64,000 nucleotides of DNA from an uncultured Planctomycetia bacterium (GTDB lineage Bacteria > Omnitrophota > Gorgyraeia > Gorgyraeales > Gorgyraeaceae): the NCBI GenBank assembly GCA_964566255.1, contig CAZMID010000003.1, positions 5,145 through 69,144 of the forward strand, given 5' to 3'. A program made the translations under genes and the position numbers. Below are positions 1-64,000 of the stretch, one piece after another (the first letter of the stretch is position 1; each line of letters begins with the position of its first letter). The notes below the pieces were generated by a model. It was given only the letters and a program-made list of their open reading frames with translations, did no database searches and was not told the origin of the DNA.

Positions 1-28
1 TGCTTGTTCTTAGACATAGACTAAATCC

Positions 29-57
29 TTGACATAATTAAGCTAATATGTTATTCT
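29..57 (+). promoter_or_regulatory. Candidate sigma-70 promoter for rpsT. The -35 is TTGACA at 29-34, followed by a 17-nt spacer. An extended -10 TGtTATTCT lies at 49-57. A GAGG ribosome-binding site sits at 77-80, 11 nt before the ATG at 92.
   Basis: Read directly in the sequence upstream of the only plus-strand gene. The genome is AT-rich, so chance matches are possible. Confidence 0.4.
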
Positions 58-91
58 TAGGCCTACAATAAAAAGCGAGGAAACAACAATA

Positions 92-364
92 ATGCCAATA
101 TTACATGCAGCTTACAAAAGCATAAAGGTAACCAAAAGAAGAACTGCTAGAAATCTGTCTATAAAATCCCTTCTTAAGACAGAAACAAAAAAATTCCTTG
201 ATCTAATAGCAGAAAAAAAGCTCAATGAAGCCAAAAAACAGCTTGTAAGGCTTACTTCAGAGCTTGATAAGGCGACTTCCAAAGGCATAATCCATAGAAA
301 CACTGCCTCTCGTAAAAAATCTCGCCTTATGAAAAAACTGCATTCTTCATCAAGTAAATCCTAA
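92..364 (+). CDS. rpsT: 30S ribosomal protein S20
   Basis: The 90-aa basic protein has the typical S20 N-terminus (…AAYKSIKVTKRRTARNLSIKS…); the size matches. Confidence 0.85.
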   Translation: MPILHAAYKSIKVTKRRTARNLSIKSLLKTETKKFLDLIAEKKLNEAKKQLVRLTSELDKATSKGIIHRNTASRKKSRLMKKLHSSSSKS

Positions 365-367
365 TCC

Positions 368-1324
368 CTACGAACACATCTTTACTATCAATCTCTCTAT
401 TACAGGTGCAGGGGAACTTCTTTTTATATCAAGATCTGATTTTAAGATCTCATTTAATAAAGTAAGTAGTTGTCTTTTTTCAAATCTAGATGAATATCTT
501 ACAATCTGATCAAACTTCCTAGGACTTAAAGCAAGATCCCTACGTATATCCATCTTATTTTTAACCCTTAAAAGCTCTTTTACCCTTAAAAACATCCTGG
601 CATTCCAGGATAAAAGCCCTAAGAGTTCGATTTCCTTACGTTTATCTTTTTTTAGAGTTGAAAAAACCTTTAAGGCCTTTTTAACATCTTTCCTTTCTAT
701 GCTGTCTATTAAGTCAAATGCAGTATGTGAAGGGCTTTTGCCTATTGCATCTTCAATATCTTGTTTTGCAACAAAAGTCTTCTTACCTATATATAAAATT
801 ATATTCTCTATATTGCTTGATAAGACTCTTAAATCATTAGGAAGGCTTTCCTTTATTGCGTTAACTGCATCAGAGGATATCTTTTTGCCTGATAAAGATA
901 CTCTTCTACTAATCCACGTTGTAAGACCTGAATCTGTAAGAGGTCTATAATAAACTAACTCAGTATATTTTGAGGCCTCCAATAAAAACTTACCCTTTAT
1001 AGCTGGCGTTGGACTTTCAATAATAAATAAAGAAGTCTTTTTTTGATTATGTAAATAAGAAATAACTGATTCTTTTTCAGCTAGAGGCAAATTATCAGCG
1101 TCTTTTAATACAATAAGACGCCTTTCTGATAAGATAGGTGCAGTATTTAAGGCATCTAGCATTTCCTTAATGGTATTCTTTTTATCTTTTGCATAAAATA
1201 CACTGTAATTAAGGTCTTTTGCTCCTTTTCCTAAAAATCTAGACCTTAATTTTTCAATGGCTTCTTCTTTTAAGAAACCTTCTTCTCCAAGAAAAAGATA
1301 AGTAGATAATTCTTTGGTGGGCAT
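368..1324 (-). CDS. holA: DNA polymerase III delta subunit
   Basis: 318 aa. The N-terminus shows the delta pattern (…YLFLGEEGFLKEEAIEKLR…, …RLIVLKDADNL…). It is followed by a C-terminal helical domain. The neighbouring LptE-like gene matches the classic lptE-holA linkage. Confidence 0.7.
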   Translation of the reverse strand: MPTKELSTYLFLGEEGFLKEEAIEKLRSRFLGKGAKDLNYSVFYAKDKKNTIKEMLDALNTAPILSERRLIVLKDADNLPLAEKESVISYLHNQKKTSLFIIESPTPAIKGKFLLEASKYTELVYYRPLTDSGLTTWISRRVSLSGKKISSDAVNAIKESLPNDLRVLSSNIENIILYIGKKTFVAKQDIEDAIGKSPSHTAFDLIDSIERKDVKKALKVFSTLKKDKRKEIELLGLLSWNARMFLRVKELLRVKNKMDIRRDLALSPRKFDQIVRYSSRFEKRQLLTLLNEILKSDLDIKRSSPAPVIERLIVKMCS

Positions 1325-1335
1325 AATGAAGGATT

Positions 1336-1881
1336 TTACCAGTTTTCAATAATCTTATTTACTATTTCTCTGGCCAGGTCTGAGGCAGCAGAATCTATGG
1401 CTGCAGTCTCTGACTCTTGCAATGAACCTGTAGTAAAATAGGTCGTATCCCCTATGATATTCTCTTCTTTTAATAAATATTCTGAATTTTTAGAATCTTT
1501 TAAACTAACATTACAAACTAAACTAATTTCATATTCAGTAACGTCTTCATCCTGATATCTCAATGGATCTTTCCTGTATTCTATGATTTCTCCTTCGAGT
1601 ATACTATCGGCCCTATTACGAGATTTGAGTTTTAAATGACCATCTAAAAAAATTCTTTCAACAATGGCATCTCTGATATCTACTTCAAGACCAGGCCTAT
1701 ATACCCTATATTTATCTTTAGCACTTACTTCTTTTGCTATATCAATATTATTCTTAAATATATCTATATGAATGCTCTTTATATCGGAAGGAAGCATAGC
1801 CTTAGTTGTATAGCCACAACCAGCTAAAAATAAAAGCACATATACGCACAATAATAGCTGACTATTCTTTCTCAATCTCAC
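1336..1881 (-). CDS. lptE: LptE-like LPS-assembly lipoprotein
   Basis: 181 aa. It has a signal peptide and an LAGC lipobox followed by GY (compare E. coli LptE, TAGCGWH). It sits immediately upstream of holA, as in the conserved leuS-lptE-holA arrangement. Confidence 0.45.
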   Translation of the reverse strand: MRLRKNSQLLLCVYVLLFLAGCGYTTKAMLPSDIKSIHIDIFKNNIDIAKEVSAKDKYRVYRPGLEVDIRDAIVERIFLDGHLKLKSRNRADSILEGEIIEYRKDPLRYQDEDVTEYEISLVCNVSLKDSKNSEYLLKEENIIGDTTYFTTGSLQESETAAIDSAASDLAREIVNKIIENW

Positions 1882-2809
1882 TGAGTTTCTCCTTAGCCTT
1901 TTGAGCCCATTCTGTATCAGGATAATTTTGGATTATATCTTCGTAATATATGACTGCACTTTCAAGTACACGTCGTTTCTCATAAAATTCTGCTGTATTA
2001 TACGCGTTCTGAGCCTCTTTATGTTTGAGCTTATCGATAATCTCTTTGGCCTCACCTGAGAGATCACTTTCAGGATGCTTCTTAACAAAATCCTCAAATT
2101 CCTCCCGGGCAACTATAGTAGGAGTCTGGTCATAATCAGCCTTTAAAGAGACCTCCTTTGAGCATCTTGCCAACTGATATCTCGCTTTATCAATAAGTTT
2201 GGAATTCGGATATTTATCTATAAGGTCTTTAAACATCATTATGGCATTATCATAATCGGATATATCTTTATAAGCAAGACCTGCATTAAAAATAGACGTC
2301 TCAGCATATTTTCCATAAGGGGCATTATCAGCAACTGTCTTAAATATCTCTATTGCCTTATCTTTGGCAGAAACTTTCAAAGGACCTAAGACATTGATCT
2401 TTTTTCCTAAGAAAAAGAGCTCTCCTATCTTAAATTCCCTTTCTATTACCTCATCCACAAGTTCTGTGTAAGGGTATAGATCTATTACCTTCTGATAGGT
2501 CTTAAATGCTTCATAATGCCTATCTAGGCTTTCCATTATACGACCTATATAATATTGAGCAGTTGGGGCCTCTTTAGAAAGTGGGTAGTATTTTATTAAC
2601 TTCTTGAACTCCCTGAGAGATGCCTTAAAATTAGATTTCTCATAAAAACCTTTGGCATACAAAAGCTGATCCTCAGGCGTATCCTTAGCAGCATATTTAG
2701 GATTTTCCCACTTGCCGCTTTCGGGAGTCCATACCCAATAGGAAAAAAGAGGCTTTCCTATTAAGCATATACTAGCTATCATTAAGATTATGAGTATGTT
2801 ACGCATCAT
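1862..2809 (-). CDS. TPR-repeat protein, possibly a BamD/YfiO-like outer-membrane assembly factor
   Basis: 315 aa. An N-terminal hydrophobic segment is followed by several TPR-like helical repeats (…LYAKGFYEKSNFKASLREFKKLIKYYP…). The context includes LptE. There is no canonical lipobox. Confidence 0.4.
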   Translation of the reverse strand: MMRNILIILMIASICLIGKPLFSYWVWTPESGKWENPKYAAKDTPEDQLLYAKGFYEKSNFKASLREFKKLIKYYPLSKEAPTAQYYIGRIMESLDRHYEAFKTYQKVIDLYPYTELVDEVIEREFKIGELFFLGKKINVLGPLKVSAKDKAIEIFKTVADNAPYGKYAETSIFNAGLAYKDISDYDNAIMMFKDLIDKYPNSKLIDKARYQLARCSKEVSLKADYDQTPTIVAREEFEDFVKKHPESDLSGEAKEIIDKLKHKEAQNAYNTAEFYEKRRVLESAVIYYEDIIQNYPDTEWAQKAKEKLSEIEKE

Positions 2810-2841
2810 GAGTTAAATCTTATCATACCTGTTTAAACCTG

Positions 2842-4245
2842 TCAACCAAGATAGAAGTGACCAAATTTTAAAGAGGAAAAGAAATCCGTAAGGTAAAATA
2901 TCGCCTGGATCAAAAGATTGTTAAATAAGACTATCATCCCTCCTAGAAAAGGCACCCATCCTAGCATAAGGAAGCTCAAACCCCCTATCAATAATATAAA
3001 CAACGTAGGTATAATTAAAAGATTGGCAACAATGGCAATAGGGGTAATTATCTTAAAATAGTATAATATTAAAGGGGCTGTTCCTGTAAAAGCTGATATT
3101 GAAACTGCTAAAGGCATATAAAACCATCTTCTGGCATAGAAATTCACATCCTCTCTTATAAGACGCATAAGCCTAGGTGCTATATATATAATAGAAAGTA
3201 CTGCTAAAAAAGAAAGCTGAAATCCTATATTAAAGAGGTCTTTTGGGTTTTTGATTAATATAAAAAGCGCTGCAACCCCTAAAGAGTTATACACATCTAC
3301 CCTCCTTCCTAATAGCATACCAATAAGAAAGATAGAGGCCATAACAACTGCCCTTACAACCGAAGGCCTTGAAAGAGTCAGAAGAGCAAAACCTATCAAA
3401 AATAACATAGTAAATATATAACAAGGAATTCTTGGTATTCTTAAAAATCTTAATAAATAAAGAATAATAAGCGTTATAAAAGCAACATGGAGACCACTTA
3501 TTGCTAAGATATGTATAGTGCCTGAATGCTTAAAAGAAGTCTGGATATCCTTCGAAAGCTCTGAGCGATCACCTAATAAAATAGCTCTTAAAAAGGCACC
3601 ACTAGCAAGTGGCATATTTTCAATGATTTGGTTTTTTAATTTTTCACGTATAAGGTAAATATGCCTTAAGATAGGATTCGATTTATAATCGTTAGATAAA
3701 AGAGTAATATTATCTTCTTTTGTATATATAAGGGCATATATATTTTGCTGCCTTAGATATTCTCTGGATTTTCTTATGGTGCCTTTTACTAATAATTTAT
3801 CTGAATACTTGAAAGGTTTTTCTGTTTGTATGCTGATATTAGCCAATCCTTTAATATTTAACCATTTATTATCAATTTTTATCCCTTCTATCTCAAATAA
3901 ATAACTGGAGGATATCTTTCCAAAATAAGGCCTTCTAGTTAACTCAGGCCCTTTTACAACGCCTACTATTTCTATTTTTAAAGAATCTTCTTTTAAAAAA
4001 TGACTGATATGATTATTAGAATGGATATTACTATTAAGATATAGGAGGCTAGCAAAAAAAGTTACAGATAAAAATAAAAAGATATTCGAACTCCTCTCGT
4101 ATCTAAAAAATACGAAAGAAGCTAAAATAAAAATTGAGGTGGTTATAAAAATATGATGAAATCTAACTATATCTGGAAAGAATTTACCTAAAATTATTCC
4201 TATTATAAAAAATATACTAATTACTGCAAAAGGTCTTTTATCCAC
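2842..4245 (-). CDS. comEC: ComEC/Rec2-family competence membrane protein (no metallo-beta-lactamase domain)
   Basis: 467 aa and polytopic. It has the characteristic …HILAISGLHVAFI… competence-domain motif. The start is a GTG at 4243-4245. Confidence 0.65.
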   Translation of the reverse strand: MDKRPFAVISIFFIIGIILGKFFPDIVRFHHIFITTSIFILASFVFFRYERSSNIFLFLSVTFFASLLYLNSNIHSNNHISHFLKEDSLKIEIVGVVKGPELTRRPYFGKISSSYLFEIEGIKIDNKWLNIKGLANISIQTEKPFKYSDKLLVKGTIRKSREYLRQQNIYALIYTKEDNITLLSNDYKSNPILRHIYLIREKLKNQIIENMPLASGAFLRAILLGDRSELSKDIQTSFKHSGTIHILAISGLHVAFITLIILYLLRFLRIPRIPCYIFTMLFLIGFALLTLSRPSVVRAVVMASIFLIGMLLGRRVDVYNSLGVAALFILIKNPKDLFNIGFQLSFLAVLSIIYIAPRLMRLIREDVNFYARRWFYMPLAVSISAFTGTAPLILYYFKIITPIAIVANLLIIPTLFILLIGGLSFLMLGWVPFLGGMIVLFNNLLIQAIFYLTDFFSSLKFGHFYLG

Positions 4246-4389
4246 TGATACTTATTAAATCCTTCGCCTTTCTAGAATCAGATATATTATTAGAATAAAC
4301 TAGAAGTATAAAGACCAATCCTATAATAAGAAAGGTAAGAATTGCATACCTTTCAGATTTTGAAAAATATAACATAGAATATGCCTAGA

Positions 4390-5031
4390 TTATTCTTTAG
4401 GAGAGGGGTTGGTTTCTTTTAATGCCTTCAGATCTTCTTCAGTTAAAATACTTACAAAATGAGCGGACATCTCTTGTCCCTGCTGATCAAAGACAACACT
4501 GACTGTATCGCCTATTTTTATATCTTTAAAAGCCATTGCAGTAGCTTTTTTTATTATAGGGGTATTTTTAAGATTGATTTTTATCTTTAATATCTCACTA
4601 AAAATTTCGTCCTTTACCTCTATCCACGCTGTCAGATCTTTTCCTGAGTATTTGTTTACTACCTTTCCCATTGAATTGCCTATTATAGGGGTTTGTGGAA
4701 GTACGTTAGAAATAGGCATGGGTACATTAATCGGAAAACTCTGCACATTATGAATAGAAGTTTGAGAACCTGTACTAGTCGACGGTATATTTATAGTACT
4801 GTGCGTAATGGAAGGACTTGCAATATGTGGTGATACAGTCGGAGAAATACCTGACGAGCCAGAAGGTACAACCGGAGGAAGTATGGGCCGGGGTGACTGT
4901 TGCTGAGAAGGGGCCTGATGTTGACTCGGCAGCGTCTGTTGCAACCTTCTATCCTCTGCAGAATAAACTAGAGTAGAATAAAAATAAATAAAACTAAATG
5001 CCAATATTGAATATATCAAATACCTTCTCAT
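4390..5031 (-). CDS. hypothetical secreted protein with a Pro/Ser/Gln-rich low-complexity N-terminal half
   Basis: 213 aa. A signal peptide is followed by a low-complexity stretch (QQSPRPILPPVVPSGSSGISPTVSP…) and a structured C-terminus. Confidence 0.4.
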   Translation of the reverse strand: MRRYLIYSILAFSFIYFYSTLVYSAEDRRLQQTLPSQHQAPSQQQSPRPILPPVVPSGSSGISPTVSPHIASPSITHSTINIPSTSTGSQTSIHNVQSFPINVPMPISNVLPQTPIIGNSMGKVVNKYSGKDLTAWIEVKDEIFSEILKIKINLKNTPIIKKATAMAFKDIKIGDTVSVVFDQQGQEMSAHFVSILTEEDLKALKETNPSPKE

Positions 5032-5492
5032 TTAGATTCCCCCTTTTCTACATCTTGCTCCTTCTCTTTTTTAACAAGAAGACCTTTTTCATCTGCAATC
5101 TTTACTATCTCTTTAGCAACATATTTTAATATATTCGTGCCGCTTTTTATCACTTTAATAGAAAGCTCTTTATTTTCAGGCGAAAACAATAAAAGTCCCA
5201 TCCTTATCTTTTTAAACGAGAGAACTATCATCTTATGCTTTATTGCCAAGACTTCTGGATATTTCGTGGATTCAAGCTGTGCCACATAAGTATCCATGCG
5301 CTTTACAGCTTCCTGCATAGGCAAATAATTCATCCCTACATTTCTTACTGTGATATCGACGTTTGTAATTATAGAAGAAATTTCTTTAAGATACACTACT
5401 ACTTCATCTTCATTTTTATTTTCCTCTGCCCTTACAAAAACACTAAATATAAGAATTACTGCTGCGATAAAACCAATATTAATTTTCTTCAT
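5028..5492 (-). CDS. hypothetical secreted protein
   Basis: 154 aa with a signal peptide. There is a 4-bp overlap with the upstream gene. Confidence 0.4.
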   Translation of the reverse strand: MKKINIGFIAAVILIFSVFVRAEENKNEDEVVVYLKEISSIITNVDITVRNVGMNYLPMQEAVKRMDTYVAQLESTKYPEVLAIKHKMIVLSFKKIRMGLLLFSPENKELSIKVIKSGTNILKYVAKEIVKIADEKGLLVKKEKEQDVEKGESK

Positions 5493-5835
5493 CTTCTATA
5501 TCCTCAAATCCGGTTACATGATCCCCTGTAAAATAAATCTTCTTCTTCCTTGAAAAATGCCTGAAGTCAAGTGGTGCCCCAGGAAACCATGGTTCATATA
5601 TCCATGCCTCTTTTTTAATATCCATATCGTCGTAACCCATATCTATTACTCTGTCAGGCTCTCCCCATTTTTCAATGACTTCAGCCTTATTCGTACCACG
5701 GACTACCATGGTCTTTGTACTTAAAGGATGAGTTAAGGCATATTTTGCAGAAGGAGTTTTTATATCTGCACAACTTGATAGAGAAGAAACTATTAAAAAA
5801 ACTGCTATAGAAGCTACTAATATTTGTCTAAACAT
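5479..5835 (-). CDS. hypothetical lipoprotein
   Basis: 118 aa with a signal peptide and an LSSC lipobox. Confidence 0.4.
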   Translation of the reverse strand: MFRQILVASIAVFLIVSSLSSCADIKTPSAKYALTHPLSTKTMVVRGTNKAEVIEKWGEPDRVIDMGYDDMDIKKEAWIYEPWFPGAPLDFRHFSRKKKIYFTGDHVTGFEDIEDEEN

Positions 5836-5848
5836 CGTACCACCCCCT

Positions 5849-8296
5849 TTATACTACGAGATTTACGATCTTCCCTTTGACGATGATAAATTTTTTAGGA
5901 CTAACTCCTTTTGTCCAATTATTGATATTAGAATCCTTGAGTACAATTTTCTTGATGGTATCTTCATCCGCAGTTGAAGGAACTTCTATTCGCGCTCTAA
6001 CCTTACCATTTATCTGGATAGGCAGTGTTATCTTATCTTGAGCCAATGCACTCTTATCATATAAAGGCCAGTTTGATTCAAAAACACTTTTTTTGTTTCC
6101 CAATCTCTCCCACATCTCCTCAGCTATATGTGGAACAAATGGAACTAATAATATTATAACTGTCTTTATTGCTTCTTCTAAATCTTTATTTTTTACATCT
6201 TTATTTTCATTCATAAAGGTGTAGATTTCGTTGGTAAGTTCCATTATTGCACTAAGTGCAGTATTAAAATGAAATTCTCCTTCCATATCTTCTGTTACTT
6301 TTTTAATCGTAAGGTGTGTTTTTCGTCTAAGAGAACTATCTTTAGAATCTTTTGATCTAACCAGTCTTAAATAACTATCTAAAAGCCTCCAAACTCTATT
6401 CAAAAATCTCCAAGAACCCTCTACCCCTCTATCATTCCATTCAGCGTCTTTTTCAGGTGGCCCTATAAACAATGTATAAAACCTAACTGTATCTGCTCCA
6501 TATTTATCAATAAGTTTATCAGGACTTACAACATTTCCTTTTGACTTTGACATCTTTTTACCGTCTTTTATAATCATGCCCTGAGTAAAAAGCCTTGCGA
6601 ATGGCTCTTTAAAATTCACATGCCCCATATCATAAAGAACCTTTACAATAAAACGAGAGTACATCAAGTGAAGTATAGCATGCTCTACGCCTCCTATATA
6701 CTGATCCACAGGAAGCCATTTATTAACCACTTCTTTATCAAAGGCTCTTTTTTTATCCCTTGGAGAAAGATACCGTAAAAAATACCAGCTGGAATCCACA
6801 AAGGTATCCATGGTATCTATTTCTCGAGTTGCCTTAGAATTACATTTAGGGCATTTGGCCTCGATAAACTTCTTAACATCTTTTAAGGGAGATTCTCCAT
6901 GAGGTTTGAATTTAACTTTTTCTGGTAAAACTACCGGAAGGTCTTTTTCTTTAACTGGCTGAATACCGCATTTATCGCAATAAATAATAGGTATAGGAGC
7001 GCCCCAATATCTCTGACGAGAAATAAGCCAATCCCTGAGTTTATAATGGACTTTGCGCCTGCCTATATTTTCATGCTCCATGTAACTAGATATCTTTTCT
7101 ATTGCCTCAACACTTGAAATCCCGTTGAACTTTCCGGAATTTACCATGATGCCTTCTTCGATATAGGCCTCTTTCATGGACTTTGCATTAAGAGATGCCT
7201 TAGGATTATCTATTACGACTTCTATAGGTAACTTATATTTCTTTGCAAATTCAAAATCCCTTTCATCATGTGCAGGTACTGCCATAACTGCACCAGTTCC
7301 ATATTCCATCAATACATAATTTGCAATCCAAAGCGGTATCTTTTTATTATTAACGGGATTTATTACATATCTACCGGTAAATATTCCTTCTTTATCGATA
7401 TCTGCTGAAACCCTTTCCAATAAACTTTCTTTTTTGACCTTGGCAATAAATCTTTTTACATCGCTTTCATTCTTGGACCCTTTTATTATCTCCTCTATCA
7501 ATGGGTGCTCTGCTGCCAATACCATATAAGTAGCTCCATAAATAGTATCAACCCTCGTCGTAAAACACTTAAGCACATCACTAGAATCATGCAGTTTAAA
7601 ATCTATTTCAACGCCGTGGCTTTTACCAATCCAATTCTTCTGCATTGTTTTTACACGTTCTGGCCAATCTTTTAAAATATCTAAATCCTTTAAGAGTTTT
7701 TCAGAATAATCAGTAATTTTAAAGAACCACTGTTCTAAATTACGTAGCTCTATCTCAGAAGAACACCTTTCACAACTACCATCTATAACTTGTTCGTTTG
7801 CAAGAACTGTTTGACATGAAGGACACCAATTTACAGACGCCTTCTTTTTATAGGCAAGTCCAGATTTATAAAGCTGTAAGAATATCCACTGCGTCCATTT
7901 GTAATAACTTGTCTCACAAGAAGCGATTTCTCTAGACCAATCATATCCAACACCCCAGGAATCAAGTTGGGCCTTCATTGTCTTAATATTATTCAATGTA
8001 GAAACCTTAGGATGAATATTATCTTTTATTGCTGCGTTTTCAGCTGGAAGGCCAAATGCATCCCATCCCATAGGCGTCAGGAGATTAAATTTCCTCATGA
8101 TTTTATAGCGCGCTACAACATCTCCTATAATATAATTCCTACCATGACCAACATGGAGACTCGAGGATGGATATGGAAACATCATAAGGCAGTAATACTT
8201 TGGCTTTTTAGAATTAAGATCTACTTTAAATAGGCCTTGTCTTTGCCATTTTTTCTGCCATTTTTTTTCAATCTTTTTGAATGGATAATTTTCCAT
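5849..8296 (-). CDS. leuS: leucyl-tRNA synthetase
   Basis: 815 aa. Both class-I signature motifs are present: HVGHGRNY (HIGH) and KMSKSKGN (KMSKS). The N-terminus is the characteristic M.NYPF..IEKKWQKKW. Confidence 0.95.
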   Translation of the reverse strand: MENYPFKKIEKKWQKKWQRQGLFKVDLNSKKPKYYCLMMFPYPSSSLHVGHGRNYIIGDVVARYKIMRKFNLLTPMGWDAFGLPAENAAIKDNIHPKVSTLNNIKTMKAQLDSWGVGYDWSREIASCETSYYKWTQWIFLQLYKSGLAYKKKASVNWCPSCQTVLANEQVIDGSCERCSSEIELRNLEQWFFKITDYSEKLLKDLDILKDWPERVKTMQKNWIGKSHGVEIDFKLHDSSDVLKCFTTRVDTIYGATYMVLAAEHPLIEEIIKGSKNESDVKRFIAKVKKESLLERVSADIDKEGIFTGRYVINPVNNKKIPLWIANYVLMEYGTGAVMAVPAHDERDFEFAKKYKLPIEVVIDNPKASLNAKSMKEAYIEEGIMVNSGKFNGISSVEAIEKISSYMEHENIGRRKVHYKLRDWLISRQRYWGAPIPIIYCDKCGIQPVKEKDLPVVLPEKVKFKPHGESPLKDVKKFIEAKCPKCNSKATREIDTMDTFVDSSWYFLRYLSPRDKKRAFDKEVVNKWLPVDQYIGGVEHAILHLMYSRFIVKVLYDMGHVNFKEPFARLFTQGMIIKDGKKMSKSKGNVVSPDKLIDKYGADTVRFYTLFIGPPEKDAEWNDRGVEGSWRFLNRVWRLLDSYLRLVRSKDSKDSSLRRKTHLTIKKVTEDMEGEFHFNTALSAIMELTNEIYTFMNENKDVKNKDLEEAIKTVIILLVPFVPHIAEEMWERLGNKKSVFESNWPLYDKSALAQDKITLPIQINGKVRARIEVPSTADEDTIKKIVLKDSNINNWTKGVSPKKFIIVKGKIVNLVV

Positions 8297-8304
8297 AAGA
8301 TAAT

Positions 8305-8378
8305 TGGTGGAGCTGACGGGAATCGAACCCGTGATCCGACAATGCCATTGTCGTGTGATCCCGCTTCACTACAGCCCC
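8305..8378 (-). tRNA. tRNA-Ala (anticodon GGC)
   Basis: Reverse complement: GGGGCTGTAGTGAAGCGGGATCACACGACAATGGCATTGTCGGATCACGGGTTCGATTCCCGTCAGCTCCACCA. It folds as a cloverleaf. It has the G3:U70 alanine identity pair, a TTCGATT T-loop and an encoded CCA. Confidence 0.85.
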
Positions 8379-8385
8379 TATCGTC

Positions 8386-8473
8386 TGGTGCCGAAGGTGG
8401 GAGTCGAACCCACACGAGGGGTTACCTCACACGATTTTGAATCGTGCGCGTCAGCCAATTCCGCCACTTCGGC
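8386..8473 (-). tRNA. tRNA-Leu (anticodon CAA), type II with a long variable arm
   Basis: Reverse complement: GCCGAAGTGGCGGAATTGGCTGACGCGCACGATTCAAAATCGTGTGAGGTAACCCCTCGTGTGGGTTCGACTCCCACCTTCGGCACCA. The anticodon loop is TTCAAAA. It has a long extra arm, a TTCGACT T-loop and an encoded CCA. Confidence 0.85.
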
Positions 8474-8485
8474 AATAGAGTCTAC

Positions 8486-9433
8486 TTATATATCTCCCAT
8501 GGATCTAAATTTCTTGTAACGTTCATCCAATAACTTCTCTATAGGAATTCCTTTAAGATCTTTTAGTGCCTTTTTTATGCATTTTTTTAATGACTGAGCA
8601 GTCTTCTCAGGATCTCTATGTGCCCCACCCAATGGCTCTGGGATTTCACCATCAATAATTTCTAAACTAATCAAATCTTTTGCAGTAAGTTTTAAGACCT
8701 CTGCCGCTAAAGGTGCCTTTAATCTATCCTTCCATAAAATCGCAGCACACCCTTCTGGAGATATTACTGAATAATAGGCATTCTCCATAACATAGACCCT
8801 GTCTCCTATTCCTATTCCAAGCGCTCCACCACTGCCACCTTCTCCTATAACTACTACGACTATTGGAACCTTAAGAGTAACCATCTCCATTAAATTATGG
8901 GCTATGGAATTGGCCTGACCTCTTTCTTCTGCTCCTATTCCAGGATATGCACCAGGTGTATCAATAAAAGCAATAATAGGTACGTTAAATTTTTCTGCGA
9001 GCTTCATGAGTCTCATTGCCTTACGATATCCTTCTGGATGAGCACTTCCAAAATTCCTCATGAGATTTTCTTTGGTGTCTCTTCCTTTTTGATGACCAAT
9101 AACAAGAACCTTCTCGCCGTCTATTTTAGCAAAACCTCCTACAATGGCCTTATCGTCCTGAAACATTCTATCTCCATGAAGATCAATAAAATCCACCATT
9201 ATCATATGTATATAATCTATAGTATAAGGGCGTTTTGGATGCCTTGCGATCTGGACCTTCTGCCATGGCGTAAGAGATTCAAAGATTTCCTTTCTTACCT
9301 TCTCAAGCCTTGCCTCTAAGGTCTTTATCTCTTCTGACAGATCAATACTGCCATCAGATGCAAGAGATTTCAATTCAGCAATCTTGAATTCTAATTCCAA
9401 TATAGGTTTTTCAAAATCTAATCCACTTGCCAT
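8486..9433 (-). CDS. accA: acetyl-CoA carboxylase carboxyltransferase alpha subunit
   Basis: 315 aa. It is near-collinear with E. coli AccA (…ARHPKRPYT…, …[18 protein letters not shown]…, …[11 protein letters not shown]…). Confidence 0.9.
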
Positions 9434-9437
9434 AAAA

Positions 9438-10364
9438 TTAATCCACTATTGTAACCCTGGTACCGATAGGAATTATTGTGTAGAGTTCTTCTACGTCTTC
9501 ATTAAGCATCCTTATGCATCCTTGAGTACTCTGTTGCCCTAAGCTCTCTGGCTCTGTAGTCCCATGAATGCCATATCCTCTTTCAGATAATCCTAGCCAT
9601 CGTGAACCTAGAATATTTTTGGGGCTTTCTGCTGGTACTATTGCACCTTGAGCGTACCAAACAGGATCTTTAATCCTATTTACTATGTCAAAAGTACCTA
9701 CAGGTGTAGAATTATTTTTGCCTGTTGAGACTTTATATGCCTTTGTAATTGTATCTCCCCCTGAAAGTAGTGTTAAAATATTCTGAGATTTATCTATCAG
9801 TATGTTGTATTTAGCTGTTGAGACCTTGAGTTTTGAATGAGCACGTATTGTATCATCCTTGAGTAAATTGGAACGCTTTATAAGATCAACTGTGGTTCTG
9901 TATTTCTTAGCAATCTTTGAAAGGGTATCTCCTGGCTCAACCTTATAACGAACATCTTTGTCTGTAATAATAGGAGAAAAAAGTATGTCCATGTTGAGTC
10001 TTCCTAATCTTTGTTGTATATCACCTATATTATCCACATTCTGATATTTGGCGAGGATTACTTCGTATGTATCTCTTGCGTTAACAATATTATCCTTTTT
10101 CTCATAAGCCTCTGCCAAACCAAAATAGATCCTCCCTAATATGCTCAGATCAGGATTTATATTTGCAATATCATCTAACGAAGCCCTTGCTTCATCCAAC
10201 TTATCTTTTGAAATCAATTCCCTTACGGATTTCAATTCTGAAAGAGCACTATTATTGTCTCCTTTTTTTGTTCCAAGGGCCATAAAGACTAAAAGTATTA
10301 TCAAGGCTGCAGTAATTCCTACCCCTAATAATTTACTATTCACTGTTACCCCCTTTTTAACCAT
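9438..10364 (-). CDS. L,D-transpeptidase (YkuD domain) with a LysM domain
   Basis: 308 aa. It has an N-terminal membrane anchor. The LysM motif is [14 protein letters not shown]…DLIKRSN. The YkuD catalytic motif is …GIHGT…STQGCIRM. Confidence 0.75.
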
Positions 10365-10803
10365 TGATAAAAAGCGCTACCAAAATACCTATGGCTGCGC
10401 CTATAAATACCTGTATAGGCGTATGTCCTAATAACTCCATAAGTCTTTCTTGTTTAACGCCTCTTTGCAGATAAATATCCTCTATTATTTTATTCAGCAC
10501 TCCTGCCTGTCTTCCACTTTGCCTTCTTACTCCCTGCGCATCAAACATTATAATAAAAGCAAAGAAAAAAGTAACTGCGAAAAAAGCTGATGAAAAACCG
10601 AAAATAAGACCGATAGATGTAGCTAAACTAGAGACAGTCGCAGCATGAGAACTAGGCATACCACCTGCCCCTACAAACCATTTAAAGTTAAATCGCCTCT
10701 TACGTATTACGCCGATTACTACTTTTATTGTCTGCGCCAATAACCATGAAAAAAGTGCAGCCAAAAATACATCATTTTTCCCAAGGGTTACAAAAAAATT
10801 CAT
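10357..10803 (-). CDS. divergent PAP2 / DUF212 acid-phosphatase-related membrane protein
   Basis: 148 aa. The GGMPSSHAAT signature is typical of the DUF212 (divergent PAP2) family. It has hydrophobic helices and an AGGAGG ribosome-binding site. Confidence 0.65.
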   Translation of the reverse strand: MNFFVTLGKNDVFLAALFSWLLAQTIKVVIGVIRKRRFNFKWFVGAGGMPSSHAATVSSLATSIGLIFGFSSAFFAVTFFFAFIIMFDAQGVRRQSGRQAGVLNKIIEDIYLQRGVKQERLMELLGHTPIQVFIGAAIGILVALFING

Positions 10804-10847
10804 AGTTCCTCCTAATGTCTTACTTATAGATGATAGTATTATATATA

Positions 10848-10877
10848 ATAGATAGGTCCTATGGCAAGTAAAAAGGA
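10848..10877 (-). promoter_or_regulatory. Candidate promoter for the DUF212 gene, read on the minus strand. The -35 is TTGCCA, then an 18-nt spacer, then the -10 TATAAT.
   Basis: Read directly. It sits 45 nt upstream of the AGGAGG-ATG at 10803. Confidence 0.35.
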
Positions 10878-10901
10878 AATCTCACTAGGTAGATTATTAT
10901 A

Positions 10902-11747
10902 TTAGAATTTCAGGGTACCGCCAATACTAAAGGCAGTTTCGTTGATAAGTCGTGCTTCAAAATTAAATAAATACCAACTCCAAAGATTTGGCATTATATC
11001 ACAGCCCAATACAGCACCAAAAATACTATCATCACTTGCATCAAATGTAGAGTAAAGTATACCATTTGTACTTTTTGTAAAATGGACATCGACATCTATA
11101 TCTGAAAATGTTACGCCACTATATGGAACTATATAAAAATCCTTCATTCCTATAGGAAGTATAAATTTTTTGCTGACCAATAAACTTACTTGCCAGTCTT
11201 TTATTCCAAAATCCTCATTCGTTGCATCTACAGTCTCTGCGGTATCTCCACCTATCAACATCTTTTCAATATCTAAATCAATGCTTCTATATTGTGCATC
11301 TAATGTAAACTTAACACCATGATCTATAAACTCCCATAATTTTGCCTTTATTCCTGCTGCATATATAAAACCAGGGTCTGCTTCTACAGTAACACAGTCA
11401 TCGTGCTGATCCCATTGTACGTTAAATTCAGACGAACCAACCTTTATGTAAGGTTCCAATACATTATAAAAATTATTTGATATTTTAAACATATAACTAG
11501 TTCCGTCCAATACAGCACCGTTAACATCAGCAGGGGATGAAGTAAGGTCTCTACTGAACATATACTCTGCATCTACACTAGCTTTTATACTCACACCGGA
11601 CTCATAGCAGTCAAGGGTCTGACTTATAGCTAAATCTCTAAAACACAATGATTCTTCTGGTATGCTAATTTCAGGACCTCCTACCGTTGCTGCCAGGGAA
11701 GGTACAGTAAAACTCAAGAAAAATAAAACTATTAGTATTTTTTTCAT
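10902..11747 (-). CDS. secreted outer-membrane beta-barrel-like protein (paralog A)
   Basis: 281 aa. It has a signal peptide ending …AATVGG. The C-terminus …FSIGGTLKF ends in Phe, the outer-membrane-protein sorting signature. The sequence alternates hydrophobic and aromatic residues. Confidence 0.55.
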   Translation of the reverse strand: MKKILIVLFFLSFTVPSLAATVGGPEISIPEESLCFRDLAISQTLDCYESGVSIKASVDAEYMFSRDLTSSPADVNGAVLDGTSYMFKISNNFYNVLEPYIKVGSSEFNVQWDQHDDCVTVEADPGFIYAAGIKAKLWEFIDHGVKFTLDAQYRSIDLDIEKMLIGGDTAETVDATNEDFGIKDWQVSLLVSKKFILPIGMKDFYIVPYSGVTFSDIDVDVHFTKSTNGILYSTFDASDDSIFGAVLGCDIMPNLWSWYLFNFEARLINETAFSIGGTLKF

Positions 11748-11768
11748 ATTTTCACCTAATTATATTTT

Positions 11769-12632
11769 TTAAAATTTCAATGTACCGCCAAACGTCAACG
11801 CAATTTCATTTAAAAATCTAGCTTCTATGCTATAAATAAAAGAGCTTCTTAAACTCGACATGATGTCGAATCCCATGAAAAAACCACCTACATCGTCGTT
11901 ACTTGCATCAAAAAGTGAAAACTCAGAGACAGCAAAACCAGACTCTTTAAAAGACACATCCACAGTAGAATCAGACATACTCACACCAGTATAAGGTACT
12001 ACATAAATACTTTGCCATCTTAATGGGACCTCAAATTTTTTACTTAATGCAAGTGAGGCCTGCCATTCCTCTATCTTAAAAATAGCTCCAGAATCACTTA
12101 CAGTCGCACCTTCTCGTGTCATCTCTTCCACATCAAGATCTGCAATCCTGTACTGACTATCTGCAGTTAAGCGAATACCCCAAGCATCAAAATCCCACAA
12201 AACTAACTTTGCACCACCGCCCCATGTAAAACCAGAATCACTCTCAACTTCTAGATTATGCGCATCATTTTGTTTCCATTTCACTTCTAAATTAGAAGTG
12301 CCAAGTTTAATATATGGTTCAATTTTGTTAAAAATAGTAGCCCCTATCTTTGCCATGTACCACTGACCTTCTAACTCAGCACCTTCTATCTCAACAGGAG
12401 CTTTTAGGTCTTTTTCAAGTACAAATTCTGCATCAAAGGATACCTTCAGCTTAAAGGCCTCTTCATATTCATCTAGGGTATCGTCTATAACCTGTTGACG
12501 TAATATACTAGACATAGTAGGTACATCTAGATCAAGTGGATTACCTACAGTAGCGGCATGGGATGTTGTACTAATCATAAATATAGCCACCAATAATAAA
12601 AAAGATATAATATAGATACTTCTTGTATTCAT
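11769..12632 (-). CDS. secreted outer-membrane beta-barrel-like protein (paralog B)
   Basis: 287 aa. The layout matches paralog A: signal peptide …HAATVGNP and C-terminus …LTFGGTLKF. Blocks are clearly alignable with paralog A. Confidence 0.55.
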   Translation of the reverse strand: MNTRSIYIISFLLLVAIFMISTTSHAATVGNPLDLDVPTMSSILRQQVIDDTLDEYEEAFKLKVSFDAEFVLEKDLKAPVEIEGAELEGQWYMAKIGATIFNKIEPYIKLGTSNLEVKWKQNDAHNLEVESDSGFTWGGGAKLVLWDFDAWGIRLTADSQYRIADLDVEEMTREGATVSDSGAIFKIEEWQASLALSKKFEVPLRWQSIYVVPYTGVSMSDSTVDVSFKESGFAVSEFSLFDASNDDVGGFFMGFDIMSSLRSSFIYSIEARFLNEIALTFGGTLKF

Positions 12633-12717
12633 TACGAATACCCTTTCTATGAACTATAATAAAATATAGTATTTTATCTTAATTTATAATGAAGTATACA
12701 TTATGATATCTAAGTTG

Positions 12718-13866
12718 TCAAGTTTTGGGGAGGTTAAATATGAAACTGGAGCCTTTACCAGGAAAGCTTTCTACTCGTATACGACCTTTATGAAGAGTTA
12801 TAATGTCTTTTACTATTGGAAGGCCTAAGCCTGTTCCTTCTTTTTTCTCACGCATCAAACTTACAAACTTATCAAAAATCTTATCCACTTCTTCCTTATC
12901 CATCCCTAAGCCAGTATCCTTCACTTCTGCCTGAATCTCATCCTGAAGCTCAGTTATCCTTATGGTAATAGAACCTTCATCAGTAAACTTTAAGGCATTT
13001 CCTATCAAATTCACAAACACCTGGGTTAATTTATCTTTATCAGCATTAATAACAATAGAATCTGTAGAAATCTCTTTTTTTATGTCTATTTTTTTGTTTT
13101 TGGCTAATTTCTCAAAACCTTTTACAGCCTCTTTAGCAAGTTTTACTATATCCAGTTTTTCTTTACTGAGTTGTATTTTACCTGATTCTATCTTTGAAAG
13201 ATCTAATAAATCATTCACGAGTCTTGTAAGTCTATTTAACACCCTAAAAACATCGTCTAATATCTCTTTCTGCTTTGGTTGAATAGTACCTGCAAAACCT
13301 TTTTCAATATTATCTAGATTACCTTTTACTATACTTAAGGGGGTTCTTAATTCATGAACTACATTTATTACAAAGTCTGATTTCATTCTATCCAATTCCA
13401 TTAGTTTTGAATTTGTCTTTTCCAATTCATCTTTTTTTAAGGCTATCTCTTTTTGAAGTCGGTCTCTTTCAAGTCTGGCCCTAAATTCTGCTATTGTCTT
13501 TTTAATCATTAAAGGCACTGAATCTTCGTAATTTTCCCTCTTTGGTAAATAATCAAAAGCCCCTTCCTTTATAAGCCTTACTGCAACTGCCTCATCTCCC
13601 TGGCCTGTCATTATAACTACTGGTATTTCTATTTTTTCTGCCTTGATTTCTTCTAACGTCTGAAGTCCACTTTTTTTAGGAAGATTGTAATCTAAAAGAA
13701 CTATATGATATAAGTCCTTTTTTAAATGAGAGACTGCTTCTTCGCCTGAAGCGACATGGGTAATTTTGTATTCAAAGGAAGCTTCCCTCTGAAGTTTTTT
13801 CTGGACTATGAGGGCGTCTGTAGGATTATCTTCTACTAATAAAACATTTAATTTTTCTTTGGCCAT
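12718..13866 (-). CDS. cytoplasmic hybrid sensor kinase, ordered REC-HisKA-HATPase
   Basis: 382 aa. The N-terminal receiver domain is …VLLVEDNPTD…LLDYNLPKKSG…. A coiled coil follows. The H-box is HELRTPL. The G-boxes are DTGLGM and GTGLGL. There is no transmembrane segment. Confidence 0.8.
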   Translation of the reverse strand: MAKEKLNVLLVEDNPTDALIVQKKLQREASFEYKITHVASGEEAVSHLKKDLYHIVLLDYNLPKKSGLQTLEEIKAEKIEIPVVIMTGQGDEAVAVRLIKEGAFDYLPKRENYEDSVPLMIKKTIAEFRARLERDRLQKEIALKKDELEKTNSKLMELDRMKSDFVINVVHELRTPLSIVKGNLDNIEKGFAGTIQPKQKEILDDVFRVLNRLTRLVNDLLDLSKIESGKIQLSKEKLDIVKLAKEAVKGFEKLAKNKKIDIKKEISTDSIVINADKDKLTQVFVNLIGNALKFTDEGSITIRITELQDEIQAEVKDTGLGMDKEEVDKIFDKFVSLMREKKEGTGLGLPIVKDIITLHKGRIRVESFPGKGSSFIFNLPKT

Positions 13867-13921
13867 TTTAATCTACCCCTTGGAAGATTGTATCACACAG
13901 ATACAATTACTTCAAGGTGCT

Positions 13922-14491
13922 TCAATCTTTTAAATGCACATCTGCATATACTGCCAGCATCTCCTGGATTTTTTTAGAAGGTAAAATAACAAAATAATGA
14001 TCTATTATGCAATGTGCCATTTCATGTGCAAGTATTTTTTCGTTTATAACATCTTCTAATGTATATATAGTATTTGTAGTATAGACATAAAAAGACGAGA
14101 CGTTATTGGGTTCACTGAAAATCTCTTCGTATGCTTTATCTAATGCATCTTTAGTCTTATATATATTGATACTTACTTGGATATCTGACGGATACATATC
14201 TAGTATATCTTCAACTCTATTAAAAATCGCATCAAACTTATCTGTTAATATTTCTTTTACTGAAAGTTCCATAGATGATCTATATCTCCTAGGACTATAA
14301 AAATCAGAAAATCCAAGATTTATGGATCTGTCAACTTTTTCTAAATTAACTTCATTTTCATAAAAAATAGTACAAAATCTAGTTGAAAATGTATTGCCTT
14401 TTTCTTCTTCTAGATACCCTTGAGAATATACAGGATTCACAAAGATAAAAAAACAATATACAGTTACTAGAATAATATTAATTAATCTCAT
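13922..14491 (-). CDS. hypothetical secreted protein with an HExxH zinc-metallopeptidase-like motif
   Basis: 189 aa with a signal peptide. The motif …ILAHEMAHCIIDHYF… lies near the C-terminus. Confidence 0.4.
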   Translation of the reverse strand: MRLINIILVTVYCFFIFVNPVYSQGYLEEEKGNTFSTRFCTIFYENEVNLEKVDRSINLGFSDFYSPRRYRSSMELSVKEILTDKFDAIFNRVEDILDMYPSDIQVSINIYKTKDALDKAYEEIFSEPNNVSSFYVYTTNTIYTLEDVINEKILAHEMAHCIIDHYFVILPSKKIQEMLAVYADVHLKD

Positions 14492-15087
14492 CAGCGTCTT
14501 ATTTTAAAATATCCCAAAGCTTTTTTAAGACCTTGCTTATCTTTCTTAAGTTCTGAGACTACACCCTTTATATCTTCTTTTAAGAGCATCTCATTGTTTG
14601 TATTATCCGACAGTTTTTCTATCAAATTATCAATTTTTTCTGATACCTTGATTACATTTAAAAGCCCCATGCTAAGATCATCTGTCATATTATTGAAAGA
14701 AGTAACCAAATTTTGAAACTGATCCTTCTTCCTTATGTTTAGATTTGAATAAAGCTCTCCTGAACCAATTTTCTGGGCATGTTTCTCAAATCTATATACA
14801 GGTCCAACTAACCTATGTGTCATAAGAAGCACTATTATATAGGCTATTACAACAGAAACCAGCCCCACTATGATACCGCCAAATAATAAACCAGGAAGTA
14901 GATAGCTAGTAGTACTTTTCACAACCAATCTAGAGTTTTCAAAAGATGTCGTAAGCGTACGATTTGAAAAGATATAGACTATTATCCCAAAAATCACACA
15001 TCCTAAAGCAACCAATCCGCAAAACTTTAGTATGAACTCTGCCTGAAAAGACTTATTTATAAAATAATTCTTGCGTTTCATATTCAT
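14491..15087 (-). CDS. membrane protein with two transmembrane segments and a HAMP-like linker
   Basis: 198 aa. Two hydrophobic helices bracket a periplasmic loop. An amphipathic HAMP-like segment follows (…HRLVGPVYRFEKHAQKIGSGELY…). There is no output domain. Confidence 0.4.
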   Translation of the reverse strand: MNMKRKNYFINKSFQAEFILKFCGLVALGCVIFGIIVYIFSNRTLTTSFENSRLVVKSTTSYLLPGLLFGGIIVGLVSVVIAYIIVLLMTHRLVGPVYRFEKHAQKIGSGELYSNLNIRKKDQFQNLVTSFNNMTDDLSMGLLNVIKVSEKIDNLIEKLSDNTNNEMLLKEDIKGVVSELKKDKQGLKKALGYFKIRR

Positions 15088-15098
15088 ATCACTCCTCC

Positions 15099-15671
15099 TT
15101 AGTTATTTGATATTATTTCTTCCAATAATGACTTATTTACCTTTATATCTGATTTTTTCTTGAGTTCTTGTATCCATTTATCCATTGCTGCTGTTTCTTT
15201 TCTTTGTCTTATAAGTGTTGCTATATCCTTTTCTACGTCTGAAAGGGACTTTTTTTCTCCGGAAGCTATATAATATTCTTCTATCTCATTGTCATATACA
15301 CGAATTGAACCCGATACCCTTCTGGCCTCTCTTTCAAGTAAAAGCCTTAAAAGTGCCTGCTCCCAGTAATTTTCAATGGTCTTCATAAAATTCTTCTCTT
15401 TATCGATATTTTGCTTTTGGGCCTCTTGGAGTAATATCTCTTTTTCCAATAAACCATCTATATATCTTTTTCTGCCGCCTTCGGTCTCTAAAAAATATAA
15501 CTTATCATGAGGTGTATGCCTTAATTCATACTTTAGATCTTCTACAGTCATCTTATAGTTATTCACATGGGCAACTACACGATTATCTCCTTCAGTTTTA
15601 TTCCCAGAACACCCAACAACAAAAGAAAACACAAAAGAAATAACCAAAATATCATAAAATACTTTTTTCAT
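15099..15671 (-). CDS. lipoprotein resembling a SurA N-terminal chaperone domain
   Basis: 190 aa. It has a VVGC lipobox. The helical N-domain pattern resembles the SurA/PpiD N-terminal domain. Confidence 0.3.
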   Translation of the reverse strand: MKKVFYDILVISFVFSFVVGCSGNKTEGDNRVVAHVNNYKMTVEDLKYELRHTPHDKLYFLETEGGRKRYIDGLLEKEILLQEAQKQNIDKEKNFMKTIENYWEQALLRLLLEREARRVSGSIRVYDNEIEEYYIASGEKKSLSDVEKDIATLIRQRKETAAMDKWIQELKKKSDIKVNKSLLEEIISNN

Positions 15672-15684
15672 AGACTACCTCCTT

Positions 15685-16254
15685 CTAACTTTTTATTAAA
15701 GACATTGCTTCTGCCCTTGTTTTTGGATTTTCTTTAAAGATGCCCCTTATGGCACTTGTAACTGTTGAAACCCCTGCTTTTTTAACTCCCCTCATACTCA
15801 TACACAAATGCTCTGCCTCAATAATAACCATAACGCCCATTGGCCTGAGCTTTTTCATTACTGTATCAGCTATTTCAGTAGTAAGTCTTTCCTGAACCTG
15901 TAATCTCTTGGAAAAAATCTCTACGACCCTAGCAAGCTTACTCAATCCTGTAACCCTATTGTTTTTAGGGATATAAGCTATGTGGACCACGCCTATAAAA
16001 GGCAAAAGATGATGTTCACACATAGAATATAACGGGATACCTTTTAAAAGTACAATCTCATCGTGCTTTTCAGATAAAAGTACTTCTAGTTCTTTTGAAG
16101 GATCTTTTGAAATACCACCAAATATCTCTTCGTACATAAGAGCAACTCTTTCGGGTGTCTTTTTGAGATCTGACCTATCAGGGTTTTCTCCAATTGCTTC
16201 AAATATCATCCTTACAGCTTTTTCGATTTTGGTCTTATTCATACATCTCCTCAC
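15685..16254 (-). CDS. folE: GTP cyclohydrolase I
   Basis: 189 aa. Conserved motifs: …[21 protein letters not shown]… and …ERLTTEIAD…. Confidence 0.9.
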
Positions 16255-17645
16255 TTTCCTATGCAGAATTCTGAAAATATTCTATCAAGCGCTTCTTCTG
16301 TTATGGTATGACCTGTTACTTCTCCTAAAGTCTCAATAGATGAACGCACGTAAATACTCGCACAATCCATTGGAAGCTTTCTTTTTAAAATCTCTAAGAC
16401 TTCTTCTATATCTTTAATAGAACGTCGTAATAAATTCAGCTGCCTATCATTAGAAATGCTTGCAAAATCTGCTGCTTTAGCTTTACCTTCAAATATAACA
16501 TCTTTTATCGTATTTTCCAATTTATCAATGCCTGATGAATCTAAAACTGAAGTATATACTATTGGTTTCTTAGGAAAAGATTTTCTAACCCTTTTAACAT
16601 CTATAGCTTTTTTCAAATCTACTTTATTTATAGCTATTATCACTTCTTTGTGTTTATCCTTAATATTATTCATCAGGTTTAAATCATCTTTATTTAATTT
16701 TTTTGAATAATCTAATACAAAAAGAATCAGGTCTGATGATTCTATAGAAAAATGACTCCTCTTTACACCCTCTTTTTCTATTGCACAATCTGTGGTTGTT
16801 ATCCCTGCTGTATCTGTAAGGACTAGTGGTATTCCTTTAATATTTACAATCTCTTCTATGGTATCCCTTGTAGTACCCGGTAAATGTGTAACAATAGCCC
16901 TTGATTCTTTGAGTAAGGCATTCATTAAACTTGATTTACCTACATTGGCCCTTCCACATATAACCAGTTTTATGCCTTGTCGTAAAATCTTTCCTTCGCG
17001 AGCAGAAGAGATTAATTTTTCTACAGTCTTCTTGATCTCTTTAAGCCTATTAAATATATCTTTTTTCTTTAAATTATCTATATCTTCTTCTGAAAAATCT
17101 ATGGCTAACTCAATGTGAGCCAACACATTTACTAACTTATCCCTTATATCATTAATCTTTTTTGAAAATAGTCCTCCTAGATTATCTGCTGCAACCTTTA
17201 GGCTTAAATCAGTCTTTGATCTTATTATATCTAAGACTGACTCTGCCTGAAGTATATCTATCCTTCCATTCAAAAACGCCCTCTTAGTAAATTCCCCTGG
17301 CTCTGCAAGACGAACATCATTTACTAAAACCAGATCTAAAATCTTTCTAAGGGGTACTATACCGCTATGACAATTAATTTCAACTACATCTTCTTTTGTA
17401 TAGCTCTTTGGAGCGCGCATTATTGTTAAAATTACCTCATCTATAATATCTTTTTTGTCAACAATGTGGCCATAATGGACTGTGTAGGTCTTAAAACCAG
17501 ATGGTTTTTTACCATTCCTTGGTAAAAATATCTTATCCATAATCTTAAGCGAATCTTTACCGCTAAGACGCACTATACCTATACCGCCTTCACCTATAGG
17601 AGTTGATATTGCTACAATTGTATCGTCTAATTTTATGCTGGCCAT
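16251..17645 (-). CDS. mnmE: tRNA modification GTPase MnmE/TrmE
   Basis: 464 aa. Features include the N-terminal [22 protein letters not shown], the G-domain [10 protein letters not shown], and the C-terminal …CIGK. Confidence 0.9.
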
Positions 17646-19000
17646 AGTATTTCTTGTTTTTTAAAAAATCTTATTGCTTCACTTACGACATAAAAAGAAC
17701 CGGTAACTAATATTAGATCTTCACTACTAGCTATATCAAGGGCTATATTTAAAGCCGTATCTACATTATCAGTTATTTTTACCTCTTTTTCAGAAAAATT
17801 CTCTTTTAAACTAATCGGATTTTTTGCGCGTTCATTACAAGATTTTGTTAAAATTACTAAATCACTAAATTTATCCAACTTGCTACTTACACCTTTTATA
17901 TCTTTATCACTTGATATACCAAATATACATATAAATCTTTTGTAAGAAAAAATATTTTTTATCGACGATAAAACTGCTGCCATACTAGCTACATTTTGTG
18001 CTCCATCTAAAACTACATAAGGCTCTTTTTGAATAATCTGTAATCTCCCAGGCCATGAAATATTTTTCAGTCCTCTTTGTATAGTATCCTCTATTATTCT
18101 TAATTCAGATTTATCCATAAATTTTGTTATAGCTATACCTAAAGCTGCATTCTCAACCTGATGAGAACCTAATAAATTTAATTCTAGATTTTTATATGAA
18201 TAACTAGAGCTATCCAGATTAAAAACTTGATGAGTATCATTTGAATCGATAATATTATAATTTATATCTTTGGTTACCTCATATAAGGGGAGATTTTTTT
18301 CCTTACAAACTCTTCTTATAACTGATATTACTTCTTTTTTCTGATGAGACGTAAATATAGCTTCAGGATTTTTTATAATACCAGCTTTTTCCTTTGTAAT
18401 CTCTTCTAAGGAATTACCTAATTTATCAGTATGCTCTAAACTGATGCTTGTTATGCCACAAATAATAGATTCTGTAACATTTGTTGCATCTAACCTACCA
18501 CCAAGTCCTGTTTCTAAGATAGCTATATCTATATTTTCCTCTTTAAAATATAAAAAACTACACGCTGTGAGAATCTCAAAGAAAGATAACTTACCTAAGG
18601 TTTCATGATCTCTAAATTCTTCGGCAACTAACTTTATTCTTTCAATGAGTTCTATAAATCTATCTTTGGGTATAACACATTCACCGAAAATCCTAATCCT
18701 TTCTCTTATATCCAAAAGATGAGGAGAGGTATATAATCCTACACGATATCCAGCTTCTTTTAAAATAGAACTTATGATAACGCACGTTGAGCCCTTGCCT
18801 TTAGAGCCGGCTATATGTACTATCTTAATGCCTTGATGAGGGTTTCCTAAACGCTCCAGGAAAGCATACATCCTCTCTAATCTAAAACTTGAGGCATAAC
18901 TATATTTTGGGATTTTTTCAAAATTTATGAAGGAATCGATATAGTCAATGGTTCTTATGTAATCCATTAAACATCGCTCAATGTTTAAAGTGCCTGGCAC
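17633..19000 (-). CDS. folC: folylpolyglutamate synthase / dihydrofolate synthase
   Basis: 455 aa. It has the Mur-ligase P-loop IHIAGSKGKGST and …YTSPHLLDIRERI…. Confidence 0.85.
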   Translation of the reverse strand: MPGTLNIERCLMDYIRTIDYIDSFINFEKIPKYSYASSFRLERMYAFLERLGNPHQGIKIVHIAGSKGKGSTCVIISSILKEAGYRVGLYTSPHLLDIRERIRIFGECVIPKDRFIELIERIKLVAEEFRDHETLGKLSFFEILTACSFLYFKEENIDIAILETGLGGRLDATNVTESIICGITSISLEHTDKLGNSLEEITKEKAGIIKNPEAIFTSHQKKEVISVIRRVCKEKNLPLYEVTKDINYNIIDSNDTHQVFNLDSSSYSYKNLELNLLGSHQVENAALGIAITKFMDKSELRIIEDTIQRGLKNISWPGRLQIIQKEPYVVLDGAQNVASMAAVLSSIKNIFSYKRFICIFGISSDKDIKGVSSKLDKFSDLVILTKSCNERAKNPISLKENFSEKEVKITDNVDTALNIALDIASSEDLILVTGSFYVVSEAIRFFKKQEILWPA

Positions 19001-20546
19001 CAGTAAAAACCATACTTATGCCAGCTTCATCACATGATTTTATAACAGATTCATCGCGTATGGATCCGCCTGGTTGGATAATGCTGGTTATACCTGCTTT
19101 TTTAGCCTCTTGGATAGCATCTTCTTTTGGGAAGAACGCATCACTTGCACAAATAGATCCCTTACATCGGCCATTTGATTTTCTGATGGCAATTATCATT
19201 GAATCTACCCTGGACATCTGTCCTGCACCAATACCAATGGTCTTTGTATCACTACACAAGACTATTGCATTGGAACGAACGTGTTTTACTATCTTCCATC
19301 CAAAAAGAAGAGATTTTATTTCTTGAGGAGTTGGTTTTTTCTTAGTAGCTATTTTTAAATCTTTTTCTTCTATATTTAAAATATCTCTATCTTGAATGAG
19401 TAGGCCACCTACTACCTTTTTTAAATCATAATCCTTCTCTATACCCTTAAGAGGTCCTACCTCTATTAATCTCAAATTCTTCTTGGTCTTAAAAACCTCT
19501 ATTGCCTCAGGTTCATAGTTAGGTGCAATAACGCATTCGGTAAAACCTGCTGAAGTTATTGCCTCAGCCGTAGCTTTATCGCATTTTCTATTTAAGCCAA
19601 CAATACTTCCAAAGGCAGATACCCTATCACAATCCAATGCATCAATATAGGCCTTTTTTAAACTATCTCCCTGTGCTGCACCGCAAGGATTTGTATGTTT
19701 AATCACGCTCGCTGCTGGTTCCTTAAATGATTTTACTATCTCAAGGGCCGCATCGAGGTCTATTATATTATTAAAGGAAAGCTCTTTTCCTTGAAGCTGT
19801 TTAGCATTACTTATGCCAACTATATTTATATTTTTATCTCTATAAAAACCTGCCTTCTGGTGGGGGTTTTCTCCATATCTTAAAGACTGTACTTTTTCAA
19901 AAGAAAGCCCTAATGTATCAGGAAAAGACTCATCTTTAGATTCAGATTTACCATTTACTTTTTCTTTTAAATAGTTATAAATAGCTGTATCGTATTTAGA
20001 AGTTTTCTCAAATACCTCAACCCCTAATTTAAAATGCAGTTCATCTGAGATAGATCCGTTATTCTTCTTTAAATCTTGTAAAACATCCTTATACCTATCA
20101 GGATTACATAAAACTACTACGTCTTTAAAATTTTTAGCAGCCGACCTGAGCATGCTGGGACCGCCTATATCTATTTTTTCAATGGCCTCTTCAAGTTTAA
20201 CACCTTTCTTTGCAACAGTATTTTCAAATGGATATAAATTTACGACAACCATATCGATTAATTCTATTCCATGCTTTCCAACCTGCCCCATATGGCTTTC
20301 ATCTTCACGAAGCGCTAAAAGTCCTCCATGGATCTTAGGGTGAAGGGTCTTTACTCTGCCACTTAACATCTCTGGAAAACCAGTATAATCTGAAACAGAC
20401 CTTACTTTTATTCCTAAACTGGCTATAAGTTTTGCGGTGCCTCCTGTAGATAATATCTCTACACCTAGTTCATTAAGACCTTTTACGAATTCATCAAGAC
20501 CTGTCTTGTCTGATACGCTAATAAGTGCCCTTTTTACTTTACGCAT
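18978..20546 (-). CDS. purH: bifunctional AICAR transformylase / IMP cyclohydrolase
   Basis: 522 aa. The N-terminal MGS-like domain is ALISVSDKTGL…LSTGGTAK. The C-terminal AICARFT domain ends …ARHFKH. Confidence 0.95.
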   Translation of the reverse strand: MRKVKRALISVSDKTGLDEFVKGLNELGVEILSTGGTAKLIASLGIKVRSVSDYTGFPEMLSGRVKTLHPKIHGGLLALREDESHMGQVGKHGIELIDMVVVNLYPFENTVAKKGVKLEEAIEKIDIGGPSMLRSAAKNFKDVVVLCNPDRYKDVLQDLKKNNGSISDELHFKLGVEVFEKTSKYDTAIYNYLKEKVNGKSESKDESFPDTLGLSFEKVQSLRYGENPHQKAGFYRDKNINIVGISNAKQLQGKELSFNNIIDLDAALEIVKSFKEPAASVIKHTNPCGAAQGDSLKKAYIDALDCDRVSAFGSIVGLNRKCDKATAEAITSAGFTECVIAPNYEPEAIEVFKTKKNLRLIEVGPLKGIEKDYDLKKVVGGLLIQDRDILNIEEKDLKIATKKKPTPQEIKSLLFGWKIVKHVRSNAIVLCSDTKTIGIGAGQMSRVDSMIIAIRKSNGRCKGSICASDAFFPKEDAIQEAKKAGITSIIQPGGSIRDESVIKSCDEAGISMVFTGARHFKH

Positions 20547-20561
20547 AAATTACCCCTTTCC

Positions 20562-21563
20562 TTAAACATTAAATCTTATATTTATCATGTCTCCATCTTT
20601 AACTATGTACTCTTTTCCTTCTACTTTCAATAAACCTTCCTCGCGTGCCTTATGCATAGAACCACATTTAATAAAATCTTCAACATTTACAACCTCTGCC
20701 CTTATAAAACCTCTTTTCATATCGGAATGCACTTTACCAGCTGCTTCTACTACAGGTAACCCCTTCCTTAAATACCAACCACGCGATTCCTTTTCACCTG
20801 TTGTAAAAAATGTAATAAGATCTAGTTCTTTAGAAATCAATTTTGAAATATCTTCTCTAAAATTATAACCAGGGCCCATTTCTTTTAAGAACTTTTCTTT
20901 CTCAGATGGCTCTAGCTCTAAAAGCTCCAATTCTGTCTTTCCAAAAAACTTAATACATCGTAAATTGTTTGATTTGCAATATTCCTCAAGGGGCTTTATC
21001 TTATCGCTTAACGCACTTGGATCTTGATCCTGAATATTAATTGCTAGAATTAATGGTTTTAAGCTTAAAAGTACTAAACCAGAGATCAATTTTAATTCAT
21101 CTTTATTCAATATTGCCTTGGATAAAAATTTACCTTCCGAAAGAGCACTTTGACATTTTTCTAACGCCTTTGATTCCTGGTCAGAGTCAGATTTTTTCTC
21201 CTTTTCTATTCTGGAGAGTCTAGTCTGTACAACTTCTAAATCTGATATGATAATATCTGTAAGGCATTTTTCAAAATCCTTCTTGGGATCATCGCTAAAA
21301 AACGCCCCTACCACGCATATAAATAGATCTATATCCTGCAATTTAGAAAGATCTTTTTTATTGAAAGATGCGATAGAGCCAATATCTATAAATGTAAACT
21401 CGGGAAACGTTTGTTTCTTAGAAGAAAATATTTTAGAGATCTTTTCTACGCGATAATCTATTGTCTTAAATACACCAATATTGCCTGATGCATTAGTCTG
21501 CAATAATATTTTAAATATAGTGGTCTTTCCACTTTGAGGAGGGCCAATTATACCTATTTTCAT
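20562..21563 (-). CDS. YchF/Ola1-like P-loop NTPase with a C-terminal TGS-like domain (divergent)
   Basis: 333 aa. The N-terminal P-loop is GIIGPPQSGKTT. The C-terminus (…GFIRAEVVNVEDFI…EGKEYIVKDGDMINIRFNV) aligns with the YchF TGS domain. Confidence 0.55.
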   Translation of the reverse strand: MKIGIIGPPQSGKTTIFKILLQTNASGNIGVFKTIDYRVEKISKIFSSKKQTFPEFTFIDIGSIASFNKKDLSKLQDIDLFICVVGAFFSDDPKKDFEKCLTDIIISDLEVVQTRLSRIEKEKKSDSDQESKALEKCQSALSEGKFLSKAILNKDELKLISGLVLLSLKPLILAINIQDQDPSALSDKIKPLEEYCKSNNLRCIKFFGKTELELLELEPSEKEKFLKEMGPGYNFREDISKLISKELDLITFFTTGEKESRGWYLRKGLPVVEAAGKVHSDMKRGFIRAEVVNVEDFIKCGSMHKAREEGLLKVEGKEYIVKDGDMINIRFNV

Positions 21564-21584
21564 TGATGAGGGTCTAAAATGCAG

Positions 21585-22448
21585 TTACTGCCTTACAACT
21601 ATGTCGTCTATCTCTATATGAAATCCTCTTTTAGTATCCTTTATATCTGCAGCAGCGATCTTATTTCGTATTTGTATTACTTCTACATAACCAACGATAT
21701 TATTTCTCTTGTGAACACTAAAGCTATTCCCTACTTCAATACCGTCTTTTCTTCCTAAGTTTATAACTACAAAATTATGTTTTCTATTTACAGTAACAAC
21801 CTTGCCCCTCAAACCTGAAGACTTATTTATGTATTCAAATGGAGAGGTTGGTGTAAGCTTTGCTAGTCTGCGAGGCCCACTCTCTAAAACAATAGGTGGA
21901 AGTTCTACTTCATCTGGTGCATGATAAGCCTCGGCCCTAACTTCTTTCTGCTTTGTCTCTTTCGTGAAAGCAGCCTTTAATTTATCAAAACTATCCTCAA
22001 GTCCAGATAACTTAGTTTTTAAAAGGCGATTTTCCTTTTTAATATTTTTATATTTTGCTATAAAACCTTTTGAGGTAAGGTGCTTTAATTTATTTTCAAA
22101 AAAGATTTTACCTTTTCTTATCTTGACAAGTTCTCTATTTAGGCCATCCATCTCTCCTAAGACTGTTTCATATTGAAATTTTAGGTCTTTATTCCTTGCC
22201 TCTAAGATAGTCAGCTCTTCTTCAACTGTTTGTACCTTTGTCTTCAAACTTTGATTCTCTCTGACTAAAGCCGTGGCCTTTTTATCAAGTCTATTCATAT
22301 TGGCTACATTTACCTTAAACATAGTATCTAATGTAGTGTAATCAATATAAAGCCTCTCTTTCTCCATAAAAAACCAGAGAGTACTAAAACTACTTAATAA
22401 TACTAATATTACTAATATCAACAATATAAGACGTATGGTCTTATCCAT
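21585..22448 (-). CDS. hypothetical membrane-anchored coiled-coil protein
   Basis: 287 aa. An N-terminal transmembrane helix is followed by a long coiled coil and a C-terminal beta-rich domain. There is an 8-bp overlap with the upstream RND gene. Confidence 0.4.
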   Translation of the reverse strand: MDKTIRLILLILVILVLLSSFSTLWFFMEKERLYIDYTTLDTMFKVNVANMNRLDKKATALVRENQSLKTKVQTVEEELTILEARNKDLKFQYETVLGEMDGLNRELVKIRKGKIFFENKLKHLTSKGFIAKYKNIKKENRLLKTKLSGLEDSFDKLKAAFTKETKQKEVRAEAYHAPDEVELPPIVLESGPRRLAKLTPTSPFEYINKSSGLRGKVVTVNRKHNFVVINLGRKDGIEVGNSFSVHKRNNIVGYVEVIQIRNKIAAADIKDTKRGFHIEIDDIVVRQ

Positions 22449-25400
22449 AATTTTTCCTTGTTAATTTTATTATACCATAGATTTTATTTTTAACAACAAC
22501 TAATAACTGTTTTTGTTTTAAAATTATATTTTTTACATCTTTTAAATCTTCAAATATCAAATAAATACTGGGCACAAGAAAAAGAGTAAATATAGTTGAA
22601 GAGGCCATCCCTCCTATCACAGTAATCGCCAAAGGAGACCATAAATTTGCTGATTCACTTCTATCAAATGCCATTGGCATAAGACCAAGTATCGTCGTAG
22701 AAGTCGTCATAACTATAGGCCTCAAGCGGTCTTGACTAGAGGTTATTATTGATTTTATCATATTGCTGGGACTTTGTTCTCCCACCTTTGTCTTTCTTCG
22801 TAAAAAATTTATCCTATCCACTAAAACGATTGCATTATTAACAACAATACCTGCAAGCATAATAGCACCTATTATTACTCCTCGACTTATTGGCTTACCG
22901 GTAATCTTCAGTGCAAAAATTACTCCTATAACTGCTAGGGGAACTGATATCATTATAATAAATGGTTGTGTATAGGATTCAAAGAGGGAAGCCAATACCA
23001 GATATACTAAAAATATTGTTATCCATAGTACCCCTGTAGGAAATGCCCATAATTCCTTCTCATTCTCAAGATTCCTTTCATAATTCCCTCCTATCCTATA
23101 ATAATAATCCCTTGGAAACTCCATATCTGACAGACTCATCCTAATCTTTTTAACAGCCTTTACAAGAGAATCTTGTGTAACAAGGCTAGATATATGCACA
23201 ACCCTCATCTTGTTCTTGCGGACTATCTCACTGGAGCCTATCTGAGGTGTAAAATTAGCAACTTGTTCTAATAATATTGGATTTCCATCTTTTGAAAAAA
23301 GCGTCAATTTCCTAAGGTCATCCAAACGATCTCTATCTTCTTTCCTCAGGCGCGACACCGTCTCTATCTCCCTGGACTCTGTATGATATAATGTAGCCCT
23401 CAATCCCCTTATTTCAGAATGAAGCGTCTCTGCTATATCTTTTGCTGTCAGACCAAACATAGCTGCTCTTTCTTTATCAACGGTTATGCCCCATTCAGGC
23501 CTTCCGCTGATCCTCGACATCCTTATATCTTCAAAACCTTCCATGATCCCGAGTCTTGTAGCGATTGATACAGCTAATTCCTTTAATATCTCATAATCAT
23601 AACCATAAAGATCTAATACGATTTCCTTTAAACCTTTTTCTTCTATCTCTGAAAAATAAATAAAACCTCCCTTATACTTCTGTTCCACTACCTGAGCCCT
23701 AGCCCGTATATCATCTATAACAGATTTGGTCGTACGCCTTCTATGGGAAAGCGGCATAAGTTTTACATATAGCTTACTGGACCATGGCTCCACACGAGAA
23801 GTAAATGTCTTTATCTCTGAAATATCAGAAAGGAGTATTTCTATTTCTTTTACCATATCATCAGTTACATCAAGTTTTGCACCAGGTTCCAACTCTATAA
23901 ATATGGTAAATCTTCCTTCTTCTGTCCCTGCCATAAATTCACTATCTATCTTGGATCCTAAAAATAACATAAATACCAAAATCACAATTGCTACACCTAA
24001 AAATACATACCTCCACTTCAATGCCATGTTTAAAAAGTATCTATAATACTTCTTTATATTTAAAAAGAGATCTTTCTTAAACATAGACTTTTTGGGTTTT
24101 ATCCTGCTGGTCGGGCTTTTTATGCGATCTGAAATCATAGGCACCAGCATCAAGGCAACAAATAATGAACTGACTAAAGCATATGTTACCGTCAGCCCCA
24201 ATCCGCTCCATAGCATGCGCGTAGCCTTATTCACAAATACAAATGGCAAAAATACTATTATTGTAGTTATGGTAGAAGCAAATATCGCAAGTCCCACTTC
24301 ACTGGAACCACTTACGACCGCCTGCGTAAATTTTGGCCTCCAGCTCGACTCAGAAAAATCGATGCCTTTTTTCTTCTTATCAATATTATCAAGGACTACT
24401 ATAGAATTATCCACTAACATACCTATACCAAGTGCTAATCCACTGAGCGTCATAACATTTATGGATATCTTATAAAAATACATCAGTATAAATGTGGCCA
24501 TGACTGATATGGGAATCGTAACAGCTATTATAGAAGTCACCCTCGGATCCCTTAAAAATAATAAAAGCACCATCACTGCTAAAATGGCCCCATAAAAAAG
24601 TGATTTCTTTACAGCATTTATGGCATCTTTTATTGCATTTGCCTGATTCAATGTAGCCTTTATAAATATATTCTTATCCAATGTCTTCTTTAGGCGAGCA
24701 ATCTCTTCTTCTATGTTAGAGACAACCTGGATAGTATTTGCAGTTGATTCTTTTTGTATGTAAATAGATACTACTGGCTCTATATCCGTCCTTGCATAAT
24801 TAGTAGGCTCTAAAAAAGAATCCCTGACTTTCGCAATCTCTTTAAGTTTAATGATAGAACCATGAGGCGTAGTAGTAACGCCAATATTTTTTATGTCATC
24901 AAGAGATTTAAACTCCCCCATTATCCTTATAAGAAACTTATTTTTTCTGCGTTCAATATCGCCTGCCAATAGATTTAGATTATTCGCGCCAAGTGAATTG
25001 ACCACATGTTCCATGGGGATATGATATTGATATAATTTATTTTTATCTATTTCGACTAAAATCTTACGTTCTCTACCACCATATACATCTACATTAGCCA
25101 CGCCTTCCACTCGTAATATGCTCTCTTTTATCCCCTCATCCACGACCTTCCTTAGTTGTTCAGGTGTGTAGCCCTTGCCTGTAATCGCCAATAAAAGTAT
25201 TGGCAGATCTGTTTCTTTATATTGTGCTATTATTGGTTTTTGGATTTCCTTGGGAAGCTTGTCTCTTATCTTTGAAAATTTCTCTCTTACTTCTAATGCA
25301 GCAAATTCCATGTTAGTGCCTGGTTCAAACTCAAGCCATATCCTGGATTCCCCGGCCTTTGAAGTAGAATATATATTTTCTAAATAACTTACGGTAGAAA

Positions 25401-25614
25401 CTGCCTCCTCTATAGGCCTTGTGACAAGGGTCTCTACTTCCTGTGGTGGCATACCACCTCTTACGGCTACGATTATACTTATATCTCCATACGCTACGTT
25501 AGGTTTTAATTCAACAGGTAATCTCGTTAAAGACACGCTTCCCACAAGCAATATCCCAAGAAACAACATAAATATCGTAACAGGCCTTTTAACTGAAAAT
25601 TCAGATAGGTTCAT
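22441..25614 (-). CDS. RND efflux transporter permease (AcrB/Mdt family)
   Basis: 1057 aa. It has a 12-transmembrane RND architecture with two large periplasmic loops. The N-terminus …RPVTIFMLFLGILLVG… is typical. Confidence 0.9.
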   Translation of the reverse strand: MNLSEFSVKRPVTIFMLFLGILLVGSVSLTRLPVELKPNVAYGDISIIVAVRGGMPPQEVETLVTRPIEEAVSTVSYLENIYSTSKAGESRIWLEFEPGTNMEFAALEVREKFSKIRDKLPKEIQKPIIAQYKETDLPILLLAITGKGYTPEQLRKVVDEGIKESILRVEGVANVDVYGGRERKILVEIDKNKLYQYHIPMEHVVNSLGANNLNLLAGDIERRKNKFLIRIMGEFKSLDDIKNIGVTTTPHGSIIKLKEIAKVRDSFLEPTNYARTDIEPVVSIYIQKESTANTIQVVSNIEEEIARLKKTLDKNIFIKATLNQANAIKDAINAVKKSLFYGAILAVMVLLLFLRDPRVTSIIAVTIPISVMATFILMYFYKISINVMTLSGLALGIGMLVDNSIVVLDNIDKKKKGIDFSESSWRPKFTQAVVSGSSEVGLAIFASTITTIIVFLPFVFVNKATRMLWSGLGLTVTYALVSSLFVALMLVPMISDRIKSPTSRIKPKKSMFKKDLFLNIKKYYRYFLNMALKWRYVFLGVAIVILVFMLFLGSKIDSEFMAGTEEGRFTIFIELEPGAKLDVTDDMVKEIEILLSDISEIKTFTSRVEPWSSKLYVKLMPLSHRRRTTKSVIDDIRARAQVVEQKYKGGFIYFSEIEEKGLKEIVLDLYGYDYEILKELAVSIATRLGIMEGFEDIRMSRISGRPEWGITVDKERAAMFGLTAKDIAETLHSEIRGLRATLYHTESREIETVSRLRKEDRDRLDDLRKLTLFSKDGNPILLEQVANFTPQIGSSEIVRKNKMRVVHISSLVTQDSLVKAVKKIRMSLSDMEFPRDYYYRIGGNYERNLENEKELWAFPTGVLWITIFLVYLVLASLFESYTQPFIIMISVPLAVIGVIFALKITGKPISRGVIIGAIMLAGIVVNNAIVLVDRINFLRRKTKVGEQSPSNMIKSIITSSQDRLRPIVMTTSTTILGLMPMAFDRSESANLWSPLAITVIGGMASSTIFTLFLVPSIYLIFEDLKDVKNIILKQKQLLVVVKNKIYGIIKLTRKNYG

Positions 25615-28600
25615 GTGCTAGAGCCTTCTTTTAATTCATACCACCTGCCAGGACCAAGTGGACCCTTGGCTACAACTAGTCCTCTATCTAATAATTCCTT
25701 TAAGTCCCTTGCTGCCGTTGGAACAGATATATTAAATTTATCCGCATATTCTTTGCGTGTAATCTTTTCTACTTCTTTTAAATACTGCAGGAGTTCTTCA
25801 TGGCGCCTGTTAAATTTTTGTGGTGGTTTTTCTTCTGGTTCAGGCGCAGGTTTTTCTTCTTTTTTAACAGACTCATCAGGAAGCTCTATTTTAGGAGGCG
25901 GAGTTGGTTTTTCTTCTTTTGGTAAAGGAGGTGCTACCTTAGGAGGTGGTAATTTTACTTCGGGCGGAGGCAGTGTAATAATTTTTGGTTTTTCTATAGG
26001 AGCTACTCTAACAGGCTTTTCTTCTTGTATAGGGACCGTTTTCAAAACTGGTTTTACCTTAATAAATCCAGCAACAATAGTATAAATACATGGTATTACA
26101 AAAAGTGTCAATATCGTAGAAACCAACAATCCGCCCATTACTGTTATTGCCATTGGACTTTGAAGCTCTGAACCTTCAGCTATACCTAATGATAAAGGTA
26201 ACAGCCCTAAAACCGTGGTCATGGTAGTCATAAATATAGGCCTAAGCCTGGTCTTACCAGACTCGATAACCGCCTCTATTAATTCAGTCCCCTTCGCCCT
26301 TAATCTGTTTATAGAATCAATAAGAATAATACCATTATTGACAACAATACCTCCTAATATTATAAGTCCGAGCATAACGACTACGCTGATAGGCGTATGA
26401 GTTAAAAATAATGCAAAAAATACCCCTATAAGGGATAGCGGTACTGTAAACATAATAATAAAAGGCTGCCATAAAGATTCGAATTGCGCAGCCATTATCA
26501 TATACACTAGAAGTATTGAAAGTATTAATGCAAACCTTAAAGACTTAAAAGATTCTTGCATCTCTTGACTTTCGCCTGATAAAGATACAGAAAGATCTTT
26601 TTCTATATCTTTAGAGTTGGTAAATTCTCTAATCTTTTCATTTTCTACCCTATCTATAAGCCTATTAATATCTATTATTACCTTATCTAATGCCCTGTCG
26701 GCTATATTTGCTGTTACGAGAACGACCCTCTGCTGATCAAGTCTTTTTATCTCAGTCGGACCAAGGCCTTGCGTTATATAAGCTACTTCTGAAAGTGGTA
26801 CCTCTATATCAAGCGGTGAATGAATTAGTATATTTCTGATCTGGGAAAGTTTTTTTCTGCCCTCTTTTCTTAATCTAACTCTTACATCTATCTCTCTACC
26901 TTCCTCTTTAAATTTAGTAGCCACTACACCTTTTATAGCAGTATGAGCAGCCTGAGCAATTACAGCTGTTGAAAGGTTATAAAGTGCTGATTTATCTTTT
27001 AAGACGTTAACCTTTGTCTCAGGCGAAGGCCTCGCAAGACTTGTACGTACGCCATAGATACCTTTTATATCTGAAAGGTCTTCTTTAATATATTCTGAGA
27101 CCTCCTCAATCTTTTTAAGGTCTTTTCCTTTAATCTCAATAACAATAGGGGCTGAACCTTGAAGTGCGGTTTTAAAAACACTCTCCTGTAAAATATATTC
27201 TATCTCTGCGCCTTCTAAATTCAATCTATCTAACTTAGTCTTTAAGGTCTCTATTACTTTAGAGGTAGCGCCATATCCTCTTCCCTTTTTAAGGCTTACT
27301 ATTATCTGAGACTGATGTGAACCCATTGTCTCAAGCCCTTGCGCATAATCCTTCTTTTTGCTCGAACCTATATTCAGCGCTACGCCCTCAACGTCTTTTG
27401 CATCAAAAAGTATTTTTTCTATTCTTTTTACAATGCCATCTGTTATATCCAATTTTGTACCACTGGGCATATTTACTTTCATAATAAATTCGCGCTGGTC
27501 TACCTTTGGCATAAATTCTCTGTCTATAAACATAAAAAGGCTCATAATTAAAATAAATACTGCGACTACGCCTAATAAAAATATCCATCTATACTTCAAT
27601 ACTTTTTTTATCATCGCTGAATAAATAATTCCTATGCCAGATGTAAAATCCTGCCTATTATTAGAAATAGCATTTATTCCCTTGAGCTTTTTTGATATAC
27701 GAGTAAAAAATTTCTCAGAGATCTTTTGTATACCCTTATGGGAGTGTGTATCTACTGCCGTTAAACGCGGGATTAAGGAAAGGGCTACTATCAGAGAAGC
27801 CATAAGAGAAAATGTCACAGTAAAAGCAAGCTCTCTAAAAAGCTGGCCTGCCACACCTACGACAAATACCATGGGTAAAAATACTGCCACCGTAGTAAGC
27901 GTTGAAGAAAATATAGCGCCTGACATCTCGCTCGCCCCAACCTTTGAAGCCTCTTTAATGTCTTTTTGTTTCTGAAAAAGGCTGTATATATTCTCAATGA
28001 CAACTATTGCGCTATCCACCAGCATACCTATGCCTAAAGCAAGTCCTCCCAAAGAAAGCATATTTAATGTAATACCATTAAAGTACATAAGGCTGAATGC
28101 AACCATTATAGATATAGGCATAGAAAACGCTACGATCAATGAGGCCTTTATGTTCCTTAAAAATAAGAAAAGTACTAAAAATGCAAGTATCCCTCCCTGG
28201 ATAGCTGCCTGCATAACCCCGCGTATTGATTTTTTAATAAAAATAGACTGGTCATATACTATCTTAATATCAATACCTTCAAGCAGATCCTTTTCTATAA
28301 TATCAAGTCTTGAACGCACCTTTTGTGAAACCAGTATAGTATTGACTCCGGCTTGCTTTTGGACTGATATTGAGATATTTTCTTCTCCGTTATATCGGGA
28401 TATACTACTACGCTCTTGAAAGGTATCTTTTATCTCTGCCATATCCTTTAGATATATAAGCCGGTGTGCCTTCTCTGGCCGACTAAATTCCCTTTTGTCT
28501 GGATCAAGTTTTTCTTCAGGTTCGTCTTTGGCCACAACTGTAACACCTATCTCCGAAACTATTTCAAATTCTCCCATGGTCCTAATCAGATATTCATAGA

Positions 28601-29264
28601 AATGCTCTTCTATTGTGCCGGCTGGATAATTTAGATTTGATGACTTTAATGCATCTACTACCTTTGTTATAGAGACATTGGATGCCCGCAGTCTTCCTTC
28701 GTCTACTGCAACAAGAATCTCTCTTTCAAGTCCGCCGCTTATATTACACGATGCAACGCCTTCCACCTTCTCAAGTTCATCCTTTATGAATTTTCTGGAA
28801 AGCCTCAAAAGTTCTGATGGGGATTTATTACCTGTAATACTCAGTGTAATGACAGGTAATTCAAACGGATTGAATTTCATAACTATCGGATCAGCAGAAC
28901 CAAGGGGGAGTCTTTCTTTTATGAGATCTATTTTTTCACGCACCCCGAGTGAGGCAAAATCCATATCAGTACCCCAATTAAATTCAGCAGTAACAATAGA
29001 AACCCCCTCTTTCGAAATAGAGCTTATACGCTTTAATCTACTTACAGTGCCAACTGCTTCTTCTATTATCTTTGTAATGAGGGTCTCTACTTCTTCAGGG
29101 GCAGCATTTTCATATGTAGTAACTATTGTAAGTTGCGGGTATGTAATAGACGGGAAGAGTTCTCTAGGCAAGCGGCTCAGGGATATAAGCCCGAGCATCA
29201 ATACGCCCAGAAAAAACATAGAAGTTGTAACAGGCCGATTTACTGAAAACTCTGGAAGTCTCAT
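25611..29264 (-). CDS. RND efflux transporter permease with a C-terminal Pro-rich linker and winged-HTH extension
   Basis: 1217 aa. The RND core spans about aa 1-1065. An ~85-aa proline/lysine-rich linker follows (…LPPPEVKLPPPKVAPPLPKEEKPTPPPK…). The last ~66 aa form an HTH (…ITRKEYADKFNISVPTAARDLKELLDRGLVVAKGPLGPGRWYELK). Confidence 0.85.
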   Translation of the reverse strand: MRLPEFSVNRPVTTSMFFLGVLMLGLISLSRLPRELFPSITYPQLTIVTTYENAAPEEVETLITKIIEEAVGTVSRLKRISSISKEGVSIVTAEFNWGTDMDFASLGVREKIDLIKERLPLGSADPIVMKFNPFELPVITLSITGNKSPSELLRLSRKFIKDELEKVEGVASCNISGGLEREILVAVDEGRLRASNVSITKVVDALKSSNLNYPAGTIEEHFYEYLIRTMGEFEIVSEIGVTVVAKDEPEEKLDPDKREFSRPEKAHRLIYLKDMAEIKDTFQERSSISRYNGEENISISVQKQAGVNTILVSQKVRSRLDIIEKDLLEGIDIKIVYDQSIFIKKSIRGVMQAAIQGGILAFLVLFLFLRNIKASLIVAFSMPISIMVAFSLMYFNGITLNMLSLGGLALGIGMLVDSAIVVIENIYSLFQKQKDIKEASKVGASEMSGAIFSSTLTTVAVFLPMVFVVGVAGQLFRELAFTVTFSLMASLIVALSLIPRLTAVDTHSHKGIQKISEKFFTRISKKLKGINAISNNRQDFTSGIGIIYSAMIKKVLKYRWIFLLGVVAVFILIMSLFMFIDREFMPKVDQREFIMKVNMPSGTKLDITDGIVKRIEKILFDAKDVEGVALNIGSSKKKDYAQGLETMGSHQSQIIVSLKKGRGYGATSKVIETLKTKLDRLNLEGAEIEYILQESVFKTALQGSAPIVIEIKGKDLKKIEEVSEYIKEDLSDIKGIYGVRTSLARPSPETKVNVLKDKSALYNLSTAVIAQAAHTAIKGVVATKFKEEGREIDVRVRLRKEGRKKLSQIRNILIHSPLDIEVPLSEVAYITQGLGPTEIKRLDQQRVVLVTANIADRALDKVIIDINRLIDRVENEKIREFTNSKDIEKDLSVSLSGESQEMQESFKSLRFALILSILLVYMIMAAQFESLWQPFIIMFTVPLSLIGVFFALFLTHTPISVVVMLGLIILGGIVVNNGIILIDSINRLRAKGTELIEAVIESGKTRLRPIFMTTMTTVLGLLPLSLGIAEGSELQSPMAITVMGGLLVSTILTLFVIPCIYTIVAGFIKVKPVLKTVPIQEEKPVRVAPIEKPKIITLPPPEVKLPPPKVAPPLPKEEKPTPPPKIELPDESVKKEEKPAPEPEEKPPQKFNRRHEELLQYLKEVEKITRKEYADKFNISVPTAARDLKELLDRGLVVAKGPLGPGRWYELKEGSST

Positions 29265-30481
29265 TCTTCAAATACACTCTCCTGTACCTCTATAACCTCC
29301 ACAGGCATTCCGTCTCTGAGTTCCTGTGGAGTATCTGTCACTACCAATTCTCCTTCATAAAGGCCAGATTCTATGACAGTGTAATCAGTTGTCACATAGG
29401 CTACCTCGACAGGCTTGGCATGGATGGTGTTATTATTATCAACAGTAAAAATTTTATATCCGTCATCATCTTTATCTAAACTTAAGCTCGGTACAACCAC
29501 TGCATTCTCAAATTCAGCAACGGTTATCATGGCCCTTGCAAACATGCCTGGCAAAAGTAATGCATCTGGATTTTCTATGCCAACTCTAACAGTAAGAGTT
29601 CTGGATTTTCCTTCAATAACAGGAAAGACATTGTCTACAACTCCTTCAAAATCAAGATCTGAATAAGCATCTACAGTAACCTTTGTATCTTGTCCAAGCG
29701 CAATCTTATCTATATCCTTTTCAACTATACCGAGCTCTACAAAAACCTTCATGGTATCGTATAATGTCGCAATCTTATCGTGTGGAGTAACAAATTCTCC
29801 CTCTTCTACGTCTCTAGAACCTAAAACTCCGTCTCGTGGGGCATAAAGATCTGTCTTCTCAAGCTCTGATTCTGCTGACTTAAGCTCTACTTCAGCTGAG
29901 ACAACCTGGAGCTCAGCTGACTTAGCCTCTAATTCTACCTCCTCCAGCTTCGTCTTTATAATGCCGCCTATCTTATAAAGATTTTGATGGATTTCTAATT
30001 TCTTTTTTGTTGCAAGGGCCTGCATTTTAGTAGATTCTAATTTACTCTTAGAATACTCCACCTTTAATTCAGCATCCTTTCTGTTTAAAACAGCTATTAA
30101 ATCTCTTTTATAAATAACATCCCCTTCTCTATAATTAATAGTCTCTACCACGCCATTCACTTCAAATTTAAGCTCTATTTCCAAGGCACCTTTGACTGTA
30201 CCCATTACAGGTAGATCATCCTTAAAATCTGTCAATGTTATTCTATAGCACCTGACCGGTATAGCGCTTGAAGCTTGTGATTGAGGCATAGCCTCCATAC
30301 CTTTAGCGGTATCTTTTTCTTTAATTTGTTTTTGGGCTTTTTTAGATTTGGTAAATATATTCGGTATGGATATTTTTTTTAAAGGGGTTTTATTTAATAA
30401 TGTCATACCCCAGAGAACTGCAAATCCTACCACCCATAAAGCTATAAACGCTATTAATATTATCTTTGTCTTTTTTATCAT
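29261..30481 (-). CDS. RND efflux periplasmic adaptor (membrane fusion protein, HlyD family)
   Basis: 406 aa. It has an N-terminal transmembrane anchor, a coiled-coil hairpin, and lipoyl and beta-barrel domains. It overlaps the RND gene by 4 bp. Confidence 0.85.
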   Translation of the reverse strand: MIKKTKIILIAFIALWVVGFAVLWGMTLLNKTPLKKISIPNIFTKSKKAQKQIKEKDTAKGMEAMPQSQASSAIPVRCYRITLTDFKDDLPVMGTVKGALEIELKFEVNGVVETINYREGDVIYKRDLIAVLNRKDAELKVEYSKSKLESTKMQALATKKKLEIHQNLYKIGGIIKTKLEEVELEAKSAELQVVSAEVELKSAESELEKTDLYAPRDGVLGSRDVEEGEFVTPHDKIATLYDTMKVFVELGIVEKDIDKIALGQDTKVTVDAYSDLDFEGVVDNVFPVIEGKSRTLTVRVGIENPDALLLPGMFARAMITVAEFENAVVVPSLSLDKDDDGYKIFTVDNNNTIHAKPVEVAYVTTDYTVIESGLYEGELVVTDTPQELRDGMPVEVIEVQESVFEE

Positions 30482-32307
30482 TTTATTTTGCCTACATTAG
30501 CCAGCATAAAATTTTCACTATCCAAAAACAGTGCATATCCTGTTGCCTTGTTTAATTTTGCCATGGACTGGTAGAGGCTACCCATTAATTCAATATAGTA
30601 TGATTTTTCATCTGTCAAATTCATGTGCGCCTGCATAAGCTCTGAAAATGGAATCTCATTCAATTCTGAACGGGCCTTTGCAATCTTAAGCTCTTCTTCC
30701 CTGTATTTAATCTTATTCAAATTAGCATTTGCCTGAATAAATCCTTTCCTGTAATCCAGGTGGGCCTCTTTCACCTCTCTTAAAACATTATCTTCTGCCT
30801 CGCGTAATTCCTCCCTGGCCTTATCCAATGCTATCTGGCTGGATTTCTTCTCGGAAAAACTCTGCAGATTATCAAGAAAGTTAAATTCCACTGACTGGCT
30901 AGTAGATTCTGTCCTGGACGTTTGACCATGTTTTTCACTTGTCTCATCTTCTGTATAAACAGTAGAAAGTGTATTACCGCCTAAAGGCTTTGAAAACTTA
31001 ATTCCAAAATACCAGTCATTTTCCATAGTCAAATCTTCAGATTCATACGCCCCACCGGATTTGCCATAATTTCCTGTAAGATCCACCTTTAGCTGATCTT
31101 TAGAAAGTGCTATCTTACGGTTATACTCATTAAATTCCACCATATGTTTTTTTGCCTTAAGATCTGGTCTGTATCTAGAAGCTAAATCCATGCATTCTTC
31201 TAGTCCCACATCTATATATACCGGCTTTAAATCCGTCATATCTACATCTACTAAAGTATCTATTTCTTTTGAGTCTTCTACACCCATTGCCTGCTGTAAA
31301 ACCAACCTTGCCAAAGATAGATCATTTTCACTTGAGGCAACCTGATAATTAATCTGTTTCATCTGGGACTTTACCTGCAAAAATTCAGCCTTTGTACTTA
31401 ATTCAAGTTCAAACCTCTTCTTTGCAGTATCAAAAACAGTTCCTGTCTCTTTTAAAAGAGACCTTTGCAGCCCCACATTAATTGAACTGGCCATATATGA
31501 ATAAAAAGACATCTCCACCTCGAGCCTCAAATCCTGCAAAACCTTATCATAGTTCTCTGTCGAGGCCTTCATGTTGCTAACTGCCTGTTCAACCGCATAT
31601 TTAAGTCGCCATCCATAATAGAGCGGATATTCAAATTTGAGTTTATATTCCTTGTCTGTAAAATCCTGTATATTCGCAGTAGTTTTTCCTGTTGTCTCCA
31701 GATAACTAAAACTTGCTGCTGGGAAAAGGGCCCTCCTTGCCTCTCTTATTTTAAGCCTTGAGAGCGCTATCTCTTCCTTGGCTATCCTTGTAACTGTGCT
31801 ATTTTCCAATGCAAGGTCTACTGCATCGTTCAAACCTAGATCTCTAACATCCAGACTTTTCGGACTGGGTAACTTTGCGTGAAAAGTATCTTTAGTATCA
31901 AATATTATCGGGATATCTATCCAACGATCCTTTTCTCCAAGTGCTTCTGGAAAAGGTTGATACCTTTGATACATCCAGACTGCCTTTAAAGAGGCCTCGT
32001 CCAGTTCTGTAGAGTCCGAAGACTCAGAAACATAGGCATCCTTCAGCTCTCCCCAAGGAGAAAGTAAAATCTTTAACCTTAACTTCCCCTTTGAGTCATA
32101 TACTACAGACCTATCAGGCATAGGAGAAATAGAATCATATATCTCATTTGATAAATCTACGATATATTGTATTAGAGATTCGTTTTGGATGGCTGGTTGA
32201 TAAGAAAATACTTCTGTGGGCGATATAAATACAATTATTACAGCAAAAGATAATAATATAGCGCTTTTAATGTGCATAACCTCTCCTGTGAAGGAGAAGT
32301 ATATCAC
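30478..32307 (-). CDS. outer-membrane efflux protein (TolC family) with an N-terminal TonB-C-like extension
   Basis: 609 aa. The TolC-like repeats cover about aa 170-609. The first ~150 aa after the signal resemble a TonB C-terminal fold (…GKLRLKILLSPWGELKDAYVSESSDSTELDEASLKAVWMYQRYQPFP). Confidence 0.75.
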   Translation of the reverse strand: MIYFSFTGEVMHIKSAILLSFAVIIVFISPTEVFSYQPAIQNESLIQYIVDLSNEIYDSISPMPDRSVVYDSKGKLRLKILLSPWGELKDAYVSESSDSTELDEASLKAVWMYQRYQPFPEALGEKDRWIDIPIIFDTKDTFHAKLPSPKSLDVRDLGLNDAVDLALENSTVTRIAKEEIALSRLKIREARRALFPAASFSYLETTGKTTANIQDFTDKEYKLKFEYPLYYGWRLKYAVEQAVSNMKASTENYDKVLQDLRLEVEMSFYSYMASSINVGLQRSLLKETGTVFDTAKKRFELELSTKAEFLQVKSQMKQINYQVASSENDLSLARLVLQQAMGVEDSKEIDTLVDVDMTDLKPVYIDVGLEECMDLASRYRPDLKAKKHMVEFNEYNRKIALSKDQLKVDLTGNYGKSGGAYESEDLTMENDWYFGIKFSKPLGGNTLSTVYTEDETSEKHGQTSRTESTSQSVEFNFLDNLQSFSEKKSSQIALDKAREELREAEDNVLREVKEAHLDYRKGFIQANANLNKIKYREEELKIAKARSELNEIPFSELMQAHMNLTDEKSYYIELMGSLYQSMAKLNKATGYALFLDSENFMLANVGKIK

Positions 32308-32365
32308 ACGATTACCCTTTTGTCAATATAGGGTTATAAAAATACTGATACAGTTTTGATACGGT

Positions 32366-33604
32366 TTAAAGATTTATAAAAATATCCCTTATAACAACAC
32401 TAGCTGCGCCTAATGCAACAGCATCACGGCCAAGATGTGCAGGTATTATCTTTACAACATTAGCAGGCTCCTCAAAGGCCCACTTTCTTACTGTCCTTCT
32501 TAATGGCTCTAAGAATAAACTGCCGGATTTTTCAATGCCGCCACCTATTATAACTATCTCAGGGTTAAATAAATTAACCAGATAAGCAACCCTTACACCT
32601 AAGTTGACAGCTGCATCTTCCAAAAGCTCTATTGAAAGGGTATCGCCTGATTTTGCCGCATCTATTATACTCTCTACTGTAAGGTCGTCTAATTTCTTTC
32701 CTGCAATATCTGATATACTGGACTTTATACCTTCTTCTTTTATTAGTTTCCTTGCCTGGGCTAACAATCCTAAGTCCAAACCTAAAGGCAGTAAAAACGA
32801 AAGGTTCTTTGAAAGCTTCAGATACTCTCCGTTCCTGGGATAGTTTATACGAATCTCTCCTGCTGAACCACTGGTGCCGCAATACATCCCGCCTTTTATA
32901 ATAATCCCGCTTCCTACATCAGAATACATATAAATAACATCCTGCGAATCCATAGGAAGTGCATGCATCTTCTCGCCAAAGGCCGCAAATGTAGCGTCAT
33001 TTCCAAGAAAAGAATGTATCCCAAATCTTTCTTCAATAAGTCCCTTCAAGGAAACATAGCTTGTACGCATACCAGTTCTTGTAGAATCCCTTACCGTACC
33101 AAGGTTTTCATCTATAACCCCGCCAAGGCCTATACCAACACCTTTAAGTTTATCCTTACTAACACCTTTTTTCTTTATCAATTCATCTATCAATTCAAGC
33201 GATTTATCTATAATCTTATCCATGCTTCCTTTTTCTCTTTTCTTTTCAATCCTTGCTATTGTCTTACCTGAAAGATCTGTAACCAATCCTATCATAGTAG
33301 CGCCTTCTGCGCCCATATGGCCAAGGTCAAGTCCTATAGCATAACCATTCTGCTCGTTGAGCTTAATAAGGGTTGGCTTCCTTCCGCCAGAGGAGGATTC
33401 CATTCCACCTTCAATAATAAGTCCTGCATCAATATAGGTATTTATATAATTTGACACTGTTACTATATTAAGGTCTGTTATCTTTGAAATATCTGCCCTT
33501 GTAATAGGGCCATTTCTGCGGATGAGCTCTAATATGGAAAAATTTTTCTTCTCATGATCTGAAAGTAAATGCCCCTGAAAAACCTGGTTTCTCCTGATAG
33601 GCAT
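32366..33604 (-). CDS. ROK-family transcriptional regulator (N-terminal HTH plus sugar-kinase-like domain)
   Basis: 412 aa. The HTH is …ILELIRRNGPITRADISKITDLNIVTVSNYI…. The ROK glycine-rich motifs include …GLGGVIDENLG…. Confidence 0.8.
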   Translation of the reverse strand: MPIRRNQVFQGHLLSDHEKKNFSILELIRRNGPITRADISKITDLNIVTVSNYINTYIDAGLIIEGGMESSSGGRKPTLIKLNEQNGYAIGLDLGHMGAEGATMIGLVTDLSGKTIARIEKKREKGSMDKIIDKSLELIDELIKKKGVSKDKLKGVGIGLGGVIDENLGTVRDSTRTGMRTSYVSLKGLIEERFGIHSFLGNDATFAAFGEKMHALPMDSQDVIYMYSDVGSGIIIKGGMYCGTSGSAGEIRINYPRNGEYLKLSKNLSFLLPLGLDLGLLAQARKLIKEEGIKSSISDIAGKKLDDLTVESIIDAAKSGDTLSIELLEDAAVNLGVRVAYLVNLFNPEIVIIGGGIEKSGSLFLEPLRRTVRKWAFEEPANVVKIIPAHLGRDAVALGAASVVIRDIFINL

Positions 33605-33621
33605 AACCTACCTCCTTTGGG

Positions 33622-36324
33622 TTAAAACACCCCTTTATAATAAATACGTAATATATGTTGGGTGTCAAGCGTTGGGTAAAAATCTCCATAAGGGCTGGCA
33701 GCGGCACCCCACACTGGGGAGACAACACTACCCTCACCAAACTGTATTGTTAAGAGCCCATGTTCAGTAACACTATAATTAAGCTCTAAAAATATATTAT
33801 GATGATTCTGATATTTTAAATCGCCGCTTGTATTCAGACGATATAGATTGTATGCCTTTGAGAATGTATATTTCAAGAATCCTGTAAGTTTGGGAGTAAA
33901 GCCATATCTAAAGGTCGTGCTAAAATGATTTATATTATCATCTATACCTGATGCAAACTTAAAGTCATTCTTTGTATAGTCTAAATCTATTCCTAATTTT
34001 TTAGATGGCTTTAAAGAAATACCCATTCTATATATATTAAAACGATCGTATGGCGGTAAATCAAAAAAGTCCTGATCGTATAAATATCTATCCTTCTTTG
34101 TATAGGTATCCCCTTCTATTGTCTCAGTAGTAAAACCATAATCATTCAAAAGAGATCTAGGATTGTCTCCTGTAGCAAAAGTAGAATCATTTGTATTTTC
34201 ATATATACCAAAAACACTTATCCAGTCATCTGGTGTATATTCAAGACCAACTGAATATGTAGATAAGGATGGATCCTTTCCTTCTTCAATCTTAGAATTT
34301 CTGAGATATTCTCCTGTATCAGGATCATAGTAGATAGGATCTACACCTCCTTTTGTTTCAGGAAGGCCATGGTATATAAATAAAAGTTTAGATGTCCAGT
34401 CAGGATTTATCCTAAAGGTATTTTCTTCTCTAAAGACTCCTTCTACATACTTATGATCTGAATCCCTTACAAGCCTATAATCTATTAAATTATCCATCTT
34501 GTTATTAACAGCATCTTTTGTATCAAATCTAAAGTTAATTACCTTTCTTCCTGTATCTATACCATCACCTATCCTGAAAGGCTCAACATCTTCATATTGA
34601 AGATCAGTTGAACCTTCAAGTGCTTTTCTAAAATGTATGTGCCTGCCCCAAAACTGATCTTTTCTTGTCTCTCTATAATTTGAAAGCCCTGGGTCAAATG
34701 ATTCATCCATATGCGTAAGCGCAACTTTTAGATTATTTACACCCATCTGCTTCTTAAAAACAAGATGGGCAGCTGAACCATTCTTTTCTGTTTTATAAGA
34801 ACTGGACCTATCATCTTCACTTTTACTAATAGCTACTTCAGCAGCTACATTAGTCATAGGACCTAAATCAAGGCTGGCATCAACACCAAATACATTATTA
34901 TACGAATCGACTTTATCATTATCTCGACCTACTCTAAATGTATCTACTAAACCTACTGTCAATCCATCATTTATTTCTGTCTTTGCCCTTATTGCACCAG
35001 GGATAACATTGATATCTTCATAGTCTTGCCATAATCCTTTAGGGCTAGCTACAGTCATAGAAAGATCAGTACTGCCAAATTTCCCTTGAAAAGAAGCGCC
35101 TCTTAATGCAGTAAGCCTTTTTAAGTCACTATCTCTTGTAAAAAAAGACAATGTATCTGACCACTCGCCTCTCCAAAAACCAGCATTGCTCCCTTCTGTA
35201 TTTAAGTGTCCTGGCACCCAATCATCAAGCCAAGGACTAGGTTCCCAGTAAATATGATGATTTGAAAGCCCTAATGGATCATCTGAAGAAAGGGCTTGAT
35301 CTTCTAAGGCAAATGGAAATACTTTTAATTTATAATCCTCTTTGTTTAAATCAAACCATAACTCCCTTATTGGCTGGAATGCAAAATCTATGTCTTTTTC
35401 AGGCATTGAAAAAGTATCTGGTCTCCATTCGTATGTCCTACTATCAAATGCAAATGGTGCTATCTTACCATCAGTAACCTTATATTCCAGGGCATTAACA
35501 CCATTACCCTTATCCATGGTATAAAAGGTTTCATTAATGGTCCCTCTTGTCCCTGACCAATATTTTAGCTCCAACTCAACTCTGTCTCCGTCATCACCAT
35601 CAACTGTAAACTTATCAGTCTTTCCGACAAAGCTCCATGGGTCCACAGTAATATCTGAATGAAAGTTCAAACCATCTGCATCTTTATTTGTATCAAAAGC
35701 TAGTCTAAGCCTATCATATACCCTTGTATCAAACGTATTTGTCTTGGGAAAATTATGATCTACCATCCTGAAATTACGCTCATTATAATCTCCATGGGCC
35801 TTTTTCCAGATAAGATCTTCACTCGTTACACCAAGGGCCACTTTATATTCTCCGTGTATCTGGGAAGGGGATATTCTGTGGTTAAGCCTATCGCTTGCAG
35901 ATTTTATTTTATCTTCAGGATAATCTAATGATTCTGGATCTACTTCAGACTCAAAGGGTTGGTATTCACTATAGGTTATTTTTTCCGGTTCTATCTCAGG
36001 TGTATAAACTACCTCTTCTTGATAAATACTAGCCCTATCTTCTTCACGCATCTTAAATTCTGCTCTAATCAAATCCAGATAACCCTGAGCCTCTCTATTA
36101 TCAGGATCAAGTTCAATCGCCTTTTCTAAAACCTCGATTGCATCTTCTAATCTTCCAACATGGTAATACTTTATAGCCTTACTGCAGAGTCCAAAACTCT
36201 CAGCAATATCCTCATTAATCTTCTCTTCTTCAGCATGACAAGTAAAGACACCATAACTACACGAAAGTACTAGACTAGCTATTGCGATTATCTTCGTTAG
36301 ATAAAATCTTGGTGTTTTACTCAC
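33622..36324 (-). CDS. large secreted outer-membrane beta-barrel-like protein with an N-terminal TPR
   Basis: 900 aa. A signal peptide and a TPR-like helix pair come first. A ~750-aa Asp/Gly/Tyr/Trp-rich region follows. The C-terminus …ILRIYYKGVF ends in Phe. Confidence 0.5.
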   Translation of the reverse strand: MSKTPRFYLTKIIAIASLVLSCSYGVFTCHAEEEKINEDIAESFGLCSKAIKYYHVGRLEDAIEVLEKAIELDPDNREAQGYLDLIRAEFKMREEDRASIYQEEVVYTPEIEPEKITYSEYQPFESEVDPESLDYPEDKIKSASDRLNHRISPSQIHGEYKVALGVTSEDLIWKKAHGDYNERNFRMVDHNFPKTNTFDTRVYDRLRLAFDTNKDADGLNFHSDITVDPWSFVGKTDKFTVDGDDGDRVELELKYWSGTRGTINETFYTMDKGNGVNALEYKVTDGKIAPFAFDSRTYEWRPDTFSMPEKDIDFAFQPIRELWFDLNKEDYKLKVFPFALEDQALSSDDPLGLSNHHIYWEPSPWLDDWVPGHLNTEGSNAGFWRGEWSDTLSFFTRDSDLKRLTALRGASFQGKFGSTDLSMTVASPKGLWQDYEDINVIPGAIRAKTEINDGLTVGLVDTFRVGRDNDKVDSYNNVFGVDASLDLGPMTNVAAEVAISKSEDDRSSSYKTEKNGSAAHLVFKKQMGVNNLKVALTHMDESFDPGLSNYRETRKDQFWGRHIHFRKALEGSTDLQYEDVEPFRIGDGIDTGRKVINFRFDTKDAVNNKMDNLIDYRLVRDSDHKYVEGVFREENTFRINPDWTSKLLFIYHGLPETKGGVDPIYYDPDTGEYLRNSKIEEGKDPSLSTYSVGLEYTPDDWISVFGIYENTNDSTFATGDNPRSLLNDYGFTTETIEGDTYTKKDRYLYDQDFFDLPPYDRFNIYRMGISLKPSKKLGIDLDYTKNDFKFASGIDDNINHFSTTFRYGFTPKLTGFLKYTFSKAYNLYRLNTSGDLKYQNHHNIFLELNYSVTEHGLLTIQFGEGSVVSPVWGAAASPYGDFYPTLDTQHILRIYYKGVF

Positions 36325-36325
36325 T

Positions 36326-37543
36326 CTATTTCCTCCAGAGCTTTTTTAATATAAAATATGCCTTTTTAGGCTTACGCTCATCAAGTCCGGTTTCCTGCTT
36401 ATTCAATGAACATACTCCCCACCATTCTTCATTTATATTAAGATTCTGAGGTGCCTTTATATCAAAATAATATGCCCCATTAGACCAGCTTGCAAGCGTA
36501 TCATGGATATACCATCCAGATTTACTATCTTCATTAAACTTCCACCATTCGTCTGTCCACTCAAATACAAAACCGCCTAAAGAGTTTCCAACGCCAGAAC
36601 CCATAAAAGTATTCTTATTTATTTCCTTCCATTCAGCCTCAATAAATTCTGCCTGCATAGCTTCATCTTCCTCATTCAGAAAGGCATTATACCTATCGCA
36701 TCCGAATTCAGTTATAACTACAGGTCTTCTGAATTTTCTTGATATCTCGCGAAAAAAGCTTCCAAAGGCCTTACCTCTATATATAGAACATCCAAGAACA
36801 TCAATATCTGGTGTAACAGGACCTGCTATATCTATATCAGTAACCTCTGCATTCGCCAATACAACAGGATGATTTGGGTCTATTTTATGGATCTCTTTTG
36901 CAACTTCATTTACAAAAGAATAATAGATCTTTGCCCTGGCCTGTCTTTTTGAATAAGGGTCTCCAAGGGCTTCTATCTCAGGAGTTGTCCATAGATTCAA
37001 TGTCTGAGGACCATAAGAAAAAGAAACATTATTTTCATTTCCAAGTATCCAGAATAAAATCCCTTTTTCATCTTTATAGGTCCGGACCATCTCCAGGACA
37101 TCTTCTTTTACATTTTCACAAAAATATGGATCTGCGTAATTTGGATTATCCCAAAAACCAAGCCAGTGACCCATGGCAGTCCGAATTTTAAACTTATTAT
37201 AAAGATATTTTATCGCCTCTTTGGTCTTTAAAGTGCTTTCTCCAGGCTGATAGACCCTTATCGTGTTTACACCTATAGCCTTCATTAGGCGACCGTCATA
37301 AATATAGGGCTTAAGAGGATCACCCCAAAAATCGTATGTATGATTCTTGCCTACAGGTACAGGGTTATAAACCATACCCTTTACTATATAGGGCCTATTA
37401 TTAACTATCAGCTGAAAACGCTTACCTTTTAATGTTTTTATATAAGAACGTTTCATTCCGACATTGTTCAGAATGAAAAATCCAACTAACAGTATTAAGA
37501 TAGTACAGGACACTCCTATAAGTATCTTTTTTGACACCTTCAT
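36326..37543 (-). CDS. clan GH-A (TIM-barrel) retaining glycoside hydrolase, family unassigned
   Basis: 405 aa with an N-terminal anchor. The acid/base motif is …FWILGNENN…. The nucleophile motif is …VVITEFGCD…. Both are shared with the 767-aa paralog. Confidence 0.55.
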   Translation of the reverse strand: MKVSKKILIGVSCTILILLVGFFILNNVGMKRSYIKTLKGKRFQLIVNNRPYIVKGMVYNPVPVGKNHTYDFWGDPLKPYIYDGRLMKAIGVNTIRVYQPGESTLKTKEAIKYLYNKFKIRTAMGHWLGFWDNPNYADPYFCENVKEDVLEMVRTYKDEKGILFWILGNENNVSFSYGPQTLNLWTTPEIEALGDPYSKRQARAKIYYSFVNEVAKEIHKIDPNHPVVLANAEVTDIDIAGPVTPDIDVLGCSIYRGKAFGSFFREISRKFRRPVVITEFGCDRYNAFLNEEDEAMQAEFIEAEWKEINKNTFMGSGVGNSLGGFVFEWTDEWWKFNEDSKSGWYIHDTLASWSNGAYYFDIKAPQNLNINEEWWGVCSLNKQETGLDERKPKKAYFILKKLWRK

Positions 37544-37560
37544 ATTTTTCCTTTTCTAAG

Positions 37561-38268
37561 TTATTCGTATCTTATATCGTCAAGATAAAAAGTAACGCCT
37601 TCTGGATTTACATCCAGATTAGTACCCCAGCAAAATCCCCCGCTTATATAAGTAAGGTCTTTGCCTCTTAAATCTATTTCGTATTTCTGCCATTCATTAG
37701 TTAACTCCACAGGTCCTATTCCTGCTATATCTGAATCAGAATATATCCCAGTGACGCCTCCGATCTTAAATTCCTCGATCCTTTCACTGCCTTTTTCTCC
37801 TTTTGCCCAAAATGTAACTTTTGTGGCCCCTGTAAGATCATAGCCACCCTGCCTATCACCCCAATTATTAGCTGGGTTCTGCCAGTATACTCCGCCCCAC
37901 CTTGCACCCTGACTAGCAACATTAGAATAAACTACCTTTATACAGGTAGTGCCAGAATAAGGATTCTCAAAAGAAGATGCATTCAAACTTATGTCAGAAT
38001 GATCTCCCATATATCCTGATGGAGTATAATGATTATCAGGAGATCTGCCATCAGTATAAACAGGAAACGGTTTAAATCCGCCAGTAATAACATCTCCTTC
38101 TTTCTCTGTATCTTCCTCTTCAAAGATATCATATACGCTTTCGTCATACTCGTAGGTATAATCATTCTGCGCATATTGTTGCCTATCGTTAGAACCTCCG
38201 CAGCTTGCTATGCTGAAAAGCAACAGCCCTACTATCACAAGCAATGTCAAACTTAGACTTTTCTTCAT
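37561..38268 (-). CDS. lipoprotein with a carbohydrate-binding-module-like C-terminal domain
   Basis: 235 aa. It has an ASC lipobox. The C-terminal beta-sandwich-like pattern is …VTFWAKGEKG…EIDLRGKDLTYISGGFCWGTNL…VTFYLDDIRYE. Confidence 0.45.
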   Translation of the reverse strand: MKKSLSLTLLVIVGLLLFSIASCGGSNDRQQYAQNDYTYEYDESVYDIFEEEDTEKEGDVITGGFKPFPVYTDGRSPDNHYTPSGYMGDHSDISLNASSFENPYSGTTCIKVVYSNVASQGARWGGVYWQNPANNWGDRQGGYDLTGATKVTFWAKGEKGSERIEEFKIGGVTGIYSDSDIAGIGPVELTNEWQKYEIDLRGKDLTYISGGFCWGTNLDVNPEGVTFYLDDIRYE

Positions 38269-38372
38269 CCTTCTACCTCCTTTTTATTGTTCGAGTAAAC
38301 ATCTTATCTGCACATTTTGTGAATCAAAATCTAGTGTTTTAGGATTCTTGTCCTATGTGTTACACCTCCTTT

Positions 38373-40676
38373 CTATTCTTCCCACATCTCTCGATAAATA
38401 AAATATGCCTTTTTAAGCTGTCTCAAAAAAGGACTATTCTCTCCATTCCCCTGACCGACTATTCCAAGCCACTCCTCATAATTCCATCCATCTGGAAACG
38501 GACCTGACCAGTTCTTTGTTGCATCATGCACGAATGGCTCATACGCCTTCCACCACTCATCTATCCATTCAAATAAGACTGAGCCTATTGAATTCCCTAT
38601 TCCACCATGGCGCGCTGAATTATACACAACGTCTTCCCAGTTTCCTTTTAGATATTCAGCCTGTTTATCTTCTGCAAATTTTCTTGATCTACCATCCATA
38701 TAGTTAGGACATCCGTACTCTGTAATGATAACAGGCTTATCGCAGATCTTTTTCACGTTGTCCCAGAAGGACCTACCAAAACCATATTTCCCTCTATATG
38801 CATTTGCACCGTATATATCTACATCCTTACAATATTCACCGAATGTATCTAAATAAAATAAATCGCCGTTACATAAAGACACTGGATGGTCTCTATCTAT
38901 GGACTTTACCATCTTTGCGACCTCATTTACGAACTTATAATACGAACTAGGATTCTTCTTTGCATTATTCGCAACACCATAGTTATTTTCATTTCCGAGC
39001 ATCCAGAATAATATATATGGTTCATCTTTAAATTCCTCGACCATCTTTTTTACGCTATCCATCATGTTTTTTCTATGTATAGGATTCTCATAGTCTGTAC
39101 CTTCGTACCAGCTTGCCCCAGACCCTACAGTATAGGCACCCAATAAATCTCCCATAATCACCATAATCCCATACCTATTATATAGGTCTCTGAGGAGTTC
39201 TTTATTTGATGCGTGATGATAGATTCTGATAGTATTACAATGCATCTGTTTTAACAATTCAAAATCGCCTATAGCAATCTCGTCTGGATCTTGTAGATTA
39301 TTAAAATTTTTATCAACCCAGCTGTCATAAGGGGCATCTATCTTTCCATTATTATTATAATCTGCCTGCATCCAATCATCTAAGGTGCCCTCATCAGGGC
39401 TCTGGCCAACTCTATTTGGTGCATAGGCAACGCCTTTTATCATATAAGGTCTACCTTCTACTCTTAACTGCCAATGGCCGTTTTTGTATTTTACAAGATC
39501 TACTTTTCCATCTCCTATTTGCTCTACTACTCTACCTGTCTTTATAACTCCCTTTTTAAATAAAGTCCTTTTTATGTTATCAAAAAAAACCACATTTATT
39601 AATTTTCCTGGATTTATAAAAAATTTATCATTTCTGATATCATTATCAAAACCGTTTTCAACAAATATATTGGCCCCGCGTAACTCCATTTCCAGATCAG
39701 GATTTTTCCTCAACAAATACTCTATTCTATCAATAGAAACTTGTGCAATATACCATGGCGTATGAAAATAAGTCCAGCCAACTGTCTTAGGAAAGTGCAC
39801 CACTATAGCATAATATGCCTTTATTGCATGCTTTAATAGGCCTGATCTCTCAAGGGCCAAGGCAGTGTAAAATAATCTTACTCCCATTGGTTCTGGCGCC
39901 TGTGTCCACTTATAAAAATTTGCCTCCAGGTCATCTGTATTTACAAAATCCCAGTGATTTCCTATTAGCCTTCCTTCTTTTTTAACTATCTGATAACGTG
40001 GATCCCATCTGGCCCCGGTCGTATTTGGATAAATACCCTCTCCAATTGCCTCAGCCAGACCTTCCGGATCCTCTACTACGTATTTATAATCATTAGTGTC
40101 AACATCTTTAAAATATCCATATTTTTTATAATCTACGATATCTTCTTTACCTGGATTATAAAGTGTAATTTTTGTCTTTAATCTTTTCATCTTTGGACCA
40201 TTTTTTCTTAAGTCTCTTTTCTCTTCTTCGAGTTTTTTAAGTGTTGCATGGCTCTTTTCTTTTACGCTCCAGAACCATCCACGTGGATCCCAATTTTGAG
40301 AATAGCTATAATCTTTTATAACCTTAAGAAAGCTCTCTTTTGCTTCTTTTATTCTCCCCTGAGAAAGATATGCCTCCCCTTGTATAAAAAAGCTTGTTCC
40401 AACAGCATTGAGTGCCTCATACTGATCCATTACCTCTGTAGAAGGCAAGGCACGTAAAAAAGATTGTTCTTTCTTTGCCTTTTCAGAATATAACTCTATA
40501 CACTTACCTGTATAATAAAAAGTCTTTTCATAATCTTTCGCACTCCATGATTCCCATGCCCGCACTATAAATTCCTTAGGAGAAAGTATCTCCTCTGAAG
40601 ATGCTGTAGTATCCAACACCCAAAGACCCAACAATAAAAGACAAATAATTGTAAAAGTAATTTTCTTATTTTTCAT
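38373..40676 (-). CDS. clan GH-A (TIM-barrel) retaining glycoside hydrolase, long paralog
   Basis: 767 aa with a signal peptide and an N-terminal TPR-like region. The catalytic core has …FWMLGNENNYG… and …VIITEYGCPNY…. It can be aligned with the 405-aa protein. Confidence 0.55.
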   Translation of the reverse strand: MKNKKITFTIICLLLLGLWVLDTTASSEEILSPKEFIVRAWESWSAKDYEKTFYYTGKCIELYSEKAKKEQSFLRALPSTEVMDQYEALNAVGTSFFIQGEAYLSQGRIKEAKESFLKVIKDYSYSQNWDPRGWFWSVKEKSHATLKKLEEEKRDLRKNGPKMKRLKTKITLYNPGKEDIVDYKKYGYFKDVDTNDYKYVVEDPEGLAEAIGEGIYPNTTGARWDPRYQIVKKEGRLIGNHWDFVNTDDLEANFYKWTQAPEPMGVRLFYTALALERSGLLKHAIKAYYAIVVHFPKTVGWTYFHTPWYIAQVSIDRIEYLLRKNPDLEMELRGANIFVENGFDNDIRNDKFFINPGKLINVVFFDNIKRTLFKKGVIKTGRVVEQIGDGKVDLVKYKNGHWQLRVEGRPYMIKGVAYAPNRVGQSPDEGTLDDWMQADYNNNGKIDAPYDSWVDKNFNNLQDPDEIAIGDFELLKQMHCNTIRIYHHASNKELLRDLYNRYGIMVIMGDLLGAYTVGSGASWYEGTDYENPIHRKNMMDSVKKMVEEFKDEPYILFWMLGNENNYGVANNAKKNPSSYYKFVNEVAKMVKSIDRDHPVSLCNGDLFYLDTFGEYCKDVDIYGANAYRGKYGFGRSFWDNVKKICDKPVIITEYGCPNYMDGRSRKFAEDKQAEYLKGNWEDVVYNSARHGGIGNSIGSVLFEWIDEWWKAYEPFVHDATKNWSGPFPDGWNYEEWLGIVGQGNGENSPFLRQLKKAYFIYREMWEE

Positions 40677-41521
40677 CCGACAAGTGCTCCCGCTGTTATA
40701 CCCTTAATGATATGTTTCTGCATCAATAGGTAGATTAAAATTATAGGTAGTACTGTTATGGTAATCCCTGCCATAAGAAGTGGGTATTCTGTAATATGCG
40801 TACCTTGGAATATCATAAGACCTCTTTGAAGAGGCATCAAAGACTTACTGGAAAATATAAGTGTTGCCAATATATATTCATTCCATACATTCAAGGTATT
40901 AAATATTACTATTACTGCTATTGCAGGTTTGGCTAAAGGTAAAGCTACGTTCCTCCAGATACCGAGTTTTGAACAGCCATCTATTCTAGCAGCATCTTCT
41001 AAGACAGGTGGCATTCTGTCAAAAAATGTCTTAAGTAAATAAATACTGAAAGAAAGCCCTACATTTATCATGCACAATATATAACCTATCCTAGTATTTA
41101 CTAGATGAAGTCTTGTCATTAATACATATAAAGGAACAAAGCTTCCTGGAAGAGGTATCATCATAGCTGCAAGGAACATATAAAAAAGAATATTCTTCCC
41201 TGGAAACTTCAGCCTTGAAAATGCAAATGCAGCTAAAGAAGATACGATTACTATTCCAAATACAACTGTTACAGTGTAAATAACGCTATTAAAAAAATAC
41301 ATCCCAAATCCGCCCTTTGTCCATGCATGGTAAAAATTGATCCACATAGGATTTTTAGGGATTATGCTCATATCTGAAAATACAGTCTCTTGTGTTTTAA
41401 GCGCAGAACCAACCATCCATAATAAAGGAAAAAGGCAACTCGCAGCCACTGTCATAAGAAATATATGTATCAGCGAACTCTTAAAAAACTTTTCTATTTT
41501 ATACCTTGAAACATTTATCAT
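40673..41521 (-). CDS. carbohydrate ABC transporter permease (MalG-like)
   Basis: 282 aa with 6 transmembrane segments. The EAA loop is …EDAARIDGCSKLGIWRNVALPL…. Confidence 0.85.
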   Translation of the reverse strand: MINVSRYKIEKFFKSSLIHIFLMTVAASCLFPLLWMVGSALKTQETVFSDMSIIPKNPMWINFYHAWTKGGFGMYFFNSVIYTVTVVFGIVIVSSLAAFAFSRLKFPGKNILFYMFLAAMMIPLPGSFVPLYVLMTRLHLVNTRIGYILCMINVGLSFSIYLLKTFFDRMPPVLEDAARIDGCSKLGIWRNVALPLAKPAIAVIVIFNTLNVWNEYILATLIFSSKSLMPLQRGLMIFQGTHITEYPLLMAGITITVLPIILIYLLMQKHIIKGITAGALVG

Positions 41522-41525
41522 AGAA

Positions 41526-42404
41526 TTATCCTTTATGCATATGTTTTGATATTCTAATCTGGATAAATGATACAGCTAAAAGTATTGCACCGAATATAAT
41601 ACCCTGACTACATGCGTATCCAAACCTAGACGAACCTACCATAGAAGCTAAAATCCTTGTTACAGGGACCTCTGTATGATATCCAGGCCCTCCTCCTGTC
41701 ATAGAAAGTATTAATACAAATACCTGCATTGTTCCTAGTATCGTTAATATTGATACCAAGATAAATACTGGTATCATTAAAGGAACAGTAACTTTTTTAA
41801 AAGTCTGCCATGAATTTGCCCCGTCCACTCTGGCAGCTTCATAAAGCTGTCTCGGTATCATCTGAAGTCCTGCCAGGAATATAATAAACCCCCATCCAAA
41901 ACCCTTCCAGCTATGAATAATAGCCACGCACGTAAGGGCAGTATTAGGATCTGAAAGCCAATCCCTTACTAAACGGCCCAATCCTATATTCTGAAGCCAG
42001 TAATTTAAAAGACCATAATTTCCATCATATATCCATCTCCACACAAGCCCGACTACTATTTCAGAAAGGACAGGCGGCAGATAAAATATCACTCTATAGA
42101 TATTTCCGCCTTTTATATCCCGGTCGCACGCCCAGGCAAGTGCAAGTGCTAAGGCATTCTGAAACGTAAGCGCTATAAGGGTGATGTATCCTGCATTGCC
42201 CATTGCCTGCCACCAGACCCTATCTTGGAACAATAGTTCCTTGAAGTTCCTTAAGCCCACAAAGATCTTGGTCGGCAGTATCCCATCCCAGTGATACATG
42301 GAAAGTTTCAGCACCCAGAACAAAGGAACAGTATAAAATATACTAAAGATCAATACCGCTGGCAGAACAAAACTATAATTTTCGAGCGTATCTTTTAACT
42401 TCAT
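41526..42404 (-). CDS. carbohydrate ABC transporter permease (MalF-like)
   Basis: 292 aa with 6 transmembrane segments. The EAA loop is …YEAARVDGANSWQTFKKVTVPL…. Confidence 0.85.
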   Translation of the reverse strand: MKLKDTLENYSFVLPAVLIFSIFYTVPLFWVLKLSMYHWDGILPTKIFVGLRNFKELLFQDRVWWQAMGNAGYITLIALTFQNALALALAWACDRDIKGGNIYRVIFYLPPVLSEIVVGLVWRWIYDGNYGLLNYWLQNIGLGRLVRDWLSDPNTALTCVAIIHSWKGFGWGFIIFLAGLQMIPRQLYEAARVDGANSWQTFKKVTVPLMIPVFILVSILTILGTMQVFVLILSMTGGGPGYHTEVPVTRILASMVGSSRFGYACSQGIIFGAILLAVSFIQIRISKHMHKG

Positions 42405-42408
42405 TTAA

Positions 42409-43878
42409 TTAAGCTTTTCGTCTTTGGTCTCTGCGTCTTTCTTCTCTTCGTTTTTCAACCTGCACACGAATATCACAGGCTTTAGCTTCGGTGATCGAGA
42501 AGGTCATAATAATAAAGATTGCCGCAAGAGAAGTTACAATCGGGATGCCAATATCAAAGAGCCGCATCTTCAATAAAGTACTAGCTGATTGATTAAGGCC
42601 CAACTCAACTTTGAAACCGCTGGCATTAAGTAGAAATCCAGATATCAAGGATGTAGCTGCAAGACCAAGTTTCACCATCCACCAGTAAATCGCCCCATAC
42701 ATCCCTTCCCTGCGTGTACCAGTATGTAGTTCATCCAAATCGCAAACATCGGCCACCATTGAATTAATCAGTGTAAAAAGCGACCCCAAACCGAATGCAA
42801 TAAAGGGAGCAGCTATCAGCAGCGAATATGGCTGATCAGGATTATAGCCGATCCATTTCAAGGCATAACCAATAATGGAAAGCGATATAGCAATTAAAAA
42901 AGTCTTACGTTTACCGATCTTGGTCGAGATCCATGTAATCAAAAAGATTACGCAAAAAGTACAAACTGAACTGATTGATCCAAACCAACCAAGCAATGTC
43001 CCGCCGTTTGAATAGGCAGCGTCAAGTGTCTCGGAGCCGCCAAAAACATAGAAGAAGATAACATAGGCAGAGAATGCCGAAGCCAACATAAACCCATTAA
43101 AGATCAGAAATGTCGCAGCACACAGTTTGACAAACGGTTTACATTTAAAGGTAATACTTACCCCCTTAAGAAAGTCCTTTAGGGTATTTAGGCGCCCCTT
43201 TTCTCTCTTAGGCTTGGGTAGGTCAGCAAAATGCTCCTTATTGAATATCGCCGGCAAAATACCGCCGATGATGATAAAGCCTCCTATAAATATTGCAAGG
43301 ACTCTTGCTCCAGAAACAAGATCAGGAAAGAGGCTCTTATTGTTCATGATCTTGAAGAACCAAGGAGCGATTACCCAGGCAATCTGGGCGACAAAGTTAC
43401 TCACTCCTTGCAGACGTGTACGTTCGTGATAATCAGGTGTCATTTCATAACCGAGTGCAATCCAAGGAATAGAGTAACAGGTAAACCCAACGAAAAAGAG
43501 GATCTGGATCCCTAAGAAATAAAGCACATAGAATATTTCTGGATGACCAGTATATAATTGGAAAAGTAGGGCATATAAGACTCCTGCCAAAATTGCTCCA
43601 AAGAATATAAAAGGCCTGCGGCGCCCCCATCGGGTGCGGATATTATCTGAACTGTAGCCGACGATCGGATCTAGTATCGCATCAACAATACGGGGAATAA
43701 ATCCGACAAGGCCAACTAATGCAGGATTCACACCTAATCCGAGGTTTAAAACAATGACCATCGCTCCAATGGCTGCAGCCTGAAGGCTATTGACTAAAGC
43801 TCCAATACTGTATATTGCTTTTTGAAAAATAGGAATGCGATCTTTAGAGGCTGTCACGTGGTGTTTTGATTGGTCCAT
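42409..43878 (-). CDS. MFS transporter, glycoside-pentoside-hexuronide:cation symporter (GPH) type
   Basis: 489 aa with about 12 transmembrane segments. The GPH signature is …DAILDPIVGYSSDNIRTRWGRRRPF…. The C-terminal tail is Arg-rich. Confidence 0.7.
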   Translation of the reverse strand: MDQSKHHVTASKDRIPIFQKAIYSIGALVNSLQAAAIGAMVIVLNLGLGVNPALVGLVGFIPRIVDAILDPIVGYSSDNIRTRWGRRRPFIFFGAILAGVLYALLFQLYTGHPEIFYVLYFLGIQILFFVGFTCYSIPWIALGYEMTPDYHERTRLQGVSNFVAQIAWVIAPWFFKIMNNKSLFPDLVSGARVLAIFIGGFIIIGGILPAIFNKEHFADLPKPKREKGRLNTLKDFLKGVSITFKCKPFVKLCAATFLIFNGFMLASAFSAYVIFFYVFGGSETLDAAYSNGGTLLGWFGSISSVCTFCVIFLITWISTKIGKRKTFLIAISLSIIGYALKWIGYNPDQPYSLLIAAPFIAFGLGSLFTLINSMVADVCDLDELHTGTRREGMYGAIYWWMVKLGLAATSLISGFLLNASGFKVELGLNQSASTLLKMRLFDIGIPIVTSLAAIFIIMTFSITEAKACDIRVQVEKRREERRRDQRRKA

Positions 43879-45227
43879 TAATTGCTCCTTTCGGATTTAT
43901 ATATTTTTTGTTGGCGCGACAATTCTCTTTCTTTAACCGCTTGGGTTTCGGCCGCTACTTGCTCTGGGGTCTTCTCACCCAGTATGATCGACTGGATCCC
44001 CCTGGTGTAAGTCTCAATTACCATTAAAAACTCTGATACATCCCAGGCATTAGGATGAGTGGCGTAATCCATACCCGAGATAAACTCCTGATTGATCTTA
44101 GACATATTTATGGCAGACTCTCTGTTTGCCGGCAGGTTCTTTGTTTCTCTTAATAGAAATGTCTGCTGCACGTCATCTGTAAGCCACTTTAGAAATTCAA
44201 CTGTCTCTTGAATTTTTTTAGAATTATTATTCACTATAAAACTAGATCCCGCACCTCCCCAGATCATCATTGAAAACTTATTTGAAGCCCTTGGAGGAAG
44301 CATTGTACCATAATTTAGTCCTGGGTTCATGCTTTTATATACATTAACACACCATGAACCATTAAATGCAAAGGCTGCTCTATTATTTGCAAAAAGCTGC
44401 TCTGCAGTCTTATTCACCATGGTTACAACACCAGTTGCAAGGACTTTTTCATCTCGCATCTGGCGGAATAGATCAAAGACCTTTATCCAATCAGGATCTG
44501 TATAAGGCACCTTTCCACGTATAGTATTTAATACCTTCTTTTCACCCATTATATTAAACGCATAGTTAGAGACCATGCAATCTATCATCCATATTTCTCC
44601 CCATCCACTTACTAGGCCTTGAATACCTTTTGCTTGAAGAAGTCTATTTAATTCTAAGAATTCATCCCATGTAACAGGAACCTCAGAAGAATCCCAGCCT
44701 ACTTTTTCCAATAAATCTTTATTGTACAACATCTGGATATTCGTAACATCTATAGGAACTCCATATATACCCGGTTCTACTTCAAAGGAATTCTTTCTTT
44801 TAAACACATTTACAGCCAAGGCCTTTTCAAATATCTTTTTCTTCCAGCTGGAATTATTTTCTTTCATGCTAGATGTAAGATTATAGATATGCCCTGCTTT
44901 TATAAAACTTGCAAAGTCTTTTTTTTCTCCGAGGATTCCAAATACATCAGGTAGGGTGTTTGTTTGTGCAGCTGCGCGTATCTTCTGGGTATATGCATTA
45001 GAAGGTGCATAAAGTTCAAAATTTATTTTTATTCCTGATTCAATTTCATATCTTTTGGCGAGTTCTAATAAAGCGTCTTCTCTATCACTCATCCAGTGCC
45101 AAATAGTTACAACGTCATCTTGAGAAGTTTTCTGAGAGGAACAGCTTACTAAAAAAACACTTAAAAAAACGGTAAACGAACAAATGATAAAAAAAAGATG
45201 AAATTTCCTATAACGATCATTCATCAC
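43878..45227 (-). CDS. extracellular solute-binding protein (family 1, sugar ABC)
   Basis: 449 aa. It has a signal peptide with a VSC lipobox and a bilobal sugar-binding-protein pattern. The AAGGAG ribosome-binding site is upstream. The start is GTG or the ATG 3 nt downstream. Confidence 0.8.
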   Translation of the reverse strand: MMNDRYRKFHLFFIICSFTVFLSVFLVSCSSQKTSQDDVVTIWHWMSDREDALLELAKRYEIESGIKINFELYAPSNAYTQKIRAAAQTNTLPDVFGILGEKKDFASFIKAGHIYNLTSSMKENNSSWKKKIFEKALAVNVFKRKNSFEVEPGIYGVPIDVTNIQMLYNKDLLEKVGWDSSEVPVTWDEFLELNRLLQAKGIQGLVSGWGEIWMIDCMVSNYAFNIMGEKKVLNTIRGKVPYTDPDWIKVFDLFRQMRDEKVLATGVVTMVNKTAEQLFANNRAAFAFNGSWCVNVYKSMNPGLNYGTMLPPRASNKFSMMIWGGAGSSFIVNNNSKKIQETVEFLKWLTDDVQQTFLLRETKNLPANRESAINMSKINQEFISGMDYATHPNAWDVSEFLMVIETYTRGIQSIILGEKTPEQVAAETQAVKERELSRQQKIYKSERSN

Positions 45228-45263
45228 TTTACTACTCCTTATTCTGAAAACTTTGTATTTTTA

Positions 45264-45620
45264 TCAATTGGCCACAAAAAGTCTATTTACGTCCTTACTA
45301 AACTCTACTGCAATGCCATCTTCTTCTACCCTTATTACAGTAGCATCACCTATAAGCCGAGAAAAAGGAAAGTCTCTTGCATCTTCTCTTGGTACTGATA
45401 GAGATATATGAATGGTATCTTCTGGCTTAATACTTTTTATCTTTATATCTACTATATATGCCCCATTATAACTCACATCACCTGTAGCACCAGAAAACAC
45501 CTCTTCCTTCCCGCTTGAGGAAGTACGCTTGAGTTTCGCAGGAATAGACAGGTCTAATCGTTTGAATTTCCTCTTTTCTGTAAAATCGCCTGTCTTCATT
45601 TTCACCTCCTTTTGTGGCAT
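45264..45620 (-). CDS. PilZ-domain (c-di-GMP-binding) protein; the true start is probably the second Met at 45599
   Basis: The RxxxR motif is EKRKFKRLDLS. The D/NxSxxG motif is GDVSYNGAYI. A perfect AAGGAGGTG ribosome-binding site lies 4 nt before the second ATG (MKTGDF…), so the probable product is 111 aa. Confidence 0.6.
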   Translation of the reverse strand: MPQKEVKMKTGDFTEKRKFKRLDLSIPAKLKRTSSSGKEEVFSGATGDVSYNGAYIVDIKIKSIKPEDTIHISLSVPREDARDFPFSRLIGDATVIRVEEDGIAVEFSKDVNRLFVAN

Positions 45621-45631
45621 TGTCCTTTTTG

Positions 45632-45660
45632 ATTATACCACAACATCTTAGATAATTAAA
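45632..45660 (-). promoter_or_regulatory. Candidate promoter for the PilZ gene, read on the minus strand. An extended -10 TGGTATAAT sits 17 nt downstream of a TTTAAT -35.
   Basis: Read directly in the 57-bp gap between the giant-gene stop and the PilZ start. Confidence 0.4.
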
Positions 45661-45677
45661 GGTTTTTTTTAAGTTTT

Positions 45678-48600
45678 TTATAAACTAGCTCCTATTGTCC
45701 TAGGTTGTCTCTTAAATGTCATATTACCTGTGTCACTATAAATAGGCACATTCATCCTTTCTTCATGCAAGTCTTCAGCATCATATTCAGTTTCTGTCAA
45801 AAGATCTATTGGCAATTTAATTGTAATCTTTACATCACTATCACTACTATTAAAATTTGGCTTTCCAATGAAATCTTTCTTAAGTGCTGTAGCTCTTGAA
45901 GATAGTATTGATATAAAAGAAGATATTGCATTATTGGGTCTATTTAATCCTATTATAGAAGTAGTGATTGTAATAATGTCTTCCTTGCGTTCCGTACTTA
46001 TAGATAAAATTCCTTTTTCATTGACAATATTAGCAATGCCTTTTAAAAACATACAAATATCTTCAGATATATCAATATTATCTACATCTATTAAACCCAC
46101 TTTTTCATCTAGTGTTGTTTTTACTGTAAGCTGCGGATATAAGCTTTTTAAACCCTGCAATTCCAGTAGAAGGTCTCGATTTATACCGCTTTCTTTTTTC
46201 ATGAGTTCTCCTATATCTAGACCTTTCGCCATAGGTCTAATAGTCTTAGAAGGACCATATAATCTCTCTAAAACACCCTGAATATGTGCGGCAAAACTAT
46301 TTCCATTATTAAAGCTAGGATCTGTGTCATCTAAAACTTCTGAGAACGCTTCTGCCAACATCTGATCACGTAAATCATCTTCAAATCCATCATTATCTAC
46401 ATAGTCATCTTGACCATTATTTGAATCTTCAATCTTATACAGACTATCATCTACCATTCTATCAAAAAGAAAACTATCATTCCCATACTCAATATCTTTA
46501 AGTCCTATTGTCAGCAACAAATCTAGCTTAAATCCTCCTGCATTAATTATGGATGTTACGACTAAACGTTCTGCCTCAAAAAGAATCTGTGCTGGCGTAC
46601 CTTGGATATGGCTTTCGGTATATTTTGATAGTCTTAATCCAAGACTGTTAGATAGACGCTTTCTTTTGTTAGATGGTATATGATATTTGTACTTTTCTAT
46701 TAACTTTTCTATGACTGTCTTGTAATCCCTTGAGACGGCCAAGAATGTAAGAGATACATTGCCTGATTCAAGACATCTCTCTTGTATTAAACGAGCTATC
46801 TTTTTATGTAATTCATCATTACTGTTTAGCAATTTTCTTAAACCGACTATTTTATGTGGTCTGAATTTCGAATTATCCTCGGTCAAAAGTACTATCTTGG
46901 CATTGGGATTTCCATCTTGCCAATCTTTAAGACGCATTACAACCCAGGGAATGCCATTTTTTGTCCACAATACAACTCTTTCCCTTTTGAATATTTTGAC
47001 ATAATAGTGCTTTTTCTTAAAAGACTTGACATAACGTATGTAACCACTCTTTTTTAGAGGTTCACTGTATTCTATACGTATATTTCCTTTCGTAATCTTC
47101 TTGATTTCAGAAAATTCCGGCATAACCTCATTATAGGTAAACACTATTTTGCCTTCATCGTTGTAAATCCGATTGTATTCATACATCTTACAATAGCCTC
47201 TTCTTTTAATATAATCATCAAGCTTGGCGTATTTAAGAAGATAAAATTTTTCTTCAATATTTCCATCTTTTTCTTCGTTTACCTTTACAAACCATGCCAC
47301 TGTCTCTGTTCCTGGTGAAAAATCCTCATCTACTATATAATCGTCGTTAAAAAAGAATATCGCTCTCCTGTTATCTCCAACTTTCAACCCTCTAACTCTG
47401 ATTATACTCCTATTAGTAAGCTTTTTAAATTTTGAACTAATTTTTCCGCGAGCCTGGGTAGAAAAACTACCTATAAATTCATCTTTATCCTCAAGTTCTA
47501 CATCTACAGTTACAAACTCATCCTTTTTGGCTTCTGGATTTAATATTGAAGAAATACCAAAGGCCCCTGTCACATAGTTATCTTTGCCCTTGCGCCACAA
47601 TATTAAATTATCCTTTTTAAAGGAAGACACATATGCTTTTATATAGAAAAAATTGCCACCTTCATCTGTGGTGCCTCCTATTACTATATAAGTATCAGTT
47701 AATTCTATTTTTCTGTTCTTATGTGGAAATGTCTCATGTAGATCTCCTGCTTCATTAAAAATTTCTTCATATACTTTCTTTCCTCTTCCATCTATATCTG
47801 AAACAAATCTTATTACATCTCGCACATTCTTAGTCTTTCCTTCTCCAATTTTAATCCTTTGTATTAAAATACGCGTTTTTTCGCCAGGAGTACGAACTAT
47901 CCAACTAGTATCTCCATTTAACGAAAATTTCATCTTACGGCCTCCTGGTATTTTTCGACCCTCAACAAGTACCAAACCATGCTCCTCTAATAAGCTATCT
48001 AAAAATTCGTAAAAATCATTATTATTTATAGAACCTTCCCATTTATCCAAAAACTTCCCTGTCCTATAATCTACAAAGGCAATATTGTCTTCCTCAACGA
48101 TCTTTTTTCTTTTCTCGATATCTTTTTGGTCGGGTTCATCTAAAAAGCTTCCTTGTGGAATATCTGAAATCTCTATATCTAGTTCTGAAGATAACGTTAA
48201 AAGCGCTTGTCTTGCCTCTTCTGCTACCTCCAAGTTAACTCCTTCCATAAGCTTCTTTAAATGAGGAATAAATCTTCTGTCTTTTAGCTCAGTTACTTTT
48301 TGAATCAATTTTTCCATGGCTTTAGTAATTAGCGGATTTAAGCTGTTTATTAGGAACTTAAATTCATTGATTCTAGCTATGTACTTCTCTATTTCATCAG
48401 TTCCAGAAACATCTGGTTTTCTAATTACTGTTTTGCCTACAAATGCTGTCTGCGGTAATGCTGAACTATTAAACTCTTCTGAAATATTACTAGCTCCAAA
48501 TATAAAATAGCTTCTACTTTCTACCTCATTACGGATGTGTTTTGGTATTGAGTCCAATATTTCTTTTTCTCTTTTTTCCTTCCTTGCCTTATTTAGTGCT

Positions 48601-51600
48601 ATAGCCCAATGTACAATTGCCTTATTAAGATTTTTTTCATCAATACCGCTTTTCGTATAATAAATACTACCAAGTTTATAATATGCATCTACAGCATTAG
48701 ATTTTGATTTTATAGCCTCTTCTAGTGCTCCAATTGCCTTAGAGAAACTCTTTAACTCTTTGCAATCTATTGCATAATATGCACAGCCAAGATTATACCA
48801 AGCTTCTCCATATTTTTTATTGAGATTGGTTACTCGTTCAAGAATCCTAGCTGCCTCTTCAAATCTACATTTCTCTAAATAGACTCTTCCTATATTATTA
48901 AGTAACATCGGCATATACCCGTTCTTACTAGATTCATAATAATATCCTGCAACTCTTTCCTGCGTAATCTCAAAAACTTTCTCTTTATCTATTCCAGCTA
49001 GGTTCAAAAGCATATAAAATAGCTGAGCATTGGCAGCTAATAAAAGGTCTTTTTCTACTTTTTGCTTTTTAGTTTCATCGGATAGGCCCACACTTTGTAA
49101 TAACTCAAATATATCTTCATCCTTATCTATCAATGCATTTACCAAATGCCTTATAACAGGTTTTGGCTGGCCATTAGATAAATAATCATTTTCTTGTATT
49201 GATAACCAAAGATCATTAGGAAACTTTCTTAATAGATCATAATCACTTGCTCCTGAACTTTTTACTAAACTATAAAAATCTATATCTTTATCTTTGAATA
49301 ACTCTTCTACAATTAGCTCTGCCTTACCCTCAGAACAACCTAGATATTTTCTGAAAAAATCTTTCATGTATTCCTTCTGTTGATCTTCAGATTTATAAAC
49401 TACAGATTGATGGCTGAATGGATTTATTTTATATATTATTGAACTACAAGAAATAGATAGTAACAATAGAAAACTAATCATCATAGAAAAGATAGGATTT
49501 AAACCACCAATCCCTGCATATATAACATCAGGGAGATTATTTATAGGACTGGCTGCCTGAAACCACTGAAGGATAAATTGTATAGCTTCAGGAGATTTAA
49601 AACCTATAATTAAACCTACTATTATTAGTGGAATAATGGAACTTCTTAGTATCACTGAATTAGAAATAGTGGATTGCTTGAGAGATTTAGACCTTGATGT
49701 ATCAGCTTTATACGGCCTCTCAGGCGCTCCCATTAATTTTCTTAATTTCAAAAGTGCTTTTTCTTTAATTTGTCCTATCTTGTCTACTTCAAGCTCAAGG
49801 TCTAAGGCAATATCCTCCAAAGGCCTCTCTTGGATAATCGAATAGATAAGAATCTCCCTTTCTAATGGTGATAACTGCAATAACGCTGACTCTAATTTTT
49901 CCTCTCTATCTATCTTATCCAATAACTGGTCTTCCAGTTCTAATGAATCTGGATCAGTAATAAAGTTTTCAAGGCTCTCTGAATCTGAGTCAGATTCACG
50001 ATATTTAAAATTGCTTAAATAGACTGGATGTTCCTGACTCAATAATCCTATTACATATTCTCTAACTGTCTGAGGCCTAACTCCCATATATTCAGCTAAT
50101 CTTTCGATGTCTTTTTCAAATATTTCTGCCACACTATATATTTTTAAACTATTCATAGCCCTCTTTAGCTTCTTTATCTTACCCTGCATATGCGGTGGGA
50201 GCGGCATTGGTTTTTTAAGGCGGATATACTCTAAACATGCTGTTCTAATAAAATGTGGGGTATATGAGCTAAACCTCCCATATTGACTATAACGCAATCT
50301 GGTCTTTTGGGCTGCATCATATAAGGCAACTACCCCTGCATTTACCATATCTTTGAAGTCATGTTTATAATTTAAATAGGGACTACCATACCATTTTATA
50401 TATTGCTTAGCTATAATATTCGCTATATATAAATGACTTTCTATAAGTATGCGATTTGCTTCTTTTCCTAAATTCTCTGCCCTTTCATCATCTGACTTGA
50501 GATTGGCGTTTAATATCAAAATAATAAGCGCTTCCTCTTCCTCGATGCTTAATTTATGGTTATCTTCGTAATGCCAAATCTCTCCTATACCTTTTTTCTT
50601 ATAATCCTCAAATATAACCTCTGCCTTATCTACCTGCTGTCTTGTCGGGCCATAATGAACCAATATATACCTTTCTGGATCTCTTGCCTCAAAAATTCCC
50701 TTAAAACCCCTCCTATTAACATCAGGGTATTCTTTTAATAAAGCCTGTATTGCTTCATACGAAAATCCGCGCAATAGGCCTTTCCTCACTAACTGTGATC
50801 TAAATCCCAATAAATTATAAAGCTTGTTAATCTCTTCTTCTAAGGATGTAGCTAAACTATCAAAATCAAAACTGTCTTCAAAATCTTCATAGTCATCATC
50901 TAGAAGCAGCCTAGATTGGGTCTCAGTCAAGATATTATTTCTTGCCATCCTTTTAATTTTAGGATTACGTTCCTTTTCTTTCCAGGTAAATAAAAGATTA
51001 ACAAAATCATCAATAAAGCGTTCTGACGTAAAACCATCTAGGTTATATAATGTCTTTTTCAGCCGTTCATTTAAACATGCCTTAAGGGACTGCTTAATCC
51101 CTTTTGTTAAGACCTTTTTCCTCTTGGCCAATTTTGCCAATAACATAGTTTCGTACCTATAAGTAACATTTTTATTCCAAATGTTCGTAAAATCATCCTT
51201 CAGTGCCTGTAGGCTTTTTCTAGAATCTAGTATTATCCCTGAGGCCTCTTGCACTTTTAGATCATGATATATCGGCCTATACCCAAATTGACTTTCTGAA
51301 TCAAGAGTGCAAAGGACTGCTTTCTGGATCCAGTATTTTGTGTTTTTAGCAAATTGATCTAACTTCATTGAAAATCTAAAGCTTTTCAATTCTTCCAACT
51401 CTTCCAATAAAGCCTTTATTTCTTCTAATGTCATTGCGCTATCAATAGAATCCCTAAAAGAATCTATCTGTTCTCTAAACTCACTAACTTCTATCTCTTT
51501 TCTCATAAGTAAACCCTGATACGCTTCTGCTATTTCTTTTATTTTTTTATTTATTTCTACCTCATCCAGATTAGATTCAATAAATAAATGGAAGGTAATT

Positions 51601-54600
51601 ACTGGTGGCAATCCTTTTATTCTAGCTAATTTTAATAAGTCTTGTATCTTTTTCTCTATGCTATTCCCATTATATCTGATTAAATCACAGATTATATACT
51701 TTGGAAGGTTGTACTTAGTAGCTAAATCACTAATATTGTCGCTTAATGCTTCAAAATCTCCTATTTCAAAACCATCTTTTATAAGAACAGTGATCAGTGA
51801 AATAGGTAATTTATATGTAGCGCTAATCCTCTTTGAATTATATGAAATCTTTTTAAGGACTCTCTCAAAATCTGCATATTTCTTAATTACATGAATCAAA
51901 GTAGATCTTGAAACTCCGTATTTCTCCATAAGCTCCTTAAATGCAGTAAATGTGAATCCTTTGAGAAGAAGCATGTGTACATGATTTTCTATAAATGGTT
52001 TAACAGTCTCATCACCTTGTTTAAACTCCTCGATTGCCTTTTTAACCCCTGCACCAAACCCTTCTATATCAAAAAACTTCTCTACCTTATAAAGCGTGTA
52101 GTTCCCAGGATTCCTTAGAATCTTCCAGCTATTGGCACTTAACAGATAATTTTCCATGAAGTTCTTCTTTAAAAACTCTTCTCTTTCTCTTGTAATCTTC
52201 TTATTTGTCAATTTTCCAATTAAGTCTTTAGCTACTTTCTTCTCAATCCCAATATTAATTAAAGAATCTACTAAAAACTGTGAGTTTTCTAATCTCCTCT
52301 TTTTAGATAACGCATGCTTAGCCAGATACCTCTCCATATGATCGGTTTTACATGCCTTAAATATCAATGATTTTGTAGCGTTGTATTTCTCCTTCAAACC
52401 TAAATAAGACTCATAAGTTAAGCCTCTATAAAGCATCCAGCTATAGTACAACTCTGTAAATGCATTATCCTTAAATATCTTTCTTTCCTCTTTTAATCTA
52501 GATACGAATCTTGTCATGCCTTCCTCTCTCCAATGGCCAGAAACTATTTTCTTTACATCTGATCTAGTCAGAAATCTGTTTCTAGTAAAATTCTTTAGTG
52601 ACTCGAGGTGTAATTCTGAACTCTGGTAAAAATTAAATATACTATTAGTGATTTTCTTGGAGAAATCCATACTAAAACTATTTTCTAATAAAAGCTCTCT
52701 GAGTTCTTCCTTTAAAACGGCATTTGGTATAGGAGGCATTTCTATTAATGGTTTTATCAGTTGTTTCTTTTTTTCTTTTATTAATCGTGGTTTACTAATT
52801 CTACTATCTTCAGCTTCTATCTGGCGCTTGACTTTAATCTTCCCAGTATCTTTTGTAGAAACCTCTAAGCTAATAATCTTAGCATCTTTTAAGAATTTAA
52901 TAGTTTTAGGCAAGCCATTTTTAAATTCAACTTCCACCCACTCATTTGCATAGTTTGAAAATTTCGTCCAATAGATACCTATTTCTAGTTCACCTGCACC
53001 TCCCAACTGATGTAAAATAATATTATCCTTTAATTCTAAAAGTCTCTTTTGAGGGAATTTCTCAAATGAATCTATGATATTTCTTTTAGTATCCAGGATT
53101 AAACTTAAGTCTTTAGCTAGAAATATCTTTCCTTCCTTAATAAGTCTAGCCTTTACCACGATTCCATTAATGACATAAGCCTTTACGTCATCATGCTTCG
53201 GAAATTTACTAAAGTTAGCCCAATTCCTTCCTCCAAGATGTAGGTTCCCGTCTCCATCAAGGTGATGATGTTTTATTACTGCTTTCCTCAGGCCAGCCAA
53301 TCTTTCTTTTTTCATCCCTATAAAAGAATCTACTTCTTTCCTCTTATTTAAATCTACTAAGATAGAAAACTTTCTAATAATACCATCCTTTATAAACTTC
53401 ACTTCTCTTGGTAATCCTTTTCTAACTATAAATTCTACTTCTTCATTTTGATAGAGAGAAAATCTTGCCCAACGCTTGCCGCCAATATGTAATTCACCAC
53501 CATCACGCAGATAAAATCTTTTAATCGTTACATCCTCTAATTTGCTAAACTTAGACCTTCCGTAGCTATCGTAGAATGTTTCAATTAACTGACCGGTCTT
53601 ATTATTCCAAATTTGAGAAAATTCAACCACTAAGTCATCCTCTAAGAATTTAACCTTATCAACAAAGTCTCCCATCATAGTAACTTCAACTAAGGCATTT
53701 GCTCTTTTGCTAAATCTAGCCCGTTTCGTACCATCTATCCACAACCCCCCAGTTTTACCAAGTTGCATTCTTATAACTCTCTCTTTCTTAATCTTTATTA
53801 TTGGTCGCTGAAACAATGGAAGAACTGTTGCACTGTTATATATAGGTTCTATAACTTTTGAAAACATTTCACCTTTTTGTGAAAGAAAATCCCTAGCAGG
53901 GACATTTGAAAGATGTCTCCTCTTTTTTAACTTCACTGATTGGAATGTTTGTTTATTTGGTAGAATAAGTGGGACGGCCCCTCCGACAGGTTCAGATGAA
54001 GACAAGGTTTCATCTCTCTCGCGTCCCACCCACTTGACAATAAGTAAAGTAGTCAAAATTAAAGCAATAGTTATTCCCAATGGCCCCAAGAGAGGAGATG
54101 CAATAAGTACACCGGCCTTTCCAACAGCTGCAAATAAAGTACCTGGCAAAAAGATAGCAGCTAATATACTCGCAGCAATACTAAGCTTTCTGAAACTCCC
54201 TGTAGTTACTAAACTAAGCTTTTCTTTTTGCTGCTGGTTAGGCCTATCCTGGTCTTTATCTATTCTCTGGCCATGAAACTCTGAATCTCTCTTTATATCC
54301 TGGCTACCCTTAACATTCTCAGTTCCACTCCTGACAGCTTCAAGTTTTTCTTTGGCTTTTCCAAGGCGCACCGTGTAATAAAACCTCTTTCCCTCTTCAA
54401 AGACAATATTATCTACAGCCTTTTCTGCTCTCTTAAGAGCCTCCTCGGCTTTATTTAAATCAAGGTCTTCTGTTTTCTCAATATATTGAAGGGCCTTTTC
54501 TAAAATGCCAATCTGTCCATTAGTATATCCATTAGCAGCTGCGCGTAAAGATTCATAAGATTTCCTAAATCCTACGACCCTATCGTCATATTCCAAAAGG

Positions 54601-57600
54601 CCTCCTATAACATTTTCTTCAACAGCCATAGCTAATCTATGTGCCTCTCGCAGGATTTTCACATCTAAATTCTTGATATCTTTCAAAGCGATACTTGCTT
54701 TTTCAATGGCCTTCTTGGCCTTATTGATATACGTAGCCCTAAAAACAATCTGGTCTAATTCAGCAATCCTATCATGAACATATATTGAATCCTGTTCTGA
54801 GCGAGCACGAGCTATGTACCAAGATAGATCAAGTCCTCTCCTGACAGCATCCAACTGGCCATCATTAATATTGTCAAATTTGCAAAGCTTGTAGGTCTCT
54901 TTAACAATCTCTTCAAAGTATTTCCTTAGAGGTACTTTTTCTAGAAAAGATGCCTTGTCCAACTCTGTAGAATGTTTGACCACCACCCTATCTATGTAGT
55001 CCTCATAGTTAGACATTATTATCTTTACATATCTCTGAGTCTCTCGGAACGGAGGAATATTATTGCCATACTCTTCAATTCTATGAGGACCTGCATTATA
55101 TCCTCCTACTGCCAATCTAATGCTTTCGAATCTTTCTAACAACATTGCAAAGTAATGAGTCCCTCCTCTCGTATTCTTATATGGGACATAAACATCCCCA
55201 TCTGTCCAATTCACTCCTAAATCTTCTCTTATATCTTTCCATGTATCTGTAGAAGGATTATCCGGCGTTGACCTGATCTGCATAGCTCCTTTTGCATCTT
55301 TATGGCTAGTGGCCATAACCCTAACACTACCCTTAATATAACTTTCTTGAAGAATCATAAACCATGTAAATGCTGTAAATTTTTCAAGGCTGCCAAAATG
55401 TCTCTTCAATGTAGAATAAGTCCTCTCATCATCCCATGTATCCTCTACTCCTCTTCTTATTTCATTCTCAAAACTATAATCCTCTAGCCTTGTCCCTGAA
55501 TTAGCGCCATAAGCAACATTGCTAGCCACAAAACCTTCATTTGTAAAATGAGGTGATAGAGGTACAAATACCAAGAAGCCTACGAATAATACACTCATTA
55601 ACTTCTTCAGAGAAATCCTACTACCAATCCTTCTCCTATTCTCAGGCCTTATAGAAATAGAAAATAGAGAGCTATTCCCTTGCTTGAAGCTATTCCTTAT
55701 AAATATACTGCCTATTGCAAGTAAACCTAAAGCAATTAGTCCAGGTAGCCCAAAGTGTGTAAATATGATTGTAAGAATACCTATTGACAGAATTCCAGAA
55801 ACAGCAACCTTTTCAGTCTTCTCAGATTTTATAGCACTAGATATCTTATCTACTAAAGGAACATGATATCTTGCCATTATTTCTTCTATAGGGGTGTTTC
55901 TAGAAAGTGTTTTTTCTTCAAGTTCCTGCGGTGTTAAAGAGCCATGAAGCTCTACTTCTTTAACCTTTTCTATTTTGTTAAATTGAGCACGTTTATTTTC
56001 GCCTTGATCTAATGGGCTATACCAGGCCTTTGAACCTGAATGGACTGAGATTTGCTCTATATTCTTTAATGTAGCCTTGGACACTGGAAAATCAGATATA
56101 GGTATTTCAACCATACCATTTTCAGGTATAGTATATTTTTTAGGACTCCGACCAATATCAGCTGCACCCATTGCCTTATCTTTTAATAGCCTTACAAATA
56201 TATTTGTTCCAGATTGATTTCTTGGGAAGGTTATGCGTAAAGACTTTGCATCTGACAAATCAAATAGACCATCTACCCAGCAGGAATAAGCATCTCCACC
56301 AGGCCAACTTCCACTTATTCCCCAGGCAATCGCTTCTACATCTATCTTTAACTTAATTTCTTTTTTGGGTTTTGGTGCAGTCTTCTCTTCCTGAATCGGA
56401 AATTTAATTACCTTTCTGGTTTTTGGCTTTACAATATTTTCTGCTGCTTTTTCTGTAACTCTAATAAGTCCTGGGATTTCTCTGGCGCCTAATGAAAATG
56501 GATTAAATCCTAATTCTACTAATCCCATCCATGCTGTAGACGCAGTACTTAATACGCCTCCTGCAGCAAACCAGCCATGTCCAGTAGGAGCCCTTCTATT
56601 AGCATAAGGGTAAGCTATTTCTTCTCCGATCTGAACAGCCATTGTCTTCATATGGGCATACATTGTAACAGCGTCTTTTTCACATTCTTCCGCCCAATCT
56701 GGATGAGATTTTGAATAATAATCAGCTAAAATAGCACATGCCTCTATAGCACCTGCTGTCCACTCAACACTCTTTATACCATTATCTCCTCTATCAGTAA
56801 AATCAACTGCTATAATATTACCATTATCATCAAATATTCCAGCAAGCTCTTTTGATTCTTTCCATAATCTGTATGAGGTACCATCACCAAACCATTTATC
56901 TATTATATCTGCACCTAATACATCTATTGCCCAGGTCTGACAGTCTGTTGCAAAAATAGGATTAACTATCCATTCCCCCTTATCTTCATCATAGTGCATA
57001 CCTTGATTAAATACGCCTCTTTCAGAATCAAAACTTAGTTTAAGATATCCTGCTACATTATCCATTGCTTTCTTATAAGTAGTCTTTCCTGTAATTTCAT
57101 AAAGCATCCTGAATGCGGCATACCATGATAGATTATTCTCTGTTGAAATCTCATCATACATCCATTTATATCTAAATGGATTTTTACCAGGTTCTTGTGG
57201 AGACCATGTACCTTTAGGAGCCATACGTATACCACCATTTTCAGCTTGCAGGAAAATAGCTGCCCTTGCAGTCTCTTCTGCAAGTTGCATCTCTATAGCA
57301 TCTGGTAAATATTCTTTTCCATTCTCCTTAAAATAAATCTGTAATGGCCCTAAGACTCCTGCCCATGCATTCTCACCTGCTACTGGCTGCCACTGGCTCC
57401 ATTCAACTGTATTTCCTGCAAGAGGGTCTTTTAACTTCCAATGACCAAAGGCATTGATAATCTTAAACCTAAAACCCCTCTCGCCCTTCCAATAAGAAAT
57501 CTTACTTCTACCTTTATCACTATAAACAAATGGTGATTTTGATGCATGTAATTCACGAAGGTCTCCCAATGTGCCCCTCCACATAACATCAACCAATAAT

Positions 57601-60600
57601 TTTGCTGGTCTTAAGTCCCCTGTAAGGGCCTGGAATATTTGCGCAACACCTCCGTCATATATTACAAGTCCTTCTTTTAGAACCGTTCTTTCGTGTACAT
57701 TCTCAGATTCTTCCCAAATCGATTCCAGCCTATCTCCTGGTACCTGAAAGCTTAAGATAACCTTTGTATTATCTGCAACATTATTTTCAAGCCAGTTACC
57801 AATGCCTTTAATGGTTTTTTCTGATGCGATTGAAGTAGAAACTCCCATTAAAAACACTATAACTACAGAAGCAGTAAGCGAGGCGACCTCTCCGAAGGTA
57901 GGACTTGACAAGGTCAGACCATTTTTGCGCCCCGCCTGCTCGTTTCCTGAAAACGTTTTCTTTTTTGGTGAAACAAAAAGCACTTCAGTTGAATTTAAAT
58001 CTTCCCTCTCTAATTTTACAGAGTTAAATGTTGATCTATTTCTAATTACACGATTTAATATTGATTTTATTGGGGATATATATGCCTTTATTTCGCTTGG
58101 TTTCTTGTCATGTGCTATATCTTCAAGGTGAGCTTGTTCATGGGTTAGAAGTTTTTTCTGGAACCACTTAGGTATTAACTTCATTAAATCTTTATTTACA
58201 TAAAGTGTTCCATCTGGGGAAACATAGGATGGGTCTTTTGATGTAGAATCATCTTTACTAGATGCAAATTCTTCTATAAGACCAAAGTCTGGGCCTCGTA
58301 TTACACCTCTCTTAACAAAATAATGAATTATATTTACAAAAGCTATAAGACTGGTCTGTAATAAGTAGAATGTAACAGCGATAAGGCCTGGCAAAGATAA
58401 TAGTGCTATACCAATTGTAGCTACTATCGGTATATCTGAAGATGCACCATAGGCAATAAATGAAGGAGCAAAAAATGTTATTAAGCCTGCAAAAAATGAT
58501 GTTAAAGAACCTATTAAAGAAACAGAGGATTTTTCTTTACCTAACTTACCGACAACATTTTGATTTATTGTTTCTTTAATCTCTCCAGTATTCAAATCTT
58601 TTATTAAAAGAGGGCTGTAATCATCTGCATTAGAAAAATATACAAAATTAAGCTCATCAAGTTCAAACTCTCCTTTTGCTATATCTTGACATTCTTCCAA
58701 TATTTCAAGAAATCTTTCATAGTCTTCTGGTTCTTTATGTATATATCCTATAGAAATATGTCCTAGAAAGTTTCTTCTTGATGTGCTAGTATGCTTATTT
58801 ATAGCTTGATTTAAATCTAAAACTCTATTTAATTCTTCGGGCTCTGAAAATCTTACAAGTACGGAAATAGTCCTCTTTAACCCAATCTCACCTATTAAAA
58901 CTTTTATCTTCCCTGGGGTACCTATATCTTCAAAAGAATTTCTTAATTGTTCTAACCTTTCCTCATATTGTTCCCTGGTAACACCAGTTTTTGCACAATC
59001 ATATTTCTCACTTGGGTCTACATCGCATATTGTCATATGAAAAGTCTCGGGCCTAAGAAACTTAACACTATCCCCTAATCCTTTTCTCTTTAATTCATCT
59101 TGTAAATCAATTAATAGCCTAGACAACTTATTTTCTTGCCCTACAGGAGCAACACATGTAAAACCAGAGAAGGCCAGTAAATTTCCATGCTTATCAATTT
59201 TCTCTCCTCTACCGAAATGTGCTACACTATCAAAAGGTTTGCCCTTATATTTAGTAATAGTTCTGCCTTTCAATCTACTGTTATAAGTCTCGAATTTATT
59301 AATACCTCTTTCAACCCTGCCAAGTTCAAGTGCAACTTCCTTCACACTACGATCTTTTACCTTTAGGGTCTTAAATAAATTGCGCAGCATCTCTTTATTC
59401 TTCTCATCGATTTTTACTTTCAACATTACTCTGAATTCAATATCGCTCATTGCCTTATTTAGTGAATCACCGATATAATGTCCAAACCCCTTAGATAAAT
59501 CAATAGCTATAGTTAAATAACCGCTCTTTTTAAAATCCTCTACTATAGCCTTCAATCCTATTAACATAGACCTTAAAAACTCACTCTTCTCTTTTCCAAT
59601 CAAATTATCAATAGCATCTATATCGATTCCATTGGATATTAAATATTCATAGAATAACTTATATTTATCACCTTCATAATAAAGCTGCATGGCTGCTAAT
59701 CGTTTTGCGGCTTCCATGTCATCCGGATTGGCCATATATTCATCTTTTAAATATGCCAATTGTAATAGGTCTTCATACTCTCTCTCTGTAAAGTGGCCAT
59801 ATTCCTTAAGAAGCAATGCCTTTAATATAGTTATATAACTTTCATTATCCTGGTTATTAAACACTCCTCTTAAGAATACAGGGTGTATTTGCAATATCCT
59901 CCTTTTAATCTTTCCATTCTTTCTGTTTAAAATGAACCTTATAGCCATTATAGGATCGCCAGGCTCATCTGAAAAAACCACATCTTCCAGCATATCCTCA
60001 ACACCTATCTCTTTTGCCTTGCTATGCAAAAATTCTATCTCACTAGCAGTAGGTCTAATCTGGGTCTCAGCTATTCCAGCTATACAGTGAGAAACCTTAC
60101 TAAGGTAATTCTCTATCCTTCTATTTAACTCATTTGGATTATTTATGACTGGGATTAACTGTCCTTCTATGAAATCTCTGAAATAATAACCTGATTTAAA
60201 AGCAGGGTTTACTTCTTTTAAATATCCTGCTACTTGTCGTTGTTTATTGAGATTTATTAATAATTGATGGAGCTTGAGGTCCTGTAGGATAAGGTCATGC
60301 TCTTCTTGTCTTTCTTCTTGTTCTGTGCCAACTGTATTATTATGGCCTAATTCATGGAAAAGCCTTTCAGCAAGGATTATTCTTGTAGCTTCAGGATAAA
60401 TATTATTAGAAGCCAATAATGCTCTTATAAATTCCTCTCCTAAGATTATTTCAACCTGTTCTGTCTTAGAATTATAATATCTTACTGTATTTATTGGGAG
60501 CTTTGAATTTACTCTTATTACAATAGGAGGGGCTCTATTATCCTGACTGTTTAAAAGATCCTGTAAATATATGCTCAATTTAGTATCATTTTTTACTAGA

Positions 60601-63600
60601 TTTTCTATTAAATCAAGCGAATCATTTAAAAACGCTGCCAAATCTCCTGCCTCACTGCCTGTAGGAGTAAATCTCTGGCCTTTAGCCTGAGATAAATCAA
60701 GCCTTGCCTCTAATGAATCTACAAAATTACCTTCCAGATCAGAATACTTTACAGTATGGTCTGTGGGGGCAAAGGTTTTTACAGTGCTTTCTCTTAATAA
60801 TATAGTCTTAAGGTTATTCCATATAAACCCTTTTATGAGATTCTCCCAGAATAAATCTGCAATTATAAAGTAAGGTATTGCAACTAAGAAATGAATCAAT
60901 GCTTTTATAATTGAGATATTTAAGATAGGGAGACTGGTTACCAAGTCAACATAATCTACGAATGCCTTTTTCTTGCCTTCTAAGATCTTTAACCTTGCCT
61001 TAAAAGGCTTTAGGCCATATCTAAAGGAATCCTTCACAGAAAAACCATTATGCATGAATGGGCCTAGTATCAATGCAAATGGAAACACATAGAAGAAAAA
61101 CTGTGCTATTACACCCCAAGGATGCATAGGTGCAACTAAGAATATATTTAACAATAAAACTCCCCATTTAATAGATTCGCGGAATTTACCATATAGGGAG
61201 GCAAATGACTCAGTTGAATATTTAACATCCTTTGCACCTCCTATAAAAACTCCGCTATTACCGCCAAGAGCATCTATTGTCTTCTGAGCATCATTTGGAA
61301 CAAGCGACAAGAATGTTAATACCAGACTCCAAAACCTCATTAGGTATAGGCCATAACCCTTCAAAAATCCATATTCTTTTACAAGTTTTCTTACGCCTCC
61401 TGCTGCTATTGCCTGTGCAAATACATATTGCATAGATATAAATAATAAAGGAATAGACAGATATGCAAAAGGTGTAAAGGATACAAAGAATGCAAACGAG
61501 TAAATCATGAGGTTATAGCGTGGTATAATCACCTGATTTATATAATGGTCATCATTTGCAAGCAATGTGAATTTTTCTGCCCAGTGCATAATCTTACTTT
61601 TCAAAAGCTGCTGGAAGTGAATACTTATATTGTTATCAATTATTAATCCTCCGAACCTATTTACAAAAGATGGCATACCGCCTTGCGTCTTTTCCCTGCC
61701 TCTGCCCATTGTTATACCAGGCGCATAATCTGCCTTATAACCTGCCTTTAATATCTCTTGAGCAGTCATAGAGTCTTCTATCTTACTTGCAGGAACGCCA
61801 AAATCCCTCATTGCTGAGAGGCGCACAATGCCTGGACCATACATGGCTGGAGTGCCAGTCCTTGTCTCAGAAGGAATTAAGCGGGTATTGAATACATCTT
61901 CTGCTATCTCCTGGTCTTTCGCAGTAGGTGTCATACCTTGGTCAGCATCCCTGAGGTCAGTACCCACTATACCTAAATCAGGTCGTTGGGTGAAATCCCA
62001 TGCAACAAAAGGAAGCATGAATACATCAACTGGGAATATAGTATGTTCCCAGTCAGTATTGAATATGACTGCGTCTTTTTCGCCTGCTAAATGCCTCAAG
62101 GCATGTGTCCAGTTATCAACTTTATATCCCCAGCCAGAATGAAATTCAGAATCAGGAGGCACACCAAATCCAGCTATTGTTGCAAGGTGTCTTTCAGGGC
62201 AACCTTCTCCAGCTCCTTCCCCTTCTTTTACCCAGCTGCCTTCCTGCCACCCGAGTTCTTTTAAGTCTTCCATCATAACTGGGCCATTAACCTTACCAGC
62301 AAGCTCAACTTGATAACTAAACATACCCTGATAATATTCAAGTATCTCTTCATCTGTCGGATTACGGTCAAGTTCCATTACATGTTTTAAGAATATCCTG
62401 TATGCTACAAGGGATGATTCGTGAGCAGTCCTTACTGTCTTCTCCACGTTATCAACCCTAAACAATACCCACTGATGGATAATCTGGCGTGAAAGCATGA
62501 TTTCAATAAGGAGTTTTCTTAATACTTCGTCATCTTGTATGCTTGAGAAATCTCCTGCTCCAAAATCCGTATTGTATTTCTCTGACAACATTGCACGATC
62601 TGGATTTGTAATATGCTTAAGTTCTATCTCGAGGTTTTGCAAAATTGTATCTCTGGACATTGCATTAAAATCATATCGTGCAGACATAGGATTATCTCCA
62701 TCATGTCCCAAAGGTAAAATACCATATTCCAACATCCCTTCTAATGTATCTTCAAAACTCATGTAAGGGTCGCTAAACTTTTTAATAAAGGCCTTTTTAG
62801 CATCTCCAGTTAAATTACCTAATCCTGCAAGATAATCAAGGTATGATAACCAATCACCTCTATATGCCTCTTTAATTATCCTGAAAGGTGTTTTTATGTC
62901 TCCACCGCCTTTTCCTTCTGGATGAGGAGTATCATCATCCAAAGAGATCCTTGTAACCACAGCAAACTGCTTCCAGCTAGTCACCTTGGTTATTACCCTT
63001 AAAAGCTGACCTGGGTTTGTTCGTATAAATTCCTTTATATCTTGAAATTCTTCTTTGCTATAAAGATTGACCTTATTAAAGAATTCTACGATCTTCTTTT
63101 TTGCACGAGGGTTCTGGATATCTGCAGCATCAGATAATGCTTTCCCCTTACCTAATGCCTCCCTAAGTCCTTGTGCCTCCTCTTCAGTAATCATGCGGTA
63201 TTTTAACAGCGTTTCATTTATTAGGATCTCATGATATACGTCAGTCAAGTAAGGATCATTCTTTATCTTTTCAATATCACTCTGTTTTATCTGGTTATAT
63301 GAATTTATATCCTTCCAGTGACCTTGTTTTTCAAGCGCATGTATTACTGCTTCTGATAACAGATGCCACCAGCTGCGTAACGATACCATAGCATTTAAAA
63401 AGAGGATTATAGAACCAATACCAAGCCCTATTAAAGGCAAGACCCCCCATGAATATAATACACATAATACTGTCAATACCGCAAATGTCCCGACCCATAA
63501 TGTGGCAAGTATTTTAAAGAACCTTACCTTCTCGCTTATCCTTTCCTGTGCTTGCGGGTCAGTTCTACCAATATATTCCTTGCTTGCTTCATAGATATCT

Positions 63601-64000
63601 ATCAATCCTCCTATCCTATACTTTACAAAGAAAGCAACTATTGGAGCTGTCTGGACTAGTTGCCACCCGAATAACAACGCGAATGGTGCGCTCCATATTA
63701 AGCTTATTAGGCCTCCTGGAGTCATAGCAAGTAATACATTTAATGCAATAACAAAGGCTGCTGTGCCTATTTTCAGTAACTTGCGGCTTTGGGTGCCTTG
63801 TGCAAATACATGAGGAAATGTATATTGTCTATAACCATCAGCTTTGTATTTAGCTTTCAAATATTTACGTATAGGATCAAGAATGATGTTGTCTCTATTG
63901 TCTTCCTTTGTTTTCTTAATATCTTTGGAGTCCTCTTTCCTGTTTACTATATCTTTCCTTACATCAACAAGTAATCCTCTAAGATCTAATTCAGGTCTTT
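45678..64000 (-). CDS. Giant multidomain membrane protein, 5'-partial. The ORF tracker starts it at a TTG at 63860, but the frame stays open with no stop through to 64000, so the gene probably begins beyond the window. The C-terminus and stop are at 45678.
   Basis: It is 6,060 codons from the TTG, plus about 47 further open codons to the window edge. I counted and checked several embedded modules at the nucleotide level: transmembrane clusters, two HExxH motifs, a 2H phosphoesterase, an SLT domain, four ~80-aa repeats, sigma-70 regions 2-4 and TPRs. Confidence 0.8.
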   Translation of the reverse strand, partial: RPELDLRGLLVDVRKDIVNRKEDSKDIKKTKEDNRDNIILDPIRKYLKAKYKADGYRQYTFPHVFAQGTQSRKLLKIGTAAFVIALNVLLAMTPGGLISLIWSAPFALLFGWQLVQTAPIVAFFVKYRIGGLIDIYEASKEYIGRTDPQAQERISEKVRFFKILATLWVGTFAVLTVLCVLYSWGVLPLIGLGIGSIILFLNAMVSLRSWWHLLSEAVIHALEKQGHWKDINSYNQIKQSDIEKIKNDPYLTDVYHEILINETLLKYRMITEEEAQGLREALGKGKALSDAADIQNPRAKKKIVEFFNKVNLYSKEEFQDIKEFIRTNPGQLLRVITKVTSWKQFAVVTRISLDDDTPHPEGKGGGDIKTPFRIIKEAYRGDWLSYLDYLAGLGNLTGDAKKAFIKKFSDPYMSFEDTLEGMLEYGILPLGHDGDNPMSARYDFNAMSRDTILQNLEIELKHITNPDRAMLSEKYNTDFGAGDFSSIQDDEVLRKLLIEIMLSRQIIHQWVLFRVDNVEKTVRTAHESSLVAYRIFLKHVMELDRNPTDEEILEYYQGMFSYQVELAGKVNGPVMMEDLKELGWQEGSWVKEGEGAGEGCPERHLATIAGFGVPPDSEFHSGWGYKVDNWTHALRHLAGEKDAVIFNTDWEHTIFPVDVFMLPFVAWDFTQRPDLGIVGTDLRDADQGMTPTAKDQEIAEDVFNTRLIPSETRTGTPAMYGPGIVRLSAMRDFGVPASKIEDSMTAQEILKAGYKADYAPGITMGRGREKTQGGMPSFVNRFGGLIIDNNISIHFQQLLKSKIMHWAEKFTLLANDDHYINQVIIPRYNLMIYSFAFFVSFTPFAYLSIPLLFISMQYVFAQAIAAGGVRKLVKEYGFLKGYGLYLMRFWSLVLTFLSLVPNDAQKTIDALGGNSGVFIGGAKDVKYSTESFASLYGKFRESIKWGVLLLNIFLVAPMHPWGVIAQFFFYVFPFALILGPFMHNGFSVKDSFRYGLKPFKARLKILEGKKKAFVDYVDLVTSLPILNISIIKALIHFLVAIPYFIIADLFWENLIKGFIWNNLKTILLRESTVKTFAPTDHTVKYSDLEGNFVDSLEARLDLSQAKGQRFTPTGSEAGDLAAFLNDSLDLIENLVKNDTKLSIYLQDLLNSQDNRAPPIVIRVNSKLPINTVRYYNSKTEQVEIILGEEFIRALLASNNIYPEATRIILAERLFHELGHNNTVGTEQEERQEEHDLILQDLKLHQLLINLNKQRQVAGYLKEVNPAFKSGYYFRDFIEGQLIPVINNPNELNRRIENYLSKVSHCIAGIAETQIRPTASEIEFLHSKAKEIGVEDMLEDVVFSDEPGDPIMAIRFILNRKNGKIKRRILQIHPVFLRGVFNNQDNESYITILKALLLKEYGHFTEREYEDLLQLAYLKDEYMANPDDMEAAKRLAAMQLYYEGDKYKLFYEYLISNGIDIDAIDNLIGKEKSEFLRSMLIGLKAIVEDFKKSGYLTIAIDLSKGFGHYIGDSLNKAMSDIEFRVMLKVKIDEKNKEMLRNLFKTLKVKDRSVKEVALELGRVERGINKFETYNSRLKGRTITKYKGKPFDSVAHFGRGEKIDKHGNLLAFSGFTCVAPVGQENKLSRLLIDLQDELKRKGLGDSVKFLRPETFHMTICDVDPSEKYDCAKTGVTREQYEERLEQLRNSFEDIGTPGKIKVLIGEIGLKRTISVLVRFSEPEELNRVLDLNQAINKHTSTSRRNFLGHISIGYIHKEPEDYERFLEILEECQDIAKGEFELDELNFVYFSNADDYSPLLIKDLNTGEIKETINQNVVGKLGKEKSSVSLIGSLTSFFAGLITFFAPSFIAYGASSDIPIVATIGIALLSLPGLIAVTFYLLQTSLIAFVNIIHYFVKRGVIRGPDFGLIEEFASSKDDSTSKDPSYVSPDGTLYVNKDLMKLIPKWFQKKLLTHEQAHLEDIAHDKKPSEIKAYISPIKSILNRVIRNRSTFNSVKLEREDLNSTEVLFVSPKKKTFSGNEQAGRKNGLTLSSPTFGEVASLTASVVIVFLMGVSTSIASEKTIKGIGNWLENNVADNTKVILSFQVPGDRLESIWEESENVHERTVLKEGLVIYDGGVAQIFQALTGDLRPAKLLVDVMWRGTLGDLRELHASKSPFVYSDKGRSKISYWKGERGFRFKIINAFGHWKLKDPLAGNTVEWSQWQPVAGENAWAGVLGPLQIYFKENGKEYLPDAIEMQLAEETARAAIFLQAENGGIRMAPKGTWSPQEPGKNPFRYKWMYDEISTENNLSWYAAFRMLYEITGKTTYKKAMDNVAGYLKLSFDSERGVFNQGMHYDEDKGEWIVNPIFATDCQTWAIDVLGADIIDKWFGDGTSYRLWKESKELAGIFDDNGNIIAVDFTDRGDNGIKSVEWTAGAIEACAILADYYSKSHPDWAEECEKDAVTMYAHMKTMAVQIGEEIAYPYANRRAPTGHGWFAAGGVLSTASTAWMGLVELGFNPFSLGAREIPGLIRVTEKAAENIVKPKTRKVIKFPIQEEKTAPKPKKEIKLKIDVEAIAWGISGSWPGGDAYSCWVDGLFDLSDAKSLRITFPRNQSGTNIFVRLLKDKAMGAADIGRSPKKYTIPENGMVEIPISDFPVSKATLKNIEQISVHSGSKAWYSPLDQGENKRAQFNKIEKVKEVELHGSLTPQELEEKTLSRNTPIEEIMARYHVPLVDKISSAIKSEKTEKVAVSGILSIGILTIIFTHFGLPGLIALGLLAIGSIFIRNSFKQGNSSLFSISIRPENRRRIGSRISLKKLMSVLFVGFLVFVPLSPHFTNEGFVASNVAYGANSGTRLEDYSFENEIRRGVEDTWDDERTYSTLKRHFGSLEKFTAFTWFMILQESYIKGSVRVMATSHKDAKGAMQIRSTPDNPSTDTWKDIREDLGVNWTDGDVYVPYKNTRGGTHYFAMLLERFESIRLAVGGYNAGPHRIEEYGNNIPPFRETQRYVKIIMSNYEDYIDRVVVKHSTELDKASFLEKVPLRKYFEEIVKETYKLCKFDNINDGQLDAVRRGLDLSWYIARARSEQDSIYVHDRIAELDQIVFRATYINKAKKAIEKASIALKDIKNLDVKILREAHRLAMAVEENVIGGLLEYDDRVVGFRKSYESLRAAANGYTNGQIGILEKALQYIEKTEDLDLNKAEEALKRAEKAVDNIVFEEGKRFYYTVRLGKAKEKLEAVRSGTENVKGSQDIKRDSEFHGQRIDKDQDRPNQQQKEKLSLVTTGSFRKLSIAASILAAIFLPGTLFAAVGKAGVLIASPLLGPLGITIALILTTLLIVKWVGRERDETLSSSEPVGGAVPLILPNKQTFQSVKLKKRRHLSNVPARDFLSQKGEMFSKVIEPIYNSATVLPLFQRPIIKIKKERVIRMQLGKTGGLWIDGTKRARFSKRANALVEVTMMGDFVDKVKFLEDDLVVEFSQIWNNKTGQLIETFYDSYGRSKFSKLEDVTIKRFYLRDGGELHIGGKRWARFSLYQNEEVEFIVRKGLPREVKFIKDGIIRKFSILVDLNKRKEVDSFIGMKKERLAGLRKAVIKHHHLDGDGNLHLGGRNWANFSKFPKHDDVKAYVINGIVVKARLIKEGKIFLAKDLSLILDTKRNIIDSFEKFPQKRLLELKDNIILHQLGGAGELEIGIYWTKFSNYANEWVEVEFKNGLPKTIKFLKDAKIISLEVSTKDTGKIKVKRQIEAEDSRISKPRLIKEKKKQLIKPLIEMPPIPNAVLKEELRELLLENSFSMDFSKKITNSIFNFYQSSELHLESLKNFTRNRFLTRSDVKKIVSGHWREEGMTRFVSRLKEERKIFKDNAFTELYYSWMLYRGLTYESYLGLKEKYNATKSLIFKACKTDHMERYLAKHALSKKRRLENSQFLVDSLINIGIEKKVAKDLIGKLTNKKITREREEFLKKNFMENYLLSANSWKILRNPGNYTLYKVEKFFDIEGFGAGVKKAIEEFKQGDETVKPFIENHVHMLLLKGFTFTAFKELMEKYGVSRSTLIHVIKKYADFERVLKKISYNSKRISATYKLPISLITVLIKDGFEIGDFEALSDNISDLATKYNLPKYIICDLIRYNGNSIEKKIQDLLKLARIKGLPPVITFHLFIESNLDEVEINKKIKEIAEAYQGLLMRKEIEVSEFREQIDSFRDSIDSAMTLEEIKALLEELEELKSFRFSMKLDQFAKNTKYWIQKAVLCTLDSESQFGYRPIYHDLKVQEASGIILDSRKSLQALKDDFTNIWNKNVTYRYETMLLAKLAKRKKVLTKGIKQSLKACLNERLKKTLYNLDGFTSERFIDDFVNLLFTWKEKERNPKIKRMARNNILTETQSRLLLDDDYEDFEDSFDFDSLATSLEEEINKLYNLLGFRSQLVRKGLLRGFSYEAIQALLKEYPDVNRRGFKGIFEARDPERYILVHYGPTRQQVDKAEVIFEDYKKKGIGEIWHYEDNHKLSIEEEEALIILILNANLKSDDERAENLGKEANRILIESHLYIANIIAKQYIKWYGSPYLNYKHDFKDMVNAGVVALYDAAQKTRLRYSQYGRFSSYTPHFIRTACLEYIRLKKPMPLPPHMQGKIKKLKRAMNSLKIYSVAEIFEKDIERLAEYMGVRPQTVREYVIGLLSQEHPVYLSNFKYRESDSDSESLENFITDPDSLELEDQLLDKIDREEKLESALLQLSPLEREILIYSIIQERPLEDIALDLELEVDKIGQIKEKALLKLRKLMGAPERPYKADTSRSKSLKQSTISNSVILRSSIIPLIIVGLIIGFKSPEAIQFILQWFQAASPINNLPDVIYAGIGGLNPIFSMMISFLLLLSISCSSIIYKINPFSHQSVVYKSEDQQKEYMKDFFRKYLGCSEGKAELIVEELFKDKDIDFYSLVKSSGASDYDLLRKFPNDLWLSIQENDYLSNGQPKPVIRHLVNALIDKDEDIFELLQSVGLSDETKKQKVEKDLLLAANAQLFYMLLNLAGIDKEKVFEITQERVAGYYYESSKNGYMPMLLNNIGRVYLEKCRFEEAARILERVTNLNKKYGEAWYNLGCAYYAIDCKELKSFSKAIGALEEAIKSKSNAVDAYYKLGSIYYTKSGIDEKNLNKAIVHWAIALNKARKEKREKEILDSIPKHIRNEVESRSYFIFGASNISEEFNSSALPQTAFVGKTVIRKPDVSGTDEIEKYIARINEFKFLINSLNPLITKAMEKLIQKVTELKDRRFIPHLKKLMEGVNLEVAEEARQALLTLSSELDIEISDIPQGSFLDEPDQKDIEKRKKIVEEDNIAFVDYRTGKFLDKWEGSINNNDFYEFLDSLLEEHGLVLVEGRKIPGGRKMKFSLNGDTSWIVRTPGEKTRILIQRIKIGEGKTKNVRDVIRFVSDIDGRGKKVYEEIFNEAGDLHETFPHKNRKIELTDTYIVIGGTTDEGGNFFYIKAYVSSFKKDNLILWRKGKDNYVTGAFGISSILNPEAKKDEFVTVDVELEDKDEFIGSFSTQARGKISSKFKKLTNRSIIRVRGLKVGDNRRAIFFFNDDYIVDEDFSPGTETVAWFVKVNEEKDGNIEEKFYLLKYAKLDDYIKRRGYCKMYEYNRIYNDEGKIVFTYNEVMPEFSEIKKITKGNIRIEYSEPLKKSGYIRYVKSFKKKHYYVKIFKRERVVLWTKNGIPWVVMRLKDWQDGNPNAKIVLLTEDNSKFRPHKIVGLRKLLNSNDELHKKIARLIQERCLESGNVSLTFLAVSRDYKTVIEKLIEKYKYHIPSNKRKRLSNSLGLRLSKYTESHIQGTPAQILFEAERLVVTSIINAGGFKLDLLLTIGLKDIEYGNDSFLFDRMVDDSLYKIEDSNNGQDDYVDNDGFEDDLRDQMLAEAFSEVLDDTDPSFNNGNSFAAHIQGVLERLYGPSKTIRPMAKGLDIGELMKKESGINRDLLLELQGLKSLYPQLTVKTTLDEKVGLIDVDNIDISEDICMFLKGIANIVNEKGILSISTERKEDIITITTSIIGLNRPNNAISSFISILSSRATALKKDFIGKPNFNSSDSDVKITIKLPIDLLTETEYDAEDLHEERMNVPIYSDTGNMTFKRQPRTIGASL
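48576..48893 (-). other. TPR-like repeat block inside the giant protein at about aa 4990-5095
   Basis: …RFEEAARILERVTNLNKKYGEAWYNLGCAYYAIDCKELKSFSKAIGALEEAIKSKSNAVDAYYKLGSIYY…. Confidence 0.5.
49725..50468 (-). other. sigma-70-family module (regions 2.1-2.4, 3 and 4) embedded in the giant protein at about aa 4465-4712
   Basis: …ANRILIESHLYIANIIAKQY… matches region 2.1. …DMVNAGVVALYDAAQKTRLRYSQYGRFSSYTPHFIRTACLEYIRLKKPMPLPPHM… matches regions 2.2-2.4/3.0 (compare RpoD GYKFSTYATWWIRQAI…IRIPVHM). …LSPLEREILIYSIIQERPLEDIALDLELEVDKIGQIKEKALLKLRKL matches region 4.2. Confidence 0.75.
52791..53753 (-). repeat. four tandem ~80-aa protein repeats of unknown fold inside the giant protein at about aa 3370-3690
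   Basis: The recurrent pattern is G.LHIGG..WA.FS……V.V.F..G.P…KFIKDG…. The four copies start GGLWIDGTKRARFS, GELHIGGKRWARFS, GNLHLGGRNWANFS and GELEIGIYWTKFS. Confidence 0.6.
55011..55418 (-). other. SLT-family lytic transglycosylase domain inside the giant protein at about aa 2815-2950
   Basis: …FMILQESYIKGSVRVMATSHKDAKGAMQIRSTP… carries the catalytic ES and the GxMQI motif. …AVGGYNAGPHRI… carries the AYNAGP motif. E2839 is encoded at 55344-55346. Confidence 0.75.
58701..59228 (-). other. 2H phosphoesterase (LigT/CPDase-like) module inside the giant protein at about aa 1545-1720
   Basis: Two H-x-T/S-x motifs lie about 93 aa apart: …ETFHMTICDV… and …NFLGHISIGYI…. Confidence 0.5.

Follow-up and report, generated by a model that had tools for sequence, protein, structure and literature searches.

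Examination of a 64,000-nucleotide stretch of DNA (hereafter the window, at its full length) raised the question of whether a pair of H-x-T/S motifs buried in a giant protein marks a genuine domain of the 2H phosphoesterase superfamily and, if so, to which branch the domain belongs and what it might do there. The range flagged in the initial annotation, 58701-59228, is crossed by a single long ORF, for which a hydropathy scan gave about 14 hydrophobic segments and a Pfam scan gave matches to SLT, 2H-phosphodiest and TPR above or near threshold. SecA-DEAD and dockerin domains were not detected by the same scan. The protein is otherwise almost wholly without annotation.

45678-63860, minus strand: giant ORF hosting the module, 6,060 aa, TTG start
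55062-55316, minus strand: SLT lytic transglycosylase domain of the same protein, aa 2849-2933, a Pfam match given for context

The neighbouring genes are chromosomal housekeeping and transport genes, LeuRS, MnmE, PurH and YchF among them, and no phage or conjugation genes were found within the 64 kb or among the 20 flanking ORFs scanned. Judging from the YchF encoded in the window, the DNA is of Omnitrophota origin, since its best named homologues all belong to Candidatus Omnitrophota/Omnitrophica (59-71% identity) and identity falls to about 40% outside the phylum. The GC content of the segment of interest (32%) is close to that of the whole gene (35 +/- 3%) and thus gives no sign of recent insertion; a recent horizontal acquisition was ruled out on this basis.

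In 2H enzymes, two pseudo-symmetric lobes each contribute one H-x-T/S motif flanked by hydrophobic residues, the two being some 80-100 residues apart and on adjacent strands, and both face a single cleft. Two such motifs, FHMTI and GHISI, had been noticed about 93 residues apart, and both are present, with exactly 93 residues between His1608 and His1701. The strict pattern H-hydrophobic-[ST]-hydrophobic occurs twice in the 6,060 residues, exactly at this pair, whereas the looser H-x-[ST]-x occurs 13 times; in a shuffling control, 2.7% of 2,000 shuffled proteins yielded at least one strict pair 60-130 residues apart. Taken alone, the motif pattern is therefore moderate evidence, and it is the profile, family-conservation and fold evidence that takes the 2H case beyond chance. 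The flagged range, equivalent to aa 1545-1720, contains both motifs but cuts off about 25 N-terminal and about 45 C-terminal residues of the complete module, which also carries an N-terminal helix motif, Y-x-x-R-L-x-x-R-x-I, common to free-standing homologues.

58560-59303, minus strand: complete 2H module of the DUF1868/Atu0111 clade, about aa 1520-1767, delimited by homology and structure model
59028-59042, minus strand: motif 1, FHMTI, aa 1607-1611, at the start of beta-strand 76-81 of the model
58749-58763, minus strand: motif 2, GHISI, aa 1700-1704, at the start of beta-strand 169-175 of the model

A search with Pfam profiles allowed us to attribute the segment to PF08975 (2H-phosphodiest/DUF1868): the gathering cut-off of 21 bits was exceeded both by the segment itself (26.8 bits, E 5.7e-6) and by a 3,000-aa piece of the protein (22.0 bits). 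This model is limited to the first lobe; of its 116 positions, 2-59 are matched by the window. A family profile built from 37 homologues matched PDB entry 2FSQ (Atu0111) over the full length (E 1.2e-20, profile 5-217 on residues 26-239), with FHMT aligned over LHMT and GHISLAY over FHITLSY. The LigT-like archaeal structures 1VDX (E 1.8e-7) and 2FYH (E 2.4e-7) were also matched, both HxT/S motifs being aligned. The proposed membership of the 2H superfamily was thereby borne out, but the LigT/CPDase identity given with it was not: TIGR02258 reached 20.4 bits against a cut-off of 65.7, in a weak match spanning the second lobe, and LigT_PEase (PF02834) reached 21.3 bits against 23.3. An orthologue of LigT/ThpR or CPDase was thus ruled out, and because these thresholds failed the module is assigned to the DUF1868/Atu0111 branch instead. 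A single-sequence search of the PDB with the module returned noise alone (ISG15, E 0.4), and neither the module nor either flank had a match in PHROGs. A word-indexed homology search with the module gave no matches, whereas an exhaustive HMMER scan did recover homologues.

The AlphaFold2 model of the module (pLDDT 94.5, pTM 0.90) has a two-lobed beta-alpha fold in which each motif His begins a strand (76-81 and 169-175). The comparison with 2H folds that had been suggested gave a clear result, the best 44 Foldseek matches in the PDB all being 2H phosphoesterases. The first was 2FSQ (E 2.4e-9, TM 0.70), followed by 1VDX, Arabidopsis CPDase, AKAP18, E. coli LigT (TM up to 0.76, target-normalised), Usb1 and MHV ns2, the last at rank 32. 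Among viral models (BFVD) the best matches were DUF1868 proteins, and Acb1 models ranked 42nd and 48th with E about 2e-3. Both His would face one cleft, as suggested by these fold matches and by the alignment of the motifs with the catalytic motifs of 2FSQ, 1VDX and 2FYH. The module is almost certainly a genuine 2H-fold domain of the DUF1868 clade with its catalytic residues intact, so that 250 residues of the protein now carry a confident label. A unit predicted to fold independently with such confidence would also be an easy target for expression and assay.

The HMMER scan of 1.84 billion representatives recovered 70 homologues at E <= 1e-3, of which 39 at E <= 1e-10. Two forms can be distinguished: (i) free-standing proteins of about 260-265 aa in Chlorobium, Chloroflexota and cyanobacteria, which also pass PF08975, and (ii) copies embedded in at least 15 other long or giant ORFs, mostly of Omnitrophota. 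The free-standing family also occurs in giant viruses. By sequence homology, the module recurs in giant ORFs: in Omnitrophota MAGs and in one SAG, carriers range from over 3,000 to over 6,800 aa. An orphan 2H branch (DUF1868/Atu0111) has thus been repeatedly taken up into the giant proteins of this phylum. The partner domains in long carriers include NUDIX (in four proteins), cytidylate kinase, adenylate kinase, a uridine-kinase-family domain, Maf and an ARMT1-like phosphatase, a co-occurrence with nucleotide enzymes that is a raw tally in giants which carry many domains anyway. Starch-synthase, GT1/glycosyltransferase, NUDIX, GNAT, methyltransferase and HEAT domains, which are typical of Omnitrophota giants, are likewise found in other 2H carriers. 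In a distant member, P0061, the 2H domain is preceded by a P-loop kinase (PRK family) and followed by ATP-grasp. The gene neighbourhoods of free-standing homologues revealed no consistent partner; a TIR-domain gene adjoins one of them.

In the alignment of 37 homologues, His1608 and the Tyr1706 that follows motif 2 (GHISIGY) are invariant, and conservation reaches at least 90% at Gly1566, Thr1610, His1701 and Phe1742. The motif pair is kept across 37-51 homologues, and of 37 further loci almost all preserve both motifs; the locus search used an 8-sequence alignment, the one of 37 sequences being too diverse. The copy in the window retains all four catalytic residues, each of them invariant or at least 90% conserved in the family. 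A catalytic residue has been lost in several embedded copies (P0001/L003, P0007, P0027, P0040 and the second copy in P0020), which together are a small minority; P0001/L003, where the motif reads GKIGL, is the closest homologue. The fold can therefore persist without catalysis.

The module lies in a long soluble stretch, aa 1010-1778, with a conserved block upstream and a hydrophobic hairpin downstream.

60042-60782, minus strand: conserved LAERLFHELGHNN block (HELGH block), aa 1027-1273, sharing the soluble stretch with the module and upstream of it
58326-58526, minus strand: hydrophobic hairpin, aa 1779-1798 and about 1808-1845, beginning 15 residues past the module

The flanks of the hairpin are rich in K/R and its connecting loop has none, which by the positive-inside rule (hydropathy scan and K/R counts) suggests that the module lies on the cytoplasmic face. 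The soluble stretch that contains the module likewise has flanks rich in K/R. How many transmembrane segments separate the module from the periplasmic SLT domain is ambiguous. Hydrophilic N-termini without a signal peptide are found in most free-standing homologues. A TM hairpin does follow the module in P0016, as in the window, but not in most giants, and the idea of a general rule was dropped. The LAERLFHELGHNN block, which has a zincin-like motif, co-occurs with the 2H module in two other giants, P0001/L003 and P0026; its AlphaFold2 model was poor (pLDDT 59.6, three sequences), and a fold search with it gave nothing significant, the weak matches including Zn proteases. Sequence searches of the PDB with aa 1010-1520 and aa 2014-2685 gave no matches.

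Taken as a whole, we consider it probable that the window encodes a complete and probably active 2H domain of the DUF1868/Atu0111 clade, built into a giant protein and tethered at the inner face of the membrane. From the evidence above we infer catalytic activity, a substrate class, a cytoplasmic location and any role in nucleotide clean-up or salvage: the module would most likely be a membrane-tethered, cytoplasmic, metal-independent phosphodiesterase of cyclic-phosphate nucleotides or RNA ends. One His would act as general base and the other as general acid, while Thr and Ser would grip the phosphate with no metal required, and a 2',3'-cyclic phosphate or a related 2'-linked phosphodiester would be opened on a nucleotide or at an RNA end. 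A whole free-standing gene product (about 260 aa elsewhere) would have been incorporated into the giant multi-enzyme proteins of Omnitrophota, and the enzyme would be held at the inner face of the cytoplasmic membrane because the module ends, within its soluble stretch, 15 residues before the TM hairpin. The RNA end-processing function proposed in the initial annotation can be put only conditionally, since the module belongs to the DUF1868/Atu0111 branch and not to LigT.

That some embedded copies, the closest relative included, have lost a catalytic His or Thr would also fit a non-catalytic ligand-binding or scaffolding domain, which binds a nucleotide or an RNA end, or serves as a structural spacer, with no turnover. 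AKAP18-type 2H domains are among the structural matches, and AKAP18, in which both motifs are present, was first known as a nucleotide binder, so that motif retention does not fix activity. With the four catalytic residues of the window copy conserved as described and the degenerate copies few, we regard this explanation as unlikely. We would give a similarly low chance to a role in RNA repair, in which metal-independent RNases leave 2',3'-cyclic phosphate ends on broken tRNA or rRNA and the domain opens them for resealing, as happens in kinase-CPDase-ligase systems. The layout of P0061 does resemble healing-and-sealing enzymes, the profile also matches archaeal 2'-5' RNA-ligase-like proteins and the part played by 2H domains in RNA repair has been reviewed (PMC5512222). 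Against this, the module falls far under the LigT/ThpR equivalog threshold, the free-standing homologues examined have no RNA ligase nearby, and Pfam and motif scans of the giant protein found neither a Walker A motif nor a recognisable ligase or kinase domain.

Two further explanations build on the presence of host-dependent or predatory cells among the Omnitrophota. The module could be an effector in conflicts between organisms that degrades nucleotide messengers or RNA of a host or prey, as do phage Acb1 or viral 2',5'-phosphodiesterases, and it would then be exposed outside the cell or act after release from the giant protein. The peptidoglycan-cleaving SLT domain of the same protein, the ambiguous topology, the TIR-domain gene beside one free-standing homologue and the proposal that 2H domains of polyvalent proteins counter nucleotide signalling (PMC5512222) speak in its favour. 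The absence of a PHROGs match, the rank of 42nd or lower of Acb1 models among viral fold matches, the scarcity of signal peptides in the family, a K/R distribution that favours the cytoplasm and partner domains that are ordinary cytoplasmic enzymes make it very improbable. A further, unlikely reading makes the module a recurrent working part of Omnitrophota giants that handles nucleotides of host or prey, for salvage or for the suppression of defence. For salvage, it would open 2',3'-cyclic nucleotides from RNase-digested foreign RNA for processing by the kinase and NUDIX modules of sister giants; for defence suppression, it would destroy the nucleotide alarm signals of the victim. If true, this would be the first function for the orphan DUF1868 clade and would connect the enzymology of the giants with the phylum's host-dependent way of life. 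Whatever the explanation, a substrate found for the module would annotate the free-standing family together with the giant-protein copies.

No new kind of system is revealed by the comparison with known ones. Omnitrophota giant membrane proteins (West-Roberts et al. 2023, bioRxiv 10.1101/2023.11.21.568195; Nielsen and Lui 2026, bioRxiv 10.64898/2026.06.07.730766) come from the same phylum as the host of the module and, like the host protein, have numerous transmembrane segments, sometimes an SLT domain, and sequence that for the most part lacks annotation; these surveys use a cut-off of 10,000 aa, so that the host protein, at 6,060 aa, resembles the class while standing outside its length definition. 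The texts of both reports make no mention of a phosphoesterase, LigT or DUF1868 domain. Omnitrophota giants are known to tile dozens of unrelated enzyme domains (Nielsen and Lui 2026), and 2H domains occur in polyvalent proteins of phages and of plasmids or conjugative elements (Iyer et al. 2017, PMC5512222), which makes the combination with lytic, sigma and peptidase-like modules less unusual than first claimed; within it, the SLT domain is a Pfam match and the Sigma70_r4 match lies below the Pfam cut-off. Like the host protein, polyvalent proteins fuse 2H to unrelated enzymatic domains with no RNA ligase partner. In contrast to these proteins of phages and conjugative elements, the host gene is chromosomal, and a phage or plasmid polyvalent protein was ruled out by its housekeeping neighbours (LeuRS, MnmE, PurH, YchF) and the lack of a PHROGs match. 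With Acb1 and the ns2/VP3-type 2',5'-PDE, the module has no sequence similarity or close structural similarity in PHROGs, BFVD or the PDB.

The closest known structure is that of Atu0111 of Agrobacterium tumefaciens (2FSQ), solved in 2006. It shares with the module F-H-M-T, H-I-[ST]-L-[AGS]-Y and an N-terminal F-x-G-x-T strand at 13% identity in the structural alignment, and it is a free-standing protein of 243 aa, whereas the module is an internal part of a 6,060-aa membrane protein. The entry is listed as of 'unknown function' (PMC3290555), and a literature search for DUF1868 found no papers. LigT/ThpR (E. coli 5LDI; P. horikoshii PH0099, 1VDX) has the same fold and both HxT/S motifs (TM 0.71-0.76, target-normalised). 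It is the best-understood model for 2H chemistry. The module is about 60 residues longer, and motif 2 is followed by Arg in the archaeal 1VDX and 2FYH (HITLGR) but by Tyr in the family of the module.

Translation of the giant open reading frame bore out exactly the motif description of the initial annotation: FHMTI and GHISI are both present, and their histidines lie 93 residues apart. The main features are as follows (window coordinates; P numbers denote homologous proteins carrying the module and L numbers other loci carrying it).

45678-63860, minus strand: giant ORF, 6,060 aa, TTG start, spanning the whole range first flagged (58701-59228)
60042-60782, minus strand: LAERLFHELGHNN block, aa 1027-1273, about 44% identical in P0001/L003 and P0026
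58560-59303, minus strand: 2H module, about aa 1520-1767, from the homologue alignment span plus an N-terminal helix
59028-59042, minus strand: motif 1, FHMTI, aa 1607-1611, read from the translation
58749-58763, minus strand: motif 2, GHISI, aa 1700-1704, read from the translation
58128-58142, minus strand: second HExxH motif (HEQAH), aa 1907-1911, downstream of the transmembrane hairpin
8305-8473, minus strand: tRNA genes Ala-GGC and Leu-CAA

In its strict form, H-hydrophobic-[ST]-hydrophobic, the motif is present just two times in the entire protein, as the FHMTI/GHISI pair itself, and at least one strict pair 60-130 residues apart arose in 2.7% of 2,000 shuffles; the looser H-x-[ST]-x form occurs 13 times. 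As a bare pattern the pair is only moderately unlikely, and the remaining case is built on homology and fold.

The module falls within the 2H superfamily, as had been claimed, and belongs to its DUF1868/Atu0111 branch rather than to the LigT/CPDase branch named in the initial annotation. The Pfam search proposed there, run with aa 1501-1779, gave PF08975, '2H-phosphodiest (DUF1868)', at E 5.7e-6 (26.8 bits against a cut-off of 21, first lobe covered), a match still present at 22.0 bits with a 3,000-aa piece as query, whereas LigT_PEase fell just under its cut-off (21.3 against 23.3 bits). The sole NCBIfam match was a weak one to TIGR02258 over the second lobe (20.4 bits, cut-off 65.7). Being below both of these thresholds, the module is not a LigT/ThpR orthologue.

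A word-indexed homology search returned no relatives of the module; scanning 1.84 billion representative proteins exhaustively with HMMER yielded 70 at E <= 1e-3, 39 at <= 1e-10 and 9 at <= 1e-30. In a 37-homologue alignment, with consensus ...SFHMTI...GHISLAY..., His1608 and Tyr1706 are invariant, and Gly1566, Thr1610, His1701 and Phe1742 are at least 90% conserved. The 37-sequence profile matched 2FSQ (Atu0111, the solved DUF1868 protein) in the PDB essentially over its full length (E 1.2e-20), and the Pyrococcus 2'-5' RNA-ligase-like proteins 1VDX and 2FYH at about 2e-7; both motifs aligned onto the catalytic motifs of all three.

The structure comparison suggested in the initial annotation points the same way. 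An AlphaFold2 model from the same alignment (mean pLDDT 94.5, pTM 0.90, every residue at least 70) shows a repeated strand/helix arrangement with the two motif histidines at the start of strands 76-81 and 169-175. The first 44 Foldseek places against the PDB are all taken by 2H proteins, led by 2FSQ (E 2.4e-9, TM 0.70) and including 1VDX, Arabidopsis CPDase, AKAP18 and E. coli LigT (TM up to 0.76 by target), together with Thermus TT0787, Usb1, MHV ns2, YjcG and a phage phosphodiesterase. From the alignments to solved 2H proteins, we infer that both histidines face one cleft. Among predicted viral structures, giant-virus DUF1868 proteins rank highest, with Acb1 only from rank 42 down; the module does not closely resemble the viral anti-signalling phosphodiesterases.

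Homologues cover about query residues 20 to 232, and many free-standing ones share a short starting helix, Y-x-x-R-L-x-x-R-x-I, present in the window as ETYNSRLKGRTI directly upstream of the domain. The module therefore extends over about aa 1520-1767 and equals one whole free-standing protein; the range first flagged lies inside it and is too narrow. A recent insertion was considered and rejected, since the GC content of the module (32%) falls inside the gene's own range (35 +/- 3%).

Other carriers were found both embedded and free-standing. In the one-genome-per-species contigs, the embedded copies sit in open frames that take up all or almost all of the DNA retrieved: two Omnitrophota MAGs have frames of >6,800 aa, an Omnitrophota SAG one of >3,000 aa, and a contig labelled Planctomycetia one of >4,300 aa. 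Free-standing modules of about 265 aa are found in Chlorobium, Chloroflexota and Synechococcales. Metagenome contigs contributed further copies embedded in frames of 662, 1,395, >2,680, >4,479 and >6,890 aa, and some twenty free-standing ones. The longest, L028 (Ga0080064_1000534), is a 20.7-kb locus consisting of one open frame at 66% GC with an intact 2H module, so that the module-in-giant layout is not limited to low-GC genomes. In a rough neighbour-joining tree without support values, most embedded copies group with the window copy, beside a clade of free-standing proteins.

Almost all of the copies from metagenome contigs retain the two motifs intact, and the few degenerate copies are mostly in long proteins or fragments. 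The closest homologue, P0001 (L003), reads GKIGL; FYMTV is found in P0007, GKVTF in P0027, and LHMRI with GYISL in P0040. Some giant proteins carry the domain twice: P0020 in tandem (aa 1606-1808 and 1857-2065, the second copy degenerate and lacking its second His), and the giant ORF of L001 at aa 759-982 and about 3353-3622. The 'uncultured Planctomycetia' label of L001 (CAYPYS010000001.1, 371,217 bp) is probably wrong.

2H enzymes use metal-independent acid-base catalysis by two histidines on 2',3'-cyclic phosphates, 2'-5' linkages and related esters (PMC5512222). This chemistry is the best-supported mechanism for the module, given that every catalytic residue is intact and conserved; a literature search found a substrate reported for no DUF1868 member. 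NUDIX domains occur in the long module-bearing proteins P0001, P0006, P0016 and L015, the last also with cytidylate kinase and GDPD; adenylate kinase is found in L026, Maf and an ARMT1-like phosphatase in P0021, and an NTP-transferase domain in L013. P0061, a distant member of 1,086 aa, joins PRK/uridine-kinase (62-219), 2H (about 400-620) and YheCD-type ATP-grasp (846-958), a layout reminiscent of kinase-CPDase-ligase RNA healing-and-sealing enzymes. This raw co-occurrence fits a nucleotide-handling role. Genes beside free-standing copies differ, Chlorobium having a TIR protein, Chloroflexota glycoside hydrolases and cyanobacteria NdhN. In the Chlorobium MAG (L004), a TIR_2 plus Prok-E2_E protein (8505-9578, plus strand) lies immediately upstream of the DUF1868/2H gene (9893-10666, plus strand), with a 1,313-aa PPDK-like/radical-SAM fusion downstream.

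The host protein is mostly without annotation. It contains about 14 hydrophobic segments, TPR repeats, two HExxH motifs and an SLT lytic transglycosylase domain that scores 30 bits (cut-off 21.3); Sigma70 region 4 matches at aa 4659-4708 (49737-49886, minus strand) are below Pfam cut-offs (22.8 vs 24.1, 21.2 vs 25.7). Scans for Walker A, ligase and kinase domains recognised none. The soluble stretches aa 1010-1520 (59301-60833, minus strand) and aa 2014-2685 (55806-57821, minus strand) had no match in Pfam, PHROGs (scanned in part for the latter) or PDB sequences. The motif in the LAERLFHELGHNN block looks zincin-like from its residues; the block modelled poorly (pLDDT 59.6) and gave nothing significant in Foldseek, its weak matches including the zinc proteases BlaR1, MATCAP, CapP and ZMPSTE24. 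P0001/L003 and P0026, which share the block, are giant proteins also carrying the 2H module, and P0026 is collinear with the window protein across the N-terminal 1,650 residues, module included.

The module lies within a 770-residue soluble stretch bounded by hydrophobic segments (aa 971-1009 and 1779-1798). This stretch is K/R-rich at both ends, the loop of the next hairpin lacks both K and R, and past the hairpin the sequence is again K/R-rich; by the positive-inside rule, this distribution would put the module on the cytoplasmic side. We only infer this placement, because the hydropathy scan leaves the number of membrane crossings between the module and the SLT domain ambiguous, a topology difficulty also noted in published work on Omnitrophota giants. 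Most free-standing homologues have a hydrophilic N-terminus and no signal peptide, and the domains that accompany the module in other giants are those of ordinary cytoplasmic enzymes.

In kind, the host protein is similar to the Omnitrophota multi-enzyme giant membrane proteins, and at 6,060 aa it is shorter than the 10,000-aa cut-off used in surveys of them. Phosphoesterase, LigT and DUF1868 domains are unmentioned in the text of either paper (West-Roberts et al. 2023, bioRxiv 10.1101/2023.11.21.568195; Nielsen and Lui 2026, bioRxiv 10.64898/2026.06.07.730766). Phage and plasmid polyvalent proteins are a precedent for 2H domains fused to unrelated enzymes (PMC5512222); unlike these, the window gene is chromosomal, with no phage signature in flanking ORFs or PHROGs. 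The 2H domain does stand beside unrelated modules, and with such precedents the combination is less unusual than initially proposed. The observation is confirmed and its interpretation supported, with corrections to family branch, module boundaries and degree of unusualness. The module represents an annotation gain and a way into an orphan enzyme family rather than a new type of system.

The window is bacterial chromosome of about 40 genes, encoding LeuRS, MnmE, PurH, YchF, a Mur-type ligase, two AcrB-type pumps, a TolC-like protein, an ABC sugar-uptake system and two tRNAs. All substantial non-nested ORFs (368-63860) are on the minus strand, and the coding strand is richer in G than in C (plus strand 14.2% G, 21.5% C). 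YchF has its best named homologues exclusively in Candidatus Omnitrophota/Omnitrophica (59-71% identity, against about 40% in other phyla). JGI metagenome contig Ga0118720_1000964 carries the LeuRS sequence as well. A 1,217-aa AcrB-family pump (25611-29264, minus strand) has an extra C-terminal stretch with an HTH_DeoR match (aa 1154-1197, E 8.8e-6), a fusion that is odd in an RND transporter. Finally, a TolC-like outer-membrane efflux protein with OEP repeats (30478-32307, minus strand) carries an N-terminal TonB_C domain (aa 72-137, 33.9 bits).
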